Source of the DNA: Escherichia phage vB_EcoM_G4507
Sequence record: NC_054919.1
DNA length: 64,000 nucleotides
Reading direction: 5' to 3' (one strand)
Shown: piece after piece, positions 1 through 64,000 of the stretch
How positions within the stretch are numbered: the stretch's first letter is position 1
Layout of the letters: each line of letters opens with the position of its first letter
Translations under genes and position numbers: made by a program
The notes under the pieces: generated by a model
Seen by the model: only the letters and a program-made list of their open reading frames with translations
Databases searched by the model: none
What the model was told of the DNA's origin: nothing

Positions 1-2178
1 TTAGGCCGCAAGGGCCTTCATAGTTTTAGCGATTTGGGAAACTTCATCATCACTTAAAGAACTGCGATATCCGATGAAGTCGGAAACAATACGGAATTTC
101 TTGGTAAACTCAGCAACCATTTTATCACTGTTTTTTGAAGCATTATTTGATAATACATCAAAAAGATTAGTTACTGTCCAGATGTCATGACCGATGGTAT
201 CTTTTCCACCATTGAAATATACGCCCCGTAATGAACTAACTATATTAGCGAGTCGTGTATATTCTTCAGAAACTTCATCTGTACTGAAGTACTTCATCAT
301 AAAATCTAGTTCAGGATACTTGATAATTTTATCAATATATCGTTGAGCTGAACTTGAATAACCTACGTACTTATCATAATCTACATCATCAAAAGCATCT
401 ACATATAAATCACGCAGAGTTTCAAAAATACATTGGCACTGACCGAGTTCTTTTACCTTTTTCTGTAAAAGCGGACGAATAACATAAAATTCATTAATGC
501 CAATAAGATTAGCCATACGAATCAAAATATTCATAGATGGATGACAAAGAGATGTAGTACCATCCATAGAGAAAATATCAGAACGATGCATATACGCTAC
601 ATACCCAGTAATTTCATCTGCTTCTGATGTGAGCGTAAATAATTCCTCTTTTTCCCAGCGCCCGTCTTTAATTTCAAACTTAAATGCTGTAGCAGCTTTA
701 GGACGAGGAGCTTTACTTTTAACTACCTTTGGAATATAGCTTTTAACTAAAGCTTCAATTTCTGACAAATAATGAATGTTAACTTCATCACTTTCAAACA
801 TCGCCATAATATCAGGGAGTAAATCAATCTGCGATTCTACTTCTGGATTAATAAACAGAAGACGCTCATTGTGATGAATATTCAAAGTGTTATTAAATTC
901 ACTATCATCTAACGCATGTGCTAATCCACGAACAATATTAACACGATTTTTAATATCATCAATAACGATATTAATTTTTGTTGTATTAATACCAAACAGA
1001 CGATAACTTGATGCAACGGCTGAAGTTTCATGACTTTGCTTAATGCGCTTCAGTCGAGGGTCAAGATTTACTTCATACACAACTCCTGCATTGCATAACT
1101 TACTGTCAGGTTCAAACATGCTCTGCATCTTTTTATATGACAGATTTTTAGTCGTGAATTTGACTGAATTACTAATCATATAATCTCGAGCAGAATACCC
1201 CATCTTCATCAATTCACGATATGTGTGACGAGGAGATGTAGATTCTTTAAATCGTTTTACATCTTCATTAAATGCTTTCTCACTGAGTTCTTTAACTCGT
1301 TCAATAATATTTTTACGAGTACGATCATCCAGCGAAAGAGCCTCGCGTGATGGAGCAATATCAAGTGAACCCATTGGAAACTTAATGTAATTCACTTCAT
1401 TGCGAATGCTTAGCCAGTTACGGTCTCTAATAACACCATCGATAGGATAAACAATACCGCCATAGATAGCATATAATCCACCACGATCAGGCCAGTATCT
1501 TTCTGGATTTACGCCATAATAATCATCGAAATCCGGAAAATAATCAATTTCGCGGTCAAGACCATTAATGATAGCCAAATCTTTGAACGGTCGCATGATA
1601 TAAGAAACTTCATAAGCAAAGTTTCTAAAGTCTTTTTCTTCAACTGGAACTACGATTTCAATACCAGTTTTATCATCTGGACCCATTTCTTTTACGAATG
1701 TAGGTTTAATCTGTGGACCATCACCATCCATGTAAGCTACATAACCACGAATTTCACCTTTATGGTATGAAGTAATACTAAATGTATCAGTATAACTAAA
1801 CGGAGATTTAGAACCTAAACCAAATCCGCCAATGAAATCGTTAGATTCGGCTTTAGATGAACTGAAGTATGAATTATACAGACCAGGAGAATTATCATCA
1901 CCCTGAATATCAAAATCACTCATACCCGGACCAAAATCTCGACAAACAAATCGTGGATCTAATCGTCCTGGAACTTGAATGATAAATTTTTCAGGATTTC
2001 CATTGAGAGCATGAGCATCAATCATGTTAGTAATCAATTCACGAACTACTGCGCGAATCTTGTTTGTATACAAATCAGATGACAGAATTTTAAATACTTT
2101 AGGAGATGCTGTGATGCTAAATGCTTTTGATTTAGAACCATTACCAAGAATTGTTTCTTTTTCAGTGGTGATAATCAT
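1..2178 (-). CDS. rIIA: rIIA protein
   Basis: 725-aa ORF; N-terminus [12 protein letters not shown] and length match T4 rIIA as recalled; stop codon at window positions 1-3. Confidence 0.93.
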
Positions 2179-2188
2179 AATTTCCTCA

Positions 2189-2392
2189 TTAATTCATATT
2201 ACGCTTAATAACTTCAGCAACTTCTAGTAGTTCATCTTTAGTTGCGGTGTCGGATTGAATTTTATCTCTAATATCTTTAAAGCGGTTTTTAAATTCTTCG
2301 GCTTCTCCCATATCGAAAAAGCGTTGAATGATTCTATATTCTCGATGAACTGCTTTATCAAAAAGTTCTAAATTTACTTTATATGATTTCAT
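2189..2392 (-). CDS. small hypothetical protein (rIIA.1-like)
   Basis: 67-aa ORF directly upstream of rIIA on same strand; T-even synteny. Confidence 0.6.
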
Positions 2393-2417
2393 TTCAATAT
2401 CCTCATTTGCCCAATTA

Positions 2418-2447
2418 ATTATACCACATCCTTGTGGTAAAGTAAAC
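2418..2447 (-). promoter_or_regulatory. early-type promoter upstream of rIIA.1/rIIA (GTTTAC -35, TGgTATAAT -10)
   Basis: Minus strand reads GTTTACtttaccacaaggatgtggTATAAT. Confidence 0.6.
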
Positions 2448-4264
2448 TATTGGCTCATCCATTCTTTACGAAGGTCAGCATTATCTCCCATGAGCATTTC
2501 AAAAAGCTCTTTCCAGTTCTCAGGAAGTTTAACAACATCATATACTGGGTTTTGAATCATCTCACGATATTCAGATTTTTCCAAAGAGCCAAGTCCCTTA
2601 ATATAACGGATGCTATGTTTAGGTAGAGCATCTTTGGCACTCTCATATTCAGCGACTGTATAAAACCATTCTTGTTTTTTACCGACCTGAGCGATGATTA
2701 CAGGAGTTTTGACAAAGCGAATTCTTCCTTGTTCAAACAGTTCTGGCCAATTACTAAAAAATCCGAGCAGAGAAGGATAAATGCTTCCTAAACCATCATG
2801 GTCAGCATCGGTCATAATAGCAATATTATGATAATTCAAGTTTTCAGCTTTTTCACCAAGAACTAATCCAGTGATTGCGCAAATATCAAATAGTTCTTTG
2901 TTTTTAAGCATATCAGCATATGACATACCCCAACTGTTGAGAACTTTACCACGCAATGGATAACCACCATGAAGTTCTTTATCACGAACATCAATAAGAT
3001 ATCCGATAGCAGAATCACCCTCAGTCAAGAAAAGAGTAGTGTCAGCATCTTTACCACAAAGATTCGCTTTGATATGTTTATGAACCTTAGCTTTAGAAGC
3101 CTTTTTAGCTGCTTTAGTTTCTGCTGCTTTTTCTGCTGCCAATTTACGTGCTAAAGCAGCTTCAATAATCGGCATTAAAATTGCTTCATTATTTAGAATA
3201 GCGCGTGAAATCTTTTTAGCATCAAGTTGAATATGACTACGAATTTCACCAAAAGGAGAAGTAAGTCGTTCTTTAGTTTGAGAATCAAATCGCATGTTTT
3301 TCATATCACGGACAAACATAACGATAGTCAAACATTCTTTGACACGCGCTTTAGTTACATCAATTTTGAACTTACGTTTGATTTGTGGAATAAGGTCTTC
3401 ACAAATATCATCCATAACACAGTCAATGTGATGGCCACCATTCTTAGTGTGAATGTTATTCACATAAGTTAATTGACGAAAACCATCCGGTGAACGACCA
3501 ACCGCAATAGAACAATTTTCTTGTTCTTGAACAATAGCATGTTCATCATACTGTCGTGCATATTTCTTAAAATTGCCCTGAACCTTTTTACCATTAAAGG
3601 TAAATTGAATATCAGGATAAACAACAGCAAGTGTCTGGAGACGATCTAGTGTAATGTCAAGATAAACTTGAGACAGCTCATTAGTTTCAAATGACATAAA
3701 ATCTGGAATGAAAGTAACACGAGTTCCTTTCCATTTTCCAGGAATAGTTTCCCATGATTTATTTTCCATGCCATTTGAACAACGAACTACAATATTATTT
3801 TGACCATCGCCAGTTTCACCGACAAACATCACAGAAAAAATGTTAGTTAAACTAGAACCAACACCATTCATACCACCGGTGACACGTTCTTTATCATCAC
3901 CAAAGTTACCACCTGCTTTTGGAATAGTCCATGCAGCAACAGGACCAGGAATTTCTTCACCGGTAGGTGTTTTAACCATCGCCTGCGGAATACCACGACC
4001 GTTATCTTCAACTGTTACTTGATTGTTTTTAATAGTAACATTAATTTTATTTGCGAATTTAAACTTAGTACGAATACCTTCATCTACTGAGTTATCGATA
4101 ATTTCATCAATAAGCTTAACAAGACCAGGTACATACTGAACACTTTCCCATTTACCAAACAGAAAGCGCTCATGCATTTCATTAGCAGAAGAGCCAATGT
4201 ACATGCCACTACGCTTTTTGATATGTTCAATATCGCTCAGAATTTTAATTTCATTCTTAATCAT
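2447..4264 (-). CDS. 39: DNA topoisomerase II large subunit (GyrB-like ATPase plus C-terminal part that is separate gene 60 in T4)
   Basis: 605 aa from ATG (track ORF begins one codon earlier at GTG); TOPRIM-type motifs EGDSA and IMTDADHDG; GAGGA RBS. Confidence 0.93.
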   Translation of the reverse strand: MIKNEIKILSDIEHIKKRSGMYIGSSANEMHERFLFGKWESVQYVPGLVKLIDEIIDNSVDEGIRTKFKFANKINVTIKNNQVTVEDNGRGIPQAMVKTPTGEEIPGPVAAWTIPKAGGNFGDDKERVTGGMNGVGSSLTNIFSVMFVGETGDGQNNIVVRCSNGMENKSWETIPGKWKGTRVTFIPDFMSFETNELSQVYLDITLDRLQTLAVVYPDIQFTFNGKKVQGNFKKYARQYDEHAIVQEQENCSIAVGRSPDGFRQLTYVNNIHTKNGGHHIDCVMDDICEDLIPQIKRKFKIDVTKARVKECLTIVMFVRDMKNMRFDSQTKERLTSPFGEIRSHIQLDAKKISRAILNNEAILMPIIEAALARKLAAEKAAETKAAKKASKAKVHKHIKANLCGKDADTTLFLTEGDSAIGYLIDVRDKELHGGYPLRGKVLNSWGMSYADMLKNKELFDICAITGLVLGEKAENLNYHNIAIMTDADHDGLGSIYPSLLGFFSNWPELFEQGRIRFVKTPVIIAQVGKKQEWFYTVAEYESAKDALPKHSIRYIKGLGSLEKSEYREMIQNPVYDVVKLPENWKELFEMLMGDNADLRKEWMSQ

Positions 4265-4316
4265 CACTTATCCTCGTTTGGTTTCGGGAATATTATACTC
4301 CGGCAATTATAAAGCT

Positions 4317-4331
4317 AAAGGCCCGAAGGCC
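4317..4331 (-). terminator. hairpin GGCC-ttcg-GGCC flanked by T-runs on both strands
   Basis: Between lipoprotein gene and gene 39 start. Confidence 0.55.
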
Positions 4332-4333
4332 TT

Positions 4334-4603
4334 TTATTTAAAACGAATAGTTGAATCCTTAAAGAACAGCCCAGAACATACTGTTCCTTCTACTTTCTGC
4401 CCGGTAGGTCCAACAGCACGAAATCCAGTATGTTGGAAATCATTTTCAGAGCAACCGAACCAGTTATATCCAGTGATTTCAATATTCGTAAAACCACTTG
4501 ATGATAAAATTTTAGTTGCATTATCAGCATCAGTACATCCTACTAAAGATACTGCTAATACTAATGCTGCGATAGAACGATTAACATATTTCATAATTTT
4601 CAC
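4334..4603 (-). CDS. putative lipoprotein
   Basis: 89 aa; signal peptide with lipobox LVGC; terminator hairpin just downstream. Confidence 0.6.
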   Translation of the reverse strand: MKIMKYVNRSIAALVLAVSLVGCTDADNATKILSSSGFTNIEITGYNWFGCSENDFQHTGFRAVGPTGQKVEGTVCSGLFFKDSTIRFK

Positions 4604-4968
4604 TTAAATTTAATGGCTTGAAGAAGACTAATAATTCTCAAACGGCTTCTTTCATCTTTAACTGTAAAAGAAAGAGGGTCGCCAGATTTCATAGTAATAG
4701 TGCATTCAAAATCTTCTGTGACTTCTTCGAAGAAGTCAAATTCTTCATCATAAATTAGAACACTACTTTGCAGACTGTGAAGAGTTTTTCCAGCATTTCT
4801 GCTAACTGCTGTACTAATCATTGTAACATTATGACCTTTCATATCTTCAACGATAAATTCACTAGTCAATATTACAGCATTAATAGAACTATTCCTATTA
4901 CTAGCAGAAAGTAGAAATTTCTTTTCTTCGCCTTCGCGAATACGATACTTCTTACCAATTTTAAACAT
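4600..4968 (-). CDS. hypothetical protein
   Basis: 122-aa ORF, 4-nt overlap with downstream gene. Confidence 0.55.
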   Translation of the reverse strand: MFKIGKKYRIREGEEKKFLLSASNRNSSINAVILTSEFIVEDMKGHNVTMISTAVSRNAGKTLHSLQSSVLIYDEEFDFFEEVTEDFECTITMKSGDPLSFTVKDERSRLRIISLLQAIKFK

Positions 4969-4970
4969 AA

Positions 4971-5147
4971 TTACCCTTTAAGTAAGTCGTAAAATCCACC
5001 ATTCACATGCTTAGGAGCAGAAGGCCGACGAGTAGACAAACGATGACATTTAGGACAAACATCATTTTCTCGTTCAGAAATCTTTTTAATTTTTTCATAT
5101 TCATGCCCGCAATCTTCGGATTGGCATTTATAATCATACATTGGCAT
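4971..5147 (-). CDS. small zinc-ribbon protein (two CxxC pairs)
   Basis: 58-aa ORF found by hand (below track cutoff): MPMYDYKCQSEDCGHEYE...CPKCH; AAGGA RBS 7 nt upstream; fills gap between flanking genes. Confidence 0.45.
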   Translation of the reverse strand: MPMYDYKCQSEDCGHEYEKIKKISERENDVCPKCHRLSTRRPSAPKHVNGGFYDLLKG

Positions 5148-5149
5148 AA

Positions 5150-5575
5150 TTATTCCTTAAAATGTGCTTTCAGCATCTGATACAAAGACCATGCCTGTTC
5201 ATTATTTTCAATAGTAACTTTCATGACCGGGAATTCTGTGAAATCTTCTATTTGTTCTTGCTCTTTCTCTTCCTGCTCTTGCTCTTCGGCTGCCTGGTAT
5301 GGATTTTCCACTTCATCAAAGAACGCAGCTTCGCTCGTTGAAAGCCAGATAAAATCTTCATCCAAAATATCTTTACCAGAAGATAACGCCAATTTTCCAC
5401 TAGATGTCACAATTTTAGTAGGACGACCAAGATAGTCAATATCTGTAACTCTAAAAGGTTCCATACCAAGACGACGTGCATAAATTCCATTTTCAGTATG
5501 GTCCTTGATAAAATTTTCTTGAGCTTGTTTATTTTTAAATTGATACCATTTATTAACTTCAAATTTAGTAGCCAT
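5150..5575 (-). CDS. hypothetical acidic protein (position and 141-aa size fit T4 goF, not verified)
   Basis: 141-aa ORF with acidic [12 protein letters not shown] tract. Confidence 0.6.
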
Positions 5576-5790
5576 TAATAAGTTTCCTTCCAGTAAGTTG
5601 TGCCATCTTCAGTAATTTCACGGAATACACCATAAATCGGTTGTTTATCACCGACTTTCTCATACACATAAACCGAAGTCAAGTGAGTAAACTTAACGGT
5701 ATGTTCCTTTTGAACCACTACCAAATCTGGATCAAATAATACATCTTCAAATTCGTCATTAGTGCAATTCTGAACAATTTTACGTTTCAT
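5575..5790 (-). CDS. hypothetical protein (size fits T4 cef, not verified)
   Basis: 71-aa ORF, 1-nt overlap with downstream gene. Confidence 0.55.
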
Positions 5791-5803
5791 TACAATTTCC
5801 TCA

Positions 5804-6073
5804 TTAATTGAACAGTGGAGCGATGCGTTTCAGAAGAGTAGCAGCACCTTTAGCGAATTTTACATCATGAAAAACAGTTTCTTCTTCCGTTACAACACGA
5901 GCTTTAATGTTTTCACAATCCCAATTTTTGCGAACAATCTTCAAAAGCTGCAGTAAATCTTTACATTCAGCAATATCGATAACACATCCACGAGAATCTT
6001 CCATTATCGCACGATAACCGTAAGCCATACCATAATCGTTGAAAGATTGCTCGATGATAATTAAGTTTTCCAT
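5804..6073 (-). CDS. hypothetical protein
   Basis: Track ORF starts at TTG; ATG at codon 5 preceded by TTGGAG RBS; leader shared with two other genes. Confidence 0.55.
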   Translation of the reverse strand: MENLIIIEQSFNDYGMAYGYRAIMEDSRGCVIDIAECKDLLQLLKIVRKNWDCENIKARVVTEEETVFHDVKFAKGAATLLKRIAPLFN

Positions 6074-6097
6074 TTTATTCTCCAAGTTATTTTCTGT

Positions 6098-6140
6098 ATC
6101 AGTAGTTGATATTGATATAGTACCATAATCAACTACTGAT
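6098..6140 (-). repeat. perfect 13-bp inverted repeat (atcagtagttgat / atcaactactgat) with 17-nt spacer
   Basis: Read directly from sequence; intergenic. Confidence 0.7.
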
Positions 6141-6170
6141 GTATATAGTTTTATGAAAAAATTTTAAACT

Positions 6171-6668
6171 TTATGCATAGCGAGCTTTGCTATAGTGTTT
6201 AATCCAACTTTCAGGAATGACTTTGTATGTTCCTAAATATACCGCGTTGTACAGCTTAACACCGTCTTCTACCCACTGATCAGTAATATATGCGCACATA
6301 GCACGAGTACGGTGTTTTTGAACAACCCCTTCCTCATCTTCAGTAAATTCGAATTCATAAGGAGCAACGAACTTAATAGCTTGACCGAGTTTCCACTTAA
6401 AGTCTACGCCTACATGCGAAGTATCAATCGTTTCAATTCCTTTAGCAGGAACAGCTTTCAAAAACGCAGATTCAAGAAATTTCGCACGAACATAGCCAAA
6501 CTGAGGTTTAGACTTTCCATCTTTAGGAATGATACGCACTTTTACTTCAGAATCTTCATCTTTAACACCGTGTTTAAGCTGAATGCTTACAATTTCGACC
6601 AATTTTCCTGCTGCTTTAGAACGGGATTTATCAGATACACGAGCAATTTCACCAATATTAATAATCAT
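6171..6668 (-). CDS. hypothetical protein, paralog of 6745..7287
   Basis: 165 aa; C-terminal ITDQWVEDGVKLYNAVY resembles VTDQWIEDGVELLNVVH in neighbour. Confidence 0.65.
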   Translation of the reverse strand: MIINIGEIARVSDKSRSKAAGKLVEIVSIQLKHGVKDEDSEVKVRIIPKDGKSKPQFGYVRAKFLESAFLKAVPAKGIETIDTSHVGVDFKWKLGQAIKFVAPYEFEFTEDEEGVVQKHRTRAMCAYITDQWVEDGVKLYNAVYLGTYKVIPESWIKHYSKARYA

Positions 6669-6744
6669 AGTTATCTCTCACTTGTTAAAAAGATTTTATA
6701 CTCCACGGGACCAGAGTATAATGGTCCCAAGAGTTTGTAAACTA

Positions 6745-7287
6745 TTAATTTAAAATAGCTACCACCGCACTACGAGGTACTACACTAAAATCACCTGCAT
6801 GAACAACGTTCAGAAGTTCAACACCATCTTCAATCCACTGGTCTGTTACCCAACCACAAACCGAAATAAATGGGGTCTTGATAGCTACCGCACGAGTTAA
6901 AAGGTCAGTAGGATCGCATTCTTGAAAAAGGATGAACTCTGCTTCAAAAACTATAGTTTTAATTACTTCATCATTATCTAAACGTTGTACTCGAATCACG
7001 TAAGCTTTATTCTTATCATACCAGTTACTTTTTGAAAAGCTTTTAACCACAAACTCGCCTTCACCAAAAACATCAGTCAATGCTTTATAACCCAAATTTA
7101 GTTCAGTAGTTTTAATTTCAGTTTCAACTAATTTGTAGATTTTGCCAATTTCGATGGTCCGAGCAGTCATAAATGTTTCCTTAATTTCTAATGGTTTAAC
7201 GAGGGTGCCGTACATGCTTGCTATATCCATATCGAACGGTTTATCTACAGGATTCGGTGTATATTCAGGATTATAATTAAATTTCAT
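6745..7287 (-). CDS. hypothetical protein, paralog of 6171..6668
   Basis: 180-aa ORF; shared C-terminal motif with neighbour. Confidence 0.65.
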   Translation of the reverse strand: MKFNYNPEYTPNPVDKPFDMDIASMYGTLVKPLEIKETFMTARTIEIGKIYKLVETEIKTTELNLGYKALTDVFGEGEFVVKSFSKSNWYDKNKAYVIRVQRLDNDEVIKTIVFEAEFILFQECDPTDLLTRAVAIKTPFISVCGWVTDQWIEDGVELLNVVHAGDFSVVPRSAVVAILN

Positions 7288-7289
7288 AA

Positions 7290-7802
7290 TTATCTCATTT
7301 CAATAAAATCTACGAGTTCAGCATGCGATTTGCGGAACATTACTTGGTGCCCACCAATGATAACTTCATCTTCAGGAACTTCATAAATCGCAATGTACAT
7401 TCCACGATCTTTTAAGTCTTCACGCTCTTCTTGGGTGAACCATCTCATCATATCATATTCACTAGCGAAAGCAAAATGATATAATGCAATAAGCCACAAT
7501 GGAATATAATTTTCAAATTGTGAATAATCTTTATTCCATTTAGTTTTAATAGCATCATTAGCATTTTCAACTAATAACTTATCATCGTGTGGAATAGGAA
7601 TACTTTCATGGCTTTCATAATTATCGCTATGATGATGAAATGACGATGAATTAATACCGCAAAATTTTAGCCAAGTTCGAGTTTTCATAGAATCAAATCC
7701 ACGATAAGGAGTTGATTGAACACATAACTCTTGCCTAATTTTCACTATACCACTATCATCATTTAATGCGCTAAACGATGATTCAACACGATAAATTTTC
7801 AT
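7290..7802 (-). CDS. hypothetical protein
   Basis: Track ORF start lies inside promoter -10; ATG at codon 14 (MKIYRVESS) with GAGGA RBS. Confidence 0.55.
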   Translation of the reverse strand: MKIYRVESSFSALNDDSGIVKIRQELCVQSTPYRGFDSMKTRTWLKFCGINSSSFHHHSDNYESHESIPIPHDDKLLVENANDAIKTKWNKDYSQFENYIPLWLIALYHFAFASEYDMMRWFTQEEREDLKDRGMYIAIYEVPEDEVIIGGHQVMFRKSHAELVDFIEMR

Positions 7803-7829
7803 TTTATTATCCTCAGTAGCTATGGTGTT

Positions 7830-7859
7830 ATAGTACCACAACTAACCGAGGAAGTAAAC
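7830..7859 (-). promoter_or_regulatory. T4 early-type promoter (GTTTAC -35, ~18-nt spacer, TACTAT -10)
   Basis: Motif read on minus strand upstream of 7290..7802. Confidence 0.55.
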
Positions 7860-7865
7860 AACTTT

Positions 7866-8549
7866 TTATCGTTTTGTTGGAAGAGACAAAGGATCGCACT
7901 CTTCCTCTGACGGAGCATCTTCAAGACCCATAGCATACCGCAAAGCATACTTCATCATCAGGATGTCTTTCGCGCAGTCATGAATAGAATCATGTGCAAC
8001 GAATCCATCTAAAGTTCCCTTTGGAAGAGGACACGTGGTCATATCACGAACAAGCAGAAGTGCTTCAATTCTGGTACGAATATCACGCTGATTCCAGAAT
8101 TTACATGGTTCTAACTTAAATGTATCAAGCTCATTCTCGGAAACGCCATTAAGACGTTGAATATCGCGAATGAGATCGACTAAAATTGGAAAATCAAACG
8201 ACATTCCACGGCACCAGCCTTGAGATTTCCAAGGATCGATATTATGTGCATTGATGTAATCGTTGAATTTTGCAATACCATCAATGGTGCTTACATCTTC
8301 ATCGGATGGTGCAATATTTTTTCGAGCTTCAGGAGACTGATTTTTCCACCATTCGATAGTGCTTTTAGTAAAAAGACGATGTCCTTTTTGGCTTTTTAAA
8401 TCAAATTTGATTTTAATGCCACGTGAAACTAGTTCATCGAATGATTCAACTACTTCTGGGTTAGGGTCAAAAGCAATTACAGCCAAATCAATAACAGCTG
8501 CTTTTTCACCGCTTCCCATTGTTTCAAAATCTATAATAAAATCAAACAT
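7866..8549 (-). CDS. dexA: exonuclease A
   Basis: 227 aa; N-terminus MFDFIIDFETMGSGEKAAVIDLA, 3'-5' exonuclease-like; size matches T4 DexA. Confidence 0.88.
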   Translation of the reverse strand: MFDFIIDFETMGSGEKAAVIDLAVIAFDPNPEVVESFDELVSRGIKIKFDLKSQKGHRLFTKSTIEWWKNQSPEARKNIAPSDEDVSTIDGIAKFNDYINAHNIDPWKSQGWCRGMSFDFPILVDLIRDIQRLNGVSENELDTFKLEPCKFWNQRDIRTRIEALLLVRDMTTCPLPKGTLDGFVAHDSIHDCAKDILMMKYALRYAMGLEDAPSEEECDPLSLPTKR

Positions 8550-8806
8550 TAAATTTTCCTCGCTAAATCACGAATTTGACCTACAGTATAGTCTTGAATA
8601 TAAACTTTATTGATAGGCTCATCAATAAATTTTGCCATAGATTCAATGTCTTTTTGTATTTCTTCAAGACTGTATACTATCTTTAAAGCTTTTTCGCGAA
8701 TAGTAATATTTTCAGGACCCTGATTTTCTTCAATGACAGCTTTAACATTTGTCATAAGAGATTTAAATTGGTACCAACTTAATTCAATCATTAATAATCG
8801 CCTCAT
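8549..8806 (-). CDS. hypothetical protein (dexA.x-like)
   Basis: 85 aa; LEEI..D motif shared with 8784..9044. Confidence 0.5.
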   Translation of the reverse strand: MRRLLMIELSWYQFKSLMTNVKAVIEENQGPENITIREKALKIVYSLEEIQKDIESMAKFIDEPINKVYIQDYTVGQIRDLARKI

Positions 8807-9044
8807 AAAGATAGCTAATTTCGCCTAAAACATAATCATTAATTGTAACAGTTTTCACTTCACCACAAAAGAATTCTAACGCAATTAAATCTCGTTCAAT
8901 TTCTTCTAATTGAAGCATCAACTTACTAGATTCAATTTTTACAGTTTCACGATTTTTACCATGAGCAATTTCATAAATTTCGCTAACTTTATCCTGAAGA
9001 AGATAAAACTGATCTTTAGTTATTTCCACGAATAGCTTCCTCAA
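8784..9044 (-). CDS. hypothetical protein (dexA.x-like)
   Basis: 86-aa ORF, paralog-like to 8549..8806. Confidence 0.5.
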   Translation of the reverse strand: MRKLFVEITKDQFYLLQDKVSEIYEIAHGKNRETVKIESSKLMLQLEEIERDLIALEFFCGEVKTVTINDYVLGEISYLYEAIIND

Positions 9045-9276
9045 ATTTAATTAGTAATTTACAGACACTTTCATCTAGTGTAATTACCGTATCTGTATTA
9101 CTGTGATATGATTGTTTTTCAATTCGTTTAATTGCTAATATAGTATCACTTATAAGATAAAGCTTATGAAGGAGCTCAGCTCCTGTTACCATAACATTAA
9201 GATTATCTTGCTTATTAGTATGCTTCCTTATACCATCTATTAGACGATTTAAATATTTTGAATTGATGTTAATCAT
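9016..9276 (-). CDS. hypothetical protein
   Basis: 86-aa ORF between dexA block and dda. Confidence 0.5.
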   Translation of the reverse strand: MININSKYLNRLIDGIRKHTNKQDNLNVMVTGAELLHKLYLISDTILAIKRIEKQSYHSNTDTVITLDESVCKLLIKFEEAIRGNN

Positions 9277-9282
9277 ATATCC

Positions 9283-10602
9283 TCACACATAAAACACATC
9301 ATAACGACCACGAGTGACACCAACATAAAGAAGCTGCTGAGCTAATTCAGCATCTGCATAATGAATACAAGGCGTATAAATGAAAGCACGGTCTACAGAC
9401 ATACCCTGAGCTTTATGGAATGTTGATGCAGGAAGTGCTTTCACTTTACTAAACTGTGATTTAGCATCCCAAAAATCACTCCACGGAGCTTTTCCGCCTT
9501 TGTTCCAATTTTTATAAGTTTCTGCTGTTTTACCTAAAAATAGGTTAAACTTATACAATTCTTCATCAGATGAAATTATTTTAATCTTTTCACGATAATA
9601 TTCATCATCGCCATAAGTTTCTACTGTTAAATCCCAATGACGAATTAAGTATTCCCCAGAAACACCACGAGCTTTAACAAACGTTGATGTATACTCTGCT
9701 TCTATAATACGAACTAATTGTCCGTTATTAAAAATAATTTCTGACACAGGCTTTCCATCAATTTTATATGTTTTAATTAATGGTTCCTGCATTACAATAA
9801 TTTCACCGACAATAAAATCTTTATCAGTTTCAAAAATCTTTTTACGAATGATGTTATTTAACTTGTCAACAGATTTATTCGTAAATGCCATTACGCGATT
9901 TTCAAACAAATCATCTAGTGATTTTACGATTGAAAAATAATTTACCATAAAATCGCGTAAAGCAGTATCACCAGTAAATCCACGTACTCCATGCCCGTCA
10001 ACAACTTTGTCATAAATCCACTTACCGTTGCGAACGTCAGTAGCTACATCAATAATAGGAGCATTACTGCGTTTAACTTCAGTGAGTTCACACTGATAAA
10101 AATCTTTATGTGTAAAGAATGGACTGATATAAGCAGTATTTTCTCCTAGGTCAACAGGTCTAATTTGCTTATTATCACCTATTCCAATTATAGTACACCA
10201 CGGCGGGATAGTTGAAAGCAGAATTTTAAATAGCTTTCTATCATACATTGACACTTCATCGCAGATTAATACCCTGCATTTAGCTAAATCTGGTACTTCC
10301 TTCTGCTCAAAAAGAACGTTTTCTTCATATGTTACTGGGTTAATTTTAAGAATACTATGAATAGTACTCGCTTCTTTCCCTGATAGTTTTGAAAGAATCT
10401 TTTTAGCCGCATGCGTAGGAGCTGCTAAAATAATACCAGTTTCACCCGTAGATATTAAAGCTTCAATGATGAATTTGGTAAGAGTAGTCTTACCGGTGCC
10501 AGCAGGTCCATTAATAGTTACATGATGTTTCTTTTCTTTAATAGCCTTCATAACAATGTTAAAGGCATTTTTCTGGCCTTCGGTCAAATCATCAAATGTC
10601 AT
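9283..10602 (-). CDS. dda: Dda DNA helicase (SF1)
   Basis: 439 aa; Walker A GPAGTGKTT; size and N-terminus match T4 Dda. Confidence 0.92.
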   Translation of the reverse strand: MTFDDLTEGQKNAFNIVMKAIKEKKHHVTINGPAGTGKTTLTKFIIEALISTGETGIILAAPTHAAKKILSKLSGKEASTIHSILKINPVTYEENVLFEQKEVPDLAKCRVLICDEVSMYDRKLFKILLSTIPPWCTIIGIGDNKQIRPVDLGENTAYISPFFTHKDFYQCELTEVKRSNAPIIDVATDVRNGKWIYDKVVDGHGVRGFTGDTALRDFMVNYFSIVKSLDDLFENRVMAFTNKSVDKLNNIIRKKIFETDKDFIVGEIIVMQEPLIKTYKIDGKPVSEIIFNNGQLVRIIEAEYTSTFVKARGVSGEYLIRHWDLTVETYGDDEYYREKIKIISSDEELYKFNLFLGKTAETYKNWNKGGKAPWSDFWDAKSQFSKVKALPASTFHKAQGMSVDRAFIYTPCIHYADAELAQQLLYVGVTRGRYDVFYV

Positions 10603-10910
10603 TGCAAATTCCCTGCAATTGGTATACTAACAATACGCCCAGTATCTAAAATTCGCTGATATAATCTTTGTGTGTCTACGTCAGGCTTAACATGTTTAAC
10701 TTCTATTTTATTAAACCAAAACTTACGTGGAGTCTCAACTAATCTTGGAATTCCCTTACCTAAAGCTAGTCGATACTGTTCTTTAAGAGTAGTAAATACT
10801 TTATCAGCAATCTTCCATTCAAAAAATACAGCAGGACGATGTTCATCAAGCGGAACTGGCGCCGTAAATCCGTCTTTGTCTCGGTAAACTATCGCATATA
10901 CATAAACCAT
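10599..10910 (-). CDS. hypothetical protein (dda.1-like)
   Basis: 103-aa ORF, 4-nt overlap with dda. Confidence 0.6.
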   Translation of the reverse strand: MVYVYAIVYRDKDGFTAPVPLDEHRPAVFFEWKIADKVFTTLKEQYRLALGKGIPRLVETPRKFWFNKIEVKHVKPDVDTQRLYQRILDTGRIVSIPIAGNLQ

Positions 10911-10911
10911 A

Positions 10912-11658
10912 TTATCCTCGGATAAGTTTAAAAATTGAACAATTTAGCGGATATCCTCTTTTCAGTTTAAGTTTATCAATAAAAGACAAATTTTGATACC
11001 GCTCTACACCTTGAATAATTTTATCACACATATCATATTGCATTTCTGCTTCTGACAACTTTTTCACAATTTTCCAATCCGAACCTTTAAGAAGAACGTT
11101 CAGTTTAACAACTTCAGCGCCTTCTGCTATGCGAGAACCATCAATACGTGCTTTAAGTGCTATAATCCTCAGCTTAATGTCAGAGGTCTGTTTTGATTTA
11201 GAAAGCTGAGAAATATGTTCAATTCGGTTTTCACGTTTTTTCTGTATAGCTTTAATTTGATTATAAGTCTTTTTGATTTTAGCCCATTTCTTTTCATCTA
11301 AATTTAGTTTATGAACTTTTTTCGCAGATGAACGACCAATTCGCAAAGCAAATAAATCGCGCTTTTCAATCAACTCTTCTAAAGTATAATCAGAACGAAA
11401 TGTATTATACTTTTTCTTTACTGCAATAACATTCCCTTTAATGTATCCAACGTTATTATCAAAACGTTCTAATGATAATTTCTCTCCTTCAATACGATTA
11501 TCAAAAGGTTCTCCCGAGTAAGCACAAACTTTCTGATCTAAAATGTTCTTAATGTAATTGAAGTCTAAGTTAAAATCTTTAGAACGTCTTTTTGCAGATG
11601 CCTGAGTATGCTCTAAACGACGTTTAATTTTACGAATTTGGTTATTAGACAGCTTCAT
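10912..11658 (-). CDS. srd: Srd host-takeover regulator
   Basis: 248-aa basic protein at T4 srd position between modA and dda.1. Confidence 0.75.
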   Translation of the reverse strand: MKLSNNQIRKIKRRLEHTQASAKRRSKDFNLDFNYIKNILDQKVCAYSGEPFDNRIEGEKLSLERFDNNVGYIKGNVIAVKKKYNTFRSDYTLEELIEKRDLFALRIGRSSAKKVHKLNLDEKKWAKIKKTYNQIKAIQKKRENRIEHISQLSKSKQTSDIKLRIIALKARIDGSRIAEGAEVVKLNVLLKGSDWKIVKKLSEAEMQYDMCDKIIQGVERYQNLSFIDKLKLKRGYPLNCSIFKLIRG

Positions 11659-11781
11659 ATTTTTCTCACATCTTACGGACGGTTAACTACTTATACTATA
11701 ACATTTTTACCTTAACTTGTAAACAACTTTATGTAAAAATGCTTTAAAAATTTCATGGTATAATGAATCTAAGTCCTTCCA

Positions 11782-12384
11782 TTATAGATTAAATCCTTCA
11801 AAATCAAGAGTATAGATAGTGTATGTTGAATACTTTTTGTACTCATATCTATCTGCAATTCTAAATACGCTTCCAGCTGGTATCATTACTTCTTGTTCAT
11901 CTGAAACTAATTCCATATTACGATAACGATGACTATCCGGAAACTTAAAGTTTGGATTGTATTCTTTGCACCGTAAAGCTTTTATAGCATACTCCTGGAA
12001 ATTGAATACCATAGGAGCTTTGAATTCAAAAATAACTTGTGTGTTATACTCTAAACCGGAAGCAAAATGTAGAGCTATATTTTTATCATATGAAGCTGAT
12101 ACTACTTTATCAAATGTAATAATATCAATTCCTTGATTTAATACTTGTTTAGTCTCAGCTGGAACACCTCTCCAAAGAGGTTTATCGTTTGGAACCAAAC
12201 GAGATTTGATTATTTCATTTAACCAAGTATGGTCATCTGGTTTATTAGTAATACAATGAATTAAAAGTTCAATTTCAGATAAATTAAACCCTTCAGAAAG
12301 TAATTCTTCACGAATAGAAGCACGCACCGATGCATCCATTGATTTTATTTTAAAATCTTTTAGTTGCATTACTGAGTATTTCAT
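11782..12384 (-). CDS. modA: ADP-ribosyltransferase ModA
   Basis: 200 aa; adjacent paralogous pair matching T4 modA/modB sizes and order. Confidence 0.8.
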   Translation of the reverse strand: MKYSVMQLKDFKIKSMDASVRASIREELLSEGFNLSEIELLIHCITNKPDDHTWLNEIIKSRLVPNDKPLWRGVPAETKQVLNQGIDIITFDKVVSASYDKNIALHFASGLEYNTQVIFEFKAPMVFNFQEYAIKALRCKEYNPNFKFPDSHRYRNMELVSDEQEVMIPAGSVFRIADRYEYKKYSTYTIYTLDFEGFNL

Positions 12385-13004
12385 TCAACTACCTCAATAT
12401 CATAAACTTTAAATGTTCCAAATGAATCGTGTAATTTTTCTTTTGAAATAGAAGTTATTTTGTACTTTCCAATTGGAATCATCCATTCTTGTTCATGCAC
12501 AATCATCATTAAGTTATCAGTACGCTCTGAATCTAATCCATCAGTATCTTCATATGTATACTTAAACTCAGTATTAGGAGAAGAAAGTATAATATCGCTG
12601 ATATGGTCAGAGTAATTAAAAGCTTTATCAGTTTTTAAACGAAGTATTGTTTCAGTGAAATATTCAGCATAAGAAAAAGAACACGCTGTATGCAAACTAG
12701 TAGTAAATGAATCTACCCTGTTCGTTGAAAACACTTCTCCAACTTGTAAATCTTTAATAAGTTCTTTTGTCGATTTTGATATACCACGATATAATTGATA
12801 AGGCGATTTAGTTAAATGCTTTTTAATGATTTTATTCAACTGTCTGTGAAGAGCTTCATTCTTTTTGGCTTCCATACATTGCCAAAGAACTGACTGCTCA
12901 AAGTCAGTAAATTTTTCACAGACCTTTTTATACATATCATATTGAAAATCAACGCTTTCAGCTTTTATAGATAACTGTTCAACATCTGCAAGATTAATAA
13001 TCAT
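12381..13004 (-). CDS. modB: ADP-ribosyltransferase ModB
   Basis: 207 aa; 4-nt overlap with modA. Confidence 0.8.
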   Translation of the reverse strand: MIINLADVEQLSIKAESVDFQYDMYKKVCEKFTDFEQSVLWQCMEAKKNEALHRQLNKIIKKHLTKSPYQLYRGISKSTKELIKDLQVGEVFSTNRVDSFTTSLHTACSFSYAEYFTETILRLKTDKAFNYSDHISDIILSSPNTEFKYTYEDTDGLDSERTDNLMMIVHEQEWMIPIGKYKITSISKEKLHDSFGTFKVYDIEVVE

Positions 13005-13030
13005 GATAGCCTCCGTATACTTCAGAAGCT

Positions 13031-13060
13031 ATCATATCATTGTTAGAAAGGAAAGTAAAC
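13031..13060 (-). promoter_or_regulatory. early-type promoter (GTTTAC -35, TATGAT -10)
   Basis: Motif on minus strand upstream of modB. Confidence 0.5.
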
Positions 13061-13071
13061 AACTTTTTGAA

Positions 13072-13254
13072 TTATTTTGCCCAGGGAGCCCAAGGCGGAG
13101 GGTCAAGATGGTATGAAGCCAGTTCTTCTAGAAGAGCATCTGGGGCTTCAATTCCATAATTCTGTAATACTATACGGTATTCTTTCTTATAATCACTAGA
13201 ATCATTCTGGATATTCGTAGAATGATTATCTTCTAACATCTCAAATAAATCCAT
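13072..13254 (-). CDS. hypothetical protein
   Basis: 60-aa acidic ORF. Confidence 0.45.
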   Translation of the reverse strand: MDLFEMLEDNHSTNIQNDSSDYKKEYRIVLQNYGIEAPDALLEELASYHLDPPPWAPWAK

Positions 13255-13262
13255 ACTAATTC

Positions 13263-13733
13263 CTAGCGATAAAAACCAAATTGACGATTAGCTTCAATAA
13301 TCTTTCTTTCTTCTTCGGACATTCTCCAACGTAGTCCAACATCAAAATGAGCCCAGACCATCTTAACAAATGCATTTATATCTTTAATATCTTCAATAAT
13401 GAATGTTTTACTTTTAAAAGGCTGACTCGCTAATTTAACTTTATCGTCTTCAAACATGTCAAAAAGACCATATTCATGAGCTCTTTTATAGCCTTTAATA
13501 GTTAAAGCTTCGGAAGAAGAAAATGGTGAATCAGTATTCTGCAAAATATCTTCAGTATGCTTTATAATTAGAATAACATTTTCTGGATATTTTCTTTCTT
13601 TTATATCTTTAATTAAAAAATCCGGATTTTCTGCTAAAGGAATAATTAATGAGCATTTTTTATCAAGTGTATTTACTGATTTACCTTCTTTAGACATAAA
13701 TTCTATTGAATATAATTTTGCTACTTCAATCAT
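13263..13733 (-). CDS. hypothetical protein
   Basis: 156-aa ORF. Confidence 0.6.
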   Translation of the reverse strand: MIEVAKLYSIEFMSKEGKSVNTLDKKCSLIIPLAENPDFLIKDIKERKYPENVILIIKHTEDILQNTDSPFSSSEALTIKGYKRAHEYGLFDMFEDDKVKLASQPFKSKTFIIEDIKDINAFVKMVWAHFDVGLRWRMSEEERKIIEANRQFGFYR

Positions 13734-13886
13734 GTGATTTCCTTTTGCCTACTAATGGACCGTCAGGAACTTTGTTTTCCTAAATGTATTTCTCATTTTC
13801 TTCCATCATTTTACTGCCAATTTTAAGAAGCAAATCCAGTGCTTCATTTGCTTTAGCTTTAGCCTCTTCCAGCGTCATATCTTTGT

Positions 13887-14090
13887 TCACGATTTATCCC
13901 CATAGATGTCTCTCATCAATTTAAGCGCTGAGCGTTCTAATTTCTTTTCTTTCTCAGCACTAATCATTGATTTCATCCATTCTTCCGATTCGTTCTGCAT
14001 TTCTTTATTTGCTTGTTCAACCCAACCATCATCAATGTACATTGAGTTTGGTCTATTGAACCATTCAAGAATCTTCTTGAGAGCTTTCAT
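13887..14090 (-). CDS. hypothetical protein
   Basis: 67-aa ORF; antisense 13906..14103 judged spurious. Confidence 0.5.
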
Positions 14091-14562
14091 TTATTTTACC
14101 TAAAACAATAGTAGGAGCATTGTCAAATTTATGAATTTTTAGCAAATTTGGATTTAAATTATTCCATAAAGAGGTAATAAAATATGATAGCGCACTTTCG
14201 TCCGTAATTATAAATTTATTTCCTTTATCTATTTTCCAATCATATATTGAATCATATGAATAGAAGGATAACGGTTTATTATTATAATATGCTTCAGCAA
14301 CATCAATATAGTTAGATTTAGTAAATGCTTGAATTGCCATAAATGGAGAATTTTGTACAGTTTCAATAATTCCGATCTTTTTAAGTTTTATTTCAACATC
14401 TTCTGGAATTGGCATTGAAATAAAATCTTCTACTAGATACATGTTATTGTCATATCTTTTATCAATCATTACTGCTACGGTAATTGGAACATCCTTGACA
14501 AACGCCATACTAATGCTATTGATAGACATTTCAAACAAAATTGCTTCCATAATTTTCCTCAA
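14065..14562 (-). CDS. hypothetical protein
   Basis: 165-aa ORF. Confidence 0.6.
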
Positions 14563-14900
14563 TCACAAGATGTAGATGAACAACTAGAATCACAAGAACT
14601 TCCACATGAATCGCCCGTCCATACATGAACAGGAACATTTGTATCATATGAATCAGAACTAGACTGTGTTTTCTGTGCATTAGATGATGTAGTAGGTGTT
14701 GACCAGCGCCAAGGATTTTTATAATATTCTTGGGCTTCTTCATAAGTCATAGTAACTGCTTCTACTGTTCCATCTCCCATATAAACATACTCAACTACAG
14801 TTAAAGGAAGGTAGTCATTTGAAATAGGAACTACACCTTCTCCGGGAGTTGTAGAGAAAAAATCTGTAAAGAAACTTTTAAACCAATTAAAGATAAACAT
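14559..14900 (-). CDS. hypothetical protein with Cys/Ser-rich C-terminal tail
   Basis: 113 aa; tail [18 protein letters not shown]. Confidence 0.55.
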
Positions 14901-15106
14901 TACAAAAAGCCTCTCTTGAATTCGACTTGCTTTTCGCCATAATCATATCGAATTTCTGCATTAAATTCGACAGAACCATCTGCGTACATCATAAATGAAT
15001 GAACAACAACTTCTGTAGACCATGGTTGCAGTTCATATTTCTTCATTACATGCCGTGAAATGATAATATCTAAATCTTCATTTGGTTTAATCCAACGATT
15101 TAACAT
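14900..15106 (-). CDS. hypothetical protein
   Basis: 68-aa ORF, 1-nt overlap with upstream gene. Confidence 0.5.
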   Translation of the reverse strand: MLNRWIKPNEDLDIIISRHVMKKYELQPWSTEVVVHSFMMYADGSVEFNAEIRYDYGEKQVEFKRGFL

Positions 15107-15159
15107 AGTGCTCTCCTCTATAAGATAATTCTATTATACCATACTCATTTTGATATGTA

Positions 15160-15198
15160 AACTGCAAAAACGAAAAAAGGAACCCCGAAGGATTCCTT
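15160..15198 (-). terminator. intrinsic terminator after soc
   Basis: Hairpin AAGGAAcCCCGAAGGaTTCCTT followed by U-rich tract on minus strand. Confidence 0.6.
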
Positions 15199-15203
15199 AA
15201 ATT

Positions 15204-15461
15204 TTAACCACCAATACCTGGAGTTGTCGTAACAGTCCAAAGACCTTCATTAGCAGTGATCCATTCAGTACGCTGATTTTCTTCATATACTGTAGAATAT
15301 GCTGCTTTTTCAGAAGGGAATGTCTGATAATGAGCACCAGAAATTTTGTGAACATCAGAATAAAGAGGGAAAGCTACAGAAATTTCTTTACCCTGAATTG
15401 TACCACCATCAACTGCTTGGTCAAATGTTTTGATATTAACATAACCGCGAGTACTAGCCAT
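15204..15461 (-). CDS. soc: small outer capsid protein Soc
   Basis: MASTRGYVNIKTF...ISVAFPLYSDVHKISGAHYQTFPSEKAAYSTVYEENQRTEW matches T4 Soc. Confidence 0.93.
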   Translation of the reverse strand: MASTRGYVNIKTFDQAVDGGTIQGKEISVAFPLYSDVHKISGAHYQTFPSEKAAYSTVYEENQRTEWITANEGLWTVTTTPGIGG

Positions 15462-15477
15462 GTAATTCTCCTTTTAT

Positions 15478-15687
15478 TTAAATTACATGATTATTTATAA
15501 TAAATTCTCGCGGAACGTTAAAATATCCGATTTTAGTTAATATAACAACATCACCGTTAATAATTACCGGAGAATAATCTTCTGGAGCATTAAATTTCCA
15601 ATGGGCTCTAATATTATATCCATCAGAACCAAATGCTCGAGTAGCCGGTCTCCCGGCTTTTTGCCACGCGTAGAAATCAAATTTCAT
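15478..15687 (-). CDS. hypothetical protein
   Basis: 69-aa ORF in the soc-56 interval (T4 segF slot as recalled; no endonuclease here). Confidence 0.5.
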   Translation of the reverse strand: MKFDFYAWQKAGRPATRAFGSDGYNIRAHWKFNAPEDYSPVIINGDVVILTKIGYFNVPREFIINNHVI

Positions 15688-15884
15688 TTTGAATGCTCTA
15701 TAATTAATTTTAAGGCTTCTTCGCTGACAAAAATTTCGTCAGGACCTTCTTCTATAACCCAATCAACCATACGAAGTTGATTAGTTAAGAGCTCACATAC
15801 GAGCTCCTTGTTATAATCTTTAAATAGCTGGTCAATACGTTTCTTATGGGCTTTCTTAAGCTGACGCTTATTTAAACGAGCCAT
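15684..15884 (-). CDS. hypothetical protein
   Basis: 66-aa ORF, overlaps flanking genes by 1-4 nt. Confidence 0.5.
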   Translation of the reverse strand: MARLNKRQLKKAHKKRIDQLFKDYNKELVCELLTNQLRMVDWVIEEGPDEIFVSEEALKLIIEHSK

Positions 15885-16402
15885 TAATAACCTCGGTCTT
15901 GACGAGCGAAGTTTTCAGCATTTTTCAGGTAATAAAGTTTAAAGATTTCTTCAGCTGACATTCCAAGAGCAATAAATTTATTCATGAAAAAGTGAAATTG
16001 GTCAATCAGTTCAAATTTAATTTCAAGCTGATCTTCGGGAGATAAATCTTGAATTTTCTTGGATTGCATTTCAGAATAACGTTTCTTCCAAGGTTTCCAT
16101 ACAGCAGAAGCTTCTTTTTCACCATTACTCATACCACCAAGAGAAGTATATAGTTCGCGAGTTTCATCTGCGATATAATCGTCTTGGTTTCGCAACCAAG
16201 CAAGAACTTCTCCTGCGGTTTCAAGTGAATCAGGATGACGATTTGTTTCTGGTTTATCATTAGCCAAACGAATCTGTAAATGCCGCTGCATATCAAGCAT
16301 AACCTGCAGTGGGTCAATATTGTGCATAATATTCTCAGCATATGCACGATTTGCTTTATCAACACCTTCGATCAAATGAGCACATTCATTAAAGTAAGCC
16401 AT
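15884..16402 (-). CDS. 56: dCTP pyrophosphatase (dCTPase/dUTPase)
   Basis: Track ORF extended upstream; ATG at MAYFNECAHLIEGVDKA preceded by AAAGGA RBS gives ~172 aa, matching T4 gp56. Confidence 0.88.
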   Translation of the reverse strand: MAYFNECAHLIEGVDKANRAYAENIMHNIDPLQVMLDMQRHLQIRLANDKPETNRHPDSLETAGEVLAWLRNQDDYIADETRELYTSLGGMSNGEKEASAVWKPWKKRYSEMQSKKIQDLSPEDQLEIKFELIDQFHFFMNKFIALGMSAEEIFKLYYLKNAENFARQDRGY

Positions 16403-16473
16403 TATTTTTCCTTTCAATTCATGGGTTAGTAGATTAATTATACAATAAATATATAAAGCAATAAGGAGGACAT

Positions 16474-16674
16474 ATGGTACAAAAATTAATGGCACTTGTT
16501 AATGCCATAAAAGGTAATAAAAAACGTATAGCTTTTACTATTTCTGCTATTGTAGGAATTTTACTCTGGAACTTTATTCTATCACCTGTTGCAATTGCGC
16601 ATGGTATTAATATTCCAGTAGTTACTCTTGATACATTTGTAGATTTAGCATTTGCTTTAGTTGGGTTGATTTAA
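16474..16674 (+). CDS. small hydrophobic membrane protein (two predicted TM segments)
   Basis: 66-aa plus-strand ORF with TAAGGAGG RBS 4-5 nt before ATG; sits in 268-nt gap between 56 and 61. Confidence 0.5.
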   Translation: MVQKLMALVNAIKGNKKRIAFTISAIVGILLWNFILSPVAIAHGINIPVVTLDTFVDLAFALVGLI

Positions 16675-17699
16675 ATCTTAGCATATTTAGATAGCCGCAT
16701 TTTAGCCATCAACCCCTGGGCAATATTATTTTTCATATATTCCATAATTTGTTCAGGGGTTGCACCTTCCTTTCTAATCATATCATTGACATCTTTTGAT
16801 TTCCAGGGAGATTTATCCCAAAACATAACCCTTTCTCCTGCATCAACTAATTTAGTCATTCGTTTGATAGTGTCAGGGTGACGAGGTTCATTATCTAAAA
16901 CCCACACTCGTCTATCTTTAAATGGAACAACTTCTAGGTCTAATTGACCACCTGTAATAGCTATACCATTTTCAATAAAAAGTGAATCTATAGGTCCTTC
17001 TAGAACATATACATCACCATCTTTAACTCGTTCAACACCGTAAATTTTTGTTGCCTCAGGATAAGCTTTAATGGTGATATATTTTTGAGGAGCATCTTTC
17101 TTTAATGCACGTCCTTGAAAAGACTCAGCTTTTCCATTAGCATTATAAATTGGAATAACAAGACGAGGCTCAGAAATTTCCTTTTTGTATGTTCCCGGTG
17201 CTATGCTATTAACTAATTTAGGCCATTCGGTTGTAAACCAAAGATATTTCCATTTATCCTTTGGAATACAACGAGCTTTTACATATTTTATAATTGGATG
17301 GTCTTCCGCCAGTTTATCTAATCTAACACATGACGGAAGAGATTTAATTATTTTCTTCTCAGGTTGCTTAGGAAGTTCTTTAGGTTTTTCTACTGGACGA
17401 CTTTTACCTTTTTCTTTTCTTATTTCAAAGATATACTCACGATATAAATCAGGTTCAAACTCCTTTAAATATATTCCGATTGGTGCATGATAATTACAGT
17501 TATAACAATGAATATTTCCTTCATTATTATCACCATAATACCATCCACGAGCTTTATTCTGGTCGGTTTTTGAATCTCCACAAACAGGACATCTAAACCG
17601 CAATTTAAAAGTTGAACTATTATTTACTTGTGTGAATTTAGGTAAATGAGCCAATGCACGATACGCAAACTCATTATCAATCCAAGGTATTGATGACAT
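16671..17699 (-). CDS. 61: DNA primase
   Basis: 342 aa; zinc-ribbon CPVCGDS...CYNC and TOPRIM-like core; matches T4 gp61. Confidence 0.93.
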   Translation of the reverse strand: MSSIPWIDNEFAYRALAHLPKFTQVNNSSTFKLRFRCPVCGDSKTDQNKARGWYYGDNNEGNIHCYNCNYHAPIGIYLKEFEPDLYREYIFEIRKEKGKSRPVEKPKELPKQPEKKIIKSLPSCVRLDKLAEDHPIIKYVKARCIPKDKWKYLWFTTEWPKLVNSIAPGTYKKEISEPRLVIPIYNANGKAESFQGRALKKDAPQKYITIKAYPEATKIYGVERVKDGDVYVLEGPIDSLFIENGIAITGGQLDLEVVPFKDRRVWVLDNEPRHPDTIKRMTKLVDAGERVMFWDKSPWKSKDVNDMIRKEGATPEQIMEYMKNNIAQGLMAKMRLSKYAKI

Positions 17700-17701
17700 T
17701 T

Positions 17702-17866
17702 TTACTCTTCTTTTTCTTTAGATTCCTCTTTTTTCTTTTTAGGAATCTGTTCAGGACCTTTATTTACTACAGCACCTGATGTTGTTCCAGTAGAGATATT
17801 TTCAGGATTACCACCTGAATCTCCAGCGACCATATCTTCTTTAATAAATTCTTTATATGTTTTCAT
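17702..17866 (-). CDS. small protein with capsid-targeting-sequence-like N-terminus (MKTYKEFIKE)
   Basis: 54-aa ORF found by hand; GAGG RBS; TAAtATG junction with upstream gene. Confidence 0.45.
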   Translation of the reverse strand: MKTYKEFIKEDMVAGDSGGNPENISTGTTSGAVVNKGPEQIPKKKKEESKEKEE

Positions 17867-17914
17867 ATTAACCTCTATTCATAAAAGCATTAAAAATTTG
17901 GTCATCAATAGATG
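17866..17914 (-). repeat. direct repeat copy A (~46 bp) spanning gene 3' end and stop/start junction
   Basis: Near-identical to 18225..18270 (3 mismatches). Confidence 0.7.
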
Positions 17915-18224
17915 GCGCAGTAATATTTTCTGCATCATTTAGCAAATCATTAATTTCATCAGATAGCATAACACATGTACCTTTATTTCCTGTAATTGTT
18001 ACTGCACAATTACGAACGTTTTCTTTATCAAATTTTAGGTTAATATTTTCGTAGTGAAAATCCTTTAATGCCGAATATATCTTTAAAATGAAATTGTCTT
18101 TTACTACAATAAACCCAACCTCACTATTAAAACGCGGTTCATGGAAACTGTAATAAACCTTTTCATCTATAAAATCGTATGAAATTTTTTCCATTTTTAA
18201 ATATGAAAATTCAGAACTATACAT
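17868..18224 (-). CDS. hypothetical protein (61.1-like)
   Basis: 118 aa; C-terminus SIDDQIFNAFMNRG shared with next gene. Confidence 0.6.
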   Translation of the reverse strand: MYSSEFSYLKMEKISYDFIDEKVYYSFHEPRFNSEVGFIVVKDNFILKIYSALKDFHYENINLKFDKENVRNCAVTITGNKGTCVMLSDEINDLLNDAENITAPSIDDQIFNAFMNRG

Positions 18225-18270
18225 ATTAACCTTTATTCATAAAAGCATTAAAAATTTGATCGTCAATAGA
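18225..18270 (-). repeat. direct repeat copy B
   Basis: attaacctttattcataaaagcattaaaaatttgatcgtcaataga vs copy A. Confidence 0.7.
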
Positions 18271-18858
18271 AACTTTTACTTTAGGCTGTTCTTCAAACGG
18301 TAATTCATATCCACATATTACAATTTTGTGATCGATACCAAAATACACAGAAGCAATATTATTAATATTATTTTCAGTGAAATCTAAATCAACATCAATA
18401 TCTTTTTGACTAACGCTCAAAGGATAATTAATACGAATAATTCGATTATCTTTAACAAAGATTCCACCGACATACTCTGTGCTGCGTTTAAAGTTTACAC
18501 GTTTCCTAAATGAAAAATATTCAGGTTCTTTATGGGCTCGACTCATAGGGCTTAAAGTGTATTCCGAATATGAAATATCAAATCCTACACCTTCAATATG
18601 AGCCAAAGTGTCATGATTAAACCAATTATAATCGTATGCCAAATCCATTAAATTGTAATATGTGAAAGGCACCGGATTAACATCATATGTTGTACCTTTA
18701 AAATCTGCCCAGGCAACGATTTCGTTATCTTTAACAATTACAAAAATTGTGCCAATAAGATATCCACGGTTATTTTCATCAGGCGTTATATTATAACATT
18801 GTGCATCAGGAAATTTACCGTATTTAAACGGTGGATTTTTGTGCATATAATAAATCAT
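18226..18858 (-). CDS. hypothetical protein (61.2-like)
   Basis: 210 aa; C-terminus SIDDQIFNAFMNKG. Confidence 0.6.
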   Translation of the reverse strand: MIYYMHKNPPFKYGKFPDAQCYNITPDENNRGYLIGTIFVIVKDNEIVAWADFKGTTYDVNPVPFTYYNLMDLAYDYNWFNHDTLAHIEGVGFDISYSEYTLSPMSRAHKEPEYFSFRKRVNFKRSTEYVGGIFVKDNRIIRINYPLSVSQKDIDVDLDFTENNINNIASVYFGIDHKIVICGYELPFEEQPKVKVSIDDQIFNAFMNKG

Positions 18859-18859
18859 A

Positions 18860-19153
18860 TTATTCGCCTGTGATTTCGGTTACGATATTTTTGTTATTAA
18901 AGTTTTTATCGCAATAAAGAACATAATTATACTGCATTACACCACCAGACTTAAGTTGTTTTTGCACTTCAGCTTTCATTTCAGGACGATCGCGCTCAAC
19001 GATATTCATAATATCCGCTTCAATTTGAGTTTCAACTTCAGTCTGATCTGCAGTCATAGACCATTCACACAAATCTTTATCATATCCTGCCATAGCAGGC
19101 TGAGCAGCACAAGAAGCCAAAGTAAAAATTGTAGCAAAAATAAATTTTTTCAT
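18860..19153 (-). CDS. sp: Spackle periplasmic protein
   Basis: 97 aa; signal peptide MKKFIFATIFTLASCAAQPAMAG; matches T4 Sp. Confidence 0.88.
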   Translation of the reverse strand: MKKFIFATIFTLASCAAQPAMAGYDKDLCEWSMTADQTEVETQIEADIMNIVERDRPEMKAEVQKQLKSGGVMQYNYVLYCDKNFNNKNIVTEITGE

Positions 19154-19213
19154 GATAATCTCCTCAGTAGTTTATGTTTATATAGTATCTCAATTTCCAA
19201 CAAAAGTAAACAG

Positions 19214-19471
19214 CTATTTTAAAACTTCTGCGTAATCACATGTTACAAACTGTTTCTCTAGCTTAACGATTTTACGAAAATACCTTTTATACTGACGAAT
19301 CTGCCTCTTCGTAGGACGTACAGCAAACTTAATAAATTCCACTCGACCAAATGGAGGACTTTCTTCTGCTGGAATATCTAACACCAATTCCCACGTATCT
19401 GCAATAAGTGCTTTGAATTGAGTATTTTTCCTGACGTTATACGGAGTAGGTTTAAATAAAACAATATGCAT
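19214..19471 (-). CDS. hypothetical protein (61.4-like)
   Basis: Track ORF overlaps dmd; ATG at codon 19 with GAGGA RBS right after dmd stop. Confidence 0.5.
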   Translation of the reverse strand: MHIVLFKPTPYNVRKNTQFKALIADTWELVLDIPAEESPPFGRVEFIKFAVRPTKRQIRQYKRYFRKIVKLEKQFVTCDYAEVLK

Positions 19472-19472
19472 A

Positions 19473-19655
19473 TTATCCTCGGCAATCCACTTCGCACACT
19501 TTCTTGTCATCAATGAAAGCTTCAACTAATGCTTTATTAACTTCAGCATATTGAGTAGTAGCCCATTGAACGTCATCTTTCATCATTGTGATTTCTTTAG
19601 TAAACATGCTTTCATTCTTAAACCACCCCATAAAAACTACCTTTACCAATTCCAT
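19473..19655 (-). CDS. dmd: Dmd antitoxin (inhibitor of host RnlA/LsoA)
   Basis: 60 aa, MELVKVVFMGWFKNESMFTKEITMMKDDVQW matches T4 Dmd. Confidence 0.92.
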   Translation of the reverse strand: MELVKVVFMGWFKNESMFTKEITMMKDDVQWATTQYAEVNKALVEAFIDDKKVCEVDCRG

Positions 19656-19683
19656 AACAATCTCCTCATTTAACCAACAAGAC

Positions 19684-19714
19684 TACTATACCATAGTCTT
19701 GTCAGCTTGTAAAC
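19684..19714 (-). promoter_or_regulatory. early-type promoter upstream of dmd
   Basis: GTTTAC -35 and TATAGT -10 on minus strand. Confidence 0.5.
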
Positions 19715-21141
19715 TAAAATTTTAATTCATTTGCCAAAGCATCTAACTGAGCTCGAGCTGATTCGTTTCTTTGATAGCGATTCTGTTCAGCCTGAATCTG
19801 TTGTGAACCTGCTACTTCACTCACTTCAGTTGGAGTAGAATCTTGTTCAATTTCTACCCATTTCTGATTTCCCTTTTGAACACCCATTAAAAACTTATTC
19901 CACTTATTCTTATCGCCATATCGTGATTTGATTTGCTTAATGAGTTGTTGTTCAGCAGCTGCTAGCTCCTCGGTTTCAATGACCGCAAGCATAAAATCAG
20001 CTGTTGCTGGAAGACCAGCAGATTCTGCAATATCGCTCATGTTAACATCAGAAGAGTCCCAAGCTTGCTTACCAACCTGTGCTGCAGTCCAAAGAACAGT
20101 TTCGGTTTCAACAGCAAGAGCACGCAATTCCTCTGCAATAGCTTTAACAGTTGTGTAACTATTTTCTGAATAAACTCTAATGCGGCAAGATTTACAAATA
20201 CCTAGATAGTCGACAATAATGATTGTTGGAACAAAATTCTTCTTGAGCTTTAATTCGTTTAAAAGCGATCGAAATGTATTAGCGTCTGCTCCACCAGTAG
20301 GATACTGTTTAACGATTAAACGGCCGAGAGTAGATTTCTCACGCCATTTTTCCATTTTTCCTTTATACTCAGCGTAAGAAATATGCCCATCATCAATGTC
20401 ATCAAGAGAAACATCAAGCATATTAGCATCAATACGTTTAGCACAGACTTCTTCTGCCATTTCCATGGAAATATAAAGAACGTTATGACCAAGCTGCAAA
20501 TAATCTGCTGCTAATGAACAAAGTCCTAATGATTTACCAACGTTAACGCCAGCCATTAAAACGTTCAGTGTTCCTGTTTCAGCTCCGCCTTTAGTAATTT
20601 TATTTAGAATTTTGAGTCTAAATGGAACCTTACGAGCTTTATTCATATAAGATAGCCAGCGTGCTTCGTAGTCATCCATCCAATCATGACCAACGTAGCT
20701 ATCAAATGAAATTGATAATGCTTGACGCATGATGTCAGGAATAGCACCAACATCCGGCATTTTCTTATTTCGTTTTTCTGGAGGAAGCTCAGCATTAGTT
20801 TGAATTTCAATTATTTTAGACGTAGCATTAAACATCGCCCTTTGCTGAACATATTTTTCTGTTTCTTTTACTAACCAGCTGTGGTCTTCTGGAGAATCAG
20901 CCAGTTTTGAAATAAGTGTTTTTACACCAGAATATTCTGTTTCAGTAAATGAACTATTTTCTAATGCAACATTTAACGCATTAATAGATGGAACGCTATG
21001 GTACTCATTAACATGAGATTTAATTAATTTGAATGTATTTTTAGCTGGACCACTTTCAAAATATTCTGAATCCATATATGGCCAAACTTTTGAAAAATAA
21101 GCTTGATCAAATATAAGATGAGAAAGAATAATTTCTACCAC
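19714..21141 (-). CDS. 41: replicative DNA helicase
   Basis: 475 aa; DnaB-family Walker A GVNVGKS; matches T4 gp41. Confidence 0.93.
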   Translation of the reverse strand: MVEIILSHLIFDQAYFSKVWPYMDSEYFESGPAKNTFKLIKSHVNEYHSVPSINALNVALENSSFTETEYSGVKTLISKLADSPEDHSWLVKETEKYVQQRAMFNATSKIIEIQTNAELPPEKRNKKMPDVGAIPDIMRQALSISFDSYVGHDWMDDYEARWLSYMNKARKVPFRLKILNKITKGGAETGTLNVLMAGVNVGKSLGLCSLAADYLQLGHNVLYISMEMAEEVCAKRIDANMLDVSLDDIDDGHISYAEYKGKMEKWREKSTLGRLIVKQYPTGGADANTFRSLLNELKLKKNFVPTIIIVDYLGICKSCRIRVYSENSYTTVKAIAEELRALAVETETVLWTAAQVGKQAWDSSDVNMSDIAESAGLPATADFMLAVIETEELAAAEQQLIKQIKSRYGDKNKWNKFLMGVQKGNQKWVEIEQDSTPTEVSEVAGSQQIQAEQNRYQRNESARAQLDALANELKF

Positions 21142-21150
21142 ACTTACTCC

Positions 21151-21513
21151 TTAAAAGAATTTAAATTTTTTCTTTGACCTTTTATTAAATGCATCTTGTA
21201 GTTGCATTGTAATACATTTTTCTACATGAGGAGCTAACTCAGCTTTTCTTTCTTGGTCAAGAACAGCAAAGTCCATTACAACCTTTCCATCAACCCAATC
21301 TAATTTTGTCACATACACAATGTGTGTAGAACCATCTTCTAGTTTAATGACAATCTCCTGGATAACATTTTCCATGGCAGATTTAATTATCTTAAGAGAT
21401 TCATTAAAAAGACGTTCTTTTCTTTCTTCTTCCCCCTCTTCGGAGGGGGATTCATCGATAATTTCTAGATCTAAATCTAAATCATCTTTATTCATTAAAT
21501 TCTTCCATATCAC
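21151..21513 (-). CDS. hypothetical acidic protein at gene 40 position
   Basis: 120-aa ORF between uvsX and 41. Confidence 0.55.
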   Translation of the reverse strand: MIWKNLMNKDDLDLDLEIIDESPSEEGEEERKERLFNESLKIIKSAMENVIQEIVIKLEDGSTHIVYVTKLDWVDGKVVMDFAVLDQERKAELAPHVEKCITMQLQDAFNKRSKKKFKFF

Positions 21514-22669
21514 TTAACTGCTCGAGGTCAATTTCTAAATCAGCAGCTGATTTACTTTTACTTTCTGGAGATTTAAATTTTTCAACCTTTGAGTTAATCA
21601 ATTCATCAACTTCAGCTTCAACAATTTCATTACTATCAATAGCACCTAACTGATAAGCGCGTTTAATAGCATCTCGGAATGGTTGATGCTTAAATAAAGG
21701 ACCCCAGAATGTAGTGCAGTTAGTATCTTTTGCACGCCAAGATTTTTCTTCGCGAATCATCTCGCCGGTTTCTTCGTCAAGAAATTCACGAGCATACCAA
21801 CCATTTTTAGGTTTTACTACAAATCCTAATTCTAGAGCCATATCTAACAATCCAGAATAAGGATCGATACCCCCGTCAAATTTAACATCAATAAAGAATT
21901 TACTTTTTTCTTTAACGGTACGAGATTTTTCTACATTTAGAACAAATTGATACCCCTGAAGATCAGAACCATCTTTAATCTGACGCTTACCGATAATGAA
22001 TACAGTATCAGCCGAATACATTACGCCTGTACCGCCTGTCATCACGGTTTTACTAAACATTTCAATTGTTTCAATTGTATGGTTAACCGCAACGCATGGA
22101 ATGTTTTTAATGCTAAAGTAAGGAGTAACAATACGGAATAATGACTTCAGTGATTTAGCACGAGTCATATCTGCCACAGATTTTTCATTTAAGGCATCTT
22201 CCGTTTCTTTCTTAGAAGCCATATTACCAATTGAGTCGATGAATACAATAACCTTTTCACCACGCTCAATAGCTTCAAGCTGGTTCACCATATCAATTTT
22301 CAGCTGTTCAACTGACTGAATCGGCGTATGAATTACTCGTTCCGGGTCAACTCCCATGGATCGCAAATAAGCTGGAGTAATACCAAATTCACTATCATAG
22401 AATAGACAAACCGCGTCAGGATATTTGTTCAAATATGCCGCAACCATAGTCAAAGACATATTTGATTTAAAGTGTTTAGAAGGCCCTGCGAAAATAGTTA
22501 AACCAGACTGCATACCGCCATCAATCGCACCAGAAATAGCAATATTAAGCATTGGGATTTTTGTACGGATTACATCCTTTTCATTAAAGAATTTAGATGT
22601 AGTCAGTTCAGCAGTCATTTTAGAAGTGGAAGCTTTAATCAAACGGGATTTTAAATCTGCGATAGACAT
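21488..22669 (-). CDS. uvsX: RecA-like recombinase UvsX
   Basis: 393 aa; Walker A GPSKHFKS; near-identical to T4 UvsX. Confidence 0.95.
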   Translation of the reverse strand: MSIADLKSRLIKASTSKMTAELTTSKFFNEKDVIRTKIPMLNIAISGAIDGGMQSGLTIFAGPSKHFKSNMSLTMVAAYLNKYPDAVCLFYDSEFGITPAYLRSMGVDPERVIHTPIQSVEQLKIDMVNQLEAIERGEKVIVFIDSIGNMASKKETEDALNEKSVADMTRAKSLKSLFRIVTPYFSIKNIPCVAVNHTIETIEMFSKTVMTGGTGVMYSADTVFIIGKRQIKDGSDLQGYQFVLNVEKSRTVKEKSKFFIDVKFDGGIDPYSGLLDMALELGFVVKPKNGWYAREFLDEETGEMIREEKSWRAKDTNCTTFWGPLFKHQPFRDAIKRAYQLGAIDSNEIVEAEVDELINSKVEKFKSPESKSKSAADLEIDLEQLSDMEEFNE

Positions 22670-22746
22670 TCATTTTTTCCATAGGCATCATTATATTTTC
22701 CTCACTGGTTAAAGATAAAGTAATTATAACACAATAAATTTAGGCA

Positions 22747-23595
22747 TTAATCAACTGCTATCGGATGAATAGCATTAAACTTATGAAATGCTTCTGATTT
22801 TTCTTTACGTGAAACACACATGCGAAGAACCTTTAATGGCTCATCTTCTTCACCCAACGATTTTCGTTTTTCAATATTCGATGTTTTCCAACGAGCTTGT
22901 TCTGGAAACTCTCTATTGATTTGCTCAAGCGCTCTATTATGTTTAGAATTACTACGAATTGAACTGCACCCGCCAGGAGCTTGTGCTTTTCCAGATACAA
23001 CCAGATATTTGAACAAGGCCAAATGCGGATAACCTTGATTAATTAAATTGAGAAATGCATACATATCTTCGCACAAATCAATTTTTCCATACCCAATTTT
23101 TTCTGTCGTAAGTTTTCCGAGGTCATACCATGTATTCGTGAATCCATATGAATTTTCACGATAATTACCCCAAGATGAAGTAATTTTAAAAATAGGTAGA
23201 CGAGCATGACCATGATAATACCCGCAATCCATGGCATCCTCAACATATTGAATCAATTCATAGAACTGTTCACGAGTTAATTGATTAATTTTATCTACAC
23301 AACGACGATCATCTCTTTTTCGCATTGAACTCATACGAATAGTAGTATCATCGTCAATCATCCAGATTCGTTGACCTGCATACATATCAGTAATTGCTTT
23401 ACGAGTACCGGCAATTCCGTTTACATCATCAGGAATAGTTATAATTTTAGCTCTAGACCCATAAGCGTCATGATAAGCTTTTTCTTCATGTTCACGCACT
23501 ACAATATGGGGTTCATAATCAGTCGGAAACATATCAAGGGCAGAAACTGCCCCGACACGCTGATAACTTGGAATTACGAATTGAATCATTTCCAC
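22747..23595 (-). CDS. GT-A-like glycosyltransferase at the beta-gt locus
   Basis: 282 aa; DXD-type motif IWMIDDDTTI; between uvsX and 42. Confidence 0.65.
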   Translation of the reverse strand: MEMIQFVIPSYQRVGAVSALDMFPTDYEPHIVVREHEEKAYHDAYGSRAKIITIPDDVNGIAGTRKAITDMYAGQRIWMIDDDTTIRMSSMRKRDDRRCVDKINQLTREQFYELIQYVEDAMDCGYYHGHARLPIFKITSSWGNYRENSYGFTNTWYDLGKLTTEKIGYGKIDLCEDMYAFLNLINQGYPHLALFKYLVVSGKAQAPGGCSSIRSNSKHNRALEQINREFPEQARWKTSNIEKRKSLGEEDEPLKVLRMCVSRKEKSEAFHKFNAIHPIAVD

Positions 23596-24326
23596 TCACC
23601 GTTATAATCTTTTTTCACAATATGAGTTTCGCCAGTATTCCACCAATGATCAACCAAGTAAAAATGACGAGAATATACATGAAGACTTCCAACATTCCAT
23701 ATAATAGAACCTGCTTTATACTGACGAGTTGAATCGCCTGCATTCAAATCAGATACTAATTTATCTAATACGTATTTTTGCCATGCATAATCATTACGGA
23801 ATCCGAAGACCACGTCATTTGAGCGCATGCTTACTACTGCATTGACTTTCTTATCACGAATCAGATACTGTACTGTATTCGTACACATGAAATCTGACAT
23901 ACCATCTTTATTGTAGTCAAATTGCATGGATGGACGAGTATAAATCATGATACCACGTCGAGAATCAGGATTTTGACCAAGTTCAGCTAAACACATATCA
24001 TACTGGGCATAGTTATCTTCTGACCAAATAGCCCAACCATAATTCGAGTTAATTTCGCCTTTAGAAGATGCTACTTGTTGCCAAATCTTCGGTGTTTCAC
24101 CCGGAATATCTTTAACGAACAAGCTCTTAGATTTATACCATTCAAGTTCACGCTGAATGTATTCATCATTAAGAGCGCCAAAAATAAACGGTTCATCTGC
24201 TACAAATGATGCGCCAATAATTTCAATAGTTTTAACACCAGTTTTATCAACTACGAAATCTTTTTCTTTTAATGCAAGCCCCAAATGAAGACGGATTTCT
24301 TCAACTGTCATAGAGTCACTAATCAT
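23586..24326 (-). CDS. 42: dCMP hydroxymethylase
   Basis: 246 aa; thymidylate-synthase-like fold; matches T4 gp42. Confidence 0.93.
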   Translation of the reverse strand: MISDSMTVEEIRLHLGLALKEKDFVVDKTGVKTIEIIGASFVADEPFIFGALNDEYIQRELEWYKSKSLFVKDIPGETPKIWQQVASSKGEINSNYGWAIWSEDNYAQYDMCLAELGQNPDSRRGIMIYTRPSMQFDYNKDGMSDFMCTNTVQYLIRDKKVNAVVSMRSNDVVFGFRNDYAWQKYVLDKLVSDLNAGDSTRQYKAGSIIWNVGSLHVYSRHFYLVDHWWNTGETHIVKKDYNGEWK

Positions 24327-24476
24327 TTAAACCTCAATTGATACATTCATATTTAACTTGTAACAGTAATAAGCTCCAACCTAAAATAATAGTTGGAATC
24401 ATAAGAGGAACCGTTACACTATAGTATATACTTATAATCATCAAGATTAAAAGCAACACTGCTATAATTTTGCTTT

Positions 24477-24728
24477 TCATTCCTTCTCTCTGATGATAAT
24501 TACTTGATTTGGTTGTGCAGACTTTTTAGTTTCACCAGCAATTGACCAAATAAATGTAATAAACCAACCAATAATTGACCAGTTAAACAGTAAAGATGTG
24601 AAAAAGATTCCTACTGTCGATTTTGACCCACGCATCAAGGCAATAAACCATGGAAGCATGTATATAATAATAGCCAACACACCTGAAACTAAAACCATAA
24701 AAATTGAACCTGCTACTAAAGTTTCCAT
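24477..24728 (-). CDS. imm: superinfection immunity membrane protein Imm
   Basis: 83 aa, two TM segments; matches T4 Imm. Confidence 0.9.
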   Translation of the reverse strand: METLVAGSIFMVLVSGVLAIIIYMLPWFIALMRGSKSTVGIFFTSLLFNWSIIGWFITFIWSIAGETKKSAQPNQVIIIREKE

Positions 24729-24735
24729 GTTTTCC

Positions 24736-25116
24736 TCACTTAGTCAAATTTTTTACACATGAATTATAAGAATTCACTACATACTCCATCGGAGCATTTT
24801 TACCGGTACGCCATTGGTAATTATTAGCCCAATTTGCCCAAAGCTCGGCGCAGTAGTTTTCAATTTTTTCTTCGCGTGTAATTACATCCGAATTACGATA
24901 TACTTGAGCAGATTCATCTGGACGAATAGCTTCGTCAAAATTTGCCTGCATTTGTTCTACTGTTTGCTTTGGAGCTTCTTTATAACACTTGACATTAGGA
25001 TTATAAAATTTGCTTGAACAGTTTACAATTTTTCCTACATCAGACTGATTTACTACCGGTCCTTGAGCTACACAACCAGTAAGACCTAATGCAATAACCA
25101 AAATAGCGATTTTCAT
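24736..25116 (-). CDS. putative lipoprotein (imm.1-like)
   Basis: 126 aa; signal peptide with lipobox LTGC. Confidence 0.65.
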   Translation of the reverse strand: MKIAILVIALGLTGCVAQGPVVNQSDVGKIVNCSSKFYNPNVKCYKEAPKQTVEQMQANFDEAIRPDESAQVYRNSDVITREEKIENYCAELWANWANNYQWRTGKNAPMEYVVNSYNSCVKNLTK

Positions 25117-25126
25117 AATAATTTCC

Positions 25127-25363
25127 TCAAATGCAAGTAGTAATTACTCCAGTAGTGCTTATGCAGATATTACCCATTTGCACACCTAAAGACCCATTTG
25201 TATTCACATGAAGATTATCATCAATTTTAACTGATATTTTACCATTAGTGTGAATAACGGTGCTAGATTCAATCACAGGTTGAGTATCATTTTCAACACT
25301 AACAAATGGAACTGCTGCTAATGCAACTAAACAAACTGCTAAGCATCCCATAACAATTTTCAT
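25127..25363 (-). CDS. small secreted protein
   Basis: Track start is TTG; ATG at codon 5 after GGAG RBS; signal peptide. Confidence 0.55.
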   Translation of the reverse strand: MKIVMGCLAVCLVALAAVPFVSVENDTQPVIESSTVIHTNGKISVKIDDNLHVNTNGSLGVQMGNICISTTGVITTCI

Positions 25364-25400
25364 TTTATTCTCCAAATCTGTATCAGTAGTTGATAGTTGT

Positions 25401-25430
25401 ATAGTACCATGGAAGAACAGTCTTGTAAAC
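25401..25430 (-). promoter_or_regulatory. early-type promoter (GTTTAC -35, TACTAT -10)
   Basis: Upstream of 25127..25363; coordinates +/-1. Confidence 0.55.
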
Positions 25431-25508
25431 AGTTTTGTGAAAATTTTTTAGGGAATTCTAAAGGTCCAGAATCATCTGTTTTTCATAAGTATAGATTTAT
25501 ATTACTTG

Positions 25509-25533
25509 TATGAAAAAGGGACCCGGAGGTCCC
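25509..25533 (-). terminator. intrinsic terminator after gene 43
   Basis: Hairpin GGGACC-cgga-GGTCCC followed by U-tract. Confidence 0.6.
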
Positions 25534-25546
25534 TAGATTTATTCTA

Positions 25547-28243
25547 TCAGCCAAACAGGAAGTCTAACGAAGCTTTTTCTTCATAGTCCATACCAGCCGA
25601 TTCACACATGCCTGCAAGCGGTTTAACAAACGATTTTTGGAACAAAGTTGAGTAGTCAATCCAAGACAGTACGTCAGAACGAATTTCTTTTGGAAGTTCT
25701 GTGCCCGACGGCCAAGCAATGCACTTGTCACCAAATGGATTTCCCTCACGTAATGGAAGAACCATTACCTTATTTCCATCCAAAATTGGAGCTACACCTA
25801 AACCGTTAACAGCTCGACGATAAGTTAGCACCCCACGAATATGGAACGGGCATTTAAATCCTGGCCAACCTTTATCATCATATTTCGCTATATCGTTCGC
25901 AGTTTTTACTTCAGCAATAACTTTATAGTCAAGTTGACGATATTCTTTCTCGAAGTTCTTGTAATATTCTTGGACAGACTCTTCACCTTCCTGAAGAATA
26001 CGACGAATACTTTCTTCGAGAGCTTCTTGCACTGCCTTTGGTGTTGAACTCTGCTGAGTTTCCATACCCATGATTTTTAGATGCGGTTCAGCAAATCGCT
26101 TATCTTCCATATCATAAACGTTCAGAGCATAACGCTTTTTCGCTTTCCAAAATCCACCAACGCCCTTTGAACCAAGCGGAGGGCAAGAAATAGCTTCACG
26201 GTCCATATGCATCAGATGCTCGCGGTTATTCATATAATCACATAACTCACGATATGCAACATCAATCATAGGTTCCATCTTTTTCTTACCGAACTGATTC
26301 ATGAATTCAACTAAATCGTTCTGCTCTTTGAATCGGTCAAGACCAACTTTTTCAATAACTTTATCTACACAAACATATACCGAATCAGTATCACCTGCTG
26401 CAATGAAATCTTCACCATTAGTTCCGCATACTTTATTCAGATATTCATTAATTTTACGAGCAATCCACTGAATACCAACTTGGCCGAAAATTGTGATAGC
26501 AGTAGCATTTCGCAAATCATAGTAACGGAAATGAATATTACCAAGAGCACCATAAAGACTGTTAATAAGAATTTTACGGTTCAGCTGATTTGTGTTAGCA
26601 AGTGTAGCCGCTTTTTCGCATTCCTCAATCAGACTATTGAGAACAGATTCAGTATAATTCGATAGTTCATTTAAGAAATCATCACTGAACTTAACATATC
26701 GTTCAACTTCTGGTTTAGTTGAACAGGACCCTGCGCCTTTCATAATAATCTTTTTAATAGCTTCGGCATTCATTTCTTCAGCGAACATTTTCTTTTTCCA
26801 ATCTTTACGCTGGAAAAATACTTTAGCGATTTCCTTTGGAATGATACCTTCTTGATGCTTATCATACATCCATCCATTCGGAGAACAAGAATATTCATCA
26901 CTCGGTTTAGGAGCTGTTCCTGCGATATATTCATGAATTGGATGAACTTTAAACTGCCCACGAATAGTCTCAGGACTAATGTTAACCTGACGAATAATGC
27001 TCGGATACAGAGACGTCAAGTCAAAACTCATAATATATCGACGAGCAATTGGTTTAGGTTCAAATACAAATGCACCCGGAAAACTTTGTTTAACGTGCGA
27101 ACCTTGTTGAGGAATAACCTTGTGTTCACCTTTCAATGAGTTAAAAATAATAGCATCCCAAGTTTTAATAGGACTCATTACACCAGAAAAAGGCATTTTA
27201 GCGTAATAAGACATACTTAAAACTAGATCGATAAACCCGCGAATTTTATCAATTGCTTGAACTGATTCTACGTCAATGATGTTATAACTAATGTATCGTT
27301 GATGATTAGTCTCACGAAGTTTATTAATAGGACCGTCGTATGGTAATTTACCTTTTTTGGTTTCATGTTGAGCAACTGATTCCAAAGAGAATGACGGCAA
27401 ATTAGTAAAAGCGAATTTCTTGTACAAATCTAAATAATCAAGAATAGATACGCCATCAATAGAATAAATTTCTTTGCTACCGTACATATTTTGAATTAGT
27501 TTAGATTTTACTCGACCGATTGGAGAGAAGCGTTTCATACTGCGTTCACCTAGAATCATTTTAACACGATTCATGATATACGGAACGTCAAACCCCTCAA
27601 TATTCCAACCAGTAAAAATAGCAGGTCGTTTCTGTTCCCAGAGATTAATATATTCCATGAGCATATCACGCTCATTATCGAATGGCATATAAATTACTCG
27701 GTCAAGAATTTCTTGAGGAACTTCATCACCACCTTCACAGTCAAGCTTAGCAGCTAACTTTGCATCCCATTTTGATACTGAACCGTACATTGAATTCAAA
27801 AGGTCGAAAACATAAAAACGGTCATCAATTGAATCGTAATGAGTGATAGCATCAATTTCATATTCAGCTTTCATTGGGTCAGGAAATTTATCACCAGTAA
27901 CCTCAATGTCACAGTTAGCTACACGAACAAATTTTCGGTCATAAACAATTTCTGAACCATACGTATCACTGATATAAGCGAGTTTAAAATCGTTCATACC
28001 GAGAGCTTCGAGACCGATGTCTTCCATTCGCTTCATCCAATCTCGAGCATCTTTCATTGATGGAAATTTTTGAGGAGCGCAATTTTTACCATAAATGTCT
28101 TTGTATTTTGACTCTTCCTTACAATGCCTAAACATAGTCGGAAGATATTCTACTTCACGAGTACGTTCCTTTCCGTTTTCATCAATATAACGTTCAACAA
28201 TGTTATTTCCGACTGTTTCAATAGAGATATAAAATTCTTTCAT
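25547..28243 (-). CDS. 43: DNA polymerase (family B) with 3'-5' exonuclease
   Basis: 898 aa; polymerase motifs DxxSLYPS and GDTDS; matches T4 gp43. Confidence 0.96.
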   Translation of the reverse strand: MKEFYISIETVGNNIVERYIDENGKERTREVEYLPTMFRHCKEESKYKDIYGKNCAPQKFPSMKDARDWMKRMEDIGLEALGMNDFKLAYISDTYGSEIVYDRKFVRVANCDIEVTGDKFPDPMKAEYEIDAITHYDSIDDRFYVFDLLNSMYGSVSKWDAKLAAKLDCEGGDEVPQEILDRVIYMPFDNERDMLMEYINLWEQKRPAIFTGWNIEGFDVPYIMNRVKMILGERSMKRFSPIGRVKSKLIQNMYGSKEIYSIDGVSILDYLDLYKKFAFTNLPSFSLESVAQHETKKGKLPYDGPINKLRETNHQRYISYNIIDVESVQAIDKIRGFIDLVLSMSYYAKMPFSGVMSPIKTWDAIIFNSLKGEHKVIPQQGSHVKQSFPGAFVFEPKPIARRYIMSFDLTSLYPSIIRQVNISPETIRGQFKVHPIHEYIAGTAPKPSDEYSCSPNGWMYDKHQEGIIPKEIAKVFFQRKDWKKKMFAEEMNAEAIKKIIMKGAGSCSTKPEVERYVKFSDDFLNELSNYTESVLNSLIEECEKAATLANTNQLNRKILINSLYGALGNIHFRYYDLRNATAITIFGQVGIQWIARKINEYLNKVCGTNGEDFIAAGDTDSVYVCVDKVIEKVGLDRFKEQNDLVEFMNQFGKKKMEPMIDVAYRELCDYMNNREHLMHMDREAISCPPLGSKGVGGFWKAKKRYALNVYDMEDKRFAEPHLKIMGMETQQSSTPKAVQEALEESIRRILQEGEESVQEYYKNFEKEYRQLDYKVIAEVKTANDIAKYDDKGWPGFKCPFHIRGVLTYRRAVNGLGVAPILDGNKVMVLPLREGNPFGDKCIAWPSGTELPKEIRSDVLSWIDYSTLFQKSFVKPLAGMCESAGMDYEEKASLDFLFG

Positions 28244-28303
28244 AGATATTCCTTAGTTTATAGCCCGAGTTATTAGGCTCTTGATATATTATACTCCAAT
28301 TAA

Positions 28304-28317
28304 GGGGCCGAAGCCCC
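28304..28317 (-). terminator. GC hairpin (GGGGC-cgaa-GCCCC) between regA and 43, followed by TATAAT
   Basis: Read from sequence; weak U-tract. Confidence 0.45.
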
Positions 28318-28321
28318 TTGC

Positions 28322-28690
28322 TTAATTACCAATCGTATATTTAGGAACGAGTTTCCATTCATGTTTTTGTTTAAAAGAAATAACTCGGAAGTTATTAGTT
28401 AAATCTTTCATAAAAGTTCTTTGACCAGGAACGATTTCAATCAGTCCCCAATCTTCTAATAGCCATGCAATCGAATCACGACGAACTTCATCTTCTTCTG
28501 TCATTTCAACTTGGCGACCATCCATACGAAGCATTTCTTTAAAATGAACGATATAGTATAGTCCTTTTTTCTGAAGAATATGACAGGACTGATACAGAAC
28601 TTTATCTTTATTATTAGCAATTCCCATACGAGTCAAAGTTTCTTTTACTTTCAGAAAATCTTCAGGTTTTTTAAGAGTAATTTCAATCAT
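28322..28690 (-). CDS. regA: translational repressor RegA
   Basis: 122 aa, MIEITLKKPEDFLKVKETLTRMGIANN matches T4 RegA. Confidence 0.93.
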   Translation of the reverse strand: MIEITLKKPEDFLKVKETLTRMGIANNKDKVLYQSCHILQKKGLYYIVHFKEMLRMDGRQVEMTEEDEVRRDSIAWLLEDWGLIEIVPGQRTFMKDLTNNFRVISFKQKHEWKLVPKYTIGN

Positions 28691-28691
28691 T

Positions 28692-29255
28692 TTACCATTC
28701 CAATGCTAGTTTTTTGAGTTGTTTCTGTTCTTTTACGTTCTTAGTCACTTCTTTCAAAAAATCATCCGTGACTAATCCTTTAAGTTCTTTTAATACTAAA
28801 GGTAGTTTTCCATTTTTAGTAAGAATTGATTTATAGTTAATTGCATCATTTGTATTAACTTGATACCGCTTAGCAAGTAACTTAATAATCAATACTTCGG
28901 TGGAATCTTCAACCAGTTTTGCCCATTTACCATATCTTTTACCACGAGGAACTGCAGCCATTAGATAATTAAAATGAGCTTCATCACTTAAGCCTGATCC
29001 AATTAAATTCATAGCATATACAGCTGGCATGCACTCTGGAAATTGTGATAATGCATTTTCGACCATGAATTTTGAATAATCTTTTTGAGCAATAGAGCAT
29101 TTAGTTTTATTATTGATAGCTCCAATTATTTCAAAAAATTCATTTTCAGCTTTTTCTTTAAAAGAATCAGCAGCGGATTGGACAGCTGTCCAATCTTTTG
29201 AATACCAAGCAACTTGATGCTCGTTTAATTGAATATCATCTTCAAATAAGCTCAT
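28692..29255 (-). CDS. 62: clamp loader small subunit
   Basis: Start at [10 protein letters not shown] (track ORF 7 codons longer); 187 aa as in T4. Confidence 0.88.
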
Positions 29256-29256
29256 A

Positions 29257-30216
29257 TCACTTCCACTGCATTTCACATGCTAATTGAATGAAAAGATAAG
29301 CTAAATGTAATTCAGTGTTAGCTGCAATACCATGATACTGATTATTTTCGCCGACAATTTCGTACATACGAATAATACTCTGTGGAGTTACACGTGAATA
29401 GATTTCTTCGGCAAGTTTACCCACGAACCACGAATAATCGGCTGCATATTTTGGTGCTAAAGCTCTGAGTTGTTTAACATCTTTATTTTTGAGAGACTCA
29501 AGAACATCATCAATAGCGCCACGATCGTTAGTAACCAGTGATAAAATACCAGCATCCAAAACACCTTTAGATGAATAACTATCGAGCTCGCCAATAGTTT
29601 TACGAAAATCAGGAAAATTCTTTTTAACCAAAGCTGCTACAACTTTCATATCAGCTATAGCAATTCCTTCATGCTTACAGATTTCAGTCAATCGACGAAT
29701 CATCTGCTTCATCATTTCAATTTTATCTTCATCGGTCGGTTGACCGAATGTAATAACTCGGCAGCGTGACTGAAGCGGTTTAATAATACCATCAATATTG
29801 TTAGCAGTAATAATAATACTACAGTTTGAACTATAAGCTTCCATAAATGAACGAAGATGTCGCTGAGACTCTGCTAGCCCTGAACGGTCAAATTCATCAA
29901 TAACGATTACTTTTTGACGACCATCAAATGAAGCTGCACTGGCAAAATTAGTCAAAGGACCACGAACGAAATCAATTTTACAATCTGATCCATTCACAAA
30001 CATCATATCAGCATTTACATCATGACACAATGCTTTTGCTACAGTTGTTTTACCTGTTCCTGGAGAAGGAGAATGAAGAATAATATGTGGAATCTTACCT
30101 TTACTTGTAATAGATTTAAAGGTTTCTTTATCAAAGGCGGGAAGAATACATTCATCGATAGTAGATGGACGATATTTCTGTTCAAGAATGTGTTCTTTTT
30201 CATTTACGGTAATCAT
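29257..30216 (-). CDS. 44: clamp loader large subunit (AAA+)
   Basis: Start at MITVNEKEH after GAGGA RBS (track start is TTG); Walker A GTGKTT; 319 aa. Confidence 0.92.
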
Positions 30217-30251
30217 AATTTCCTCATTCAAGTTTTAGTGTAAATTATAAA

Positions 30252-30263
30252 GGGCCGAAGCCC
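30252..30263 (-). terminator. GC hairpin (GGGC-cgaa-GCCC) after gene 45
   Basis: Flanked by A/T runs on both strands. Confidence 0.5.
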
Positions 30264-30267
30264 TTTA

Positions 30268-30954
30268 TTAAAAATCGTGGGTAGAATCAGCTTCAAGAGC
30301 TACCACATAATTCGCGTGTTCACCTTCAAATTTAGCAGCACCTTGTTTACCTTTTGCCCAGAGCAGAAGTTTATAATTTCCTGGTTGCATTTTCATATTT
30401 GCCATATTGATAATGAAATTAAATGTATTTTCACCATCATAATCACCAAGAGTCAAAGAATATTTAACACGGGTCAGAGCAGAATCTTCTACTTTATTAA
30501 AACCGTTAATTACGATTTTACCTTCTTTTACCGTGATAGCAATTGTATCAATTTGCAGACCACGAGATACACGCAACAGTTGTTGAAGGTCTTCAGCTTT
30601 AATTTCAGTAACAACAGATGCTACCGGGAATGGAATTGGTTTATTAGGAGCAACTACTGTACTCGGATCGGCTGCTGGCCAAAAAATTGTTGAACGAGCA
30701 TCAGCAATTTTAATATTTCCATCTTCTGACTGGGAAATTTCTGCGTCATCATTAACTAGAGACAGAATACCGAGAAAACCGTTCAAATCGTAAATTGCTA
30801 CATCAAAATCAATAACGTCAGAAATATTTGCTTCCGCATAAGTTGTACCATTAACTGCGCGAGTCATAATAAATTGACCGGATTTAAGCATAATACCAGA
30901 GTTAATAGTAGCGAAATTTTTAAGCAGAGCAGTAGTATCTTTAGACAGTTTCAT
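30268..30954 (-). CDS. 45: sliding clamp
   Basis: 228 aa, matches T4 gp45. Confidence 0.93.
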   Translation of the reverse strand: MKLSKDTTALLKNFATINSGIMLKSGQFIMTRAVNGTTYAEANISDVIDFDVAIYDLNGFLGILSLVNDDAEISQSEDGNIKIADARSTIFWPAADPSTVVAPNKPIPFPVASVVTEIKAEDLQQLLRVSRGLQIDTIAITVKEGKIVINGFNKVEDSALTRVKYSLTLGDYDGENTFNFIINMANMKMQPGNYKLLLWAKGKQGAAKFEGEHANYVVALEADSTHDF

Positions 30955-31009
30955 GTAATTTCCTTCAATTCAAATGAGATTTAATTTTATAACTAATTAA
31001 ATAAAGCAA

Positions 31010-31399
31010 TTAACGATTAAAATCAGCTGCGATTGTTTCGGCAACAATTTGAGCAGCAACAATCAGACGTTCATCTGCATTGCCGCAATATTCATCTTCA
31101 AGGCGTTCACCACATGAAGTCATAATAAATTTAGCACCGGCGTTTAGAGATTCTGTAGTATGTTTGCGCATTAGTTCAATCCATTTATTACTTACTTCAC
31201 GATCGATAGCTTCATAATACGCATGACGAGCAGGTGCAGATTTAATTTTGTTCTGAATAACTTCCATTGCGTTATCAGAAAGAGACAAAACCCATGCTCG
31301 ACGAATTTTATTTTGGTTTTGTGGATTTGATTCAGAACGCACGTGTTTTGGCTGAATATCTTTTACATCAACAGTATAATTCACAGTAATTTTAGTCAT
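31010..31399 (-). CDS. rpbA: RNA polymerase-binding protein RpbA
   Basis: 129-aa ORF downstream of 45, T4 synteny. Confidence 0.75.
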
Positions 31400-31408
31400 A
31401 ATACACCT

Positions 31409-31597
31409 TTAGTCATAATAATCAGTAACAGTCCAAGCTTCATTTCTATTGGACATTATTTTTGTATATTCTGCTTTAAATGCATTCCTAAGCATAGATT
31501 CAGTAACTATATGCTCTTCATTAGAAAAATTATTTCTCAGAATATATCGTTTTATTTCAGGAAAAGTTAATAAATGCTGTCCAGTTGAATATTCCAT
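31409..31597 (-). CDS. hypothetical protein (45.2-like)
   Basis: 62-aa ORF. Confidence 0.5.
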   Translation of the reverse strand: MEYSTGQHLLTFPEIKRYILRNNFSNEEHIVTESMLRNAFKAEYTKIMSNRNEAWTVTDYYD

Positions 31598-31652
31598 GTT
31601 TTTCCTCCATAGAGATTATACTCTAATAAATTAAAGCATAATCTCTTATAAA

Positions 31653-33335
31653 TTAAACCATTACAGTAAATCGACCAACTTTCTTCATTTGAAGATGCTG
31701 ACCATATTCTTGCGGGTCATGGTCTTTATGCGAAATTATAAAAACATTAGTGTTTTTCATTGAATTTATAATATTAGCTACACCTTTAATACCTTCGGCA
31801 TCAAATGACCCATCAAACACTTCATCAAGAATTAATGTACTAATACTAACACCAGATACGATAGAAGCAATATCACGCCAAGTAAATAAAAGAGCAATAT
31901 CAATTCGTGCCTTTTCACCTTCACTAAATGAAGCATAACTAAAATCTTCACGACCACGGGATTTAATTGTCTCATTAAATTCTTCATCTAATGTAAACAC
32001 ATAATCCGCTTCCATTATTTTAAGATAATGGTTAATCTGCTTATTAAATAATGGAATGTACTTTTTAATAATAGCACCTTTAATACCAGAATCTTTGAGC
32101 ATATCAGTCAAAATTCCTCGGTGGTATTTTTCCATTACTAAATTAGTTTTTGTCTTAACAATTTTATCAAGTTCTTCTTGAAGCAATGCTATTTCATCAG
32201 CATGGTCAATAAACTCGGATGATGCTTTTTCTATAGCTGCTTTAACTTTTTTAGCTTTATCTACTGTCGTGATTAGAGATTGCTTTTTATTGCGAATATC
32301 ATTTGCCAACGACTGCTGGGTTTTAATATTATCTCGGTATTCATCAACAAGAACTTTTAAATTATCACGGTGTGTTGAAAGCTGTTCAAACGAATGCGTA
32401 CATTCAGAAACTTTATCTTTAATTTTAGAAACAACTTTATCACCGGAACTTAATTGTGACAAACAGGTTGGACATAATCCACCTTCGTGATACATATTAA
32501 TGACTTTATTATACGAGTCAATTTTTGATTTAATTAAAACTGCTTCTTGACCGATTTTATTAAATGCATCAGTCGGGTCTTCATCTAAAACAATATTAAC
32601 TAATCTTTCATTAGCTTCTTCTATTTCCGATTTTAGCGTTCTAGCTTCTTTTGCCAAATCATCATACATATTTTGAAGACGAGTAAGGTTGTCACCCGTT
32701 AATTTTTTCTGGCGTTCAACGTTATCATTATATATTTTAATTTGTTGGATAATACTATCTTTTTTAACATCAAGCACTTGGTTCTGTGAGTTTAATTCAC
32801 GTATTAGTGCTTTATTAAGCTTATCCATTTCAGCTAATGTTCCTACCTCAAGCAGGTCTTCCACAAGCTTTCTTCGCGCAGGGGTCGACAAACCCATGAA
32901 AGGGGTATACCCTGCTGTACCAAGGACAACAATCTGCTTGAAACTGGCATATGACATTCCGATAAGCTGTTCAAATTCTGCTTGGAAATCTTTACTGCTG
33001 GCAGATTCATTAAGACGTGTACCGTTAACGGTGATTTCAAAAACGTTCGGTTTTTGTCCTCTTTTGATATAGTACTTTTTCTCATCATATTCCATCCACA
33101 GTTCAACTAAAAGTTCTTTCTTATTTGTGCTGTTTATTAATTGACCTTTCTTTACATCACGAAATGGCTTGCCAAAAAGCCCAAATGTGATGGCTTCTAG
33201 CATAGTAGACTTACCACCGCCATTTCGTCCAGTAATAAGAGTTTTTTGAACCTTATCTAATTGAATGTCAATAGGATTTCCACCTACTGACATTATATTT
33301 TGATACCTAACTCGGTTTAGTTTAAAATTCTTCAC
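31653..33335 (-). CDS. 46: recombination endonuclease subunit (Rad50/SbcC-like ATPase)
   Basis: 560 aa; Walker A GRNGGGKST, coiled-coil with CPTC zinc hook, signature and Walker B at C-terminus. Confidence 0.93.
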   Translation of the reverse strand: MKNFKLNRVRYQNIMSVGGNPIDIQLDKVQKTLITGRNGGGKSTMLEAITFGLFGKPFRDVKKGQLINSTNKKELLVELWMEYDEKKYYIKRGQKPNVFEITVNGTRLNESASSKDFQAEFEQLIGMSYASFKQIVVLGTAGYTPFMGLSTPARRKLVEDLLEVGTLAEMDKLNKALIRELNSQNQVLDVKKDSIIQQIKIYNDNVERQKKLTGDNLTRLQNMYDDLAKEARTLKSEIEEANERLVNIVLDEDPTDAFNKIGQEAVLIKSKIDSYNKVINMYHEGGLCPTCLSQLSSGDKVVSKIKDKVSECTHSFEQLSTHRDNLKVLVDEYRDNIKTQQSLANDIRNKKQSLITTVDKAKKVKAAIEKASSEFIDHADEIALLQEELDKIVKTKTNLVMEKYHRGILTDMLKDSGIKGAIIKKYIPLFNKQINHYLKIMEADYVFTLDEEFNETIKSRGREDFSYASFSEGEKARIDIALLFTWRDIASIVSGVSISTLILDEVFDGSFDAEGIKGVANIINSMKNTNVFIISHKDHDPQEYGQHLQMKKVGRFTVMV

Positions 33336-33595
33336 AAAAGATTCCTTTTAATGTATCTTTTAGACCATTCTATCATATCATCATAATCTAAAAAGTATTC
33401 ATCAAATTCAGCCATGCAAACAACGCCTTGTGCTGTTTTTGATGTAATATAAATTATTCCAACATATCTAGAATCTTCTTCGGTGTAATCAATATTTGCT
33501 ATGAATTCATCATTAATGTCAAATGTCGAAAACTTCACAGTATGCATCCTTAATACAAGATACAGCCATATCTCGTAATGATTTAGGTGTGTCAT
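33332..33595 (-). CDS. hypothetical protein (46.1-like); start uncertain
   Basis: 87-aa track ORF; overlaps next ORF. Confidence 0.45.
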   Translation of the reverse strand: MTHLNHYEIWLYLVLRMHTVKFSTFDINDEFIANIDYTEEDSRYVGIIYITSKTAQGVVCMAEFDEYFLDYDDMIEWSKRYIKRNLL

Positions 33596-33782
33596 TATCT
33601 AAAATGTTGAAGTTAAAAGATACAGCCCAGTCAGTGCAGACCGTGACCTTTTTAATACAATTATCTTCAACCTCTAGCGGTTCAAACCAATATTCAATAA
33701 TTTCTTTATGACCAATATCATCTTTTACTTCGCATTCAAAATGCTGACTCATCATAACATTTTTAAATTCATCAAAAGTCAT
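33519..33782 (-). CDS. hypothetical protein (46.2-like)
   Basis: 87-aa ORF, 4-nt overlap with gene 47. Confidence 0.5.
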   Translation of the reverse strand: MTFDEFKNVMMSQHFECEVKDDIGHKEIIEYWFEPLEVEDNCIKKVTVCTDWAVSFNFNILDNDTPKSLRDMAVSCIKDAYCEVFDI

Positions 33783-34798
33783 TGTGTTGCCTCTACATAT
33801 AGCTGATTCGCATATTGAATAAGTGCTTCACGGTCAGAATCAGTGATGTCTGGAATTGCATTAATGTATTCTTCCATCAACGTCTGAAGAGATTGAACTT
33901 CAACTTCTTCACTGTCATCTGACTCGACAGAGTTATCAATCTTTGACACAACTCGTAATGAATGCACAACTTTTTCTAGTTCAGATTCGAACTTCGTTAG
34001 ATTTTTGTCTACTTCAGTTACTATAACACGTACTGATAGATTTGTAAAATCTTTATAGTCAATTTTTCCTTTAAATGGATAATGAATTCTACGATGCCAG
34101 GTAGTGTTGTTTGGAATAAATTCCATTCGTTCTGTTTCTGTATCAAACATCCAGAACCCACGAGGGTCATTCTCGTCACCTGCAGTTAGTGTCCATGGTG
34201 TCCCAATATATCTGACGTTAGCAGCCTCAGAGATAGTATGGAAGTGACCAGACCACACCTCTTTATAAGTCTTAAGGAAATCAGGTTCAAGACCGTGAGA
34301 TTTCATTCCTTTATAAAAATAAAATCCATTCAGTTCCCAGTGACCGACGCAAAAAGAAGCAGATGAAGTTTTGATGTGCTCAAGAATTTCACCAGTATTT
34401 TCTTCACACATCCAAGGAATTAAATCAATTAAACATCCGTCAAAATCTACTGTAGTAGGCTTATCATATACTTTAACATTAGGATATTTAGCCAAAAGCT
34501 CAGTAGAGGCATTTGGATGCATTACATTTTTGTAGTGGAGATCGTGATTTCCTACAATAGTATGTAATGTGATTCCAGCGTCATCAAGCATTTGAACTAT
34601 TTCACGGGCAAACTCCATAGTTTTATGCGTGATTGCTTTTCGCACATCAAAAATATCACCATATTGAATCCATACAGTAATTCCATTTTTCTTAGAATAT
34701 TCTATCGCTTGCTTAATTCCATCAATTTGAATACCGCGAATCCACTCATCATCAGCTTTAACGCCTAAATGCCAATCACCCAAGTTTAGTATTTTCAT
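33779..34798 (-). CDS. 47: recombination endonuclease subunit (Mre11/SbcD-like phosphoesterase)
   Basis: 339 aa; metallophosphoesterase motifs GDWHLG, GNHD, GHWE. Confidence 0.93.
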   Translation of the reverse strand: MKILNLGDWHLGVKADDEWIRGIQIDGIKQAIEYSKKNGITVWIQYGDIFDVRKAITHKTMEFAREIVQMLDDAGITLHTIVGNHDLHYKNVMHPNASTELLAKYPNVKVYDKPTTVDFDGCLIDLIPWMCEENTGEILEHIKTSSASFCVGHWELNGFYFYKGMKSHGLEPDFLKTYKEVWSGHFHTISEAANVRYIGTPWTLTAGDENDPRGFWMFDTETERMEFIPNNTTWHRRIHYPFKGKIDYKDFTNLSVRVIVTEVDKNLTKFESELEKVVHSLRVVSKIDNSVESDDSEEVEVQSLQTLMEEYINAIPDITDSDREALIQYANQLYVEATQ

Positions 34799-35399
34799 GG
34801 TGTCTTTTCCATCCTAATTTAGCTGCTTTTGAAACCAGTTCTTTAATTTTTCCTTTTGTCCATTCAGGACCAGGAGGTTCATGACATAACATTTGCTTAA
34901 CTCCGTTATTATACCATTTTTTACCTTTATTATGTGATGAAGCTTTAAATTTATTTGACCTTCCTTTTACATAACCTTCTGGAATATAAGGCAAAAAGGC
35001 AGATTTTCCTGTTAATGGATCATGTGAATGTATATTTCCTTTACAATTATGAGAACCATATAATGGATGATTTTGTCCTTTATTATCTCTTCCAAACGAA
35101 CCTTTTGGAGCAGCATATGACATATTAAAGAATAATGGATTTTTAACTGCATCATGCAATCGTTGATAATATAACTCGCATTTAATAGCTTCTTCACGCG
35201 TATCAAATTCAGCTAAAATGCATGAATCAAATAAGTGAGGATTATCTGAAAGCTCTTTATTATAAATTTTCTTATACTTTTTAGATAAAACTGAACCATG
35301 ATATCCAGCTAAATGCCTATCTAAAGACGTAGATCCAATATAAAAAGGAGGAAGTTTATCTCCACTATATATTGTTAAATAAGTTATATATTTTTTCAT
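34776..35399 (-). CDS. GIY-YIG homing-endonuclease-like protein
   Basis: 207 aa; YITYL...FYIGST...R...GYHG...E pattern; K/G-rich C-terminal half; overlaps start of gene 47. Confidence 0.6.
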   Translation of the reverse strand: MKKYITYLTIYSGDKLPPFYIGSTSLDRHLAGYHGSVLSKKYKKIYNKELSDNPHLFDSCILAEFDTREEAIKCELYYQRLHDAVKNPLFFNMSYAAPKGSFGRDNKGQNHPLYGSHNCKGNIHSHDPLTGKSAFLPYIPEGYVKGRSNKFKASSHNKGKKWYNNGVKQMLCHEPPGPEWTKGKIKELVSKAAKLGWKRHHENTKLG

Positions 35400-35562
35400 A
35401 TATCAAGAACCGTCATTGAAATGCAAAATAAAATTATTGAAATAAATCCATCTGGAGTGCTAAAGAACCCAATCCAACATGCTCTAGTGAATAAATAAAA
35501 TGCAAGAAAAAGTATCACATATCCAAGAAATATCATTATATCAAACTCCGTATAAAGCTAAA

Positions 35563-35574
35563 GGGCCGAAGCCC
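35563..35574 (-). terminator. GC hairpin (GGGC-cgaa-GCCC) after alpha-gt
   Basis: Immediately downstream of alpha-gt stop. Confidence 0.55.
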
Positions 35575-35575
35575 T

Positions 35576-36778
35576 TTATTTTGTAATAATGTCAAACTGT
35601 TCTTTAAAGCAGAAGCTTGAATCTTGGTGCTGATATAAAAATTCATATGCTTTTTCTCGCTCACGGTCATAAAGAGCTCGGTCAGATGACAGTTCTTTAA
35701 TACGTTCAAATGTTGATTCCATATCATTTTCATCAAACCAAATGATACCGCTATCATGCGAGGTCAAAGGAGTATTATCAACACGGAATTTTAAATTTTC
35801 GCCAGTAGATTTCCAAAATACCGGAATTGTTCCACATGCACCAAGCTCGAGATGAGTATATTCTAAAGAACGTTGTAGATATTTTTTGTCCAACTTACTC
35901 AGCTGATAACCAAATCCGGATTTACTCATGCGTTCAAGCATTTCGCTATTTACATAACGGTCAAGAATTTGCGTTGGCAAATTAGGAGCAATTTTAATTT
36001 GGTCTACTTGATGAAGACGATAATACTCGTATGGAATTCCTTTTTCTTTAATAGGAATGAACGCTGGAGAACGTTCCAGACCTTCCATAATAGTACTTAG
36101 TCCTGCAGGTTTAAGATGTTTTTCATGAAAATCAAACATCTGATAAAAGCCTTTCCATGTAGTCGTACGACCAATCCAACGGTTGATATTCATGTTAATT
36201 TCAGAAACATCTTTCCAGTAGGTTGACCGAACCTTCGCAATATCCATAGGAGGCTGAAAGTTATATACGGTCGGCGCTTCTTCAATATCATCAAACAGAG
36301 AAACTGTTTCTGGATACCATTCTTTCATCAAAACTTTATTAAAGTCACCATTATCAGAATGGCTAAAAATAACATCAGCTCGACGAACAGTTTCTTCTAA
36401 TCCCAAATTTCGGCGCAAAGAAAGAGAAGAATGGTCATGTTGATAAACTACAACACGAACCGAAGGTTTAATGTTATCAATAATTTTTTTATAGTTATTA
36501 ATAGTGTCTTCTTCAACCGAAGTAGCAGGAACTGAATTAATAATTAGAATATCACAATCATTTACCAGCTTAAGTGTTTTATCATATTCTTTTGCCAATA
36601 AAACCGGAATTGAAAATGATTTATAATCATGCGCGCAATTACGAGTAAATGATTTATCTTTAGCATAAACCAAAGTTACTTCATGACCATTTTTAATAAA
36701 CCAATCACGTTGCTCGAGTGAGAATTTTGTTACACCACAACCTTCAAGACCTCGAGCCATAAAAATACATACTTTCAT
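35576..36778 (-). CDS. a-gt: DNA alpha-glucosyltransferase
   Basis: 400 aa, CIFMARGLEGCGVTKFSLEQRDWFIKNGHEVTLVYAKDKSF matches T4 alpha-gt. Confidence 0.93.
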   Translation of the reverse strand: MKVCIFMARGLEGCGVTKFSLEQRDWFIKNGHEVTLVYAKDKSFTRNCAHDYKSFSIPVLLAKEYDKTLKLVNDCDILIINSVPATSVEEDTINNYKKIIDNIKPSVRVVVYQHDHSSLSLRRNLGLEETVRRADVIFSHSDNGDFNKVLMKEWYPETVSLFDDIEEAPTVYNFQPPMDIAKVRSTYWKDVSEINMNINRWIGRTTTWKGFYQMFDFHEKHLKPAGLSTIMEGLERSPAFIPIKEKGIPYEYYRLHQVDQIKIAPNLPTQILDRYVNSEMLERMSKSGFGYQLSKLDKKYLQRSLEYTHLELGACGTIPVFWKSTGENLKFRVDNTPLTSHDSGIIWFDENDMESTFERIKELSSDRALYDREREKAYEFLYQHQDSSFCFKEQFDIITK

Positions 36779-36844
36779 TTAATATCCTCTTTGTTTTGGT
36801 TTATTTTACCAAAAATTTATAAAGCAATATAGGAGCCGAAGCTC

Positions 36845-37036
36845 CTATCCACATAATACGCCATACAGAGGCTCGTTAGAACTTTTAAATTTTATGCGCT
36901 TATATTTTATAGTTCCTTCTGCTTTAGCTTTATCATGAGACTCTTTAAAGCGTCTCATCATTTCCTCTTGAGAGGAACGAATTTTATTATAATCTATTTC
37001 AGAAGTCTGGTGTTCATCTTTCATAACTGCCACCAT
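36845..37036 (-). CDS. hypothetical protein
   Basis: 63-aa ORF. Confidence 0.5.
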   Translation of the reverse strand: MVAVMKDEHQTSEIDYNKIRSSQEEMMRRFKESHDKAKAEGTIKYKRIKFKSSNEPLYGVLCG

Positions 37037-37227
37037 TTTTTGACTTGATAAGAATCAACCCACACTTTCATATTAGGGTCTGCTCTTACAATAGGAGGAT
37101 TAACTTCTTTAATTGAACTATCATGGTATTCTTTTTCAGAAATTTTCACACAAAGATGACCATTCAAAGATTCAGTAAATCCTGCATTAATTTTAAGACG
37201 CTTGAATTTTACGTGTGTAAGCATCAA
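37021..37227 (-). CDS. hypothetical protein
   Basis: 68-aa ORF. Confidence 0.45.
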   Translation of the reverse strand: MMLTHVKFKRLKINAGFTESLNGHLCVKISEKEYHDSSIKEVNPPIVRADPNMKVWVDSYQVKKWWQL

Positions 37228-37510
37228 TCATATCCTCAATCTGCGATCTAGTAGTCTTCCAAAGAATACTGATGAGTTCATCGTTATATGGCTGTTTCAG
37301 AATATCCCGACTTTTCTTGATAGCATATTCGTATTGAGCAAAATTATTGTTTTCAGCTGCGATCTGAGCGTGCTTATAAAGACGATTCAGTTCGCGTTTG
37401 TTTTTAGACAATAACTTATTTGCTTTTCTTTCTGCTTCAAGACGGTTCTTTTCTTCAATAGAAGAAATAAGCTTTTCCACTTCATCATTAATTTCGGGTT
37501 TATCAGTCAT
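37193..37510 (-). CDS. hypothetical protein
   Basis: 105-aa ORF. Confidence 0.55.
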   Translation of the reverse strand: MTDKPEINDEVEKLISSIEEKNRLEAERKANKLLSKNKRELNRLYKHAQIAAENNNFAQYEYAIKKSRDILKQPYNDELISILWKTTRSQIEDMIDAYTRKIQAS

Positions 37511-37511
37511 A

Positions 37512-37730
37512 TTATTTCTCTAATATAAAATAAAAATCATCATCTGTTAAATGATACCGATAGTTTAATTCTACACCATTAGATTTAAAAGCGGTATCAT
37601 ACGGATTTTCTGGATCAATATCAATGTCAAGAGCTAAAACTTCCCTGAGATACATTTTAAGTAAATAGGGAATAGCTTCAACTTCAGGTATTTCTTCCAA
37701 GAATCCGGAGAGGTTAATCGTTAGCCTCAT
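37512..37730 (-). CDS. hypothetical protein
   Basis: 72-aa ORF. Confidence 0.5.
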
Positions 37731-38271
37731 ATAAAAAATCCAAACTAGGAGAATCGTCTACAACACTTTTCTTTTCAGCCCCCGGTGTTCTATAGGTTGA
37801 TTCTTCGTAATGCGTCATTTTATCGTAGATGTCTTGAATAAAAGTTTCATCTACTAACGCAACCATATCGTCGTCACGACTGTCATAGACATTGTGAACG
37901 AAGTAACTGTATTTCTTTGCAACTTCCTTACGTTCTTTTTTAATACGTTGGACGAATGCATTAAAACAAGCTTGAGTTATATATGCATGCGGGTTTTTAT
38001 ATTTCGTTTCATCAAAATTGTGAAGCCCCTTAATAGAAGCTTCTATACCATCTGCAATCATTTCTTGTTTCCAAGACTGGGTGTATCCTGAAAAGTTGAA
38101 ACGTTTAGATAAGCCTTCTGCAATAAGCATAATGGCTAATCCGATAGTATCATTCTGACGAACTACTTTATTTGGGTCTTTATTATTTGCTAATTCTGTT
38201 TTCCAATCAATAATAGCTTGTAAAAGCTCTTTATTGTTTACGTAATTATATTTAGGCTTAGTTTCTGACAT
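37714..38271 (-). CDS. 55: late-transcription sigma factor
   Basis: Start at [23 protein letters not shown] (third codon of track ORF); 185 aa as in T4 gp55. Confidence 0.93.
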
Positions 38272-38349
38272 TTTCACCTCTTAGCTCAATTCATAGATCT
38301 ATTATATCATAATATTTGAAGATCTATCTTAAAGCATAGAGGATATCAG

Positions 38350-38619
38350 TTATCTAAGTAAGCAGTATGCTTGGAACACTTTCTCCATCATCTTTTTAAA
38401 TTCATGAATATCTATATAATGACTAGTTAAATCAGCATGATATAAAAAGTCTAAAAACTTTTCATGTGTGCTAACATATTCACTTTCATTTAATTCAGAA
38501 ACATGACTTTCCCAATATCCAACACCAGTCTTATTTGGGAAAAATGAAATTTTCATGTATTGGTCAACATAGAAAATGCCATAATTTTCAATAGTAATAG
38601 AAATATTAATAAATTTCAT
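38350..38619 (-). CDS. hypothetical protein
   Basis: 89-aa ORF. Confidence 0.5.
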   Translation of the reverse strand: MKFINISITIENYGIFYVDQYMKISFFPNKTGVGYWESHVSELNESEYVSTHEKFLDFLYHADLTSHYIDIHEFKKMMEKVFQAYCLLR

Positions 38620-38831
38620 TCATTCATCAACTTAGCCGCTTCAAGAGCTGCATCTAGTGAATCAAATTGGTCAACATATTCAATCAATTCGCCATAATTG
38701 GCATATAACCACCATTGGCTAAATTCATACTCAAGGATGAATCCATTTCCTTCAATTTGAGTTAAACCATTGCCGTTTGTATTTACTTCATATCCGGCAA
38801 GACGCAAATCGTTAATAAGAGCTTCGTTCAT
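38616..38831 (-). CDS. hypothetical protein
   Basis: 71-aa ORF. Confidence 0.5.
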   Translation of the reverse strand: MNEALINDLRLAGYEVNTNGNGLTQIEGNGFILEYEFSQWWLYANYGELIEYVDQFDSLDAALEAAKLMNE

Positions 38832-38833
38832 AA

Positions 38834-39160
38834 TTATACCTTAGTAATTTTCAGGTCTGCAAATTTTTTCTTACGTTGATTTTTCATGCGACGAATAGTT
38901 TTATCGGAAATTTCATGCTTTTGATAAGCTTTAGATTCTACACCAAAAGCTTTAACATCAAATTCTGACAAGATATATTGAACCAACAATTCACGGACAG
39001 TATTGCGTCCAATCTTCTGATCATTCTGTTTCATCGTCTGATGAAGCTCTTTTTCCCATTTATCCAAAATTTGAGGAGTTACAATATCGCCTTTTTCTAG
39101 CAAAGAAACTACTTTATCATATGCGTAAGAATTGATGGCGTTTTTAATTTGAATAGTCAT
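38834..39160 (-). CDS. hypothetical protein
   Basis: 108-aa ORF. Confidence 0.55.
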   Translation of the reverse strand: MTIQIKNAINSYAYDKVVSLLEKGDIVTPQILDKWEKELHQTMKQNDQKIGRNTVRELLVQYILSEFDVKAFGVESKAYQKHEISDKTIRRMKNQRKKKFADLKITKV

Positions 39161-39195
39161 ACATTATCCTCAATTACGTTAAAATTTTATTATCC

Positions 39196-39212
39196 AAAAA
39201 GGGCCGAAGCCC
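39196..39212 (-). terminator. intrinsic terminator
   Basis: Hairpin GGGC-cgaa-GCCC followed by UUUUU on minus strand. Confidence 0.65.
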
Positions 39213-39413
39213 TTAGCTAAACTTTTTGGCACCCTTCCAGCCTTCGTACATCATTGCGACTGACAATGACAAAGCTCCTTCACATGCTGCATACTTATTA
39301 TTCCAGAACCAATTTAGAAAAACTTCATCCTCAATACCATTGTGTTTCATGTTCTGGAAAAATTTGGCGCGTTCTTCAGCAATTCGCTGCGATAATTTAG
39401 ATTCAGGATTCAT
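39213..39413 (-). CDS. hypothetical protein
   Basis: 66-aa ORF; antisense 39226..39417 judged spurious. Confidence 0.5.
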   Translation of the reverse strand: MNPESKLSQRIAEERAKFFQNMKHNGIEDEVFLNWFWNNKYAACEGALSLSVAMMYEGWKGAKKFS

Positions 39414-39545
39414 TTAAATTTCCCAATTACCATTTTCATCAATAAATTTAATCCAGTCATTTACTGACCACTTAGTTGTATCACCTTTTGGGGTAACATT
39501 TAAAATATATAGCCCTTGCTTAAAAAGCATTCGTTTGATATTCAT
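39414..39545 (-). CDS. small hypothetical protein; start uncertain
   Basis: Internal ATG with GAGGA RBS chosen to avoid 77-nt overlap. Confidence 0.35.
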   Translation of the reverse strand: MNIKRMLFKQGLYILNVTPKGDTTKWSVNDWIKFIDENGNWEI

Positions 39546-39552
39546 ATTTTCC

Positions 39553-39846
39553 TCAGCTGTAACGATAGCACTCGTTTGATTTACGTTTAGCAACTCGTTG
39601 AGAAATATTATAATCAAAATCATCGTCAATGTAAACTGATTTTTTCAACTTTCTTACTTCACCACGTAATTGACGATTCAATTCATTCTTAACCTCTGAA
39701 TCAACACCTCGCATACGTCGCCATTTATCTGAGCGAAAAATGTTTTCAACCATATCTTTATGACTTACACCATCAGGAGCTTTACGCTTTCCGAAATAGT
39801 CATAATCACGCACTTTTAAGTCTTTACGACGATACGTTTTACCCAT
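39553..39846 (-). CDS. basic hypothetical protein
   Basis: Start moved to MGKTYRRKDLK to limit overlap. Confidence 0.45.
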   Translation of the reverse strand: MGKTYRRKDLKVRDYDYFGKRKAPDGVSHKDMVENIFRSDKWRRMRGVDSEVKNELNRQLRGEVRKLKKSVYIDDDFDYNISQRVAKRKSNECYRYS

Positions 39847-40021
39847 GGATTTTAATTTCCTTAGCAACTGAACTAAATGCAGCACGATCGCAAATCATGC
39901 GTTTATGTAACTTGAGTATAATATAGCAAACTTCAAAACTATTTACATGAGTAACACGAACAGCATTACCATTAATGAGATAATACTGTCCCTTTTTAAT
40001 TTCTTTATCAACCATAACCAT
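39839..40021 (-). CDS. hypothetical protein
   Basis: 60-aa ORF with early-type promoter upstream. Confidence 0.45.
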   Translation of the reverse strand: MVMVDKEIKKGQYYLINGNAVRVTHVNSFEVCYIILKLHKRMICDRAAFSSVAKEIKIHG

Positions 40022-40051
40022 ATCAATTCCTCAAAGGCAATTCATATGTTA

Positions 40052-40081
40052 ATAATACCACAGTTTGAGCTCGTTGTAAAC
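40052..40081 (-). promoter_or_regulatory. early-type promoter (GTTTAC -35, TATTAT -10)
   Basis: Minus-strand motif upstream of 39839..40021. Confidence 0.45.
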
Positions 40082-40179
40082 AACTTTGTGAAAATTATTT
40101 TAGGGAATGATAAGAAGGGAACGATAGCTTAGAATGGTAATATACAGAATGTGAGAAAGAAGGACCCAGAGGGCCCGTC

Positions 40180-40503
40180 TTAGTCTTCTATGATATCTCT
40201 ATCATATCCAAGTGAAATGAGAGTTTCTTTGAAGTGTTTAATGTTCTTTTGTCTAGAATCATTAATGAAAATGACTGGATAACGAATGTTAAGAGATGTG
40301 AATCCAGCGCGTTTAGCAAGAGATACAATCAGCGGACGATCATACTCAATCTTACCGTTATTTGTAAGAACTTTATAGAAAGTAAAAGGAGCATTGAGCT
40401 CCTTTAGAAGTTTTGTAACTGATTGACATCCAGGACAACGACCTACTTCTTCGGGGATGCCATAGATTTCAATCTTATTCTTTAAGTTCGAGTTTTGTTC
40501 CAC
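40180..40503 (-). CDS. nrdH: glutaredoxin-like protein (NrdH-like); start uncertain
   Basis: CPGC redox motif; track ORF runs far upstream; GTG at codon 44 is first in-frame start. Confidence 0.55.
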   Translation of the reverse strand: MEQNSNLKNKIEIYGIPEEVGRCPGCQSVTKLLKELNAPFTFYKVLTNNGKIEYDRPLIVSLAKRAGFTSLNIRYPVIFINDSRQKNIKHFKETLISLGYDRDIIED

Positions 40504-40786
40504 GAGAAATAATTCCTTGATAAGCCCAGTATGGCGGGTTAACAGAATCCTCACCAGAGTTTTCTTCAGGAAAATAAACCTGGATAACGAAGCCGGATTC
40601 ATCAAAGGTGAAATAAGTAGTAGGCAGTTCACCTAACAAATCGGCACGAGCGTTGATTTCTTCGAGGTCTTGTTCACGTCCAGCCCAGAAGCTTGGGTTC
40701 AGACTACATTCATAGAAATAATAGTCATTACCGAACATATCAAAACCATTCCAACTCTCTACTACATACCGCTCAAAACTAATCAT
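40475..40786 (-). CDS. hypothetical protein
   Basis: 103-aa ORF. Confidence 0.55.
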   Translation of the reverse strand: MISFERYVVESWNGFDMFGNDYYFYECSLNPSFWAGREQDLEEINARADLLGELPTTYFTFDESGFVIQVYFPEENSGEDSVNPPYWAYQGIISRGTKLELKE

Positions 40787-40788
40787 AA

Positions 40789-41004
40789 TTAAGCCTTTTT
40801 ATCAAGAACAGCATTCAGCTTGTTAGTAATTTTATCCAGACGCTCATTAAACTCACTAGAAGATAATCCCTTTTCTGGAGAAATTAAACTAATCACGAAA
40901 AATACAACAATAAAAGGAATAAGAAAAATAGCTCCAACTGCCATAAACAGAAAGAACGTTACAGTTGTAAGAAAATCAGCTAAACCTTTACGAAATTTAT
41001 ACAT
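40789..41004 (-). CDS. small membrane protein
   Basis: 71 aa with one long hydrophobic segment. Confidence 0.5.
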   Translation of the reverse strand: MYKFRKGLADFLTTVTFFLFMAVGAIFLIPFIVVFFVISLISPEKGLSSSEFNERLDKITNKLNAVLDKKA

Positions 41005-41119
41005 ATTTTACCCTTAATTGATTAACCAAGCATTGATAAGCACTAAACTATATTGCGAATAAAATTCTGGACCAAAATGAAAAATCATATCATTTATAGT
41101 ATCCATAATGTAATTCAGT

Positions 41120-41590
41120 TTAATCATGTTTCCACACCCCATCGGTATTTGACCAAAGTCGCTGATTATCTGATCCTCGCCACAGCTTTTTAGTCGGAAG
41201 ATTTTTCTCATACTTCCCATCAATAATAACATCAACATATTTAAGCATTTCTAGCTGTTTAATATCTTCAAACTTATATCCTGTCCACAACCAAATGCTT
41301 TTATTGGGATAAAGATTTTTTACTGTTTGAACCACAGAGTGAATCACGTCTCTGTTATCAGGATAAAGAGGGTCACCTCCGGTTATAGTTAATCCTTCTA
41401 TATAATCATTATTCAAACATTCAATTAATTGTTCTAGTGTTTCACCAGTGAATGGAATACCATTTCTAGCATTCCATGTTGATTTATTATAACACCCTTC
41501 GCATTTATGCAAACAACCTGTAACGAAAAGAACGACCCTGCAACCAGGGCCATTAACAAAATCGCAAGGATAAAATCTATCATAATTCAT
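41120..41590 (-). CDS. nrdG: anaerobic ribonucleotide reductase activating protein (radical SAM)
   Basis: 156 aa; cysteine cluster GCLHKCEGC. Confidence 0.92.
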   Translation of the reverse strand: MNYDRFYPCDFVNGPGCRVVLFVTGCLHKCEGCYNKSTWNARNGIPFTGETLEQLIECLNNDYIEGLTITGGDPLYPDNRDVIHSVVQTVKNLYPNKSIWLWTGYKFEDIKQLEMLKYVDVIIDGKYEKNLPTKKLWRGSDNQRLWSNTDGVWKHD

Positions 41591-43404
41591 TGGTGTTTAA
41601 CCCTATGCATGATTTCTTTATTTTTACCGAGATTAAATCCGCGTTCGTTTGGATTTCCCAAATAACCACATGTTCTTCTTATGGTGTTCATCTTTTTAGG
41701 ATCAGTTTCTCCACAAATAGAACAAACAAATCCGTTTTCAGTAGGAGTCATTTCATGGGTACTTCCACATGTAAAACATTTATCTACTGGCATATTAACA
41801 CCAAAATAATCTAAATGTTGTGCAGCATAATCCCATACGGCCTCAAGGCCTTTCAAGTTATTTTTCATATCAGGAAGTTCAACATAAGAAATGTGACCAC
41901 CTGTCGCAATGAAATGATATGGCGCTTCACGAGAAATCTTTTCAAACGGAGTAATATTTTCTTCTACTGAAACGTGGAAACTGTTAGTGTACCAGCCTTT
42001 ATCGGTAACATCTTTTACACTTCCATATTTTTCTGTATCAAGTTTACAGAAGCGATAACAAAGGTTTTCAGCAGGAGTAGAATACAAACTAAAAGCAAAC
42101 CCAGTTCTTTCAGTCCACTGTTTAAGACGAGCATTCATTTTAGTTAAAATTTCTCGTCCAATATCACGACCGACAAGAATATTCAATTCGTGAATACCAA
42201 TGTATCCTAGAGACACTGAACTTCTGCCATTTTTAAATAACTCAATTATATCGTCATCAGGTTTAAGACGAACCCCGAATGCACCTTCTTGGTAAAGAAT
42301 AGGAGCAACAGTTGCTTTAACTCCTTTTAAGGAACTAATTCTACACATCAAAGCTTCAAAACACAAATCCATTCGCTCATTGAACAATTCGATAAATTTC
42401 TGTTCATTGAACTGTGTTCCAATATAAGAATCTAATGCGATACGAGGAAGATTCAGTGTTACAACACCGAGATTATTACGTCCATCAAGAATTTCATTAC
42501 CGGTTGAATCTTTCCACACACTCAAAAAACTGCGGCAACCCATTGGAGAAACAGGAATAGATGAGCCGGTGATAGCTTTATTGTTCTTAGCTGAAATAAT
42601 ATCAGGATACATTCTTTTGCTTGCGCACTCTAAAGCAAGCTGTTTAATATCATAGTTCGGATCGTCTTTATAAAGATTAACACCTTCTTCAACAAACATA
42701 ACAAGCTTAGGGAAAATAGGAGTTATCCCATCACGACCAAGACCTTTAATACGATTTTTCAGAATTGCTTTCTGAATCATTCGTTCAGTCCAGTCAGTTC
42801 CTGTACCAAATGTAATTGTTACAAAAGGTGTTTGTCCGTTTGAACTAAAGAGAGTATTTACTTCATATTCATAAGCTTGGAATGCATCGTATACGTCTTT
42901 TTCTGTTTTAGACTGGGCATAATTCAACGCATCAGTGATTTGCCATTTTTCTGCATCCTCAATATGTTTTGCATAGGTGCGTTTAACATAAGGAGAAAGT
43001 ACTTTATCTACATTCGCAAAAGTCGTTCCGCCATATTGATGGGAAGCAACCTGTGCAGTAATTTGCGCCATAATTGCAGTAGCAACTCCAATTGATTTAG
43101 GAGTTTCAATCTGTGCATTACCTAGCTTAAATCCGTTTTCAAGCATTCCTTTTAAATCTACTAAACAACAATTAGTAAATGGAAGAGCAGGGGAATAATC
43201 AATATCGTGGAAATGGATAATTCCGCTTTCATGCGCTTTCATAATAAAAGACGGGACCATATTTTTGGCAATGTGTTTAGACACAATACCAGCCATAAGG
43301 TCCCGTTGAGTTGGAAAAACACGAGAATCTTTATTAGCATTCTCGTTTAAAAGGTCTTTATTAGTTTTATGAATCAATCCTTCAATTTCTTTTTCAATTG
43401 TCAT
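41587..43404 (-). CDS. nrdD: anaerobic ribonucleoside-triphosphate reductase (continuous ORF)
   Basis: 605 aa; C-terminal glycyl-radical motif RRTCGYLGN; zinc ribbon CFTCGS...CSICG. Confidence 0.93.
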   Translation of the reverse strand: MTIEKEIEGLIHKTNKDLLNENANKDSRVFPTQRDLMAGIVSKHIAKNMVPSFIMKAHESGIIHFHDIDYSPALPFTNCCLVDLKGMLENGFKLGNAQIETPKSIGVATAIMAQITAQVASHQYGGTTFANVDKVLSPYVKRTYAKHIEDAEKWQITDALNYAQSKTEKDVYDAFQAYEYEVNTLFSSNGQTPFVTITFGTGTDWTERMIQKAILKNRIKGLGRDGITPIFPKLVMFVEEGVNLYKDDPNYDIKQLALECASKRMYPDIISAKNNKAITGSSIPVSPMGCRSFLSVWKDSTGNEILDGRNNLGVVTLNLPRIALDSYIGTQFNEQKFIELFNERMDLCFEALMCRISSLKGVKATVAPILYQEGAFGVRLKPDDDIIELFKNGRSSVSLGYIGIHELNILVGRDIGREILTKMNARLKQWTERTGFAFSLYSTPAENLCYRFCKLDTEKYGSVKDVTDKGWYTNSFHVSVEENITPFEKISREAPYHFIATGGHISYVELPDMKNNLKGLEAVWDYAAQHLDYFGVNMPVDKCFTCGSTHEMTPTENGFVCSICGETDPKKMNTIRRTCGYLGNPNERGFNLGKNKEIMHRVKHQ

Positions 43405-43874
43405 TTTAAACTCTTTCTAAGCTGCTTCTTAAATGAAGCTATTAACTGTGTTTTAGTGTCAGATTCATTATATTCAAATCCTCTTTGAAGCATCTCAGCC
43501 ATCATTTCCTCTTTTCCTAAACGAGAAAATTCCTTTGATTTATCTCCAACGAAGTTAGGGTGAATATTATTTTGGGTGTAATCGGATTTTAAATAAGTAA
43601 GTAAATTTTCTAACCATTCAAGATAATCAACACCTTGTCCCTTTAAGCCAGAACGATTAAATTTATGCTTCATTTGACCTTCTGCGGCATTGCAGAGATT
43701 ACAAAGCAATCCACGCACCTTTCCTGCTTTTGGTCCATTTAATTCATGGTCATGGTCGAGGTGATTAGCTTGAACGTCAGGATTTAGTTCTCGTTGGCAA
43801 ATTAAGCATTTACCATTTTGTGCATCATAAAATTTCTGTTTTTCTTCTTTATATAATTTGCCAGTCAATAACAT
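43401..43874 (-). CDS. 49: endonuclease VII (Holliday junction resolvase)
   Basis: 157 aa, matches T4 gp49. Confidence 0.92.
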   Translation of the reverse strand: MLLTGKLYKEEKQKFYDAQNGKCLICQRELNPDVQANHLDHDHELNGPKAGKVRGLLCNLCNAAEGQMKHKFNRSGLKGQGVDYLEWLENLLTYLKSDYTQNNIHPNFVGDKSKEFSRLGKEEMMAEMLQRGFEYNESDTKTQLIASFKKQLRKSLK

Positions 43875-43916
43875 AATAAAACCCTTACCTTAAATAGATA
43901 AGGGTATTTATTATTT

Positions 43917-44402
43917 TCAAGTATTGTAAAACATTTGATGCAATCGCTTATATTGCTGAATCATTCGGTCAGAAAAAGAAATTTGAGTTTCAAGCCATTC
44001 AATGTATTCTGCGGCAGCTTGCATCAGGTTACCTTCATAGCCATCGTTATTTTCTTGCGCAGCTAATTTAGCTAATGCGTATGAAATACGTTCACCTTGA
44101 AAATCGGCTTTAGGCTTCTGAACAACTTGATTAGTTCGCTCTACAACTTCTTCAATTTCGCCATTTTCAACGGATTCAGTATTCCATAAGCACCAATACG
44201 TAATTGGCTTATCGTAGATGTTAATAATCTTTCCATCAGAAAGTTCAATTTCAATAATTCCAGTATCAGGCTCTATATCATCTTCACATTCTTTTGCAAG
44301 TTCACGAACTTTAAAGACAGTACCTGCACTAAGTTCCGGCCAGTAATTACACAGCCCTGTATCAGCACGATTAATTCTAAACCACTTATCTACTGTAATC
44401 AT
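43917..44402 (-). CDS. pin: Pin, inhibitor of host Lon protease
   Basis: 161 aa from MITVDKWFRINRAD (track ORF 6 codons longer); position after 49. Confidence 0.7.
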   Translation of the reverse strand: MITVDKWFRINRADTGLCNYWPELSAGTVFKVRELAKECEDDIEPDTGIIEIELSDGKIINIYDKPITYWCLWNTESVENGEIEEVVERTNQVVQKPKADFQGERISYALAKLAAQENNDGYEGNLMQAAAEYIEWLETQISFSDRMIQQYKRLHQMFYNT

Positions 44403-44525
44403 GTCCCATCTCCATATCAATTAAGTCATTTATCGTTGGTTCATTATATACTGTTTCTTCATCAGTGTAAACCGGTTCTTCCGGCTCTGGCTCTACAGTT
44501 TCCCATCTAGCCGCCCACCAAGGTT

Positions 44526-44846
44526 TTATAGCGTAATCCATTCTCTTACTGTCTGAGTTACTACACGTTCTCGAAGCTCAACCAGTTCAACGGTAGGAAC
44601 TGCATAATACCAGTCAGAATGGTAAGAACCTGAGCGAGATTCATTTACGGAAACATATACGTAGTGTTTTGGGCTAAAGTAAATTACTCGACGATATTGG
44701 CATTTGCCTTGTTGAGTCCATTCTTCGGATTCAATCGGAATAAGATAGTCGGAAAAATCGAAATCATAGTTTTCCGAAAATGCATCATGGTCTTCAATAA
44801 TTTCGCTCAGAACTGCATCAACATCTAATTTATTTTCAGTATTCAT
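44526..44846 (-). CDS. hypothetical protein
   Basis: 106-aa ORF. Confidence 0.55.
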   Translation of the reverse strand: MNTENKLDVDAVLSEIIEDHDAFSENYDFDFSDYLIPIESEEWTQQGKCQYRRVIYFSPKHYVYVSVNESRSGSYHSDWYYAVPTVELVELRERVVTQTVREWITL

Positions 44847-44854
44847 TTTTTCAC

Positions 44855-45028
44855 CAATTAATTTCGCAATTTATTAAGTTCTTCATAATCAATCCAGGAT
44901 TCTAATCCTGATGGCAAATCAGATTCAATTTCCCAAAGAAGTTCTTCAATTTTATGAAGACGATCTAGTTCTTCAGCAGGAATAGTAACCATTGACGGAG
45001 CTCTTGCTACATTAATATCGTAAATCAT
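44855..45028 (-). CDS. small acidic hypothetical protein
   Basis: 57-aa ORF found by hand in gap. Confidence 0.35.
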
Positions 45029-45030
45029 AT

Positions 45031-45246
45031 TTACCCCAGTTTAACCATGCAATCGCCGTATTTCCATTTAGAAATAGACTTTTCGCCATTAGAATAATAA
45101 ACTTCGAGTTTAGCACGATTATTTTTAATTTGAATAACCTTGGCTGTCATCAAAGTTCCATACCCATAGTAAACTGCAACTTCATCACCTACATATACCG
45201 CGTTTCCACGGTAGTCATGGATATAATCAGTTCCTTCGAGCATCAT
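45031..45246 (-). CDS. hypothetical protein
   Basis: 71-aa ORF, 4-nt overlap with nrdC. Confidence 0.55.
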   Translation of the reverse strand: MMLEGTDYIHDYRGNAVYVGDEVAVYYGYGTLMTAKVIQIKNNRAKLEVYYSNGEKSISKWKYGDCMVKLG

Positions 45247-45506
45247 TTAAAATATTCTCGCAGTTGGTCAAATCCACCAATATGACTTCCATCAGGAGCA
45301 AATACTTGTGGCATTGTCAAACCAATTTGAGTATCACGACCTAGTTTAGCCAGAAGCTCAGCGATTTTCTCATCATCAAAAACACCTTTTTCCGGCATAA
45401 TGTTGATAAATTCAAACGGCTGTTTCTTCACGGTCAAAAGACGTTTTGCATTATCGCAATACACACATTTATGAATGTTGCTATCATAACCATATACTTT
45501 AAACAT
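45243..45506 (-). CDS. nrdC: thioredoxin/glutaredoxin
   Basis: 87 aa, MFKVYGYDSNIHKCVYCDNAKRLL with CVYC site matches T4 thioredoxin. Confidence 0.93.
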   Translation of the reverse strand: MFKVYGYDSNIHKCVYCDNAKRLLTVKKQPFEFINIMPEKGVFDDEKIAELLAKLGRDTQIGLTMPQVFAPDGSHIGGFDQLREYFK

Positions 45507-45507
45507 A

Positions 45508-45750
45508 TTATTCCTTAATTCCTAGTACTCGTTTAAAAGTCTCGTCGTAATCAAGACTTTGGCCCGTTTGTTCTTTATGTTTGTATATAATATCACTTAC
45601 TTCTGATAGCATATTTTTATATGAACGAGTTAAAGCAGATTTAAGCACGCTGTATCTATCAGGAAATTTACCATGTTCATTATAATACGCTATTGCTAAT
45701 TCACGGACTGCCTTTTCAGCAGTCTCCATATATTCTTTACGCTTTGTCAT
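45508..45750 (-). CDS. hypothetical protein
   Basis: 80-aa ORF. Confidence 0.55.
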
Positions 45751-45752
45751 TT

Positions 45753-46142
45753 TTAATCCAAAATATTATTAGGCATTGGTTGAACACTCACAAGTTCTTT
45801 AAAGAACTCAGTAGAATCAGGCAATTTAACCATTTCCGGAGCATGCTTACTGAATTTATGTTTACATTGACGGCATTTATATTCAAGCTCTGGTTTACGC
45901 CAGTTAATCAATTGAACTTGTTCAGTACCGCATTCAGGGCAATTAGGAACGTTTTTAGAAGCTCTTTCACGTCGTTCAACCATAGCCATAATAGCATCCC
46001 ATGCTGGAGGTTTAAAATCTAAATCGTCGCAGCCGTGAATCTTTCCACGCATTTCCATATCATCTTCCTCACCAGCCATAATAATTTTAATTAAACTGGA
46101 ATTACTTGAAGCTGCAATGTCTTCTAATAAACGCTTTTTCAT
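45753..46142 (-). CDS. hypothetical protein with zinc-ribbon motif
   Basis: 129 aa; CPECG...CRQCKHKF. Confidence 0.55.
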
Positions 46143-47068
46143 TTCAATACCTCAATAGCATTACGTAAACCATTTGCTTTGGCGGTTAAAGCCTTAAGAA
46201 CTTTAGTATGCTCTTCAATTTGTTTTTCAACTTCAGTCAAACGGGCATTGAGATATTCACGTTCTTCACCCAGATTATCAACCTTTTCTACTTTAGGCTC
46301 TTTTACAACTGTCTTATATGTATTAGGGTTCTTCAGTTTAATTAGAATGCGTGAACTGTATAACATTGAACCATTATCTTCGGTTTCGTCATACATTTCC
46401 ACTACGTCCATAATTTTTAACATCATGCGGAGTTTATAAGACAACGAACGAATAGTTTTGTTGTGCTTATTAATTTCTTTAGCTGTCATGGTGCCGAGAT
46501 TACGTGAGTAATAATAAGGAACCTGGATATTAATTAATACTGATGAACCACCTGGCTTGTGTGTTACTTCATCAGCAATAACCCAGTCCTTAACATGAAC
46601 TGTATTTGTACGGTCATTGCCCGCGGTAAATAGTTTGCGAGCATGCTTAAAAAGCATATTCACTTGGGTATTGAATTGACAAGCAAATTTATCAGCAAAT
46701 TTAGTTTCAGGAATGGTAGATAACCAATCAGCCAAATGGGTCTTTTTAACATCGTTAACAATAGTAAATTGAACCAAATCGGTTATAGATGTCTCAGATT
46801 TAATAAAGCTCGGCTTCATAAAGTTTTTAATGTTATCGCGAGCTACAGTAGAAGATAACATACGAGAACGTTTAAACCATTCAAGCAAATTGCCTAACGA
46901 ATGAGAATAAGCGTTTTGAGTATCTTTACAGATATGATTTTCCTGGCCAACATATTGAAGGAAATCACGAAGAATATTATTGATTACTGCTCTGTGTCCG
47001 ATCTGATAATTACGATGTTTAGTAATAAGACTGTCAAAATAATCAATATAATGTTTACGAGTTTTCAT
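46139..47068 (-). CDS. hypothetical protein with C-terminal coiled coil (family member 1 of 4)
   Basis: 309-aa ORF. Confidence 0.6.
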   Translation of the reverse strand: MKTRKHYIDYFDSLITKHRNYQIGHRAVINNILRDFLQYVGQENHICKDTQNAYSHSLGNLLEWFKRSRMLSSTVARDNIKNFMKPSFIKSETSITDLVQFTIVNDVKKTHLADWLSTIPETKFADKFACQFNTQVNMLFKHARKLFTAGNDRTNTVHVKDWVIADEVTHKPGGSSVLINIQVPYYYSRNLGTMTAKEINKHNKTIRSLSYKLRMMLKIMDVVEMYDETEDNGSMLYSSRILIKLKNPNTYKTVVKEPKVEKVDNLGEEREYLNARLTEVEKQIEEHTKVLKALTAKANGLRNAIEVLK

Positions 47069-47119
47069 GTTCTTCTCACTTGTTAATGATTTATACTCCG
47101 AGCCATCCTTGGCTTTAAA

Positions 47120-48121
47120 TTACTTAATTAACTGTAAAGCTTGTTCAAGACGATCCAAGCGATTAACAGATTCTTCCCAAATCTTTTTAGCCTTCTCATA
47201 TTCTTTCTGCGCTTTATTAGAAATTTCTAGAACTTCTTTATAAGCTTTTTCTAGTGCAACAACTTCTGGACGAATTTCTACCGGTTCAAGTGAATCGTCA
47301 AGATTATCCATTAGTTCCTCAAGGGTAGTTTCTTCTTTAGGAGTATTCACAATTTCTTCGCATTTTTGTTGGTAAATTTCTTTATCAGTTAGTGAATAAG
47401 CACATTTCACTTCACGAAGACTAATTACAATTTTATATCCTTCCCAACCACCAATATTTTTGAAAGGATATGTATGAATACTTTTTACAGTTTCCATACA
47501 ATCCAAAGCCGTCTCTAATTGATGAGTTATAGTGCTAGCAATTGAGAAAAATTTATTAATATTCTTTTGGTTAGCTTCTGGTGTAAAAAATTCATAATTC
47601 ACAAAAATAGCTACTTTATTTTTATCAAGCTCATATTCTTTTACGATAATCATATCAGAAGCCAAAGGATGAATTTGACGATAATCGCCATAACATAATT
47701 TAGAAGCTGATTTTAGAATTTGTCCTTTAAAAAGTCTGAAATTACTAATCCAACGACGAGTAAAAATATTCTTAGGGTCTTCTTTGATATTAAGATGATA
47801 AGAATTAACATCACCGAACCAATTGTATCCTATTACACCTTTAGTTCGTTTAATTTCTTTCCCAAAATTACCAAGAATATCCCGATTAACTAAATATGAA
47901 AGAAGACGAGACCCTTTAAAGATTATCTTAATATCATCTTTATCTACACGGCTAGAAATTTCACGAACTTCATGAATAAATTTACTGGAAGAAACAATAC
48001 TTGCATCAATACTGCTGAGCCATTGATTGATAATAGAAAGAACAGCGTTCTGACTAGACATGGGTTTAACTTTATCATCAATAACCCCATTGAATGATTT
48101 GATATATTCGTTACGAGTCAT
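47120..48121 (-). CDS. hypothetical protein with C-terminal coiled coil (member 2)
   Basis: Start moved to MTRNEYIKSF (GAGGAG RBS); track start overlaps promoter. Confidence 0.6.
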   Translation of the reverse strand: MTRNEYIKSFNGVIDDKVKPMSSQNAVLSIINQWLSSIDASIVSSSKFIHEVREISSRVDKDDIKIIFKGSRLLSYLVNRDILGNFGKEIKRTKGVIGYNWFGDVNSYHLNIKEDPKNIFTRRWISNFRLFKGQILKSASKLCYGDYRQIHPLASDMIIVKEYELDKNKVAIFVNYEFFTPEANQKNINKFFSIASTITHQLETALDCMETVKSIHTYPFKNIGGWEGYKIVISLREVKCAYSLTDKEIYQQKCEEIVNTPKEETTLEELMDNLDDSLEPVEIRPEVVALEKAYKEVLEISNKAQKEYEKAKKIWEESVNRLDRLEQALQLIK

Positions 48122-48149
48122 ATTAATCTCCTCAGTAGAAAGTAAGAAC

Positions 48150-48179
48150 ATTATACCACATCCTTGTGGCAAAGTAAAC
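48150..48179 (-). promoter_or_regulatory. early-type promoter (GTTTAC -35, TGgTATAAT -10)
   Basis: Near-identical to promoter at 2418..2447. Confidence 0.55.
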
Positions 48180-49198
48180 TAGTTCAGTGCATTTAATGCA
48201 TTGTTCAGTTTAGAACGTTGCTTTGTCAGATTTTGAACCCTTGACTGAGCTTGTTCTAACACCTTTTCAGCTTCTAGCACTTCATTGGTCGCTTTAACGA
48301 GTTCAGCATCTACTGCCTTAAGAGACTTCTCAATCGCGTCAGCGTGCCATTTTTCTACAGGTTTAAAATTTGAATTTTCAGTAGGAAGAAAACTCACTTT
48401 ATTAAGTTTACATGCATCATTATTACCTGAACTATACATCCAAAATTTAGGATCGTTTGATAAGTAATTGGATAAATTTAAGTTATCTTGTACTTCTTGC
48501 TTTTTCTCTTGCGTGACTTCGTCCTTTCTCAAAAAATCATATTTAAATGAAACGATCATATCAAGTTCATATGATGTTGTATCTAACTTAAATCGTTCAA
48601 AACGAGGTAAAATCTTAGATTGAACAGCAGCAACAACATCCATATACTTAAATGCTTCTATCAGCTGTGATTTAAGGCATTCACAAATTGAAAGAGAATT
48701 TTTAGTATTAGGCTTAAAGCTAATTCGTGCAGTTCTATTATTTTCTTTTAACGGTCTTACTTCCATCTGAAGAGTATAACCATCAAATTTCAGGTTCTTT
48801 AAGTTAATGTCAGAACCTTTTAATCGACTAGCCGTCGACAAAATTTGCTTTAATTGTTTACGGAATAGAGCAATAAATCTCCATTCAATACGATAATGAT
48901 TTGGATTGAAAAATCCAGATGATAAATCGACCTTACTTTGACCAACGCCTTGAACAAATAGAGGATTTTTATAATCAATAGTTTTACAGAAATCGGTGAG
49001 CTGCTCACGAGCAGTCATTTGTGTAATATACCCTGCTTCATTAAAATTACGCACCCATTCACTGCTATTCATATATTTAAAGTGAATATCACGATTAACT
49101 TTATCAGGGTCTAAATTATTTTGGCACAAAAATGTCATAACATCACGAGTATAGCTGGCATTACGAACCATATCTTCAATTTGAGAACGAGTTTTCAT
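48179..49198 (-). CDS. hypothetical protein with C-terminal coiled coil (member 3)
   Basis: 339-aa ORF. Confidence 0.6.
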   Translation of the reverse strand: MKTRSQIEDMVRNASYTRDVMTFLCQNNLDPDKVNRDIHFKYMNSSEWVRNFNEAGYITQMTAREQLTDFCKTIDYKNPLFVQGVGQSKVDLSSGFFNPNHYRIEWRFIALFRKQLKQILSTASRLKGSDINLKNLKFDGYTLQMEVRPLKENNRTARISFKPNTKNSLSICECLKSQLIEAFKYMDVVAAVQSKILPRFERFKLDTTSYELDMIVSFKYDFLRKDEVTQEKKQEVQDNLNLSNYLSNDPKFWMYSSGNNDACKLNKVSFLPTENSNFKPVEKWHADAIEKSLKAVDAELVKATNEVLEAEKVLEQAQSRVQNLTKQRSKLNNALNALN

Positions 49199-49206
49199 GG
49201 TGTTCC

Positions 49207-50094
49207 TTAAGATTTAAGTAAATCAACAATTTTAATTAATTTTTCACGTTCAGATTTAGCTTTACTACTCAGTCCAGATAGTCTGAAAATTTCATCGTCA
49301 TATTGTTGAATAGAAATATTCAGCTCTTCAATCTGTTTATTAAAATAATCAATTTGTTCAGAATGTTTTTCGTTACTACGAACTGGTACAGGGTTTGTAG
49401 GCAATTTAGTTGAACTGGATTCATCCGGGCGATAAATTAAAATACAACTTGAACCAATCGGGCATTTTGCACCAGATGAATATTCTAATGTTCCGGCTTC
49501 TTTTAAAACTTCAAAAGCTAAACAGAGATGATGCCCCATATTAACATAATCTGTAGAGCGAGCTCTGACGTAATAATCATCGCCGCGAATACTAAATTTA
49601 AAGCATTTAAGGTCTTCTGTGTTATTGGTCTTAAAAATCATTTGTTTATCTAGACCTTTAGCTAATCGAGCGCCTAATGCTAATAATCGTCGTTGATTTT
49701 CCCACAAATCTGCGATCATTTGGTCAAATGATAATTTCGGCATTAGTCGACCATAAAGGTCATATCCTTTATTATAATTACGAAGGATTTCACTCGCGTT
49801 AATACGAGACAATGCTCCAATTTTATTAAGGGCTTTCATAATGCGATTAGATAAACCCATTCCAGACCCGTTTGTTCGCTGCAAATGTTTTTCTAATCCA
49901 AATCCAATATCAACTTTAAACTTATCTAAAATTTCTGCATGAACATCTCTGTCAATAACATTCAAATCCAAAGTTGGGTTAAATCTATGAAAAAATTTAT
50001 CTGGCTCTCCACGACGAAGTACAGTCCATTCATTCATTTTTTTATTAACTAAAGATTTAATTACTGTATTGACATTATTAATTACTACTGACAT
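49207..50094 (-). CDS. hypothetical protein with C-terminal coiled coil (member 4)
   Basis: Start at MSVVINNVNT (GAGGA RBS); track start overlaps upstream gene. Confidence 0.6.
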   Translation of the reverse strand: MSVVINNVNTVIKSLVNKKMNEWTVLRRGEPDKFFHRFNPTLDLNVIDRDVHAEILDKFKVDIGFGLEKHLQRTNGSGMGLSNRIMKALNKIGALSRINASEILRNYNKGYDLYGRLMPKLSFDQMIADLWENQRRLLALGARLAKGLDKQMIFKTNNTEDLKCFKFSIRGDDYYVRARSTDYVNMGHHLCLAFEVLKEAGTLEYSSGAKCPIGSSCILIYRPDESSSTKLPTNPVPVRSNEKHSEQIDYFNKQIEELNISIQQYDDEIFRLSGLSSKAKSEREKLIKIVDLLKS

Positions 50095-50101
50095 ATTTTC
50101 C

Positions 50102-50509
50102 TCACTCAATTTCAATTTTACTAAATACACAGAATATGATGGAAAAGACTATATAAGCACCGCATATAGATTGAACTAATACCATTCCAAAGAACCAAAC
50201 GATATTATCAAACAATGTCTGTTTTACGTCGAAAGGACGTAAACTTACAGTAATATTATCACCTTTTTCTATTGAAGAATACATCTCTGGGGAAATATAT
50301 TCACTAAATCTATAACCGTCTTTGAGTTCATATACAGCAATAAACGATAAACTAGACCCCTTTCCTTGGGTTCCTGTGATAGTATTAACTACAGTAACAT
50401 CATAATCTTTATAGTGCATATAATCATTAATAGCATAATAACTATATGCAACTACTATACATAAACAACATATCAATAAATTCAATCTTTTAATTATCAA
50501 CTGTTTCAT
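50102..50509 (-). CDS. membrane protein
   Basis: 135 aa; N- and C-terminal hydrophobic segments. Confidence 0.55.
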   Translation of the reverse strand: MKQLIIKRLNLLICCLCIVVAYSYYAINDYMHYKDYDVTVVNTITGTQGKGSSLSFIAVYELKDGYRFSEYISPEMYSSIEKGDNITVSLRPFDVKQTLFDNIVWFFGMVLVQSICGAYIVFSIIFCVFSKIEIE

Positions 50510-50564
50510 AATAATCTCAATTAAAAGGGCTTAGAACCATTATACCATCCTTGGTATAAAGCGG

Positions 50565-51092
50565 TTATGCGAGTACCGTCTTTAACCGTTCTTCAAACTT
50601 CCGAAGAGTATTCTGGCGTTCAGCTCTTTGCTTTTTGTAAGTTTCAATACGCTCTGAAATGAGAGTGTATCGTTCATTTACTGATTCTTTCATAAAATCA
50701 GGAATTTCACGAGAAGCTTTAATCTCGTCAAATTTATCAATAACAGCTTGCTCTTCAGCAATTAAGTTATCATACATCAAAATATCTTTCTTGATGAACT
50801 CAATATCTTCTTGAGTTACACGAGATAATTTAGATGCTTTATCCTTTTTGTACTGTTCGTTAGTATCACGAGACCAGTGTAATGTACGATTTTTATTCGT
50901 ATTTTTGTAAATTTCTACAATACCAATCTCATCAATAATAACGATCCAATTCCAACGGGATTTGTAAATTTGTCCTCCATCAACTGTGATTTCACCTCCG
51001 ATTGAGATGTCATTAAAGAACTTGCTTTGTGCTTCAGATTTAAATTTACCATCGTTGTAATTTACCAAGTTGAAAATATCTTTAGCGTTCAT
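50565..51092 (-). CDS. hypothetical protein
   Basis: Start at MNAKDIFNLV with GGAGG RBS; track ORF extends into promoter. Confidence 0.55.
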   Translation of the reverse strand: MNAKDIFNLVNYNDGKFKSEAQSKFFNDISIGGEITVDGGQIYKSRWNWIVIIDEIGIVEIYKNTNKNRTLHWSRDTNEQYKKDKASKLSRVTQEDIEFIKKDILMYDNLIAEEQAVIDKFDEIKASREIPDFMKESVNERYTLISERIETYKKQRAERQNTLRKFEERLKTVLA

Positions 51093-51119
51093 TTTCTGTT
51101 CCTCCGTAGTTGATATGGT

Positions 51120-51149
51120 AATAGTACCACAGAGGAACAGTCTTGTAAA
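51120..51149 (-). promoter_or_regulatory. early-type promoter (GTTTAC -35, TACTAT -10)
   Basis: Minus-strand motif upstream of 50565..51092. Confidence 0.55.
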
Positions 51150-51152
51150 CAA

Positions 51153-51467
51153 CTAAAAGAAACTTCTTTCACAATTTTTTCCACTGAACCACGCGCTCAC
51201 TGCTTTCTTAGTCTCAGGAGCAGTGTTATCCATAAACCATTCAAAGGCAGCCTTTTTATGATTCTGGAGGGCTTCTCGGGCTTTAATCTGCTCACGGTCT
51301 ATTAACACTAACATATGAGCCTTTCTTGTCACCATGGGCTTCTTATGATTTTTTGAATATTCCCAATCATTTGTCCATCGCATCGTTGTTGCGAATTGAA
51401 GTACAGCTTCTTTAATTTTAGTTTCGTAAATTTCACGAGCCTTTGAGTATAACATTACTACCTCCAT
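51153..51467 (-). CDS. hypothetical protein
   Basis: 104-aa ORF. Confidence 0.55.
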   Translation of the reverse strand: MEVVMLYSKAREIYETKIKEAVLQFATTMRWTNDWEYSKNHKKPMVTRKAHMLVLIDREQIKAREALQNHKKAAFEWFMDNTAPETKKAVSAWFSGKNCERSFF

Positions 51468-51556
51468 TTACCAGTTTAATTCTAGTCATCTTTTTGATGG
51501 CAGTCCATATAATCTATTTCTGAACTGCCTTTTTATCTTAGAAGGCCTCTTATGAA

Positions 51557-52525
51557 TTATTTCAGAAGAGTAACCTCAGCGATTTCTTCCCAACCGTTTT
51601 TGTCGGTCATAATAAAGTCAGCAAGATAAAGAGCAGTACGCAGTGAAACATTGCGTAAACGATTAACATTGACTTTCATCCATGATAATGCTTTATAAGT
51701 TTCTTCATCAGAAAGACCGCGCTTTTGCATCATGTCAGTTGAAAGAATAACATCTTCAACCCTGACCATAATTTCTTCATTAGTGTGAACACCCAAATCC
51801 AAATAAACTGAGCGGGACACTAATGCTTGTAAATGTGGAGCAAGTTTAGTACCACGGTCTAATTCGCGGTCAATGTCAACGTTTGTGATAAAAACAATCG
51901 TTCCTTTAAATTCAAACTCACGCTCAATGCCTTTTTCTTCTAAGTAAGAAGATGCAGTGCTCCAGCAGACTTTACGGGTCTCTCCAGTGTCCAGAGCAGC
52001 TTTCAGAAGATTAAGAATGTCCATATCAGAGAAAACATCCACATCATCAATCAAAAGGACAGAATTCTCTTCACGATTATTCCAAAGCTGCTCATAAAGA
52101 CCAATACCAGAGATTTTACCATTAATGCTTTTATATTCAATGTATCCAATATCATTTGCTTTATTTAAAGCTTTATCTAAAGAATACGTTTTACCAATAC
52201 CCGCCGCACCAGAGATAATTAATGAACGAATGTTTCCGTTAATAATACCATTCGTCATCATTCCCATAACATTAAATCTTTTATTAATGCGGGTTTTCAT
52301 ATCTTCATATGATTCTTTAACTTCTTCAACTTTTACACCATCATATGAAATGTCTGATTTGTAAACCCAAACACCGCGACGTTTACCGTCAATTTCAACA
52401 AAAACTTTACCATCTCCTTGTGCATCTACCGGAGCATTATCTGGGAACCATTCACCTAAGAGCTCAAAAGTTCCAGAGATTTCTTTACCGAAGTAGATAC
52501 CCTTATTGATAGTTACAGTTTTCAT
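51557..52525 (-). CDS. P-loop AAA-type ATPase
   Basis: 322 aa from MKTVTINKG; Walker A GAAGIGKT, Walker B VLLIDDVD; leader shared with two other genes. Confidence 0.65.
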   Translation of the reverse strand: MKTVTINKGIYFGKEISGTFELLGEWFPDNAPVDAQGDGKVFVEIDGKRRGVWVYKSDISYDGVKVEEVKESYEDMKTRINKRFNVMGMMTNGIINGNIRSLIISGAAGIGKTYSLDKALNKANDIGYIEYKSINGKISGIGLYEQLWNNREENSVLLIDDVDVFSDMDILNLLKAALDTGETRKVCWSTASSYLEEKGIEREFEFKGTIVFITNVDIDRELDRGTKLAPHLQALVSRSVYLDLGVHTNEEIMVRVEDVILSTDMMQKRGLSDEETYKALSWMKVNVNRLRNVSLRTALYLADFIMTDKNGWEEIAEVTLLK

Positions 52526-52559
52526 TTTATTCTCCAAATCCGTATCAGTTGATAGTTGT

Positions 52560-52589
52560 ATAGTACCATAAAGCTTTATGCTTGTAAAC
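52560..52589 (-). promoter_or_regulatory. early-type promoter (GTTTAC -35, TACTAT -10)
   Basis: Upstream of AAA ATPase gene. Confidence 0.55.
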
Positions 52590-52605
52590 TGTTTTGTGAA
52601 AAAAT

Positions 52606-52628
52606 TTTTTGAAATAAAAAGGGAGCCC
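52606..52628 (-). terminator. intrinsic terminator
   Basis: Hairpin GGGAGCC-cgaa-GGCTCCC followed by UUUUU. Confidence 0.65.
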
Positions 52629-52640
52629 GAAGGCTCCCTA

Positions 52641-53654
52641 TCATTTATAATAACTTCGGTGGTTTTCAAGATAAACCCTCTCAAGGAAGTCATCCCAGAA
52701 ACCCATGTCTACTTTTTGCTGCATACCGTTCTTAGAAGCTTCAGTAGATGCTGCTTCTACTTGATCGACCACATCTTCCAAAAACTCTTGAACTATTTTA
52801 AATGGATGTTTACCCAACTTCACGTCGAGAATAAATGGAGCATCTTGAAGTGGATAAATCAAGTCACCAGTTTTGTAAATTTCCAATAGTTGAAGTCCAC
52901 CACGACAAGCATGACTCAGAGCTTTCCAGTCAATGCCTTCATTGGCTTCGGCCTTACGAGCACGTTCACCATATTCAGCATCTAATTTGTTCAGTGACTG
53001 CTTAAGCTCAATAAGAGAAAGCGTTGTCTGATATTTACGACCCAACACAGTGTAGAACGTTTGAGGACCTGTTTTCTCGTGGTTATGGAATACCCATTCA
53101 CAGAATTCGTTCTCTGGAAGACGATGCTTAATATCTTCAACTTTAGTACGACGATGCTTAATGGAACCGTCTTCTTGGTAATCAACCCACTGATCGGGGA
53201 TTTGATTAACGACTTTCAATACATCGCGTAATGCAGCCAAACGAGAACCTTTAACACCATATTTAGAGGCTTGTTTACGAACATATCCTAAATAAGATTT
53301 CATGTTCGTCGTATAAAAACGAGAACGGTTGTCTTGAATAAACTTCCACACATCAGGCAAATCAGATTTAACCACTAGTTCAGGTGGAGTGTGAAGCATA
53401 TCCAATGCTACAGTTTCACCATCTGCTGCTAATTTAAAGAAATACTTAAGACTATACAATTCATGGTCAATATCATCTTTAGTGTTTTTAGATGATGTGT
53501 TGTTGGTATTTTTACTCATATGCTCTTTAACATTTCCGATAAGAATATCACGAGCAGGAGGAACAAAAATTTCTTTAAAATCTACATCAGATTCTGGAGT
53601 AGAAGTTCCATAAAGATGACTACCAAAATAGCTTTTCATTACTGTTTTCATCAT
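52641..53654 (-). CDS. predicted nucleotidyltransferase (Pol-beta superfamily-like)
   Basis: 337 aa; N-terminal GSHLYGTSTPESDVDF (GS...DxD). Confidence 0.6.
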   Translation of the reverse strand: MMKTVMKSYFGSHLYGTSTPESDVDFKEIFVPPARDILIGNVKEHMSKNTNNTSSKNTKDDIDHELYSLKYFFKLAADGETVALDMLHTPPELVVKSDLPDVWKFIQDNRSRFYTTNMKSYLGYVRKQASKYGVKGSRLAALRDVLKVVNQIPDQWVDYQEDGSIKHRRTKVEDIKHRLPENEFCEWVFHNHEKTGPQTFYTVLGRKYQTTLSLIELKQSLNKLDAEYGERARKAEANEGIDWKALSHACRGGLQLLEIYKTGDLIYPLQDAPFILDVKLGKHPFKIVQEFLEDVVDQVEAASTEASKNGMQQKVDMGFWDDFLERVYLENHRSYYK

Positions 53655-54112
53655 TCAGCCTTATATTCAATAACAGGACATACTTTAGCTTTACGAGCTT
53701 TTAAAAATTCAACGATAATCGATTTCTTGGATTGAATAGGAGTTAAACCTTTATACGCCCTATCAATATTTTCTACGTGTAAAGCATAATCCTTTTTCCA
53801 TTTATAATCTTTATATTTTTCACGCAAATGTGCAGGAATAACAAATGAACTGATAATAAGTAAAACAACCAAAAGCGCAAGTATAAATGCCGATGGAAGA
53901 AGAGTCCATAAACTGCCAAAAATAAACCAACGCTGTAGGCTTTCTGCACAAATAATTGTTAGTCCTACGAGTATAGCACATCCAAAAATAGAAACGAAAA
54001 ATGTAGGAATAACAATAGACCAAAAATACGCGCATAGTGTCTTAGGTCGTTGCCATTCATCGTTAAACAATTTGAATAATTTATAGTGCCAAGAGTTTTC
54101 ATTAATAATCAT
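53651..54112 (-). CDS. integral membrane protein
   Basis: 153 aa with about three hydrophobic helices. Confidence 0.6.
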   Translation of the reverse strand: MIINENSWHYKLFKLFNDEWQRPKTLCAYFWSIVIPTFFVSIFGCAILVGLTIICAESLQRWFIFGSLWTLLPSAFILALLVVLLIISSFVIPAHLREKYKDYKWKKDYALHVENIDRAYKGLTPIQSKKSIIVEFLKARKAKVCPVIEYKAE

Positions 54113-54114
54113 AA

Positions 54115-54636
54115 TTATCCTTTCATTGAAGGCGTAACGGTTGTTAAATACTTAATCATAGCTTCAGCTTCTGATTTTGATAATGAAATTTCTCCATTGT
54201 TTTGACGAATAGAAATAAAATCCGGATGACGGTCACCACCAGCTTTTAAAACGCACATATAAGTATCAACTTCGCCTTCAATATTTGAAATGATTGAAGC
54301 AGTTCCACATGAATGTGGTTTTTGATAAATCAATACAGCTTTTCTTCCACCGTTTGACTGTTCATAGGCTTTTAATACATCAAGCAAATCAGTTCTTTTA
54401 TCAATAGCTAAAATGTTATTTTCATCTTCAATGTTAAATCCTTCGGATACTTCATAAAGTGTTACCCATAAATCACCGATGTCAATAACAGCATTTACTT
54501 TTCCACGACTTTCAAGAGTATGACAAATTTTCTTGATTTCGTCATAACTCATTTTAATAATATCATCTCCTTGACTAAGGAAGATGTCATTTTTAAATTC
54601 AACACGAATTAAACCGCTTCCACTTGAAATAAACAT
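54115..54636 (-). CDS. hypothetical protein, paralog of 54643..55197
   Basis: 173 aa; C-terminus EAEAMIKYLTTVTPSM resembles neighbour. Confidence 0.6.
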   Translation of the reverse strand: MFISSGSGLIRVEFKNDIFLSQGDDIIKMSYDEIKKICHTLESRGKVNAVIDIGDLWVTLYEVSEGFNIEDENNILAIDKRTDLLDVLKAYEQSNGGRKAVLIYQKPHSCGTASIISNIEGEVDTYMCVLKAGGDRHPDFISIRQNNGEISLSKSEAEAMIKYLTTVTPSMKG

Positions 54637-54642
54637 ATTTCC

Positions 54643-55197
54643 TCACTTTGAAATCATAGTTGGAATAACAGAATCAAGATAAGTCTTTAGTGCAATAGCT
54701 TCGTCTTTGGTAAATGTGACAATATGTGCTCGAGAATCATCAATTTGGCGAACAAGTACGACATCGCCATCTTCATAAGAAGTCTTGACATCCAAAGTCG
54801 TAGTATAATTTGCAGCTACTGGATTAATAATGCTAGCACCGCGATCTTTAGCCCATTGAAGTTTAGCCTTTTCGGGTGTTTCGATTGTTTCAGATTCCAA
54901 GAATTCTTTCACCTTGGTAACGAATGTTGCCCAATTGTTGATAGAAAGACACATAAATTCAGTTTCAATATTACCGCCGTAAAGGCCACGATAAAAACGA
55001 ACTTGGAGGTCGCCTGTAATATTAGTTACACCGGTAACTCCTGAGGGAGCATAAGATAAAATCGCAGCCAGTTCCATAGGAAGAATAGTAATACTATCGT
55101 CTTCCTGCGTCAGAACGTATACATTATCACGTTTTTCGATAACCAGGTCACCTAACAAATCAGTTGTTTCAATTACAGCTTTCATATTATTTACCAA
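54643..55197 (-). CDS. hypothetical protein, paralog of 54115..54636
   Basis: 184 aa; C-terminus DEAIALKTYLDSVIPTM. Confidence 0.6.
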   Translation of the reverse strand: MVNNMKAVIETTDLLGDLVIEKRDNVYVLTQEDDSITILPMELAAILSYAPSGVTGVTNITGDLQVRFYRGLYGGNIETEFMCLSINNWATFVTKVKEFLESETIETPEKAKLQWAKDRGASIINPVAANYTTTLDVKTSYEDGDVVLVRQIDDSRAHIVTFTKDEAIALKTYLDSVIPTMISK

Positions 55198-55372
55198 TTA
55201 AAGTTTCAATATAAGAATCAAGATTTACTTTAGCTTCTTCCATAAGAGTTTTGTATTTAATCTTGTTAGCATGTCCGGAGAAAGCTGATTCATCAATAAT
55301 TGTTGATGTATGAACAGCTCTACTATACGTCTCAATTAATTCTCTTAATTTAAAAGCCTGCTCACTTGTCAT
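55187..55372 (-). CDS. hypothetical protein
   Basis: 61-aa ORF with AAGGAG RBS. Confidence 0.5.
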   Translation of the reverse strand: MTSEQAFKLRELIETYSRAVHTSTIIDESAFSGHANKIKYKTLMEEAKVNLDSYIETLIGK

Positions 55373-55530
55373 TACATACTCCTTTGAATAATATCAATAA
55401 TGTTGTTCACCAAATTATACGTAAACATTGGGTAATTATATTGAATCATCACATACACAACAAACAAAACTTTCATTCTCTTCTCCTTGGCAGTTGACAA
55501 GATTACTATACCATAACCTTGCCAACTTGT

Positions 55531-55710
55531 AAACCATTAAATGACGTTTTCGATAAAATTCTGAAGCTTTGTATGAGCATCAACCATGATTTTCATTTCT
55601 TCCTTTGCGAAAGCTGTGCCTCTTTCACGAGAAGAACATTCATAGTCAGAAACTGCATTAGCATATTCTTCAATTAGCTTCATTAAAAACATCTGCTTTT
55701 CAGTTTTCAT
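55531..55710 (-). CDS. small hypothetical protein
   Basis: 59-aa ORF found by hand; AGGTGG RBS. Confidence 0.35.
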
Positions 55711-55894
55711 TATTCCACCTAATCATTTCAAGATATTGAACTAACTTAGCTTTGGATTTATCCAAATCCTTTTTAGCTGTTTCTATACCGTCGTATGAAT
55801 ATCCTTCACAATGCTCAACTGCTAATTGATATGAATCTATTTCAACATCACGTGCTAATTTAATGATTTTTTCAAACTGTTCGTGTGTTAACAT
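55700..55894 (-). CDS. hypothetical protein
   Basis: 64-aa ORF. Confidence 0.5.
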   Translation of the reverse strand: MLTHEQFEKIIKLARDVEIDSYQLAVEHCEGYSYDGIETAKKDLDKSKAKLVQYLEMIRWNNEN

Positions 55895-55896
55895 AA

Positions 55897-56136
55897 TTAA
55901 ACTCTCATATTATGATCGATAATTTCATCAAGAAACATATCTAACGCTTCTATAGCATTATCCACTTTAGTTTCAAAGTCTTTAATGCCTTTATTCGAAA
56001 TACCCGATGAATACCAAGCAAAGTCAATCAGCTCTTCATCTGCTTTGCGAATTGAAGCCACTAATTCCTTGATTTTATCTGCTTGCTCTACGCTAATCAT
56101 TATTCCACCACATATGACAGAGAGAATATTGCACAC
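55897..56136 (-). CDS. hypothetical protein
   Basis: 79-aa ORF. Confidence 0.5.
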
Positions 56137-56333
56137 GCCATGTGAGTTGCAACTTCATCACACATATTATAACGTTTCTTAAGAAGTTCTACAAGTTCTT
56201 CACTAGTAACTTCATCCATGTCGACGAAAAAATCACCATTAATGATGACGTAGATATTTCCTTCTTGATTAAGTGCTTCAATTTTCATGATGTTCTCCTC
56301 TTTATCCGATGGTTGTATAGTATCACAGCTCAA
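56100..56333 (-). CDS. hypothetical protein
   Basis: 77-aa ORF with promoter upstream. Confidence 0.5.
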
Positions 56334-56346
56334 ACGGAAAGTAAAC
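56317..56346 (-). promoter_or_regulatory. early-type promoter (GTTTAC -35, TACTAT -10)
   Basis: Minus-strand motif. Confidence 0.55.
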
Positions 56347-56356
56347 CGGTAAAATG

Positions 56357-56378
56357 AAAAAAGTCTCCCGAAGGAGAC
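56357..56378 (-). terminator. intrinsic terminator
   Basis: Hairpin GTCTCC-cgaa-GGAGAC followed by UUUUUU. Confidence 0.65.
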
Positions 56379-56383
56379 TAATG

Positions 56384-56770
56384 TTATTCGAGGGAAAGAA
56401 GATACTTACTCTGGTAAAACATTCCAGTAATATCATCTATCGTGCTTTGAATGGCTGGAGGCATTTCTTTATAAATGCTGTTAGATTGGTCTAGTATGCG
56501 ATCAATCATTTTAATTGTGTCGGTAGGAAGTTTACTGGCATCTGGAATTGAAGGCGTGTATTTTCTACCAGAATACCCCAAATATTGCTCACCAAATTTA
56601 TCAATCAAATCTGGCAATTCGGAGAAAATAAAATCGTATGCTTTGTGTCTAGCATAACTTTTAGTTTCAAAATGCGCAGAATGAAAATAAGCTTGTGCAG
56701 CCATTAATAAACCTAAGTATTCATCTGCCTTTGAAGGTTTTCCACTTTGTGAAAAGTCGCTGAATTTCAT
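56384..56770 (-). CDS. hypothetical protein
   Basis: 128-aa ORF. Confidence 0.55.
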
Positions 56771-57060
56771 TCAGTCTCCAATTTAATGTTCATAATTCTA
56801 GTGTATGATTGTGCCATCTCCGCGCCTCGTTCTATACATTCGAAATCAGAAGAGCACGGGTCATTTTTATAGGTCGTTCTCATAAAACTATAGAACTGTT
56901 CAGATGATTCTACGCTTTTATTTTCAAAAAGCATATAAACATGTCTAATACCAGATTCCATAAATTTATCAAAATGAGGATCGACATTCGCTTCAATTGG
57001 TGGAGATAAAGCAAATGACAATCCTAGCATGGCAAATAGTGCCGTTGCTTTTAAGGCCAT
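56767..57060 (-). CDS. rI: lysis inhibition regulator (antiholin) rI
   Basis: 97 aa with signal anchor; MALKATALFAMLGLSF...DPHFDKFMESGIRHVYMLFENKSVE matches T4 RI. Confidence 0.9.
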   Translation of the reverse strand: MALKATALFAMLGLSFALSPPIEANVDPHFDKFMESGIRHVYMLFENKSVESSEQFYSFMRTTYKNDPCSSDFECIERGAEMAQSYTRIMNIKLETE

Positions 57061-57072
57061 AAAGGCCTCCTA

Positions 57073-57285
57073 TCATTTTTGTCCTGTATTTACTTTATGC
57101 CGATGCACGGCCTTAACTTTATCAAGGTATTTTTCAAAATTTCGCAATCTAGTATAGTCTGCCGGAGATTGGTTGAGTGATACTTCTCGACGCAAAGCTG
57201 AAATGATATTTCCAACTTCCCTACGAATTTCATCTAATTGAAGCACAGTAAGATTGCGAAGTTGCTTTTCAGTTAATTGTAGCAT
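57073..57285 (-). CDS. hypothetical protein
   Basis: 70-aa ORF. Confidence 0.5.
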
Positions 57286-57327
57286 ATATACCCCTTTAGT
57301 TAGATAAACCTATTTATAACTTTTGCA

Positions 57328-57909
57328 CTAACCGAGCTTTTTAGTTAATTCGTTCCAGTGTTTTCTACACAAAGAAACATAAATTTCATCACCAATACAG
57401 ATTTGATTACCTTCTTTAACTGGTGTTCCATCTTCCATTAATCGAGCTGTCATAATCGCTTTTTTGCCGCAATGACAAACTGCCTTTAGTTCAATAAGTT
57501 TATCTGCAATCGCTAAAAGTTCTTTAGAACCTTCAAACAATTTTCCAGCGAAATCAGTCCTTAACCCATAAGCCATAACAGGAACATTATATGTATCAAC
57601 AATTCGACTCAATTGATGCACTTGTTCAGTTTTTAAAAACTGGGCTTCATCTACAAATACGCAATGAATATCTTTTTGTGCTTCAGCCCATTTATAGAAC
57701 TCGAAAATATCCATATCATCTGTAATAATATTCGCTTCCTGTTTAATTCCAATGCGAGAAACAACTTCACAGACAGAATCACGAGTATCAATAGCAGGCT
57801 TAAGAACTAATACACTCATTCCACGTTCTTTATAATTATGTGCAGCAGTCAAAAGAGAAGCAGATTTTCCAGCATTCATTGCTGCATAAGTAAAAATTAA
57901 ACTCGCCAT
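57328..57909 (-). CDS. tk: thymidine kinase
   Basis: 193 aa; P-loop AAMNAGKS; zinc ribbon CHCGKK...CRKH. Confidence 0.93.
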   Translation of the reverse strand: MASLIFTYAAMNAGKSASLLTAAHNYKERGMSVLVLKPAIDTRDSVCEVVSRIGIKQEANIITDDMDIFEFYKWAEAQKDIHCVFVDEAQFLKTEQVHQLSRIVDTYNVPVMAYGLRTDFAGKLFEGSKELLAIADKLIELKAVCHCGKKAIMTARLMEDGTPVKEGNQICIGDEIYVSLCRKHWNELTKKLG

Positions 57910-57910
57910 C

Positions 57911-58099
57911 TTAGTCCTTAGTTAAATTTTCTAAATATGTTTCTAAATCATTTTCAGCTTTATCGATAGATTTTACTAATTCGTAATATGTTTCGGCATC
58001 TCCATATTCAGAAGATATTTCAAAAGACAAATCCTTTTCTAAACTAATAATTTCACCAACTAAAAATAATATTTCGTTCTTTTGTTCGCGAGTAATCAT
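57911..58099 (-). CDS. hypothetical protein
   Basis: 62-aa ORF. Confidence 0.5.
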   Translation of the reverse strand: MITREQKNEILFLVGEIISLEKDLSFEISSEYGDAETYYELVKSIDKAENDLETYLENLTKD

Positions 58100-58281
58100 A
58101 AGGAATTTATATAATCAATGAGTTCTTGTTCTTTATTATCAAATTCTTTGGAAAGTTCTTCATATTCATTTGCGCTAAAAGGACCGCATTCATTACAAAC
58201 TTTTTCCAATTCACTATTTTTATCCATAATTTCGTGGATAAGAGAAAAGAGTTTGTCTTTTTGTTCTTTGCTTAGGCTCAT
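58096..58281 (-). CDS. hypothetical protein
   Basis: 61-aa ORF. Confidence 0.5.
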   Translation of the reverse strand: MSLSKEQKDKLFSLIHEIMDKNSELEKVCNECGPFSANEYEELSKEFDNKEQELIDYINSL

Positions 58282-58447
58282 ATATTAATTTCCAGAAGTT
58301 TTAAAATAATTCGCTTTTGCTTAAATATTTCCACAGTTAAATGATCAGTATCTTTTTGACCAATTCCAATGGCAAAACCTTTATTAACAGCGAGTTCAAT
58401 TAAATTATCAAGTTCACGTAACACTTCATATTGTAACTCAGAACTAT

Positions 58448-58675
58448 TCATTTCGGTTTACCTTCTTTAACGAAATCTGGATAAGGATAAAATCCCGAAT
58501 AAAATCCTTCACCTTTATGATTGATGCATCCTTTATTAGAACAATAGCACCAATAATCGAAATCACAAGCCATTTCATCGTTACATAAAGCAAAAACAAC
58601 CGGCCACTTACACTTTTCACAGTGGGCATTTTTAAGAATACTAGTTTGGCTCATAACCATGTAACCTTTAAGCAA
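58448..58675 (-). CDS. cysteine-rich small protein
   Basis: 75 aa, 8 Cys; overlapping 58444..58629 in other frame rejected. Confidence 0.5.
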   Translation of the reverse strand: MLKGYMVMSQTSILKNAHCEKCKWPVVFALCNDEMACDFDYWCYCSNKGCINHKGEGFYSGFYPYPDFVKEGKPK

Positions 58676-58863
58676 TATTCTTCTACATGTTGTTTACGAC
58701 CTTTCTTATCAATAAAGGTATATTCAACGAATGTTCCAATGTAGTCTTTATCTACATCATGTGGACTATTAATTGGGCATTTAGTACGGCAAATGCGTTC
58801 CCATTGACGAATAATTACTGCTTTGTTTTTAGGATCAAACGGATGTGGGTAATGTACTTTCAT
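58651..58863 (-). CDS. hypothetical protein
   Basis: 70-aa ORF. Confidence 0.5.
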   Translation of the reverse strand: MKVHYPHPFDPKNKAVIIRQWERICRTKCPINSPHDVDKDYIGTFVEYTFIDKKGRKQHVEEYCLKVTWL

Positions 58864-59314
58864 AATCCACCACTATTAAATCAATATCAGGAGTAAACAT
58901 GTCGATTAATTTAGAAACCTTATCCCAATCGCCGCCAGCAATACCACAACCTATACGTGGAATGTAAATTACTGGTTTAAACAAAAGGGTTTCTGCCTGT
59001 AGATTTAATTCTATCATGCAGTTTACTAAAGCACCATAATCAAGATTAGGACCTGGTTCGTATTGCGTATACAAGTTATAACATATGCCAAACCCATTAG
59101 GTTTATGTTTAAAAACAATAGACATATCGCCTAATTTATCACGAGAACCGTACTCAGTAGTGGTTTTATCTATTTCTAAAATTTTGGGATAGGCTCTTGC
59201 TAATTGACCAGCTACACCACTGCCCATTGTATGAAAACAGTTACACCCGTGCGCAATAATATTACCTTCAAGAAAGAGGGCGACAATATCGCCCTTGATA
59301 TATTTTACAATCAT
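58835..59314 (-). CDS. macro-domain protein (predicted ADP-ribose binding/processing)
   Basis: 159 aa; GDI...IAHGCNCFHTMGSGVAGQ and IPRIGCGIAGGDWD resemble macro-domain motifs. Confidence 0.6.
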   Translation of the reverse strand: MIVKYIKGDIVALFLEGNIIAHGCNCFHTMGSGVAGQLARAYPKILEIDKTTTEYGSRDKLGDMSIVFKHKPNGFGICYNLYTQYEPGPNLDYGALVNCMIELNLQAETLLFKPVIYIPRIGCGIAGGDWDKVSKLIDMFTPDIDLIVVDYESTLPTSV

Positions 59315-59658
59315 CTAGTACTCAATCCTCGATTATAAGAATCTACTAAACGGTCAACCATTGAATGACAAGCGGCTTTATCTTTTTCCTCCGCAACTGA
59401 ACATTCTAGGGTATTCCACTTTTTAGCATATCGTTTTAATAATGTATCGTTTTTGTATCTGCTTGATTTATCTCTTTCTCCGTCTTTATATGCATATATT
59501 AATTTCTGCGCAAATTCAGCTTGGCATGCTTTATTTTTCCCGCAATAATCTGCCGCAGTGCGGTTCACATACTCCCTAATTTCAGTATATGATGTATCTG
59601 CTGACGCATAAGCAGAAAATGAAATTAATCCTATACATAAAACCAAAATTTTAGTCAT
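59311..59658 (-). CDS. secreted hypothetical protein
   Basis: 115 aa with signal peptide MTKILVLCIGLISFSAYASA. Confidence 0.6.
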   Translation of the reverse strand: MTKILVLCIGLISFSAYASADTSYTEIREYVNRTAADYCGKNKACQAEFAQKLIYAYKDGERDKSSRYKNDTLLKRYAKKWNTLECSVAEEKDKAACHSMVDRLVDSYNRGLSTR

Positions 59659-60196
59659 TTACTATTTCCAAAAGTTTATTATTTTTAAGGTAATTAGCCT
59701 TTTCTAGGACTTCAGAAGCATATTTAGAACCTGCTTTAACATTCCATCCCGAATTATAAGAGGATATTGCTTTTCTTATATCGCCCTTATGTATATTTAA
59801 CCAATAAGAAAGTTCAATGTACGCCCAGGAAGCTGAATTGGATCGTTTATTCAACATTCTTTTTATTTCAGCATCGGTCATATTATAACCAAGTTCCTTA
59901 ACTCTCGCTCGCATAGTAGGCAAATAATTTTGGAACATTCCGTAAGCATGATGTTTTGGTTTAGATTTTAAATTAACTCCGCCAGAGCTTTCTTGCCATA
60001 AAATAGCAGCCATTATATGACCTAATCCGCTCTTGTGGATATTTTTGTGTGTTTTATATTTTCCATCCTTAGAAAATTGTTCCCCGAATTGATACGCGTA
60101 ACGCATGTTATCGAGTTGGACATTACTGAAAGTATGCTCGGAGCTATGTGCCATCATTGAAATGGCCAATAGACCAGCGAGTAGTGCTTTTCTCAT
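59651..60196 (-). CDS. secreted lytic-transglycosylase-like protein
   Basis: 181 aa; signal peptide; SLT-like motifs LWQESSGG and YGMFQ. Confidence 0.6.
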   Translation of the reverse strand: MRKALLAGLLAISMMAHSSEHTFSNVQLDNMRYAYQFGEQFSKDGKYKTHKNIHKSGLGHIMAAILWQESSGGVNLKSKPKHHAYGMFQNYLPTMRARVKELGYNMTDAEIKRMLNKRSNSASWAYIELSYWLNIHKGDIRKAISSYNSGWNVKAGSKYASEVLEKANYLKNNKLLEIVND

Positions 60197-60203
60197 GTTT
60201 ACC

Positions 60204-60665
60204 TCATTGAGTTTTAATTACTGCTTTAGAAGCCTTTCCTGGTAAACGACGACTGTTGATAATTGCCATCCTACATTGAAGTGACGGGTCTTTGAACTTC
60301 TCATTAGGTTTACAAACTGTAAATCCAAGCCAAAGATTTCCATCTGTAATTTCTAAACGTCCAGGACGATATTCAACTCCATCAATAAAATCCTCATCAA
60401 TGTCAGGACGCGGAGGCATACTCAGGAATTCATTAACTTCTAAAACATGGTCTTTTATTTTATGGAATAATTCAAAAACATATGTCTCATCAATCTCCCG
60501 TTGAATTGCACGATCAAGAAGATGTTGAGAATATTTTAGATGAAACGATGAGACCCCTGCTGCTTTTGATGCCTCACGAATCTCATTGTTAATTTGACGA
60601 AACTCCGACTCAAAGTGACGACGAAGCTTATTTCGACGGATAAAAACTTCTGTATTGATAGTCAT
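60204..60665 (-). CDS. regB: endoribonuclease RegB
   Basis: 153 aa; size and position match T4 RegB. Confidence 0.85.
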   Translation of the reverse strand: MTINTEVFIRRNKLRRHFESEFRQINNEIREASKAAGVSSFHLKYSQHLLDRAIQREIDETYVFELFHKIKDHVLEVNEFLSMPPRPDIDEDFIDGVEYRPGRLEITDGNLWLGFTVCKPNEKFKDPSLQCRMAIINSRRLPGKASKAVIKTQ

Positions 60666-60692
60666 GTTATTCTCCTCTTAACTGATAGAAAA

Positions 60693-60722
60693 ATTATACC
60701 ACAGTCAAGAGGAAAAGTAAAC
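60693..60722 (-). promoter_or_regulatory. early-type promoter upstream of regB (GTTTAC -35, TATAAT -10)
   Basis: Minus-strand motif. Confidence 0.55.
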
Positions 60723-60796
60723 AGTTATTCTTTAAATCTAATCAATTTATTCATAGACTTTGAAACTTCTGCACGAACCTCATGTAAGTTTTTAAG

Positions 60797-61045
60797 CTAT
60801 TCAAGACGCTGCGTATAGTAAGCAATTTCATCTTCTTCGAGACAGTCCTGTGAATCTTCTTTAAGATAACGTGCATAGTCCTGAAAAGCTTTACGGACTA
60901 CTTCCTGGAAGTCATCAAGACTTTGAATTTTCTTAGGAGCGGCAGATACACGACGAGGTGCAGTATAATACTCATAACCAAACCCTGCACTTAATTGAGC
61001 CATTAGTATTTTTCCTCTGGTTGGAACACTGCACGACAAGCCCAC
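60797..61045 (-). CDS. hypothetical protein (vs.3-like)
   Basis: 82-aa ORF. Confidence 0.5.
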
Positions 61046-61305
61046 ATACTGGCTTCTTTGAGTTTCGTTTTAGCAATAGTTAACTGATCGAGGCTTTCAG
61101 CATAATTCTTCGCGAGTTCATCATCTTCACAGCTATCAAATGCTTCCCAAAATTCATCGTATAAAGCATCAAAGATAAGTCCTAAACGAACTTCAGCGTC
61201 TTTGATAGCATTCACTTTACTGATTTTCTCTTCGGTATGCGGCTTATAACCCTTAATATCTTCAATCATATTTGACTTCCTCACCAGTACATAAATCATA
61301 TTCAA
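61003..61305 (-). CDS. hypothetical helical protein (vs.4-like); start uncertain
   Basis: 100-aa track ORF overlapping upstream gene. Confidence 0.5.
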
Positions 61306-61483
61306 CTAAACGAATAGGTTCATGAATGCCATATCCCTGAACAGAAATTTCTGTCGTGGGATAAATTCCATCAATATCACCCATATTCCAGGCTTCATTA
61401 AATTGCTGTTCGCCTGAATTACTAAACCACTCGGCGAAAGCATTTAGCACATCTTCAGAACCTTCAATAATTATCTTTGCCAT
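61262..61483 (-). CDS. hypothetical protein (vs.5-like)
   Basis: 73-aa ORF. Confidence 0.5.
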   Translation of the reverse strand: MAKIIIEGSEDVLNAFAEWFSNSGEQQFNEAWNMGDIDGIYPTTEISVQGYGIHEPIRLVEYDLCTGEEVKYD

Positions 61484-61845
61484 TACAAACTCTCGGTGAA
61501 GGTACGAGCGATAACGTCGCGCTGCTGTTCCGGAGTCAGAGAGTTAAAGCGAACTGCATAACCGGATACACGGATGGTCAGCTGCGGATATTTTTCCGGA
61601 TGCTTAACTGCATCTTCCAGAGTTTCACGACGCAGAACGTTAACGTTCAGGTGTTGACCACCTTCAATTTTAACTGTAGGTTGTGTTTCAATTTCAATTT
61701 CACGGGCATGCAAACCGTAGAAAATTTCCGGGTCTACAAAAGAGTCCTCTTTAAAGGTTTTAGAGACAATAATTCGTGCTTGAATACCATCTTCAAAATA
61801 AATAGTACCTTTATGTGTGCCTTCAAGAATTTGATATGCTTTCAT
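61483..61845 (-). CDS. autonomous glycyl-radical cofactor (GrcA/YfiD-like; T4 Y06I-like)
   Basis: 120 aa; C-terminal ~60 aa including [31 protein letters not shown] match E. coli GrcA as recalled; 3' half markedly GC-richer than flanks. Confidence 0.8.
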
Positions 61846-61852
61846 ATAAACC

Positions 61853-62182
61853 TCAATTAGAAAATAAATTTATCCAAGATTGTTCTTTAATTAAAAACGG
61901 CTCAGAATCATATGCCATTAAACTTTGCGTAATTAATCCTTTAAAAGGTCCATCAATAAATTCCATGGTAAAATATGGAATTTTATTCATTAGCCGTGCA
62001 TTAGGAGCAGTACATAAAACTCTGCATCCTTTGAATACACCTTTTTGTAATTTGTATTGCTTGGGATAAAATTCGCTCAAAATGTTATTATTTGCTAAAA
62101 TTTCAAAATGATTCACCAATTTATTTTTAATAGTTTTTGGCGAAAAATAAAGATATTCGAAAAGTTGCGTATCTGTCATCAT
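61853..62182 (-). CDS. hypothetical protein
   Basis: Start at MMTDTQ giving ATGA overlap with upstream gene. Confidence 0.5.
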
Positions 62183-62721
62183 TGCATTCCAATTACGAAA
62201 AACTGCGGACGAGTAATACCACCAATACAGCATTTACTATTGCAGCAATATTGCACAGTTTCAATATGAATATCGTAAATTTTATCCATATCAGGAGATT
62301 TAACAGGCTCATCGATTATATACAAAATTCGAGAAAGCGATAAACCTCTGAACTTGCTACCTCTATTACCAACAAAACTACGGACAGAATCAGTAAATAA
62401 ACGGAATCGAATATCATCGCTAGAATAACGAGAAAATTCTTTTTTAATGCGGCCCACAGAAATTTTAGCGTAAGCTGAAGTATTAGAAAGAACAATAACT
62501 GTTCCACCATCATACAACCAATTAGCGGCAAAATTAGTTGCTGCAGTTGATTTACCGGATTGTCTGCCACCATCTAAACGAAGTGTACAATATTCTTTAA
62601 ATAAATACGACGAATCAGGTACATAAAATCCACTATTACAAATTTCTTCTACTCTAGCGTCAGAATGGTGTGTAAAAGCATTCATCAGGGATAGATAAGG
62701 ACCAGTTAAAAATGTTCTCAT
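62179..62721 (-). CDS. small P-loop NTPase
   Basis: ~180 aa from MRTFLTGPY; Walker A GGRQSGKST, Walker B ILYIIDEP; Cys-rich C-terminus. Confidence 0.55.
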   Translation of the reverse strand: MRTFLTGPYLSLMNAFTHHSDARVEEICNSGFYVPDSSYLFKEYCTLRLDGGRQSGKSTAATNFAANWLYDGGTVIVLSNTSAYAKISVGRIKKEFSRYSSDDIRFRLFTDSVRSFVGNRGSKFRGLSLSRILYIIDEPVKSPDMDKIYDIHIETVQYCCNSKCCIGGITRPQFFVIGMQ

Positions 62722-62865
62722 GTTATTTCTCTTAAGGTTTTTGGGCCATTCCGTGGCGCATGAATTGTCCATTTCTGTATTTACCCATTACCGCACTTGG
62801 GCTCGACCTTATTACAGGTTGGCGGGAATCCCTCATAGAATCATGAGGTCCAGGTTGTTCCCATA

Positions 62866-63340
62866 TTATTTGAACGATTTAACGTACTGAATAGAACCTT
62901 TACTATTTACAAAGGCAATTTTACCATTTTTATTATACATGGTAGCAGTACGCTGATAGCCATAAGTTTGCTTACCAGATTGATAACCAACTAATGCAAA
63001 ATTATCTTCACCCATTTTATTCTGTTTAGCGCGAATGCGTTCATGACCATGTGCCATAAGAACCTTAGCATCACCAGTTACAATGGATCGACGAGTTTTT
63101 TCATCTTCAACTGTATTAACAAAGTCGTCAAATGAATCAAATTTAGCATGAGATTTATTATACAGTTTTCCATCTACTGCATAATTATATCCCTGTACAT
63201 CCATCTCAACTTCTGTACCATCATCCAATACAGCAGTAATTTTCTGTCCTTTTTTTAAATTTCAAAAGATCAGTAAAAGATTCAGCAATAATTTGAGAAT
63301 TAATAGCTGCTTCAGTGATAAATTCTTGATATGTTTTCAT
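62866..63340 (-). pseudogene. internal-protein (ip)-like gene interrupted by +1 frameshift at an A7 tract
   Basis: ATG at 63340 encodes MKTYQEFITEAAINSQIIAESFTDLLKFKK then hits a stop after the A7 run (63250..63256); remaining 120 codons continue in +1 frame; A6 would give one ~158-aa ORF. Confidence 0.55.
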
Positions 63341-63394
63341 GTGTTTCCTTTAAATATTTTAATTAGTAATTTGTCTCTTCAAGCAACTGTGAAT

Positions 63395-63424
63395 ATACTA
63401 TCACAATTCTAGGAGAAAGTAAAC
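63395..63424 (-). promoter_or_regulatory. early-type promoter upstream of ip-like gene (GTTTAC -35, TAGTAT -10)
   Basis: Minus-strand motif. Confidence 0.5.
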
Positions 63425-63428
63425 AACT

Positions 63429-63959
<531 letters not shown>

Positions 63960-64000
63960 TTAAAAGAGGCTGTTCATTATTCGGTAAAGTGAAGGACCCA

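Follow-up and report, generated by a model that had tools for sequence, protein, structure and literature searches.

Host-derived grcA sequence in the 3' half of the vs.6 gene of a T4-like Escherichia phage

The vs.6 locus and its product

The window, a 64,000-nt stretch of the genome of Escherichia phage vB_EcoM_G4507 (NC_054919.1), is that of a Tequatrovirus, with T4 lysozyme, regB, vs.1 and the genes next to them arranged as in T4; no tRNA genes were found in these 64 kb. Within it lies a small minus-strand gene for a glycyl-radical protein, whose parts and immediate surroundings are as follows.

61483..61845, minus strand: vs.6/Y06I orthologue, encoding a stand-alone GrcA-like glycyl-radical protein of 120 amino acids (ORF list; Pfam, PHROG and PDB matches)
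61668..61845, minus strand: 5' half of the vs.6 orthologue, GC 0.333 and GC3 0.200; residues 22-60 resemble GrcA 28-67
61499..61667, minus strand: host-derived tract, equal to E. coli grcA nt 200-368 (GrcA codons 67/68-123, including RVSGYAV); longest exact match, 169 nt
61483..61498, minus strand: 3'-terminal patch, the final 13 coding nt and the stop codon, with five synonymous differences from grcA (codons listed below)
61851..61854, minus strand: Shine-Dalgarno GAGG, 5 nt 5' of the vs.6 ATG and overlapping the vs.7 stop codon (read from the sequence)
61262..61483, minus strand: vs.5 orthologue, which limits host homology downstream (ORF list; phrog_1986, 9.6e-44; annotation of T4, RB69 and Shfl2)

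A GrcA/YfiD-like glycyl-radical gene had been proposed at 61483-61845 in an earlier sequence-only reading, and the exact open reading frame was recovered there on the minus strand, with the RVSGYAV motif present and a match to Pfam PF01228 (Gly_radical) at E = 2.2e-18. The product is matched over its full length by phrog_1209 (1-120 of 121, 5.4e-63) and by GrcA in the PDB (6owr, 4.6e-42; the phmmer alignment spans phage residues 22-120), and PFL residues 697-759 align to it at 4.8e-26. The T4 homologue mentioned in the same reading, Y06I, exists, and the relationship is closer than similarity: the window gene is the vs.6/Y06I orthologue, with 355/363 nt and 118/120 amino acids identical to T4 vs.6, the two amino-acid differences being T54P and R73H (T4). 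The RefSeq name of T4 vs.6 is 'GrcA', and a gene of phage ECP52 annotated as grcA is 100% identical to the window gene. The neighbour order vs.7-vs.6-vs.5-vs.4-vs.3-regB is the same in T4, and the position in the vs/regB early-gene cluster is conserved, with one gene order in T4, RB69, Shfl2 and ECP52. In the comparison by Nolan et al. 2006 (PMC1524935), vs.6 was conserved in every T4-like genome. The stop codon of vs.6 overlaps the ATG of vs.5 in the sequence TAATG. A promoter and terminator scan around the gene was uninformative (12 promoter-like sites vs 10.9 expected).

The product has the structural features of GrcA: it is a small (~14 kDa) stand-alone protein with its own GAGG, start and stop, a PFL-type domain and a homologous N-terminal half. 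Its score against the NCBIfam family TIGR04365 (IPR011140) is 154.6 bits, below the curated equivalog cut-off of 170, because the N-terminal half has diverged; E. coli GrcA scores 233.9. Compared with E. coli GrcA (YfiD, PDB 6OWR), which is likewise a stand-alone protein with a PFL-type domain and the same last 60 residues, the window protein is 7 residues shorter, and the N-terminal halves are only 35% identical. The E. coli gene has its own grcA promoter, whereas the phage protein is expressed from a phage operon. On these sequence features, the window protein is most fittingly classed as a phage subfamily of GrcA.

GrcA is a small 'spare part' that is activated by host PflA and docks into oxygen-cleaved PFL, restoring its glycyl-radical domain (PMC8683613). 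According to the summary of Wagner et al. 2001 given in the same paper, T4 Y06I receives its radical from the PFL-activating enzyme and restores oxygen-cleaved PFL. The function of the window protein, which differs from Y06I at 2/120 residues, is taken from this literature and is presumably the same. It is a reasonable inference that the phage supplies the protein itself since host expression is shut off while fermentative energy would be needed in low-oxygen infections. The sequence-only reading had also tied the gene to nrdD and nrdG as a joint investment in glycyl-radical enzymes. Both genes are present and intact in the window (nrdD at 41587..43404, nrdG at 41120..41590), and the link is one of co-occurrence; the module is of the PFL/GrcA type, not the NrdD type, and a role in NrdD maintenance is therefore unsupported.

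Host sequence in the 3' half of the gene

The final 60 codons (61486..61665), here called the module, have a GC content of 0.506 vs 0.333 in the first 60 codons and 0.343 in the whole window, which ranks first among 63,821 sliding 180-nt windows (z = 4.1, sd 0.039). GC3 rises from 0.200 in the 5' half to 0.467 in the module, against 0.240 +/- 0.041 for the 49 long ORFs of the window, and only 11 of 11,154 in-frame 60-codon windows reach the module value. Codon choice changes accordingly: within the module, leucine is encoded by CTG in 5/6 cases, proline by CCG in 3/3 and isoleucine by ATC in 2/2, as against 8%, 17% and 15% in phage genes. The GC-richer 3' half had been seen against its AT-rich surroundings in the sequence-only reading, at a range (61490..61690) close to the true tract, and both GC content and codon usage do differ strongly from the flanking phage DNA. 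The compositional break lies inside one gene, at gene nt 179, as in mosaics of the psbA type. In E. coli grcA, the module (GC 0.50, GC3 0.433) and the remainder of the gene (GC 0.47, GC3 0.42) are alike in composition. The tract is normal for grcA but an extreme outlier in the phage, and transfer therefore ran from host to phage.

Identity to the host gene follows the same boundary. The last 60 residues (E61 to L120) equal E. coli GrcA 68-127 at 60/60 positions, in agreement with the earlier claim of a match over the C-terminal ~60 residues. By blastn, gene nt 179-363 (window 61483..61667) match chromosomal grcA with 97.3% identity over 185 nt in 5,426/5,426 complete E. coli genomes, including the perfect run of 169 nt. 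The 5' junction at gene nt 179 (window 61667) is sharp, with identity changing as a step within 2 nt: ungapped identity to grcA directly upstream is 27/60 nt. Past the stop codon it is 11/44 nt. The five differences from grcA are all synonymous and confined to the final five codons. When donors were compared, grcA was identical at 178/183 positions, pflB at 144/183 and tdcE at 134/183, and the latter two were rejected; the suggested search for a breakpoint against grcA and pflB leads to the junction at gene nt 179. By megablast against the 5,426 genomes, no other E. coli-like DNA was found in the 64 kb, except for a pflB echo of the tract at ~80%. Composition and nucleotide identity together support the proposal that the 3' half was captured from the host.

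The converse, in which the 3' half of host grcA came from phage DNA, has a precedent of sorts in psbA/psbD, where phage-to-host as well as host-to-phage signatures are found (PMC1484495), and single shared polymorphisms give no direction. We consider it very improbable, as GC and GC3 of the module fit host grcA (0.50/0.43 vs 0.47/0.42) and are outliers in the phage, grcA with the same module occurs in each of the 5,426 E. coli genomes and in a range of 80 species, and the phage-type 3' patch occurs in no host genome among those 5,426.

The 3' end of the host-like tract varies among phages, as is evident from an alignment of the last five codons:

E. coli grcA: TTT ACT GAA AGC CTG
OES_C-2 and Shfl2: TTT ACT GAG AGC CTG
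T4: TTT ACT GAA AGT TTG
Window gene: TTC ACC GAG AGT TTG
RB69: TTT ACT GAG AGT CTA

In T4, the tract ends with host TTT ACT GAA and continues with phage AGT TTG, while the window gene reads TTC ACC GAG AGT TTG throughout these positions. The patch contains GAG(A/G) in most phages and GAGG in Jiaodaviruses. Retention of the patch as a ribosome-binding site for vs.5 was considered and set aside as unproven, T4 itself retaining host GAA.

The 5' half has a different character. Phage residues 22-60 align to GrcA 28-67 with 35% identity (E = 2e-6, pairwise), and the first ~21 residues are unalignable to GrcA. The N-terminal third, earlier described as phage-specific, is thus not purely so. This half of the gene is found in 812 Tevenvirinae records. 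The homology of residues 22-60 indicates that the entire gene is a grcA homologue, one half being ancient and diverged and the other, as recent acquisition, essentially host DNA. The boundary also corresponds to the architecture of the protein: residues 1-60 of YfiD/GrcA are disordered and help bind cleaved PFL, and residues 61-127 form the folded domain that replaces PFL 693-759 (PMC8683613). The tract covers GrcA codons 67/68-123, and thus is essentially the folded spare part.

Module types across phages and hosts

The module was compared with grcA from 80 bacterial species, with K. pneumoniae grcA and with about 100 phage copies; K. aerogenes grcA (LR134122) was left out of codon-based comparisons on account of an indel. 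The detailed analysis was small, covering about 20 phages and a handful of host alleles. At the protein level, the 60 residues of the module hardly vary among Enterobacterales and Pasteurellaceae. At the nucleotide level, the modules of Tequatrovirus and Mosigvirus reach 0.967-0.994 identity with E. coli, but only 0.89-0.91 with Citrobacter, 0.86-0.88 with K. pneumoniae and 0.81-0.83 with Salmonella. In the identity matrix, the coliphage values are 0.967-0.983 for E. coli and 0.86-0.87 for K. pneumoniae. Between hosts, the corresponding values are 0.93 for E. coli and Citrobacter and 0.88 for E. coli and K. pneumoniae.

A second host is tracked by a second group of phages. With K. pneumoniae grcA as query, 77 phage records, almost all of them Klebsiella Jiaodaviruses, were 95-97% identical over nt 199/202-374. 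These modules begin at the same 5' junction as in coliphages, and follow phage-type 5' halves that are about 72% identical to that of the window; their GC content is 0.55-0.58 vs 0.36 upstream. Of the 21 sites that separate the E. coli module from that of K. pneumoniae, 19-21 have the E. coli state in coliphages and 16-18 the K. pneumoniae state in Jiaodaviruses, and the differences tracked by the phages include the amino-acid patch LEDAVKH vs LLDAVEH. Variants among Jiaodaviruses are reticulate, and 9/12 variant states occur in some host allele of a thin host sample, which was too thin for this variation to be accepted as a sign of several Klebsiella or Raoultella donors. Salmonella was rejected as a third tracked host, since no phage matched its grcA at 95% or above. 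The E. coli type is retained by Tequatroviruses that were isolated on Yersinia, and the Klebsiella type by a Jiaodavirus from Salmonella.

Other phage modules do not resemble any sampled host gene to this degree. Those of T5-like phages, Krischvirus, Karamvirus, Slopekvirus-size, RB43-size and jumbo phages are 65-83% identical to any sampled host grcA, with a GC content near that of their own phage background and the same protein module; Krischvirus and T5-like phages are unconverted though they are coliphages. These GrcA-like genes have the same architecture as vs.6 and are old, unrefreshed copies. Uninterrupted identity to the host gene is 101-173 nt in converted lineages and <=20 nt in unconverted ones. 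When the phage records are taken together, their identity to the E. coli module has a sharply bimodal distribution: 637 records lie at >=95% and 864 at 60-90%, with 8 between them at 90-95%.

The first of these counts also bears on whether host reads were joined into the phage genome during assembly. Nothing specific favours such an artefact, which is raised since perfect host identity is unusual in a T4-type genome, and it is excluded by replication and the least probable of the explanations considered: the same in-frame mosaic is found in 637 independent phage records at >=95%, the T4 reference included, the junctions are in frame, and the 3' end is phage-specific and overlaps the next phage gene.

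Alternatively, an old phage gene could have become host-like without DNA transfer, through protein constraint and codon selection, whether by convergence or by purifying selection on nucleotides. The 60-residue module is indeed almost invariant, and grcA is highly expressed in the host. Nevertheless, phages from the T5-like, Krisch-, Karam- and Slopek-like and jumbo groups encode the same protein module at 65-83% nucleotide identity, and the nucleotides themselves are therefore unconstrained. Identity to E. coli is no more than 84-93% in other Enterobacteriaceae whose codon preferences are similar, and phage copies follow synonymous states specific to E. coli or to K. pneumoniae. Furthermore, identity changes as a step within 2 nt, and the other genes of the window are without such codons. 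Convergence of codon usage is thus effectively refuted by the identity matrix, the diagnostic sites and the diverged phage copies, and an origin without transfer has a negligible chance of being correct.

History of the module and mechanism of exchange

The two halves of the gene have had separate histories. In 35 pairs of a Tequatrovirus with a Mosigvirus, the difference is 10.6% in the 5' half, 1.7% in the module interior and 17% in the last 15 nt, and fixed differences between the two genera number 10 in the 5' half vs 0 in the module interior (Fisher p = 0.0019). Between the window and Karamvirus the pattern is reversed, with a dS of 0.64 in the 5' half and 1.83 in the module; such a reversal is expected if the module of one lineage has been replaced. 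In the Jiaodaviruses phiA85 and Nispero, the 5' halves are the same (0/180 nt different), yet the modules show 7/180 differences, all synonymous (p = 0.015). Between the window and T4, dS is similar in both halves (0.083 vs 0.071). This equal divergence of the halves within Tequatrovirus indicates that conversion was infrequent on that time scale, and the process is not rapid.

Alleles are shared as well. Natural Escherichia alleles vary in the module at nt 39 (T>C), nt 12 (A>G), nt 24 (T>A) and nt 102 (C>T), and three of these four sampled polymorphisms recur as private variants in phage modules (hypergeometric p = 9e-5 with every possible variant counted; 2.6e-3 for synonymous changes only): c39 in RB69, phiEC1 and L085, g12 in L085, and a24 in Shfl2. 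A 175-nt tract of Shfl2 matches the grcA of many E. coli genomes at 100.0%, and the tract of the window is an exact copy of another E. coli allele than that of Shfl2. For the L085 haplotype (g12 with c39), no single E. coli genome with both states was found, the best being 99.4% identical; the haplotype would stem from recombination between two alleles, unless one of the two changes is a mutation. Shared third-position variants could partly reflect parallel mutation. In sum, the segments show discordant histories by the identity matrix, the diagnostic sites, the fixed differences and the dS reversal, and exchange has involved more than one host lineage or allele, namely E. coli and K. pneumoniae, and two alleles of E. 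coli. The allele copies, the varied 3' ends and the history of the module speak for several independent exchanges with host chromosomes and against a single capture.

A more restrained account would posit a few one-off captures, one in the ancestor of Tequatrovirus and Mosigvirus and one in Jiaodaviruses, followed by shuffling between phages, with no continuing input from hosts. The similar divergence of both halves within Tequatrovirus, the one identical 5' junction across converted lineages and the retention of the lineage's module type by phages isolated on Yersinia or Salmonella are all in keeping with it, and the bimodal identity could reflect heavily sampled clades. This account must be set against the 0 fixed differences between Tequatrovirus and Mosigvirus in the module vs 10 in the adjacent 5' half, the exact copies of two natural E. 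coli alleles in two Tequatroviruses, the three of four host polymorphisms common to phages, and the 7 module differences between two Jiaodaviruses with identical 5' halves. In addition, the endpoints of phage-phage exchange would have to coincide with the limits of host homology. We regard one-off captures as unlikely, while giving them more weight than any of the other alternatives.

The explanation favoured here, with good though not complete confidence, is that vs.6 is an old phage homologue of grcA in which host DNA has, more than once, replaced the half encoding the folded domain by homologous recombination. The whole grcA gene would have been gained long ago by T4-like phages and would then have drifted towards the AT-rich composition of the phage, a state that is still visible in the Karam-, Krisch-, Slopek- and RB43-like copies. 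In the lineage of Tequatrovirus and Mosigvirus, the half encoding the glycyl-radical domain would have been replaced by E. coli chromosomal grcA through gene conversion, the donor presumably being host DNA fragments present during infection. The tract begins exactly at the onset of homology between phage and host and ends in the last few codons, before the overlapping vs.5. Replacement would have been repeated, with different E. coli alleles entering coliphages and the K. pneumoniae type entering Klebsiella Jiaodaviruses.

The most economical model for these sequence patterns is that replicating phage DNA may recombine homologously with host chromosomal fragments. Recombination is highly active in T4, and markers are rescued from cytosine-containing plasmid DNA with short homologies. 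In T4 marker rescue, which is UvsX-dependent and is used with insertion-substitution vectors, replicating T4 genomes acquire sequence from cytosine-containing intracellular DNA over homologies of tens to hundreds of bp, and 101-173 nt of uninterrupted identity would suffice. The donor in these experiments is cloned phage DNA on plasmids, whereas here it would be a single-copy chromosomal gene under degradation by the phage.

All converted lineages have one and the same 5' junction, whereas ordinary conversion patches are expected to have scattered endpoints. A fixed junction could arise if heteroduplex extends until heterology is met, if a host single strand anneals over the homologous block and non-homologous flaps are trimmed, or if the junction was inherited and has been refreshed by later full-length conversions. 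All of the evidence is comparative: it shows that the tract came from the host and in which direction, that at least two host genera were donors and that alleles are shared, while the recombination mechanism, an easier further conversion by way of a host-like module and any selective benefit are what we infer from these patterns. A tentative extension, to which we give somewhat less than even weight, is a self-reinforcing, homology-locked loop, in which more than 100 nt of uninterrupted identity would make each infection an opportunity for chromosomal conversion and let host grcA act as a master copy that erases phage mutations and re-types the module upon a shift of host species, and copies below the threshold (runs of <=20 nt, as in Krisch-, Karam- and T5-like phages) would escape for good. 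If true, the bimodal identity would be a dynamical outcome, not an effect of sampling.

Intragenic recombination between phage and host is a known kind of phenomenon. Cyanophage psbA/psbD (Zeidner et al. 2005; Sullivan et al. 2006, PMC1484495) are likewise host-derived metabolic genes in T4-like phages with patchy %G+C, having segments closest to host copies, and exchange between phage and host gene pools was inferred for them. For psbA, that inference was statistical, from far more diverged sequences and in both directions (PMC1484495). The present case differs in concerning enterobacterial T-even phages and a fermentation enzyme, in forming a single block with a fixed 5' junction at a domain boundary, in its 100% host identity over 169-175 nt, and in that one gene tracks two host genera. 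The gene has been described before, as has what it does biochemically. In the open-access literature, no account was found of its identity to host grcA at the DNA level, nor of the tracking of hosts and alleles; earlier mention elsewhere may exist. The case is unusually clean and lies in the most tractable phage-host pair, T4 and E. coli.

There are practical consequences too. One study (PMC12845203) selected grcA as its PCR marker for coliphage Straboviridae, and half of the phage gene is host sequence, a point for the design of primers and read classifiers. Cross-amplification of the host by the qPCR primers of that study should not occur, the forward primer lying in the phage-specific 5' half.

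T-even phages are the textbook example of virulent phages: they destroy the DNA of the host, with which they have essentially no sequence in common. The verbatim host-chromosomal block of 169-185 nt in T4 and hundreds of its relatives is a clean and experimentally tractable example of gene flow, probably ongoing and by homologous recombination, from a host to a lytic phage. The mosaic separates the half of GrcA that must match the host, the folded domain, from the half that is free to diverge, the disordered PFL-binding region, and exact matching to the host may be either selected or neutral. The module is a molecular record of the long-term host of a lineage, independent of the strain on which a phage was isolated. 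Should the homology-locked loop prove true, it would offer a natural, measurable rate of gene flow from host to virulent phage, perhaps applicable to other conserved host-derived phage genes.

Composition and the nrdD locus

The GC-rich runners-up in the window, each 180 nt long with a GC content of 0.467-0.478, were considered as additional host tracts:

19946..20125, GC-rich stretch
44459..44638, GC-rich stretch
32852..33031, GC-rich stretch

Compared by megablast with E. coli genomes, all three showed zero similarity to any of them and were therefore rejected as further host tracts. The nrdD and nrdG genes are as follows:

41587..43404, minus strand, nrdD, a 605-aa ORF matching NRDD (1.4e-171) and Gly_radical
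41120..41590, minus strand, nrdG, which comes after nrdD

Since nrdD is a single ORF of 605 aa without interruption, while T4 nrdD contains a group I intron, this intron appears to be missing from the window phage.

Neighbouring genes and published primer sites

The neighbourhood of vs.6, the GrcA-like glycyl-radical gene, includes the following ORFs:

61003..61305, minus strand, T4 vs.4 orthologue, two genes downstream of vs.6
62179..62772, vs.8-like ORF
62866..63228, internal-protein-like ORF
63429..63923, lysozyme gene e

The vs.4 orthologue matches the Acb2/Tad1 hairpin domain in Pfam (PF24729, 1.7e-19), a family of anti-CBASS/anti-Thoeris sponges. In Jiaoda- and Karamviruses, a vs.4-type gene follows vs.6 immediately, vs.5 being absent from between them. 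Only the internal-protein-like ORF separates the vs.8-like ORF from e, whereas the T4 counterpart of this interval holds denV, ipII and ipIII; thus, no denV was seen in 62179..63428, the stretch from the vs.8-like ORF up to e.

Straboviridae qPCR primers have been aimed at the vs.6/grcA gene (PMC12845203), and their sites on the window are:

61483..61502, qPCR primer site
61773..61794, qPCR primer site

The forward primer sits within the phage-specific 5' half of vs.6. Reverse-complementing the window's 3'-terminal patch gives exactly the reverse primer; this patch differs at 3 positions from T4 and at 5 from host grcA.

GrcA-like genes across sequence records

Several records in the comparison set are irregular. 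L113, a 19-kb IMG/VR contig classed as 'viral', carries a full-length bacterial-type grcA with 91% identity to that of Yersinia; this probably represents DNA of the host or flanking a prophage, not a gene belonging to a phage. The vs.6 5' half has a 1-nt frameshift in KPV15 (L110) and an in-frame 6-nt deletion in OES_C-2 (L177); grcA of K. aerogenes LR134122 (L169) contains an indel, and its annotated CDS is shortened. CP125156.1, labelled a K. pneumoniae 'plasmid', is a chromosome, given its size of 5.37 Mb.

The E. coli module, the part of grcA corresponding to the 3' half of vs.6, is matched by 1,509 phage records, and stand-alone GrcA-like glycyl-radical genes are common across unrelated virulent phage groups:

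L126-L152, T5-like phages, among them L129 (121,750 bp)
L109/L111/L112, jumbo phages of 345-357 kb
L103-L108, ~150-kb phages from human oral metagenomes
L179/L180, Krischvirus

The oral-metagenome copies come nearest to Haemophilus grcA (0.81-0.83).

What the first reader, a model, noticed from the sequence alone, without database searches (positions are those of the whole stretch)
62179..62860. Small P-loop NTPase with GC-rich structured leader where T4 carries denV
Between the GrcA-like gene and the ip-like gene I expected endonuclease V (denV) from T4 synteny, but no ORF resembles it. Instead there is a ~180-aa protein with Walker A GGRQSGKST, Walker B ILYIIDEP and a Cys-rich tail. It is preceded by a ~110-nt unusually GC-rich segment (62745..62860) with several stable hairpins (for example CCTCAT-n6-ATGAGG inside GGGAA...TTCCC). 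This looks like a locus replacement and a candidate accessory gene with its own RNA element.
Basis: partly seen in the sequence, partly recalled or inferred. Interest (0 to 1): 0.5.

Follow-up and report, generated by a model that had tools for sequence, protein, structure and literature searches.

The report
T4 vs.8 gene with conserved leader RNA
The P-loop gene is the ordinary, uncharacterised T4 gene vs.8 and not a replacement for denV, but the GC-rich stretch in front of it is a strongly conserved, pseudoknotted non-coding RNA that matches no Rfam family, is annotated as protein in T4, and also occurs beside tRNA genes in unrelated phages.

Summary
The sequence facts hold. There is a 180-aa P-loop ORF (62179-62721, minus strand). 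It is preceded by about 120 nt of 49% GC (62743-62862) in a 34% GC genome, and the window has no denV.

The ORF is T4 vs.8 (86% identical), which in T4 sits next to denV. denV, ipII and ipIII are simply missing from the variable cassette region between e and vs.8. Vs.8 is a single RecA-like ATPase domain of helicase/terminase type; its Cys-rich tail is not conserved.

The GC-rich segment is the interesting part.
- It is non-coding (frame-breaking indels between phages; T4's 219-aa vs.8 annotation reads it as protein).
- It is more conserved than codon position 2 of vs.8.
- It folds into P1, P2, a three-way junction (P3/P4/P5) with about 25 near-invariant bases, and a pseudoknot (P6). Compensatory changes support this fold.
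- The same core lies in or near tRNA operons of Vequintaviruses, a Pseudomonas phage and other phages that lack vs.8.
- It has no Rfam match and no match in bacterial genomes.

Its function is unknown. I favour an autonomous RNA module (processing or stable RNA) over a vs.8-specific regulator.

The parts
62179..62721 (-). vs.8 coding sequence (180 aa + stop): a single RecA-like P-loop ATPase domain. Walker A is DGGRQSGKS and Walker B is ILYIIDEP. Its stop overlaps the vs.7 start (ATGA).
62743..62862 (-). Conserved non-coding RNA element (about 120 nt, 49% GC), running from P1-5' (GGGAA) to GGCCC. It begins 3 nt after the stop codon of the upstream Ip4-like gene.
   Evidence: Nearly invariant among the window, T4, RB3 and MLF4, with frame-breaking indels. 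Nucleotide diversity (pi) is 0.028, against 0.042-0.176 at the vs.8 codon positions. Coordinates.
62824..62862 (-). P1 (GGGAA 62858-62862 / UUCCC 62824-62828). It encloses the junction J1/2 and the P2 hairpin.
   Evidence: P1 covaries between lineages: GGGAA/UUCCC, GGGAG/CUCCC, AAAGG/CCUUU, AAAGC/GCUUU, AAAGA/UCUUU, GAAUG/CAUUC, GAGUG/CACUC, GGAAC/GUUCC, GAGGG/CCCUC.
62831..62848 (-). P2 hairpin, CCUCAU-GAUUCU-AUGAGG.
   Evidence: Compensatory CCUUAU/AUAAGG in L049, a U-G wobble in L002, and a paired deletion CU-A/U-AG in L018. P2 is absent in some non-T4 lineages.
62783..62823 (-). Three-way-junction core. It comprises P3 (GCC 62821-62823 / GGU 62783-62785), the P4 hairpin ACCU-GUAAUA-AGGU (62806-62819), and the strand CGAGCC-N5-GCGGUAA (62788-62805) containing a possible P5 (GCC 62800-62802 / GGU 62790-62792).
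   Evidence: Covariance model R1 gives 71.6 bits, E = 5e-25, and this is the only hit in the 64-kb window. The two inner P3 pairs are 100% paired with CG, GC, AU, UA and GU types. Covariation score is 0.227 against 0.067 in shuffles (0 of 500 shuffles as high) and at most 0.067 when partners are slid. P4 has one compensatory change (KIL5, ACCA/UGGU). P5 is almost invariant, so it is untested.
62775..62853 (-). Pseudoknot P6: J1/2 (CUG, 62851-62853) pairs with CAG (62775-62777). It is only 3 bp in this allele and 4-8 bp in other lineages.
   Evidence: Best cognate versus non-cognate stem scores in 24 lineages were 12.5 against 10.3, with 0 of 20000 permutations as high. In the RB69-type alignment, 2 of 3 pairs change on both sides and 100% of cells are paired.
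62745..62757 (-). 3' hairpin GCCA-CGGAA-UGGC, followed by CC. Together with an upstream AUGGA (about 62763-62767), this is specific to T4-like phages and stays next to vs.8.
   Evidence: Present in all Tevenvirinae alleles. It is retained in the natural deletion variant G2133 and only in the vs.8-proximal copy of tandem pairs. It is invariant, so there is no covariation evidence.
62722..62742 (-). Variable spacer holding the weak Shine-Dalgarno sequence (AAGAG) of vs.8.
   Evidence: pi = 0.173, with indels of 1, 3 and 8 nt between phages.
62866..63340 (-). Ip4-like internal-protein gene (DUF7412). In this window it is frameshifted by one extra A in a homopolymer (T7 on the + strand, 63250-63256). 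It is the only cassette left between e and the RNA element.
   Evidence: Pfam DUF7412 at E = 6e-74. Annotated as Ip4 in RB3 and SA20RB. Frameshift seen.
61853..62182 (-). vs.7, the next gene downstream in the same transcription unit.
   Evidence: 99% identical to T4 vs.7. Annotation.

Best explanation
Shown: The ORF is the ordinary early gene vs.8 of T4-like phages, a 180-aa stand-alone RecA-like (helicase/terminase-type) P-loop ATPase domain of unknown role. denV is absent because the window carries a minimal version of the variable cassette region between e and vs.8, with one frameshifted Ip4-like gene in place of T4's ipIII-ipII-denV. The GC-rich 120 nt (62743-62862, minus strand) is not part of the protein. 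It is a conserved structured RNA domain with these parts: stem P1; optional hairpin P2; a three-way junction (P3, P4 and a likely P5) carrying about 25 near-invariant nucleotides (ACCU-GURRNA-AGGU-C-N-AGCC-N5-GCGGUAA); and a pseudoknot (P6) between the P1-enclosed junction and the sequence 3' of P3.

Inferred: The domain is transcribed as part of the early ip-to-vs.8 message. The same core, in the same architecture, sits at the head of or inside tRNA operons of unrelated virulent phages that have no vs.8. It can be duplicated in tandem, and it can be lost while vs.8 stays. I therefore read it as an autonomous RNA module, not a vs.8-specific operator. The variable helices would be a scaffold that presents the invariant junction to a conserved partner or catalytic site.

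Most likely action (speculative, roughly 0.3 within this explanation): an RNA-processing or stability module. It would either cut itself or recruit an RNase, so separating vs.8 or tRNA transcripts from upstream RNA, or it would persist as a stable small RNA. The T4-like-specific 3' hairpin with two GGA motifs is the part that truly belongs to the vs.8 leader.
For: Gene identity:
- 86% identity to T4 vs.8, with the same neighbours.
- Homologues occur in about 1000 phage records, all listed ones being Tevenvirinae-size genomes (one 100-kb record aside), down to about 40% identity.
- The fold is a single RecA-like domain.

Non-coding status:
- T4's annotated 37-aa N-extension is the element read in a frame that is out of register in the window.
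- Indels of 1, 3 and 8 nt occur between phages.

Selection:
- Element pi is 0.028, against 0.052, 0.042 and 0.176 for vs.8 codon positions 1, 2 and 3, 0.173 for the spacer, and 0.318 upstream.

Structure:
- Core alignment of 36 sequences: 90% of cells paired, covariation 0.227 against 0.067 in shuffles (0 of 500 as high), slid controls at most 0.067.
- Full-length alignment of 14 RB69-type sequences: 98.9% paired, 0.124 against 0.045 (0 of 500), slid controls at most 0.025, and P6 compensatory.
- P6 cognate against non-cognate test: 0 of 20000 permutations as high.
- G-U pairs occur on the transcribed strand only (P5 G-U in 36 of 36 sequences, P3 G-U in 11 of 36). This points to RNA of this strand.

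Autonomy:
- The core is found in Vequintavirus (118 records with the full-length version), Pseudomonas phage KIL5, the 45-kb phage Ivi, 46-70-kb contigs and others.
- It lies on the same strand as, and usually within about 1 kb of, tRNA genes in 7 of 11 non-T4 lineages.
- Tandem second copies occur in Karamvirus-type phages.
- A natural deletion of P1 through the core keeps vs.8 in phage G2133.
- A vs.8-like gene in a different genomic context has no element.

Not a known family:
- No Rfam 15 match even at E <= 10 for three divergent versions.
- No real hit in 185,579 bacterial and archaeal species genomes, and none in E. coli genomes.
Against: - No expression or processing data were available, so transcription, stability and cleavage are all inferred.
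- Folding energy is not better than shuffled sequence (z = 0.46), and the antisense strand folds as well (-32.7 against -29.6 kcal/mol).
- P4, P5, P2 (within RB69-type phages) and the 3' hairpin are invariant or nearly so (P4 has a single compensatory change, in KIL5). They therefore rest almost wholly on complementarity.
- P6 is only 3 bp in the window's own allele, and its cognate score ranks 22nd of 24 there.
- Helices were first defined by eye and then tested on alignments built around the conserved core. That favours the proposed structure somewhat.
- In about 1000 Tevenvirinae the element is always directly upstream of vs.8. This is also what a cis-regulator would look like.
- tRNA proximity is loose (57-800 nt), and no tRNA gene was found in the DNA held for 4 of 11 lineages (some held stretches are short).
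Confidence: 0.6

Rival explanations
1. The element is a cis-regulatory leader of vs.8: a riboswitch, or an operator bound by Vs.8 or a host protein such as CsrA, which controls translation or read-through into vs.8-vs.7-vs.6.
For: It always lies immediately 5' of vs.8, in the same orientation, in about 1000 Tevenvirinae records, even where Vs.8 is only about 40% identical. An invariant junction held by variable helices is typical of aptamers. The conserved T4-like 3' part carries two GGA motifs (AUGGA, and NGGAA in a hairpin loop) 15-25 nt upstream of the start codon.
Against: The same core and architecture occur in phages without any vs.8 homologue, in or beside tRNA operons. In phage Ivi the sequence suggests a small separate transcription unit, by my reading of hexamers. 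No terminator or SD-sequestering alternative was found. The spacer with the SD is the least conserved part. G2133 keeps vs.8 without the core. Tandem duplication puts a full copy far from the start codon.
Confidence: 0.2
2. The element is a member of the HDV-like self-cleaving ribozymes. These include the phage 'theta' ribozymes that flank tRNAs, and they cleave at the 5' edge of P1.
For: The strand order is the nested double-pseudoknot topology of HDV-like ribozymes: P1-5', pseudoknot-5', hairpin, P1-3', a helical domain, then pseudoknot-3'. HDV-like theta ribozymes are known next to phage tRNAs (PMC10879173). P1 usually starts with G.
Against: The strand that would be J4/2 varies from 0 to 24 nt and has no conserved C (KIL5 has AA, Ivi has G). 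The hairpin equivalent to P3/L3 is 3-6 bp with a non-conserved loop, or is absent. The conserved nucleotides lie in what would be the dispensable P4. No Rfam HDV-type model matches at E <= 10. The element is not within +/-5 nt of a tRNA.
Confidence: 0.05
3. The segment works at the DNA level, as a recombination boundary or cassette-shuffling site (like PeSL elements), an origin, or a homing target. Its conservation would reflect that role and not an RNA fold.
For: Homology among T4, MLF4, RB3 and the window resumes exactly at the first base of P1, so the element is the fixed right border of the variable ip/denV cassette region. In G2133 an early-promoter cassette has recombined into the element. 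PeSL-mediated shuffling is documented in T4-type phages (PMC2839356, PMC4122927).
Against: Compensatory changes keep base pairing in five helices. G-U pairs occur on one strand only. Orientation always matches the neighbouring transcription. The element has no promoter or terminator consensus. The core is shared with phages that lack this cassette region.
Confidence: 0.07
4. One reading: a P-loop accessory gene with its own RNA element replaced denV.
For: denV is absent from the window, and the segment is GC-rich relative to the genome.
Against: T4 itself has this gene (vs.8) and this RNA segment immediately downstream of denV. Phage MLF4 has denV, ip4, the element and vs.8 together.
Confidence: 0.02
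5. The segment encodes protein: either the N-terminal extension of Vs.8 as annotated in T4 (219 aa), or the 56-aa plus-strand ORF 62720-62890.
For: T4 RefSeq annotates vs.8 from an ATG inside the P2 hairpin. Open frames exist in the window.
Against: The T4 frame is out of register with vs.8 in the window. RB3 has a 1-nt insertion inside the element, and the spacer has 3- and 8-nt indels. RB69-, Karam- and KP15-type versions differ by many indels. Stop codons appear in the core in KIL5 and L033. Most annotators start vs.8 at MRTF/MKFL.
Confidence: 0.02

Closest known systems
T4 gene vs.8 (NP_049732; phrog_1488)
   Same: It is the same gene: 86% amino-acid identity, with the same position between vs.7 and the denV/ip cassettes and the same upstream segment.
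   Different: T4's record starts the ORF 37 codons too early, inside the RNA element. The window allele differs mainly at residues 40-50.
HDV-like ribozymes, including phage theta ribozymes (PMC10879173)
   Same: Nested double-pseudoknot strand order, and occurrence in phage tRNA regions.
   Different: There is no conserved catalytic C in J4/2, no conserved L3/P1.1, and the conserved core lies in the P4-equivalent domain. The element is not adjacent to tRNA ends and matches no Rfam model.
T4 stable RNAs rnaC and rnaD (species 1 and 2) in the tRNA cluster
   Same: They are small non-coding RNAs of unknown function co-located with phage tRNA genes. That is the context in which the non-T4 versions of this element are found.
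   Different: There is no sequence or structure similarity: model R1 finds nothing in T4 68,000-75,000. In T4 the element is 6 kb away from the tRNA cluster, in an mRNA leader.
PeSL promoter-terminator cassettes and hyperplastic regions of T4-type phages (PMC2839356, PMC4122927)
   Same: They explain why denV, ipII and ipIII come and go between e and vs.8. An early-promoter cassette precedes the ip gene here, and one replaced part of the element in G2133.
   Different: The element itself has no promoter or terminator consensus, is twice as long, and has a pseudoknotted fold.
RecA1 domain of SF2 (DEAD-box/RIG-I/Mfd) helicases and the ATPase domain of large terminases (T4 gp17, Sf6 gp2, P74-26)
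   Different: Vs.8 is a single 180-aa domain, with no second RecA domain and no nuclease domain. The Pfam Terminase_6N score is below threshold (16.3 against 22).

Membership tests
T4 vs.8 family (phrog_1488) | Full-length sequence similarity to T4 Vs.8 | tested here: met
   BLASTP 86% identity, E = 1e-120. phrog_1488 at E = 1e-76 over residues 3-180.
T4 vs.8 family (phrog_1488) | Synteny: upstream of vs.7-vs.6(GrcA)-...-regB and downstream of the e/ip/denV cassettes | tested here: met
   Annotated loci of T4, RB3, MLF4, SA20RB and PG7, and the alignment.
Large terminase ATPase (Pfam Terminase_6N / phrog_2) | Profile match above the curated threshold, plus a C-terminal nuclease domain | tested here: not met
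   Terminase_6N scores 16.3 bits against a cut-off of 22. The phrog_2 match covers only residues 46-150 (E = 1.5e-7). The protein ends after one domain.
   No Pfam hit to such families at E <= 1. The top structural neighbours are RecA-like helicase and terminase domains.
RecA-like (ASCE) NTPase domain | Walker A, Walker B with acidic residues, and a RecA-like alpha/beta fold | tested here: met
HDV-like / theta ribozymes | Nested double-pseudoknot arrangement of helices | tested here: met
   Strand order is P1-5', P6-5', P2, P1-3', the P3/P4 domain, then P6-3'.
HDV-like / theta ribozymes | Conserved catalytic cytosine at the first position of J4/2 | tested here: not met
   The linker between P3-3' and P6-3' is 0-24 nt and lacks a C in KIL5 (AA), Ivi (G), L078 (G) and L012 (none). 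The requirement is stated in PMC10879173.
HDV-like / theta ribozymes | Short P3 with a conserved L3 that forms P1.1; match to the Rfam HDV-type models | tested here: not met
   The P2 loop varies (GAUUCU, GACG, GAAA, UAA), or the hairpin is absent. No Rfam hit at E <= 10.
HDV-like / theta ribozymes | Self-cleavage in vitro | not testable with these tools
   Needs transcription and cleavage assays.
Riboswitch / cis-regulatory leader | An aptamer coupled to an expression platform (a terminator, or an SD-sequestering alternative helix) for the downstream gene | tested here: inconclusive
   There is no terminator-like site on the minus strand at 61800-63500. The SD spacer is poorly conserved. Non-T4 copies precede promoters or tRNAs, not ORFs. 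Ligand binding is untestable here.
Any Rfam 15 family | Covariance-model match | tested here: not met
   There are no matches in the element at E <= 10 for the T4-type, RB69-type and Vequintavirus versions. The whole window has none at gathering score.
tRNA / tmRNA | Cloverleaf recognised by ARAGORN | tested here: not met
   No gene called in 62000-63500.

The most novel reading that the evidence does not exclude
The element is a previously unrecognised class of autonomous functional RNA shared by T4 and other virulent phages of Gram-negative bacteria. One possibility is a new self-cleaving ribozyme with the double-pseudoknot topology of HDV-like ribozymes but a different active site in a three-way junction. 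Another is an RNA that docks on tRNA or a tRNA-processing enzyme, or acts as a decoy for a host defence. This would explain why it travels with tRNA operons. It would have been hidden in the most-studied phage genome because it was annotated as the N-terminus of vs.8.
Probability: 0.15. Interest if true: 0.85.

Novelty: new variant of a known kind. Interest (0 to 1): 0.55.

Why it matters
The gene itself is ordinary. The result for the gene is a correction: no locus replacement occurred, and the T4 reference probably mis-annotates the vs.8 start by 37 codons.

The RNA is worth attention for three reasons:
- A 120-nt pseudoknotted domain under stronger constraint than the neighbouring protein is present in roughly a thousand sequenced T4-like phages, including T4.
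- It shares a near-invariant core with elements in tRNA operons of unrelated phage families.
- It is absent from Rfam and from bacterial genomes.

T4 is genetically tractable, so the function can be tested directly by deletion, compensatory mutants, RNA end-mapping and in-vitro cleavage. An answer might also shed light on why phages carry non-tRNA RNAs in their tRNA clusters.

Tried and rejected
- RNAalifold on a plain MAFFT alignment of 23 T4-like versions gave a poor consensus (-7 kcal/mol). It missed P1, because T4-type and RB69-type 5' parts were misaligned, and it cannot show the pseudoknot. I replaced it with anchored alignments.
- RNA duplex folding of long flanks, cognate against non-cognate, was too noisy (mean rank 11 of 23, p = 0.02). 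I replaced it with an ungapped-stem test on defined segments.
- Thermodynamic stability is not significant, and the antisense strand folds equally well.
- Rfam searches, ARAGORN and E. coli genomes found nothing.
- T4 rnaC and rnaD are unrelated.
- The bacterial genome scan gave only GC-rich coding false positives (L036 and L037), as did some metagenome and viral hits (L038, L047, L051, L065, L071, L072, L076).
- Literature searches for vs.8, for the core sequence and for phage tRNA-cluster RNAs found no description of the element.
- A zinc-binding role for the Cys-rich tail is rejected. The cysteines are not conserved, and the region has pLDDT below 50.
- Resemblances of the core to the twister L4 loop, the SRP Alu UGUNR motif, the RNase P J11/12 sequence 'GCGGUAA' (a T-loop motif), the tetraloop receptor and the TPP thi-box came from memory only. 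None is supported by Rfam hits or by the variation pattern.
Full report
**What is at the coordinates**

The window is a Tequatrovirus (T4-like) genome. Its closest record is phage ECP52 at 99.9%, and every gene in this region lies on the minus strand. The ORF listing gives an ORF at 62179-62772, 197 aa. All homologues start at the internal ATG, MRTFLT (62721), so the protein is 180 aa.

The segment 62745-62860 is 49.1% GC in a window of 34.3 +/- 4.6% GC. That places it in the top 0.2% of 116-nt windows. The hairpin CCUCAU-n6-AUGAGG nested inside GGGAA...UUCCC is present. tblastn with T4 DenV finds nothing in the 64 kb (best E = 2.2). One caveat is that the predicted folding energy is no better than for shuffled sequence (z = 0.46).

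**The gene is T4 vs.8, not a replacement for denV**

In T4 the order is e, ipIII, ipII, denV, vs.8, vs.7, vs.6 (GrcA-like)..., regB. The window protein is 86% identical to T4 Vs.8 (E = 1e-120), and the DNA aligns base for base from the GC-rich segment through vs.8 and vs.7. RB3 annotates the same ORF as vs.8.

What differs between phages is the cassette region upstream:
- T4 has ipIII-ipII-denV.
- MLF4 has denV-ip4.
- RB3, SA20RB and this window have only an Ip4-like gene (DUF7412).

Homology between these phages resumes exactly at the first G of the GC-rich segment. Gain and loss of cassettes flanked by early promoter/terminator repeats is documented for T4-type phages (PMC2839356, PMC4122927).

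**The protein**

Vs.8 belongs to phrog_1488, of unknown function. It has weak similarity to the ATPase part of large terminases (phrog_2 at E = 1.5e-7; Pfam Terminase_6N at 16.3 bits, below the cut-off of 22). Homologues appear in about 1000 phage records, all listed ones being Tevenvirinae-size genomes, down to about 40% identity. The family has only 54 cluster representatives among 1.8 billion proteins.

Invariant residues are DGGRQSGK (Walker A), IIDEP (Walker B), two arginines and the C-terminal FFVIGMQ. The cysteines of the tail are not conserved.

**The GC-rich segment is non-coding and under strong constraint**

T4's record starts vs.8 at an ATG inside the hairpin and reads the segment as 37 extra residues. 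In the window that frame is out of register with vs.8. RB3 has a 1-nt insertion inside the segment, and the spacer before the true start has 3- and 8-nt indels.

Among 15 distinct Tequatrovirus alleles, nucleotide diversity (pi) is as follows:

| Region | pi |
|---|---|
| 120-nt element | 0.028 |
| vs.8 codon position 1 | 0.052 |
| vs.8 codon position 2 | 0.042 |
| vs.8 codon position 3 | 0.176 |
| Spacer | 0.173 |
| Upstream of the element | 0.318 |

A non-coding stretch that is more conserved than second codon positions is under purifying selection of its own.

**Structure**

Comparing T4-type, VR5-type, RB69-type, KP15-type, Karamvirus-type and non-T4 versions gives a common architecture, described here on the minus strand.

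- **P1** is GGGAA/UUCCC in this window. It changes to GGGAG/CUCCC, AAAGG/CCUUU, AAAGC/GCUUU, AAAGA/UCUUU, GAAUG/CAUUC, GAGUG/CACUC, GGAAC/GUUCC and GAGGG/CCCUC in other lineages.
- **P2** is an optional hairpin inside P1 (CCUCAU/AUGAGG). L049 has the compensatory CCUUAU/AUAAGG, and L018 has a paired deletion.
- **P3** follows directly after P1. It encloses a 4-bp hairpin, **P4**, with a G-U-R-R-N-A loop, and the near-invariant strand C-N-AGCC-N5-GCGGUAA. That strand may form a 3-bp **P5**.
- **P6** is a pseudoknot between the junction after P1-5' and a stretch a few nucleotides 3' of P3. Examples are CUG/CAG (T4-type), AAACCG/CGGUUU, CGCCG/CGGUG, CACAC/GUGUG, CGC/GCG, CUCGA/UCGAG, CCAGCA/UGCUGG, GUGAGGG/CCCUUAC, AUAGCA/UGCUAU, CUCCGG/CCGGAG and GCCCU/AGGGC.

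Formal counts:

| Test | Paired cells | Covariation score | Shuffled mean | Shuffles as high | Slid controls |
|---|---|---|---|---|---|
| 47-nt core, 36 distinct sequences | 90% | 0.227 | 0.067 | 0 of 500 | at most 0.067 |
| Full-length RB69-type, 14 sequences | 98.9% | 0.124 | 0.045 | 0 of 500 | at most 0.025 |

In the core alignment, the two inner P3 pairs are always paired, with four or five pair types. In the RB69-type alignment, two of the three P6 pairs change on both sides. A cognate against non-cognate stem test for P6 over 24 lineages gave 12.5 against 10.3, with 0 of 20000 permutations as high.

G-U pairs occur throughout on this strand (P5 in 36 of 36 sequences, P3 in 11 of 36). 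This fits an RNA of the transcribed strand better than a DNA cruciform.

Weak points:
- P4, P5 and the 3' hairpin hardly vary.
- P6 is only 3 bp in the window's allele.
- The helices were first found by eye.

**Distribution**

A blastn search with the element hits 1115 phage records. These include genomes unrelated to T4, at up to 95% identity over the 43-nt core. Carriers outside T4-like phages are:
- Vequintavirus, such as phage navn (118 records carry the full-length Vequintavirus version);
- Pseudomonas phage KIL5;
- the 45-kb phage Ivi;
- Klebsiella phage KpCHEMY26 and related 46-70-kb contigs;
- several further lineages from IMG/VR and metagenomes.

These phages have no vs.8 homologue. 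In 7 of 11 such lineages the element lies on the same strand as tRNA genes and usually within about 1 kb of them. It is mostly upstream of them, and once it lies between two of them. In Ivi the sequence suggests a small separate unit between a terminator and a promoter; this is my reading of the hexamers.

The exact core pattern is absent from representative genomes of 185,579 bacterial and archaeal species, apart from two GC-rich coding false positives. The element has no match in E. coli genomes. No Rfam 15 family matches any of three divergent versions at E <= 10, and the whole window has no Rfam match at gathering score. ARAGORN calls nothing. A covariance model of the core (R1) finds one copy in the window (62780-62826, 71.6 bits) and none in the T4 tRNA/rnaC/rnaD region.

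**Modularity**

- Some Karamvirus-type phages carry two tandem copies between denV and vs.8. Only the copy next to vs.8 has the T4-like 3' hairpin GCCA-NGGAA-NGGC.
- In phage G2133, P1 through the core has been replaced by an early-promoter cassette, while the 3' part and vs.8 remain.
- A divergent T4-like contig with conserved synteny has the element.
- A vs.8-like gene placed next to rIIA in another phage does not.

The core therefore behaves as a separable module. The 3' hairpin region is the part tied to vs.8.

**Mechanism**

Three things are shown: the gene's identity, the non-coding status of the segment, and a conserved pseudoknotted fold with an invariant junction.

Two things are inferred. 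The element is transcribed within the early ip-to-vs.8 message, because no promoter or terminator consensus lies between them and an early promoter lies upstream of the ip gene. It also acts as RNA.

The core recurs without vs.8, in tRNA operons, and tolerates duplication and loss. I therefore favour an autonomous RNA module whose variable helices hold an invariant three-way junction. That junction would serve either for catalysis or processing (separating downstream RNA from upstream RNA) or for binding a partner conserved across Gammaproteobacteria.

A vs.8-specific riboswitch or operator is the main rival (0.2). It explains the fixed position in T4-like phages but not the other contexts. 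I also found no expression platform.

**Comparison with known systems**

The strand order is that of HDV-like ribozymes, and HDV-like 'theta' ribozymes are known beside phage tRNAs (PMC10879173). The defining features fail, however:
- there is no conserved C in the J4/2-equivalent linker (0-24 nt; AA in KIL5, G in Ivi);
- there is no conserved L3 or P1.1;
- the conserved bases lie in the P4-equivalent domain;
- no Rfam model matches;
- the element is not adjacent to tRNA ends.

I therefore do not file it as an HDV-like ribozyme. It is also not a PeSL cassette, not a tRNA, and not related to T4 rnaC or rnaD.

**Verdict**

The finding as interpreted (locus replacement by a new accessory NTPase) is wrong, and the gene is already known. 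The 'structured leader' is real, widely conserved and, as far as these resources show, undescribed. It is mis-annotated as coding sequence in the T4 reference.

Function remains open. The claim that it is a new RNA family rests on Rfam 15 and on full-text searches that found nothing. It could have been described in literature not held here.

Noticed in passing
window 63250-63256 (T7 on + strand; gene 62866-63340, minus strand): The Ip4-like internal-protein gene (DUF7412) is frameshifted by one extra A in a homopolymer run, relative to RB3, MLF4 and SA20RB. The intact frame gives only 120 aa from a TTG start. This is either a sequencing error or a real pseudogene.
   Followed up: partly
L004 (T4 NC_000866) 3302-3413, i.e. 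T4 64,801-64,912: The T4 reference annotates vs.8 as 219 aa, starting at an ATG inside the P2 hairpin of the RNA element. Comparative data indicate the start is 37 codons downstream (MRTFLT...), giving 182 aa.
   Followed up: yes
L025 8960-9230; L062 5093-5250: Some Karamvirus-type phages carry two tandem, diverged copies of the RNA element between denV and vs.8. The second copy has a shortened core (GGUC-AGCC-CGCG-GCGGUAA).
   Followed up: partly
L079 (phage G2133) 1440-1560: This is a natural variant in which an early-promoter cassette (GTTTAC...TAGTATAAT) replaces P1 through the core of the element. The junction lies at GG|GGTAAATACAG, and vs.8 is intact.
   Followed up: partly
L012 5130-5970 (minus strand); also L059, L063, L068: In 46-kb phage contigs the element lies in an ~850-nt stretch with no convincing ORF, between a sigma-70-like promoter and a tRNA cluster. 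That stretch contains repeated modules ending in CAACAGGUAA(G/U)(A/G)GCAUU, which may be an array of several small RNAs.
   Followed up: no
(database names of vs.8 homologues): Some records name Vs.8 homologues, or their neighbours, 'endoribonuclease' or 'terminase large subunit'. Nothing found here supports the endoribonuclease name. It looks like annotation transfer from nearby regB.
   Followed up: no
L082 1-259: A divergent vs.8 homologue (P0050) is preceded by 259 nt of relatively GC-rich sequence with no called gene and no match to the core model R1. It may be a different leader or RNA.
   Followed up: no
window 1-64000: No Rfam family reaches its gathering score anywhere in the 64-kb window.
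   Followed up: yes
window 62179-62182: The vs.8 stop codon and the vs.7 start codon overlap (ATGA), which suggests translational coupling. The long ORF listed for vs.7 (61853-62233) over-extends the real 109-aa gene.
   Followed up: partly

Follow-up and report, generated by a model that had tools for sequence, protein, structure and literature searches.

The ip4 locus and its two reading frames

The window, i.e. the whole stretch of 64,000 nucleotides analysed here, belongs to a Tequatrovirus (T4-like phage). The locus is defined by its upstream neighbour, the T4-type lysozyme gene e (63429..63923, minus strand), which was recognised by its translation and by the annotations of relatives. 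Directly downstream of e, in the slot that ipIII takes in T4 (reference gene order e-ipIII-ipII-denV), lies ip4, split between two frames. Its 5' fragment (63221..63340, minus strand) is an ORF of 39 codons, MKTYQEFITEAAINSQIIAESFTDLLKFKKRTENYCCIG, that starts with the ATG at 63340 and runs into a TGA stop ending at 63221. Only codons 1-30 of this ORF encode genuine Ip4 sequence; the nine that follow, codons 31-39 (RTENYCCIG), are read in the wrong frame. The frame is lost at a run of exactly seven A's (63250..63256, minus strand; T7 on the plus strand), the site of a +1 insertion where relatives have A6. The run covers codons Lys29-Lys30 and the first base of the following codon, and the stop comes 9 codons beyond it. 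Another A6 tract of the gene lies at 63096-63101 (codons Glu80-Lys81-Thr82). Three T7 runs, the ip4 tract among them, and no A7 run are present on the plus strand of the 64 kb.

The 3' body of the gene (62866..63249, minus strand; codons 31-157 plus TAA) is out of frame with the leader. From the tract onwards this second frame has no stop before the TAA at 62866-62868, which gives 127 codons if counted from the GGA at 63249 and 120 codons if counted from the TTG at 63228; the TTG at 63228 and the ATG at 63204 are candidate internal starts. The peptide ITAVLDDGTEVEMDVQGYNYAVDGK is encoded in the downstream frame, and SFTDLLK is a peptide of the leader-side ORF, not of the downstream frame. Removal of one A yields a single continuous protein of 157 aa. 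The initial annotation had described the same arrangement: the ORF from 63340 beginning with MKTYQEFITE, the A7 run with a stop a few codons later and the remainder open for 120 codons in the other frame were all confirmed, on the minus strand, the last count holding from the TTG. It was also right that six A's would give one protein, but the length is 157 aa rather than ~158.

The repaired protein matches the Pfam family DUF7412 (PF24183) with an E-value of 2.5e-95 (317 bits, cut-off 27) over positions 1-157 of the 158 model positions, and phrog_3155 'internal virion protein' with an E-value of 2.3e-101. A full-length match to the one and a match to the other mean that the two frames are not a chance ORF pattern. 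Orthologues in RB14, RB51, PP01, Shfl2, PST and T2 are annotated as Ip4/IpIV internal head protein, and the repaired protein fits their family model end to end, with 99% identity to the main cluster (114 member sequences). These similarities support the identification of the split gene as ip4 (IpIV), which encodes a T-even internal head protein that bears a capsid-targeting leader. They also bear out, together with the leader and the comparison with Escherichia phage ECP52 given below, the earlier proposal of an internal-protein gene split by a frameshift at A7. The orthologues are intact, with 157 aa and an A6 tract, whereas the window has A7 and a premature stop.

Downstream of e, T-even phages carry alternative internal-head-protein cassettes, of which ip4 is one; the other locus for IP cassettes is that of ipI. 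The promoter/RBS region between e and ip4 (63341..63428, minus strand) is common to T4 ipIII and forms the 5' anchor of the cassette: the ~90 bp 5' of the window's ip4 are almost identical to the region 5' of T4 ipIII, and a predicted early promoter is annotated there in fPS-2. The leader MKTYQEFITE (63311..63340, minus strand) ends, by comparison with T4, in an I-x-E site for the prohead protease (gp21). With its following residue it reads MKTYQEFITE/A, against MKTYQEFIAE/A in T4 IPII/IPIII, so that 9/10 leader residues are identical and the likeness to the T4 capsid-targeting sequence that had been noted before is confirmed. The family alignment places a second conserved protease site, IIAE/S, with its end at codon 20 (63281-63283, minus strand). 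Among the 12 aligned family sequences E10 and E20 are invariant, each preceded by I/L/M/V-x, so that two prohead-protease sites are predicted. Equally invariant in this alignment is K30-G31-Q32-K33, where the tract lies.

Ip4 has much in common with T4 IPII/IPIII, i.e. the locus downstream of e, the upstream regulatory region, the leader with its I-x-E site and the character of small basic proteins (pI about 9.1-9.5). The predicted mature Ip4 (residues 21-157) is basic as well, with a pI of 9.3 and a mass of 15.5 kDa. Past the leader, however, T4 IPII/IPIII have no sequence similarity to Ip4, and the PHROG matches of the repaired protein to other IP families are confined to the N-terminus. A further difference is that leader and body are uncoupled in the window's ip4. 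Structure prediction gave an alpha/beta model of Ip4 (pLDDT 74, pTM 0.67); its structural neighbours were uninformative, no solved homologue was found, and literature searches found no functional study of Ip4/IpIV.

Rarity of the A7 allele

Over 801 bp around ip4 the extra A is the sole difference between the window and its closest relative, ECP52. The five closest relatives all have A6 and all annotate a CDS of 474 nt, so that in the comparison of tract lengths suggested by the initial annotation the window alone carries A7. The same was seen on a larger scale. When 81 nt with the tract in the middle served as the query, 303 phage records were hit, and the exact A7 version occurred in none. 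A tblastn search with the 39-aa product matched 310 records, and in 308 of them the match ends at residue 30; in these 308 relatives leader and body stand in one frame, a feature absent from the window, where codon 40 is a stop. The out-of-frame tail was retained in only two of the 310 records, vB_EcoM_P8 and vB_EcoM_BMB16. One more record, the third in which at least 80% of the 39-aa product is covered, is either a further A7 genome or a low-identity alignment.

Intact 157-aa forms of Ip4 are recorded on hundreds of contigs. An exact look-up of the window's 39-aa and 112-aa fragments retrieved no record. The two ip4 genes found in IMG/VR are both A6, and the exact 33-nt patterns of A7 and of A6 had no match in that collection. 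A shorter, 21-nt A7 pattern had no match in IMG/VR, 8 in JGI metagenomes and 4 in GTDB genomes. By blastn none of these lies in ip4, i.e. the JGI and GTDB matches are chance occurrences outside the gene.

Recurrence at the Lys-Lys-Gly codons

In P8 and BMB16 the A7 sits on another ip4 allele, which has more than 20 substitutions, almost all of them silent when the downstream frame is read. The genomic context differs as well: denV separates e from ip4 there. The nearest intact relatives of this allele are 99.2% identical to it. Both records annotate the split ip4 as two CDSs, and both keep an intact, conserved downstream frame; the initial annotation had considered relatives with the same A7 and an unconserved downstream part, and that is not what these phages have. 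P8 and BMB16 differ from each other by 5 SNPs in 33.6 kb and one indel, so that they are distinct genomes with a common lesion. This argues that the lesion is real and heritable there, and that a broken ip4 is transmissible and viable.

A third allele, ~81% identical, is found in the Logan contig SRR23924977_48202 from the read archive, where ip4 is split as in the window, into 39 aa and 112 aa. Here the lesion is an extra G (A5G4), which gives AAA AAG GGG TCA where AAA AAG GGT CAA is needed; no close intact relative of this allele was found. In other words, there are three independent +1 insertions within 4 nt at the conserved Lys-Lys-Gly codons, on three alleles. The independent lesions at the same three codons in other phages are the only mildly unusual aspect of what is otherwise a known gene family with a conventional +1 homopolymer lesion, i.e. 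a young pseudogene or a sequencing slip.

The same Logan contig carries, at 1198-1365 between e and ip4, a 55-aa gene whose product starts with MMTFKQFLNE. Judged by its sequence, this start resembles a capsid-targeting leader with an L-x-E site and may mark an undescribed, very small internal protein.

Mutation or sequencing error

We consider it probable that A7 is a recent loss-of-function allele, private to this genome, which arose at a hot spot of mutation, and not a designed feature. The extra A in the A6 tract (Lys29-Lys30) would probably have arisen by replication slippage, the classic frameshift mechanism of T4. Runs of A are known hot spots of such Streisinger-type slippage in T4, classically in rII and in the lysozyme gene e. 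The ip4 lesion resembles these in that a T-even genome gained one base within six consecutive A's, and in its independent recurrence at the tract. Unlike them, it is carried by a host-range accessory gene as a natural or stock allele and is no laboratory mutant obtained by selection.

The main competitor, to which we give a clearly lower but still substantial probability, is a homopolymer sequencing or assembly error. The phage would then truly be A6 with an intact ip4, and the extra A would be a base-calling artefact. A +1 change in a homopolymer of 6-7 nt is the commonest type of error on several platforms, and the window's ip4 allele is otherwise identical to that of ECP52. The downstream frame has not decayed any further, which is compatible with an error and with a very recent mutation alike. 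Occasional split genes do occur in other deposited T4-like genomes: in vB-Eco-KMB39 (17031-17448) the glycyl-radical cofactor gene grcA/vs.6 is annotated as two overlapping CDSs, another apparent frameshift, which shows that such splits are sporadic in this group.

The frequency of such lesions in the window speaks against an error. When every ECP52 ORF of at least 50 aa was compared with the 64 kb by tblastn, ip4 was the only annotated ECP52 gene split between frames, which implies a low indel error rate of the assembly. Window and ECP52 share 99.47% identity over the region 44503-64000, and there the remaining differences in homopolymer length (near 44851, 50043 and 52610) all fall in intergenic gaps of ECP52. 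Against five relatives, the private changes in these 19.5 kb are ten substitutions and two single-base homopolymer insertions, at 52605 and, in ip4, at 63250. The insertion at 52605, the only other private indel of the region, consists of one T added to an intergenic A6T6 tract (GAAAAAATTTTTTGA). As a second private +1 change of a homopolymer, it could point to an error mode biased towards such runs. Both insertions, however, are found where selection would tolerate them, i.e. between genes and in an accessory gene, whereas most of the ~64 runs of at least six A or T in the window are expected to lie inside genes, given the densely coding phage genome.

The private substitutions are all transitions (6 synonymous, 3 missense, 1 nonsense), a spectrum that looks like evolution under purifying selection and not like random error. 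The nonsense change is a CAG>TAG amber at 60799 in vs.3 (60725-61003, minus strand). It truncates the 92-aa Vs.3 at residue 69, vs.3 is otherwise the same as in ECP52, and an exact match was found in none of 377 phage records. A second private CAG>TAG amber lies at 13782 in a modA.4-like gene of 54 aa (13726-13890, minus strand), which starts with GTG instead of ATG; here none of 495 records matches exactly. The two ambers are substitutions in other small accessory genes, so they are not homopolymer artefacts, and as independent knockouts in the same genome they indicate that the lineage tolerates the loss of such genes. It follows from the fact that both replace Gln codons that a supE (Gln-inserting) host would restore the wild-type proteins, and the pair may hint at propagation on a suppressor strain.

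The substitution spectrum, the two private ambers and the inheritance of the same lesion in P8/BMB16 lead us to favour a real replication-slippage mutation over a homopolymer sequencing error, and we infer that the lesion is biological rather than a misread base. Of the three alternatives listed in the initial annotation, recent inactivation is the more probable and sequencing error the next. The third, a slippage-controlled gene, is disfavoured for the reasons given below.

Possible leaky or programmed expression of the split gene

A gene controlled by slippage would still make some full-length Ip4 from the A7 allele, and the tract would act as a reversible switch between an ON and a low state. 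We regard this as improbable. It could work by two routes, a +1 slip of tRNA-Lys on AAA_AAA_A with a rare AGG codon in the A site, or slippage of RNA polymerase on the A7 run. The insertion does create AAA AAA AGG, in which AGG is rare here (1.39 per 1000 codons), and a +1 slip would restore precisely the sequence ...KFKK-GQK.... In E. coli, rare AGG/AGA codons are known to favour frameshifting, and a 'savior indel' with low-level compensatory frameshifting is known from the herpesvirus TK (Atkins et al. 2016, PMC5009743). The G7 run of the HSV thymidine kinase gene is similar to the ip4 tract in that a homopolymer indel inactivates a dispensable viral gene, with a slight full-length leak possible in principle; the difference is that the window's ip4 would need a +1 shift at AAA_AAA_AGG. 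The downstream frames are intact after all three independent insertions, which would also agree with a leak.

Several points stand against it. The out-of-frame architecture is not conserved among the orthologues, as 0/303 records have an exact A7 and 2/310 have the tail. The A7 run is below the lengths at which slippage is known, since selection against A/T runs and the functional cases of transcriptional slippage centre on 9 nt, sometimes 8 (Baranov et al. 2005, PMC1088944). The A5G4 of the third allele is not slippery. A hairpin is found 12 nt downstream of the tract (126-nt fold, z = -3.3), but the same sequence is present in the in-frame relatives, so it probably did not evolve for frameshifting. 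The two datable events are recent, with at least 99.2% identity to intact alleles, and the intact downstream frames therefore need no selection as an explanation. T4-type IPs are needed in hundreds of copies per head, a number that a shift of a few percent would not supply.

In a related reading, mutation at the Lys-Lys-Gly tract would repeatedly switch an injected phage protein ON and OFF, which would make the tract a contingency locus. The +1 insertions would be kept where the loss of Ip4 helps, e.g. where a host defence senses Ip4. Partial rescue of A7 could come from +1 slippage at AAA_AAA_AGG or from a return to A6. We hold this, too, to be a poor prospect. A programmed shift at the tract is unlikely, because the architecture is not conserved, A7 is shorter than slippage lengths and rescue needs a +1 shift; no slippery element of a proven type was found at the 7-nt run. 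A -1 frameshift at the A-rich heptamer was rejected, as it enters a third frame full of stops. An Rfam scan of 61800-64000 at a permissive threshold gave chance-level matches only (E of at least 0.16).

Predicted consequences for the phage

The IPs of T4 are brought to the prohead core by their leader, which the prohead protease then cuts off; the mature IPs are injected together with the DNA (Silas et al. 2025; Srikant et al. 2022). Each of T4 Ip1, Ip2 and Ip3 is an inhibitor of a different GmrSD type IV restriction enzyme (Silas et al. 2025), and the IP genes are dispensable on laboratory hosts and act as host-range factors (Silas et al. 2025; Srikant et al. 2022). By analogy, the N-terminal leader of an intact 157-aa Ip4 would direct the protein into the prohead, the prohead protease would remove the leader after E10 and E20, and the basic mature protein of ~15.5 kDa would be packaged and then injected with the DNA. 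Packaging, cleavage and an anti-restriction function are inferred for Ip4 in this way. The T4 IPs have known targets among the distinct GmrSD enzymes; on this model Ip4 probably acts against a single subtype of type IV (GmrSD-like) restriction enzyme. Both GmrSD-ECOR21 and GmrSD-ECOR17 restrict T2 (Silas et al. 2025), and the T2 record carries an intact A6 ip4 according to the 81-nt tract query. A phage that has an intact ip4 and yet is restricted by these two enzymes makes them unlikely targets, and they are probably not blocked by Ip4.

If the lesion is real, translation from the A7 allele would end after 39 residues and the leader would be uncoupled from the body. Only a short leader peptide could then be packaged, and a body started from the TTG at 63228 or the ATG at 63204 would have no leader and could not be packaged. 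Such uncoupling would leave ip4 functionally null as an injected factor, and wherever a host has a defence that Ip4 counters, the window phage is expected to act like an ip4 null. It would lack the one IP that its e-proximal locus encodes and should not succeed on such hosts, which matters for the choice of therapeutic or biocontrol phages. The target of Ip4 could then readily be sought with an isogenic A6/A7 pair. If the extra A is a sequencing error, an annotation fix is all that follows. The mechanism is conventional under either outcome.

Other features of the window

Five private synonymous transitions are clustered within 610 bp (49272-49882) of a 313-codon ORF of the nrdC.x type. This cluster is probably a recombination patch from an unsampled allele rather than a set of point mutations.

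Between ip4 and the next gene there is a non-coding spacer of ~145 nt (62722-62865, minus strand) with 45% GC, against 34% for the window. It is kept in P8 despite the different upstream context there, and KMB23 annotates a 34-aa ORF inside it. The spacer was rejected as a structured RNA, since it has one local hairpin, a fold z-score of 0.19 against shuffled sequences and no Rfam match. The gene downstream of ip4 (62179-62721, minus strand) encodes a 180-aa protein with a Walker-A-like motif, GGRQSGKST, which is annotated as 'hypothetical' in the relatives.
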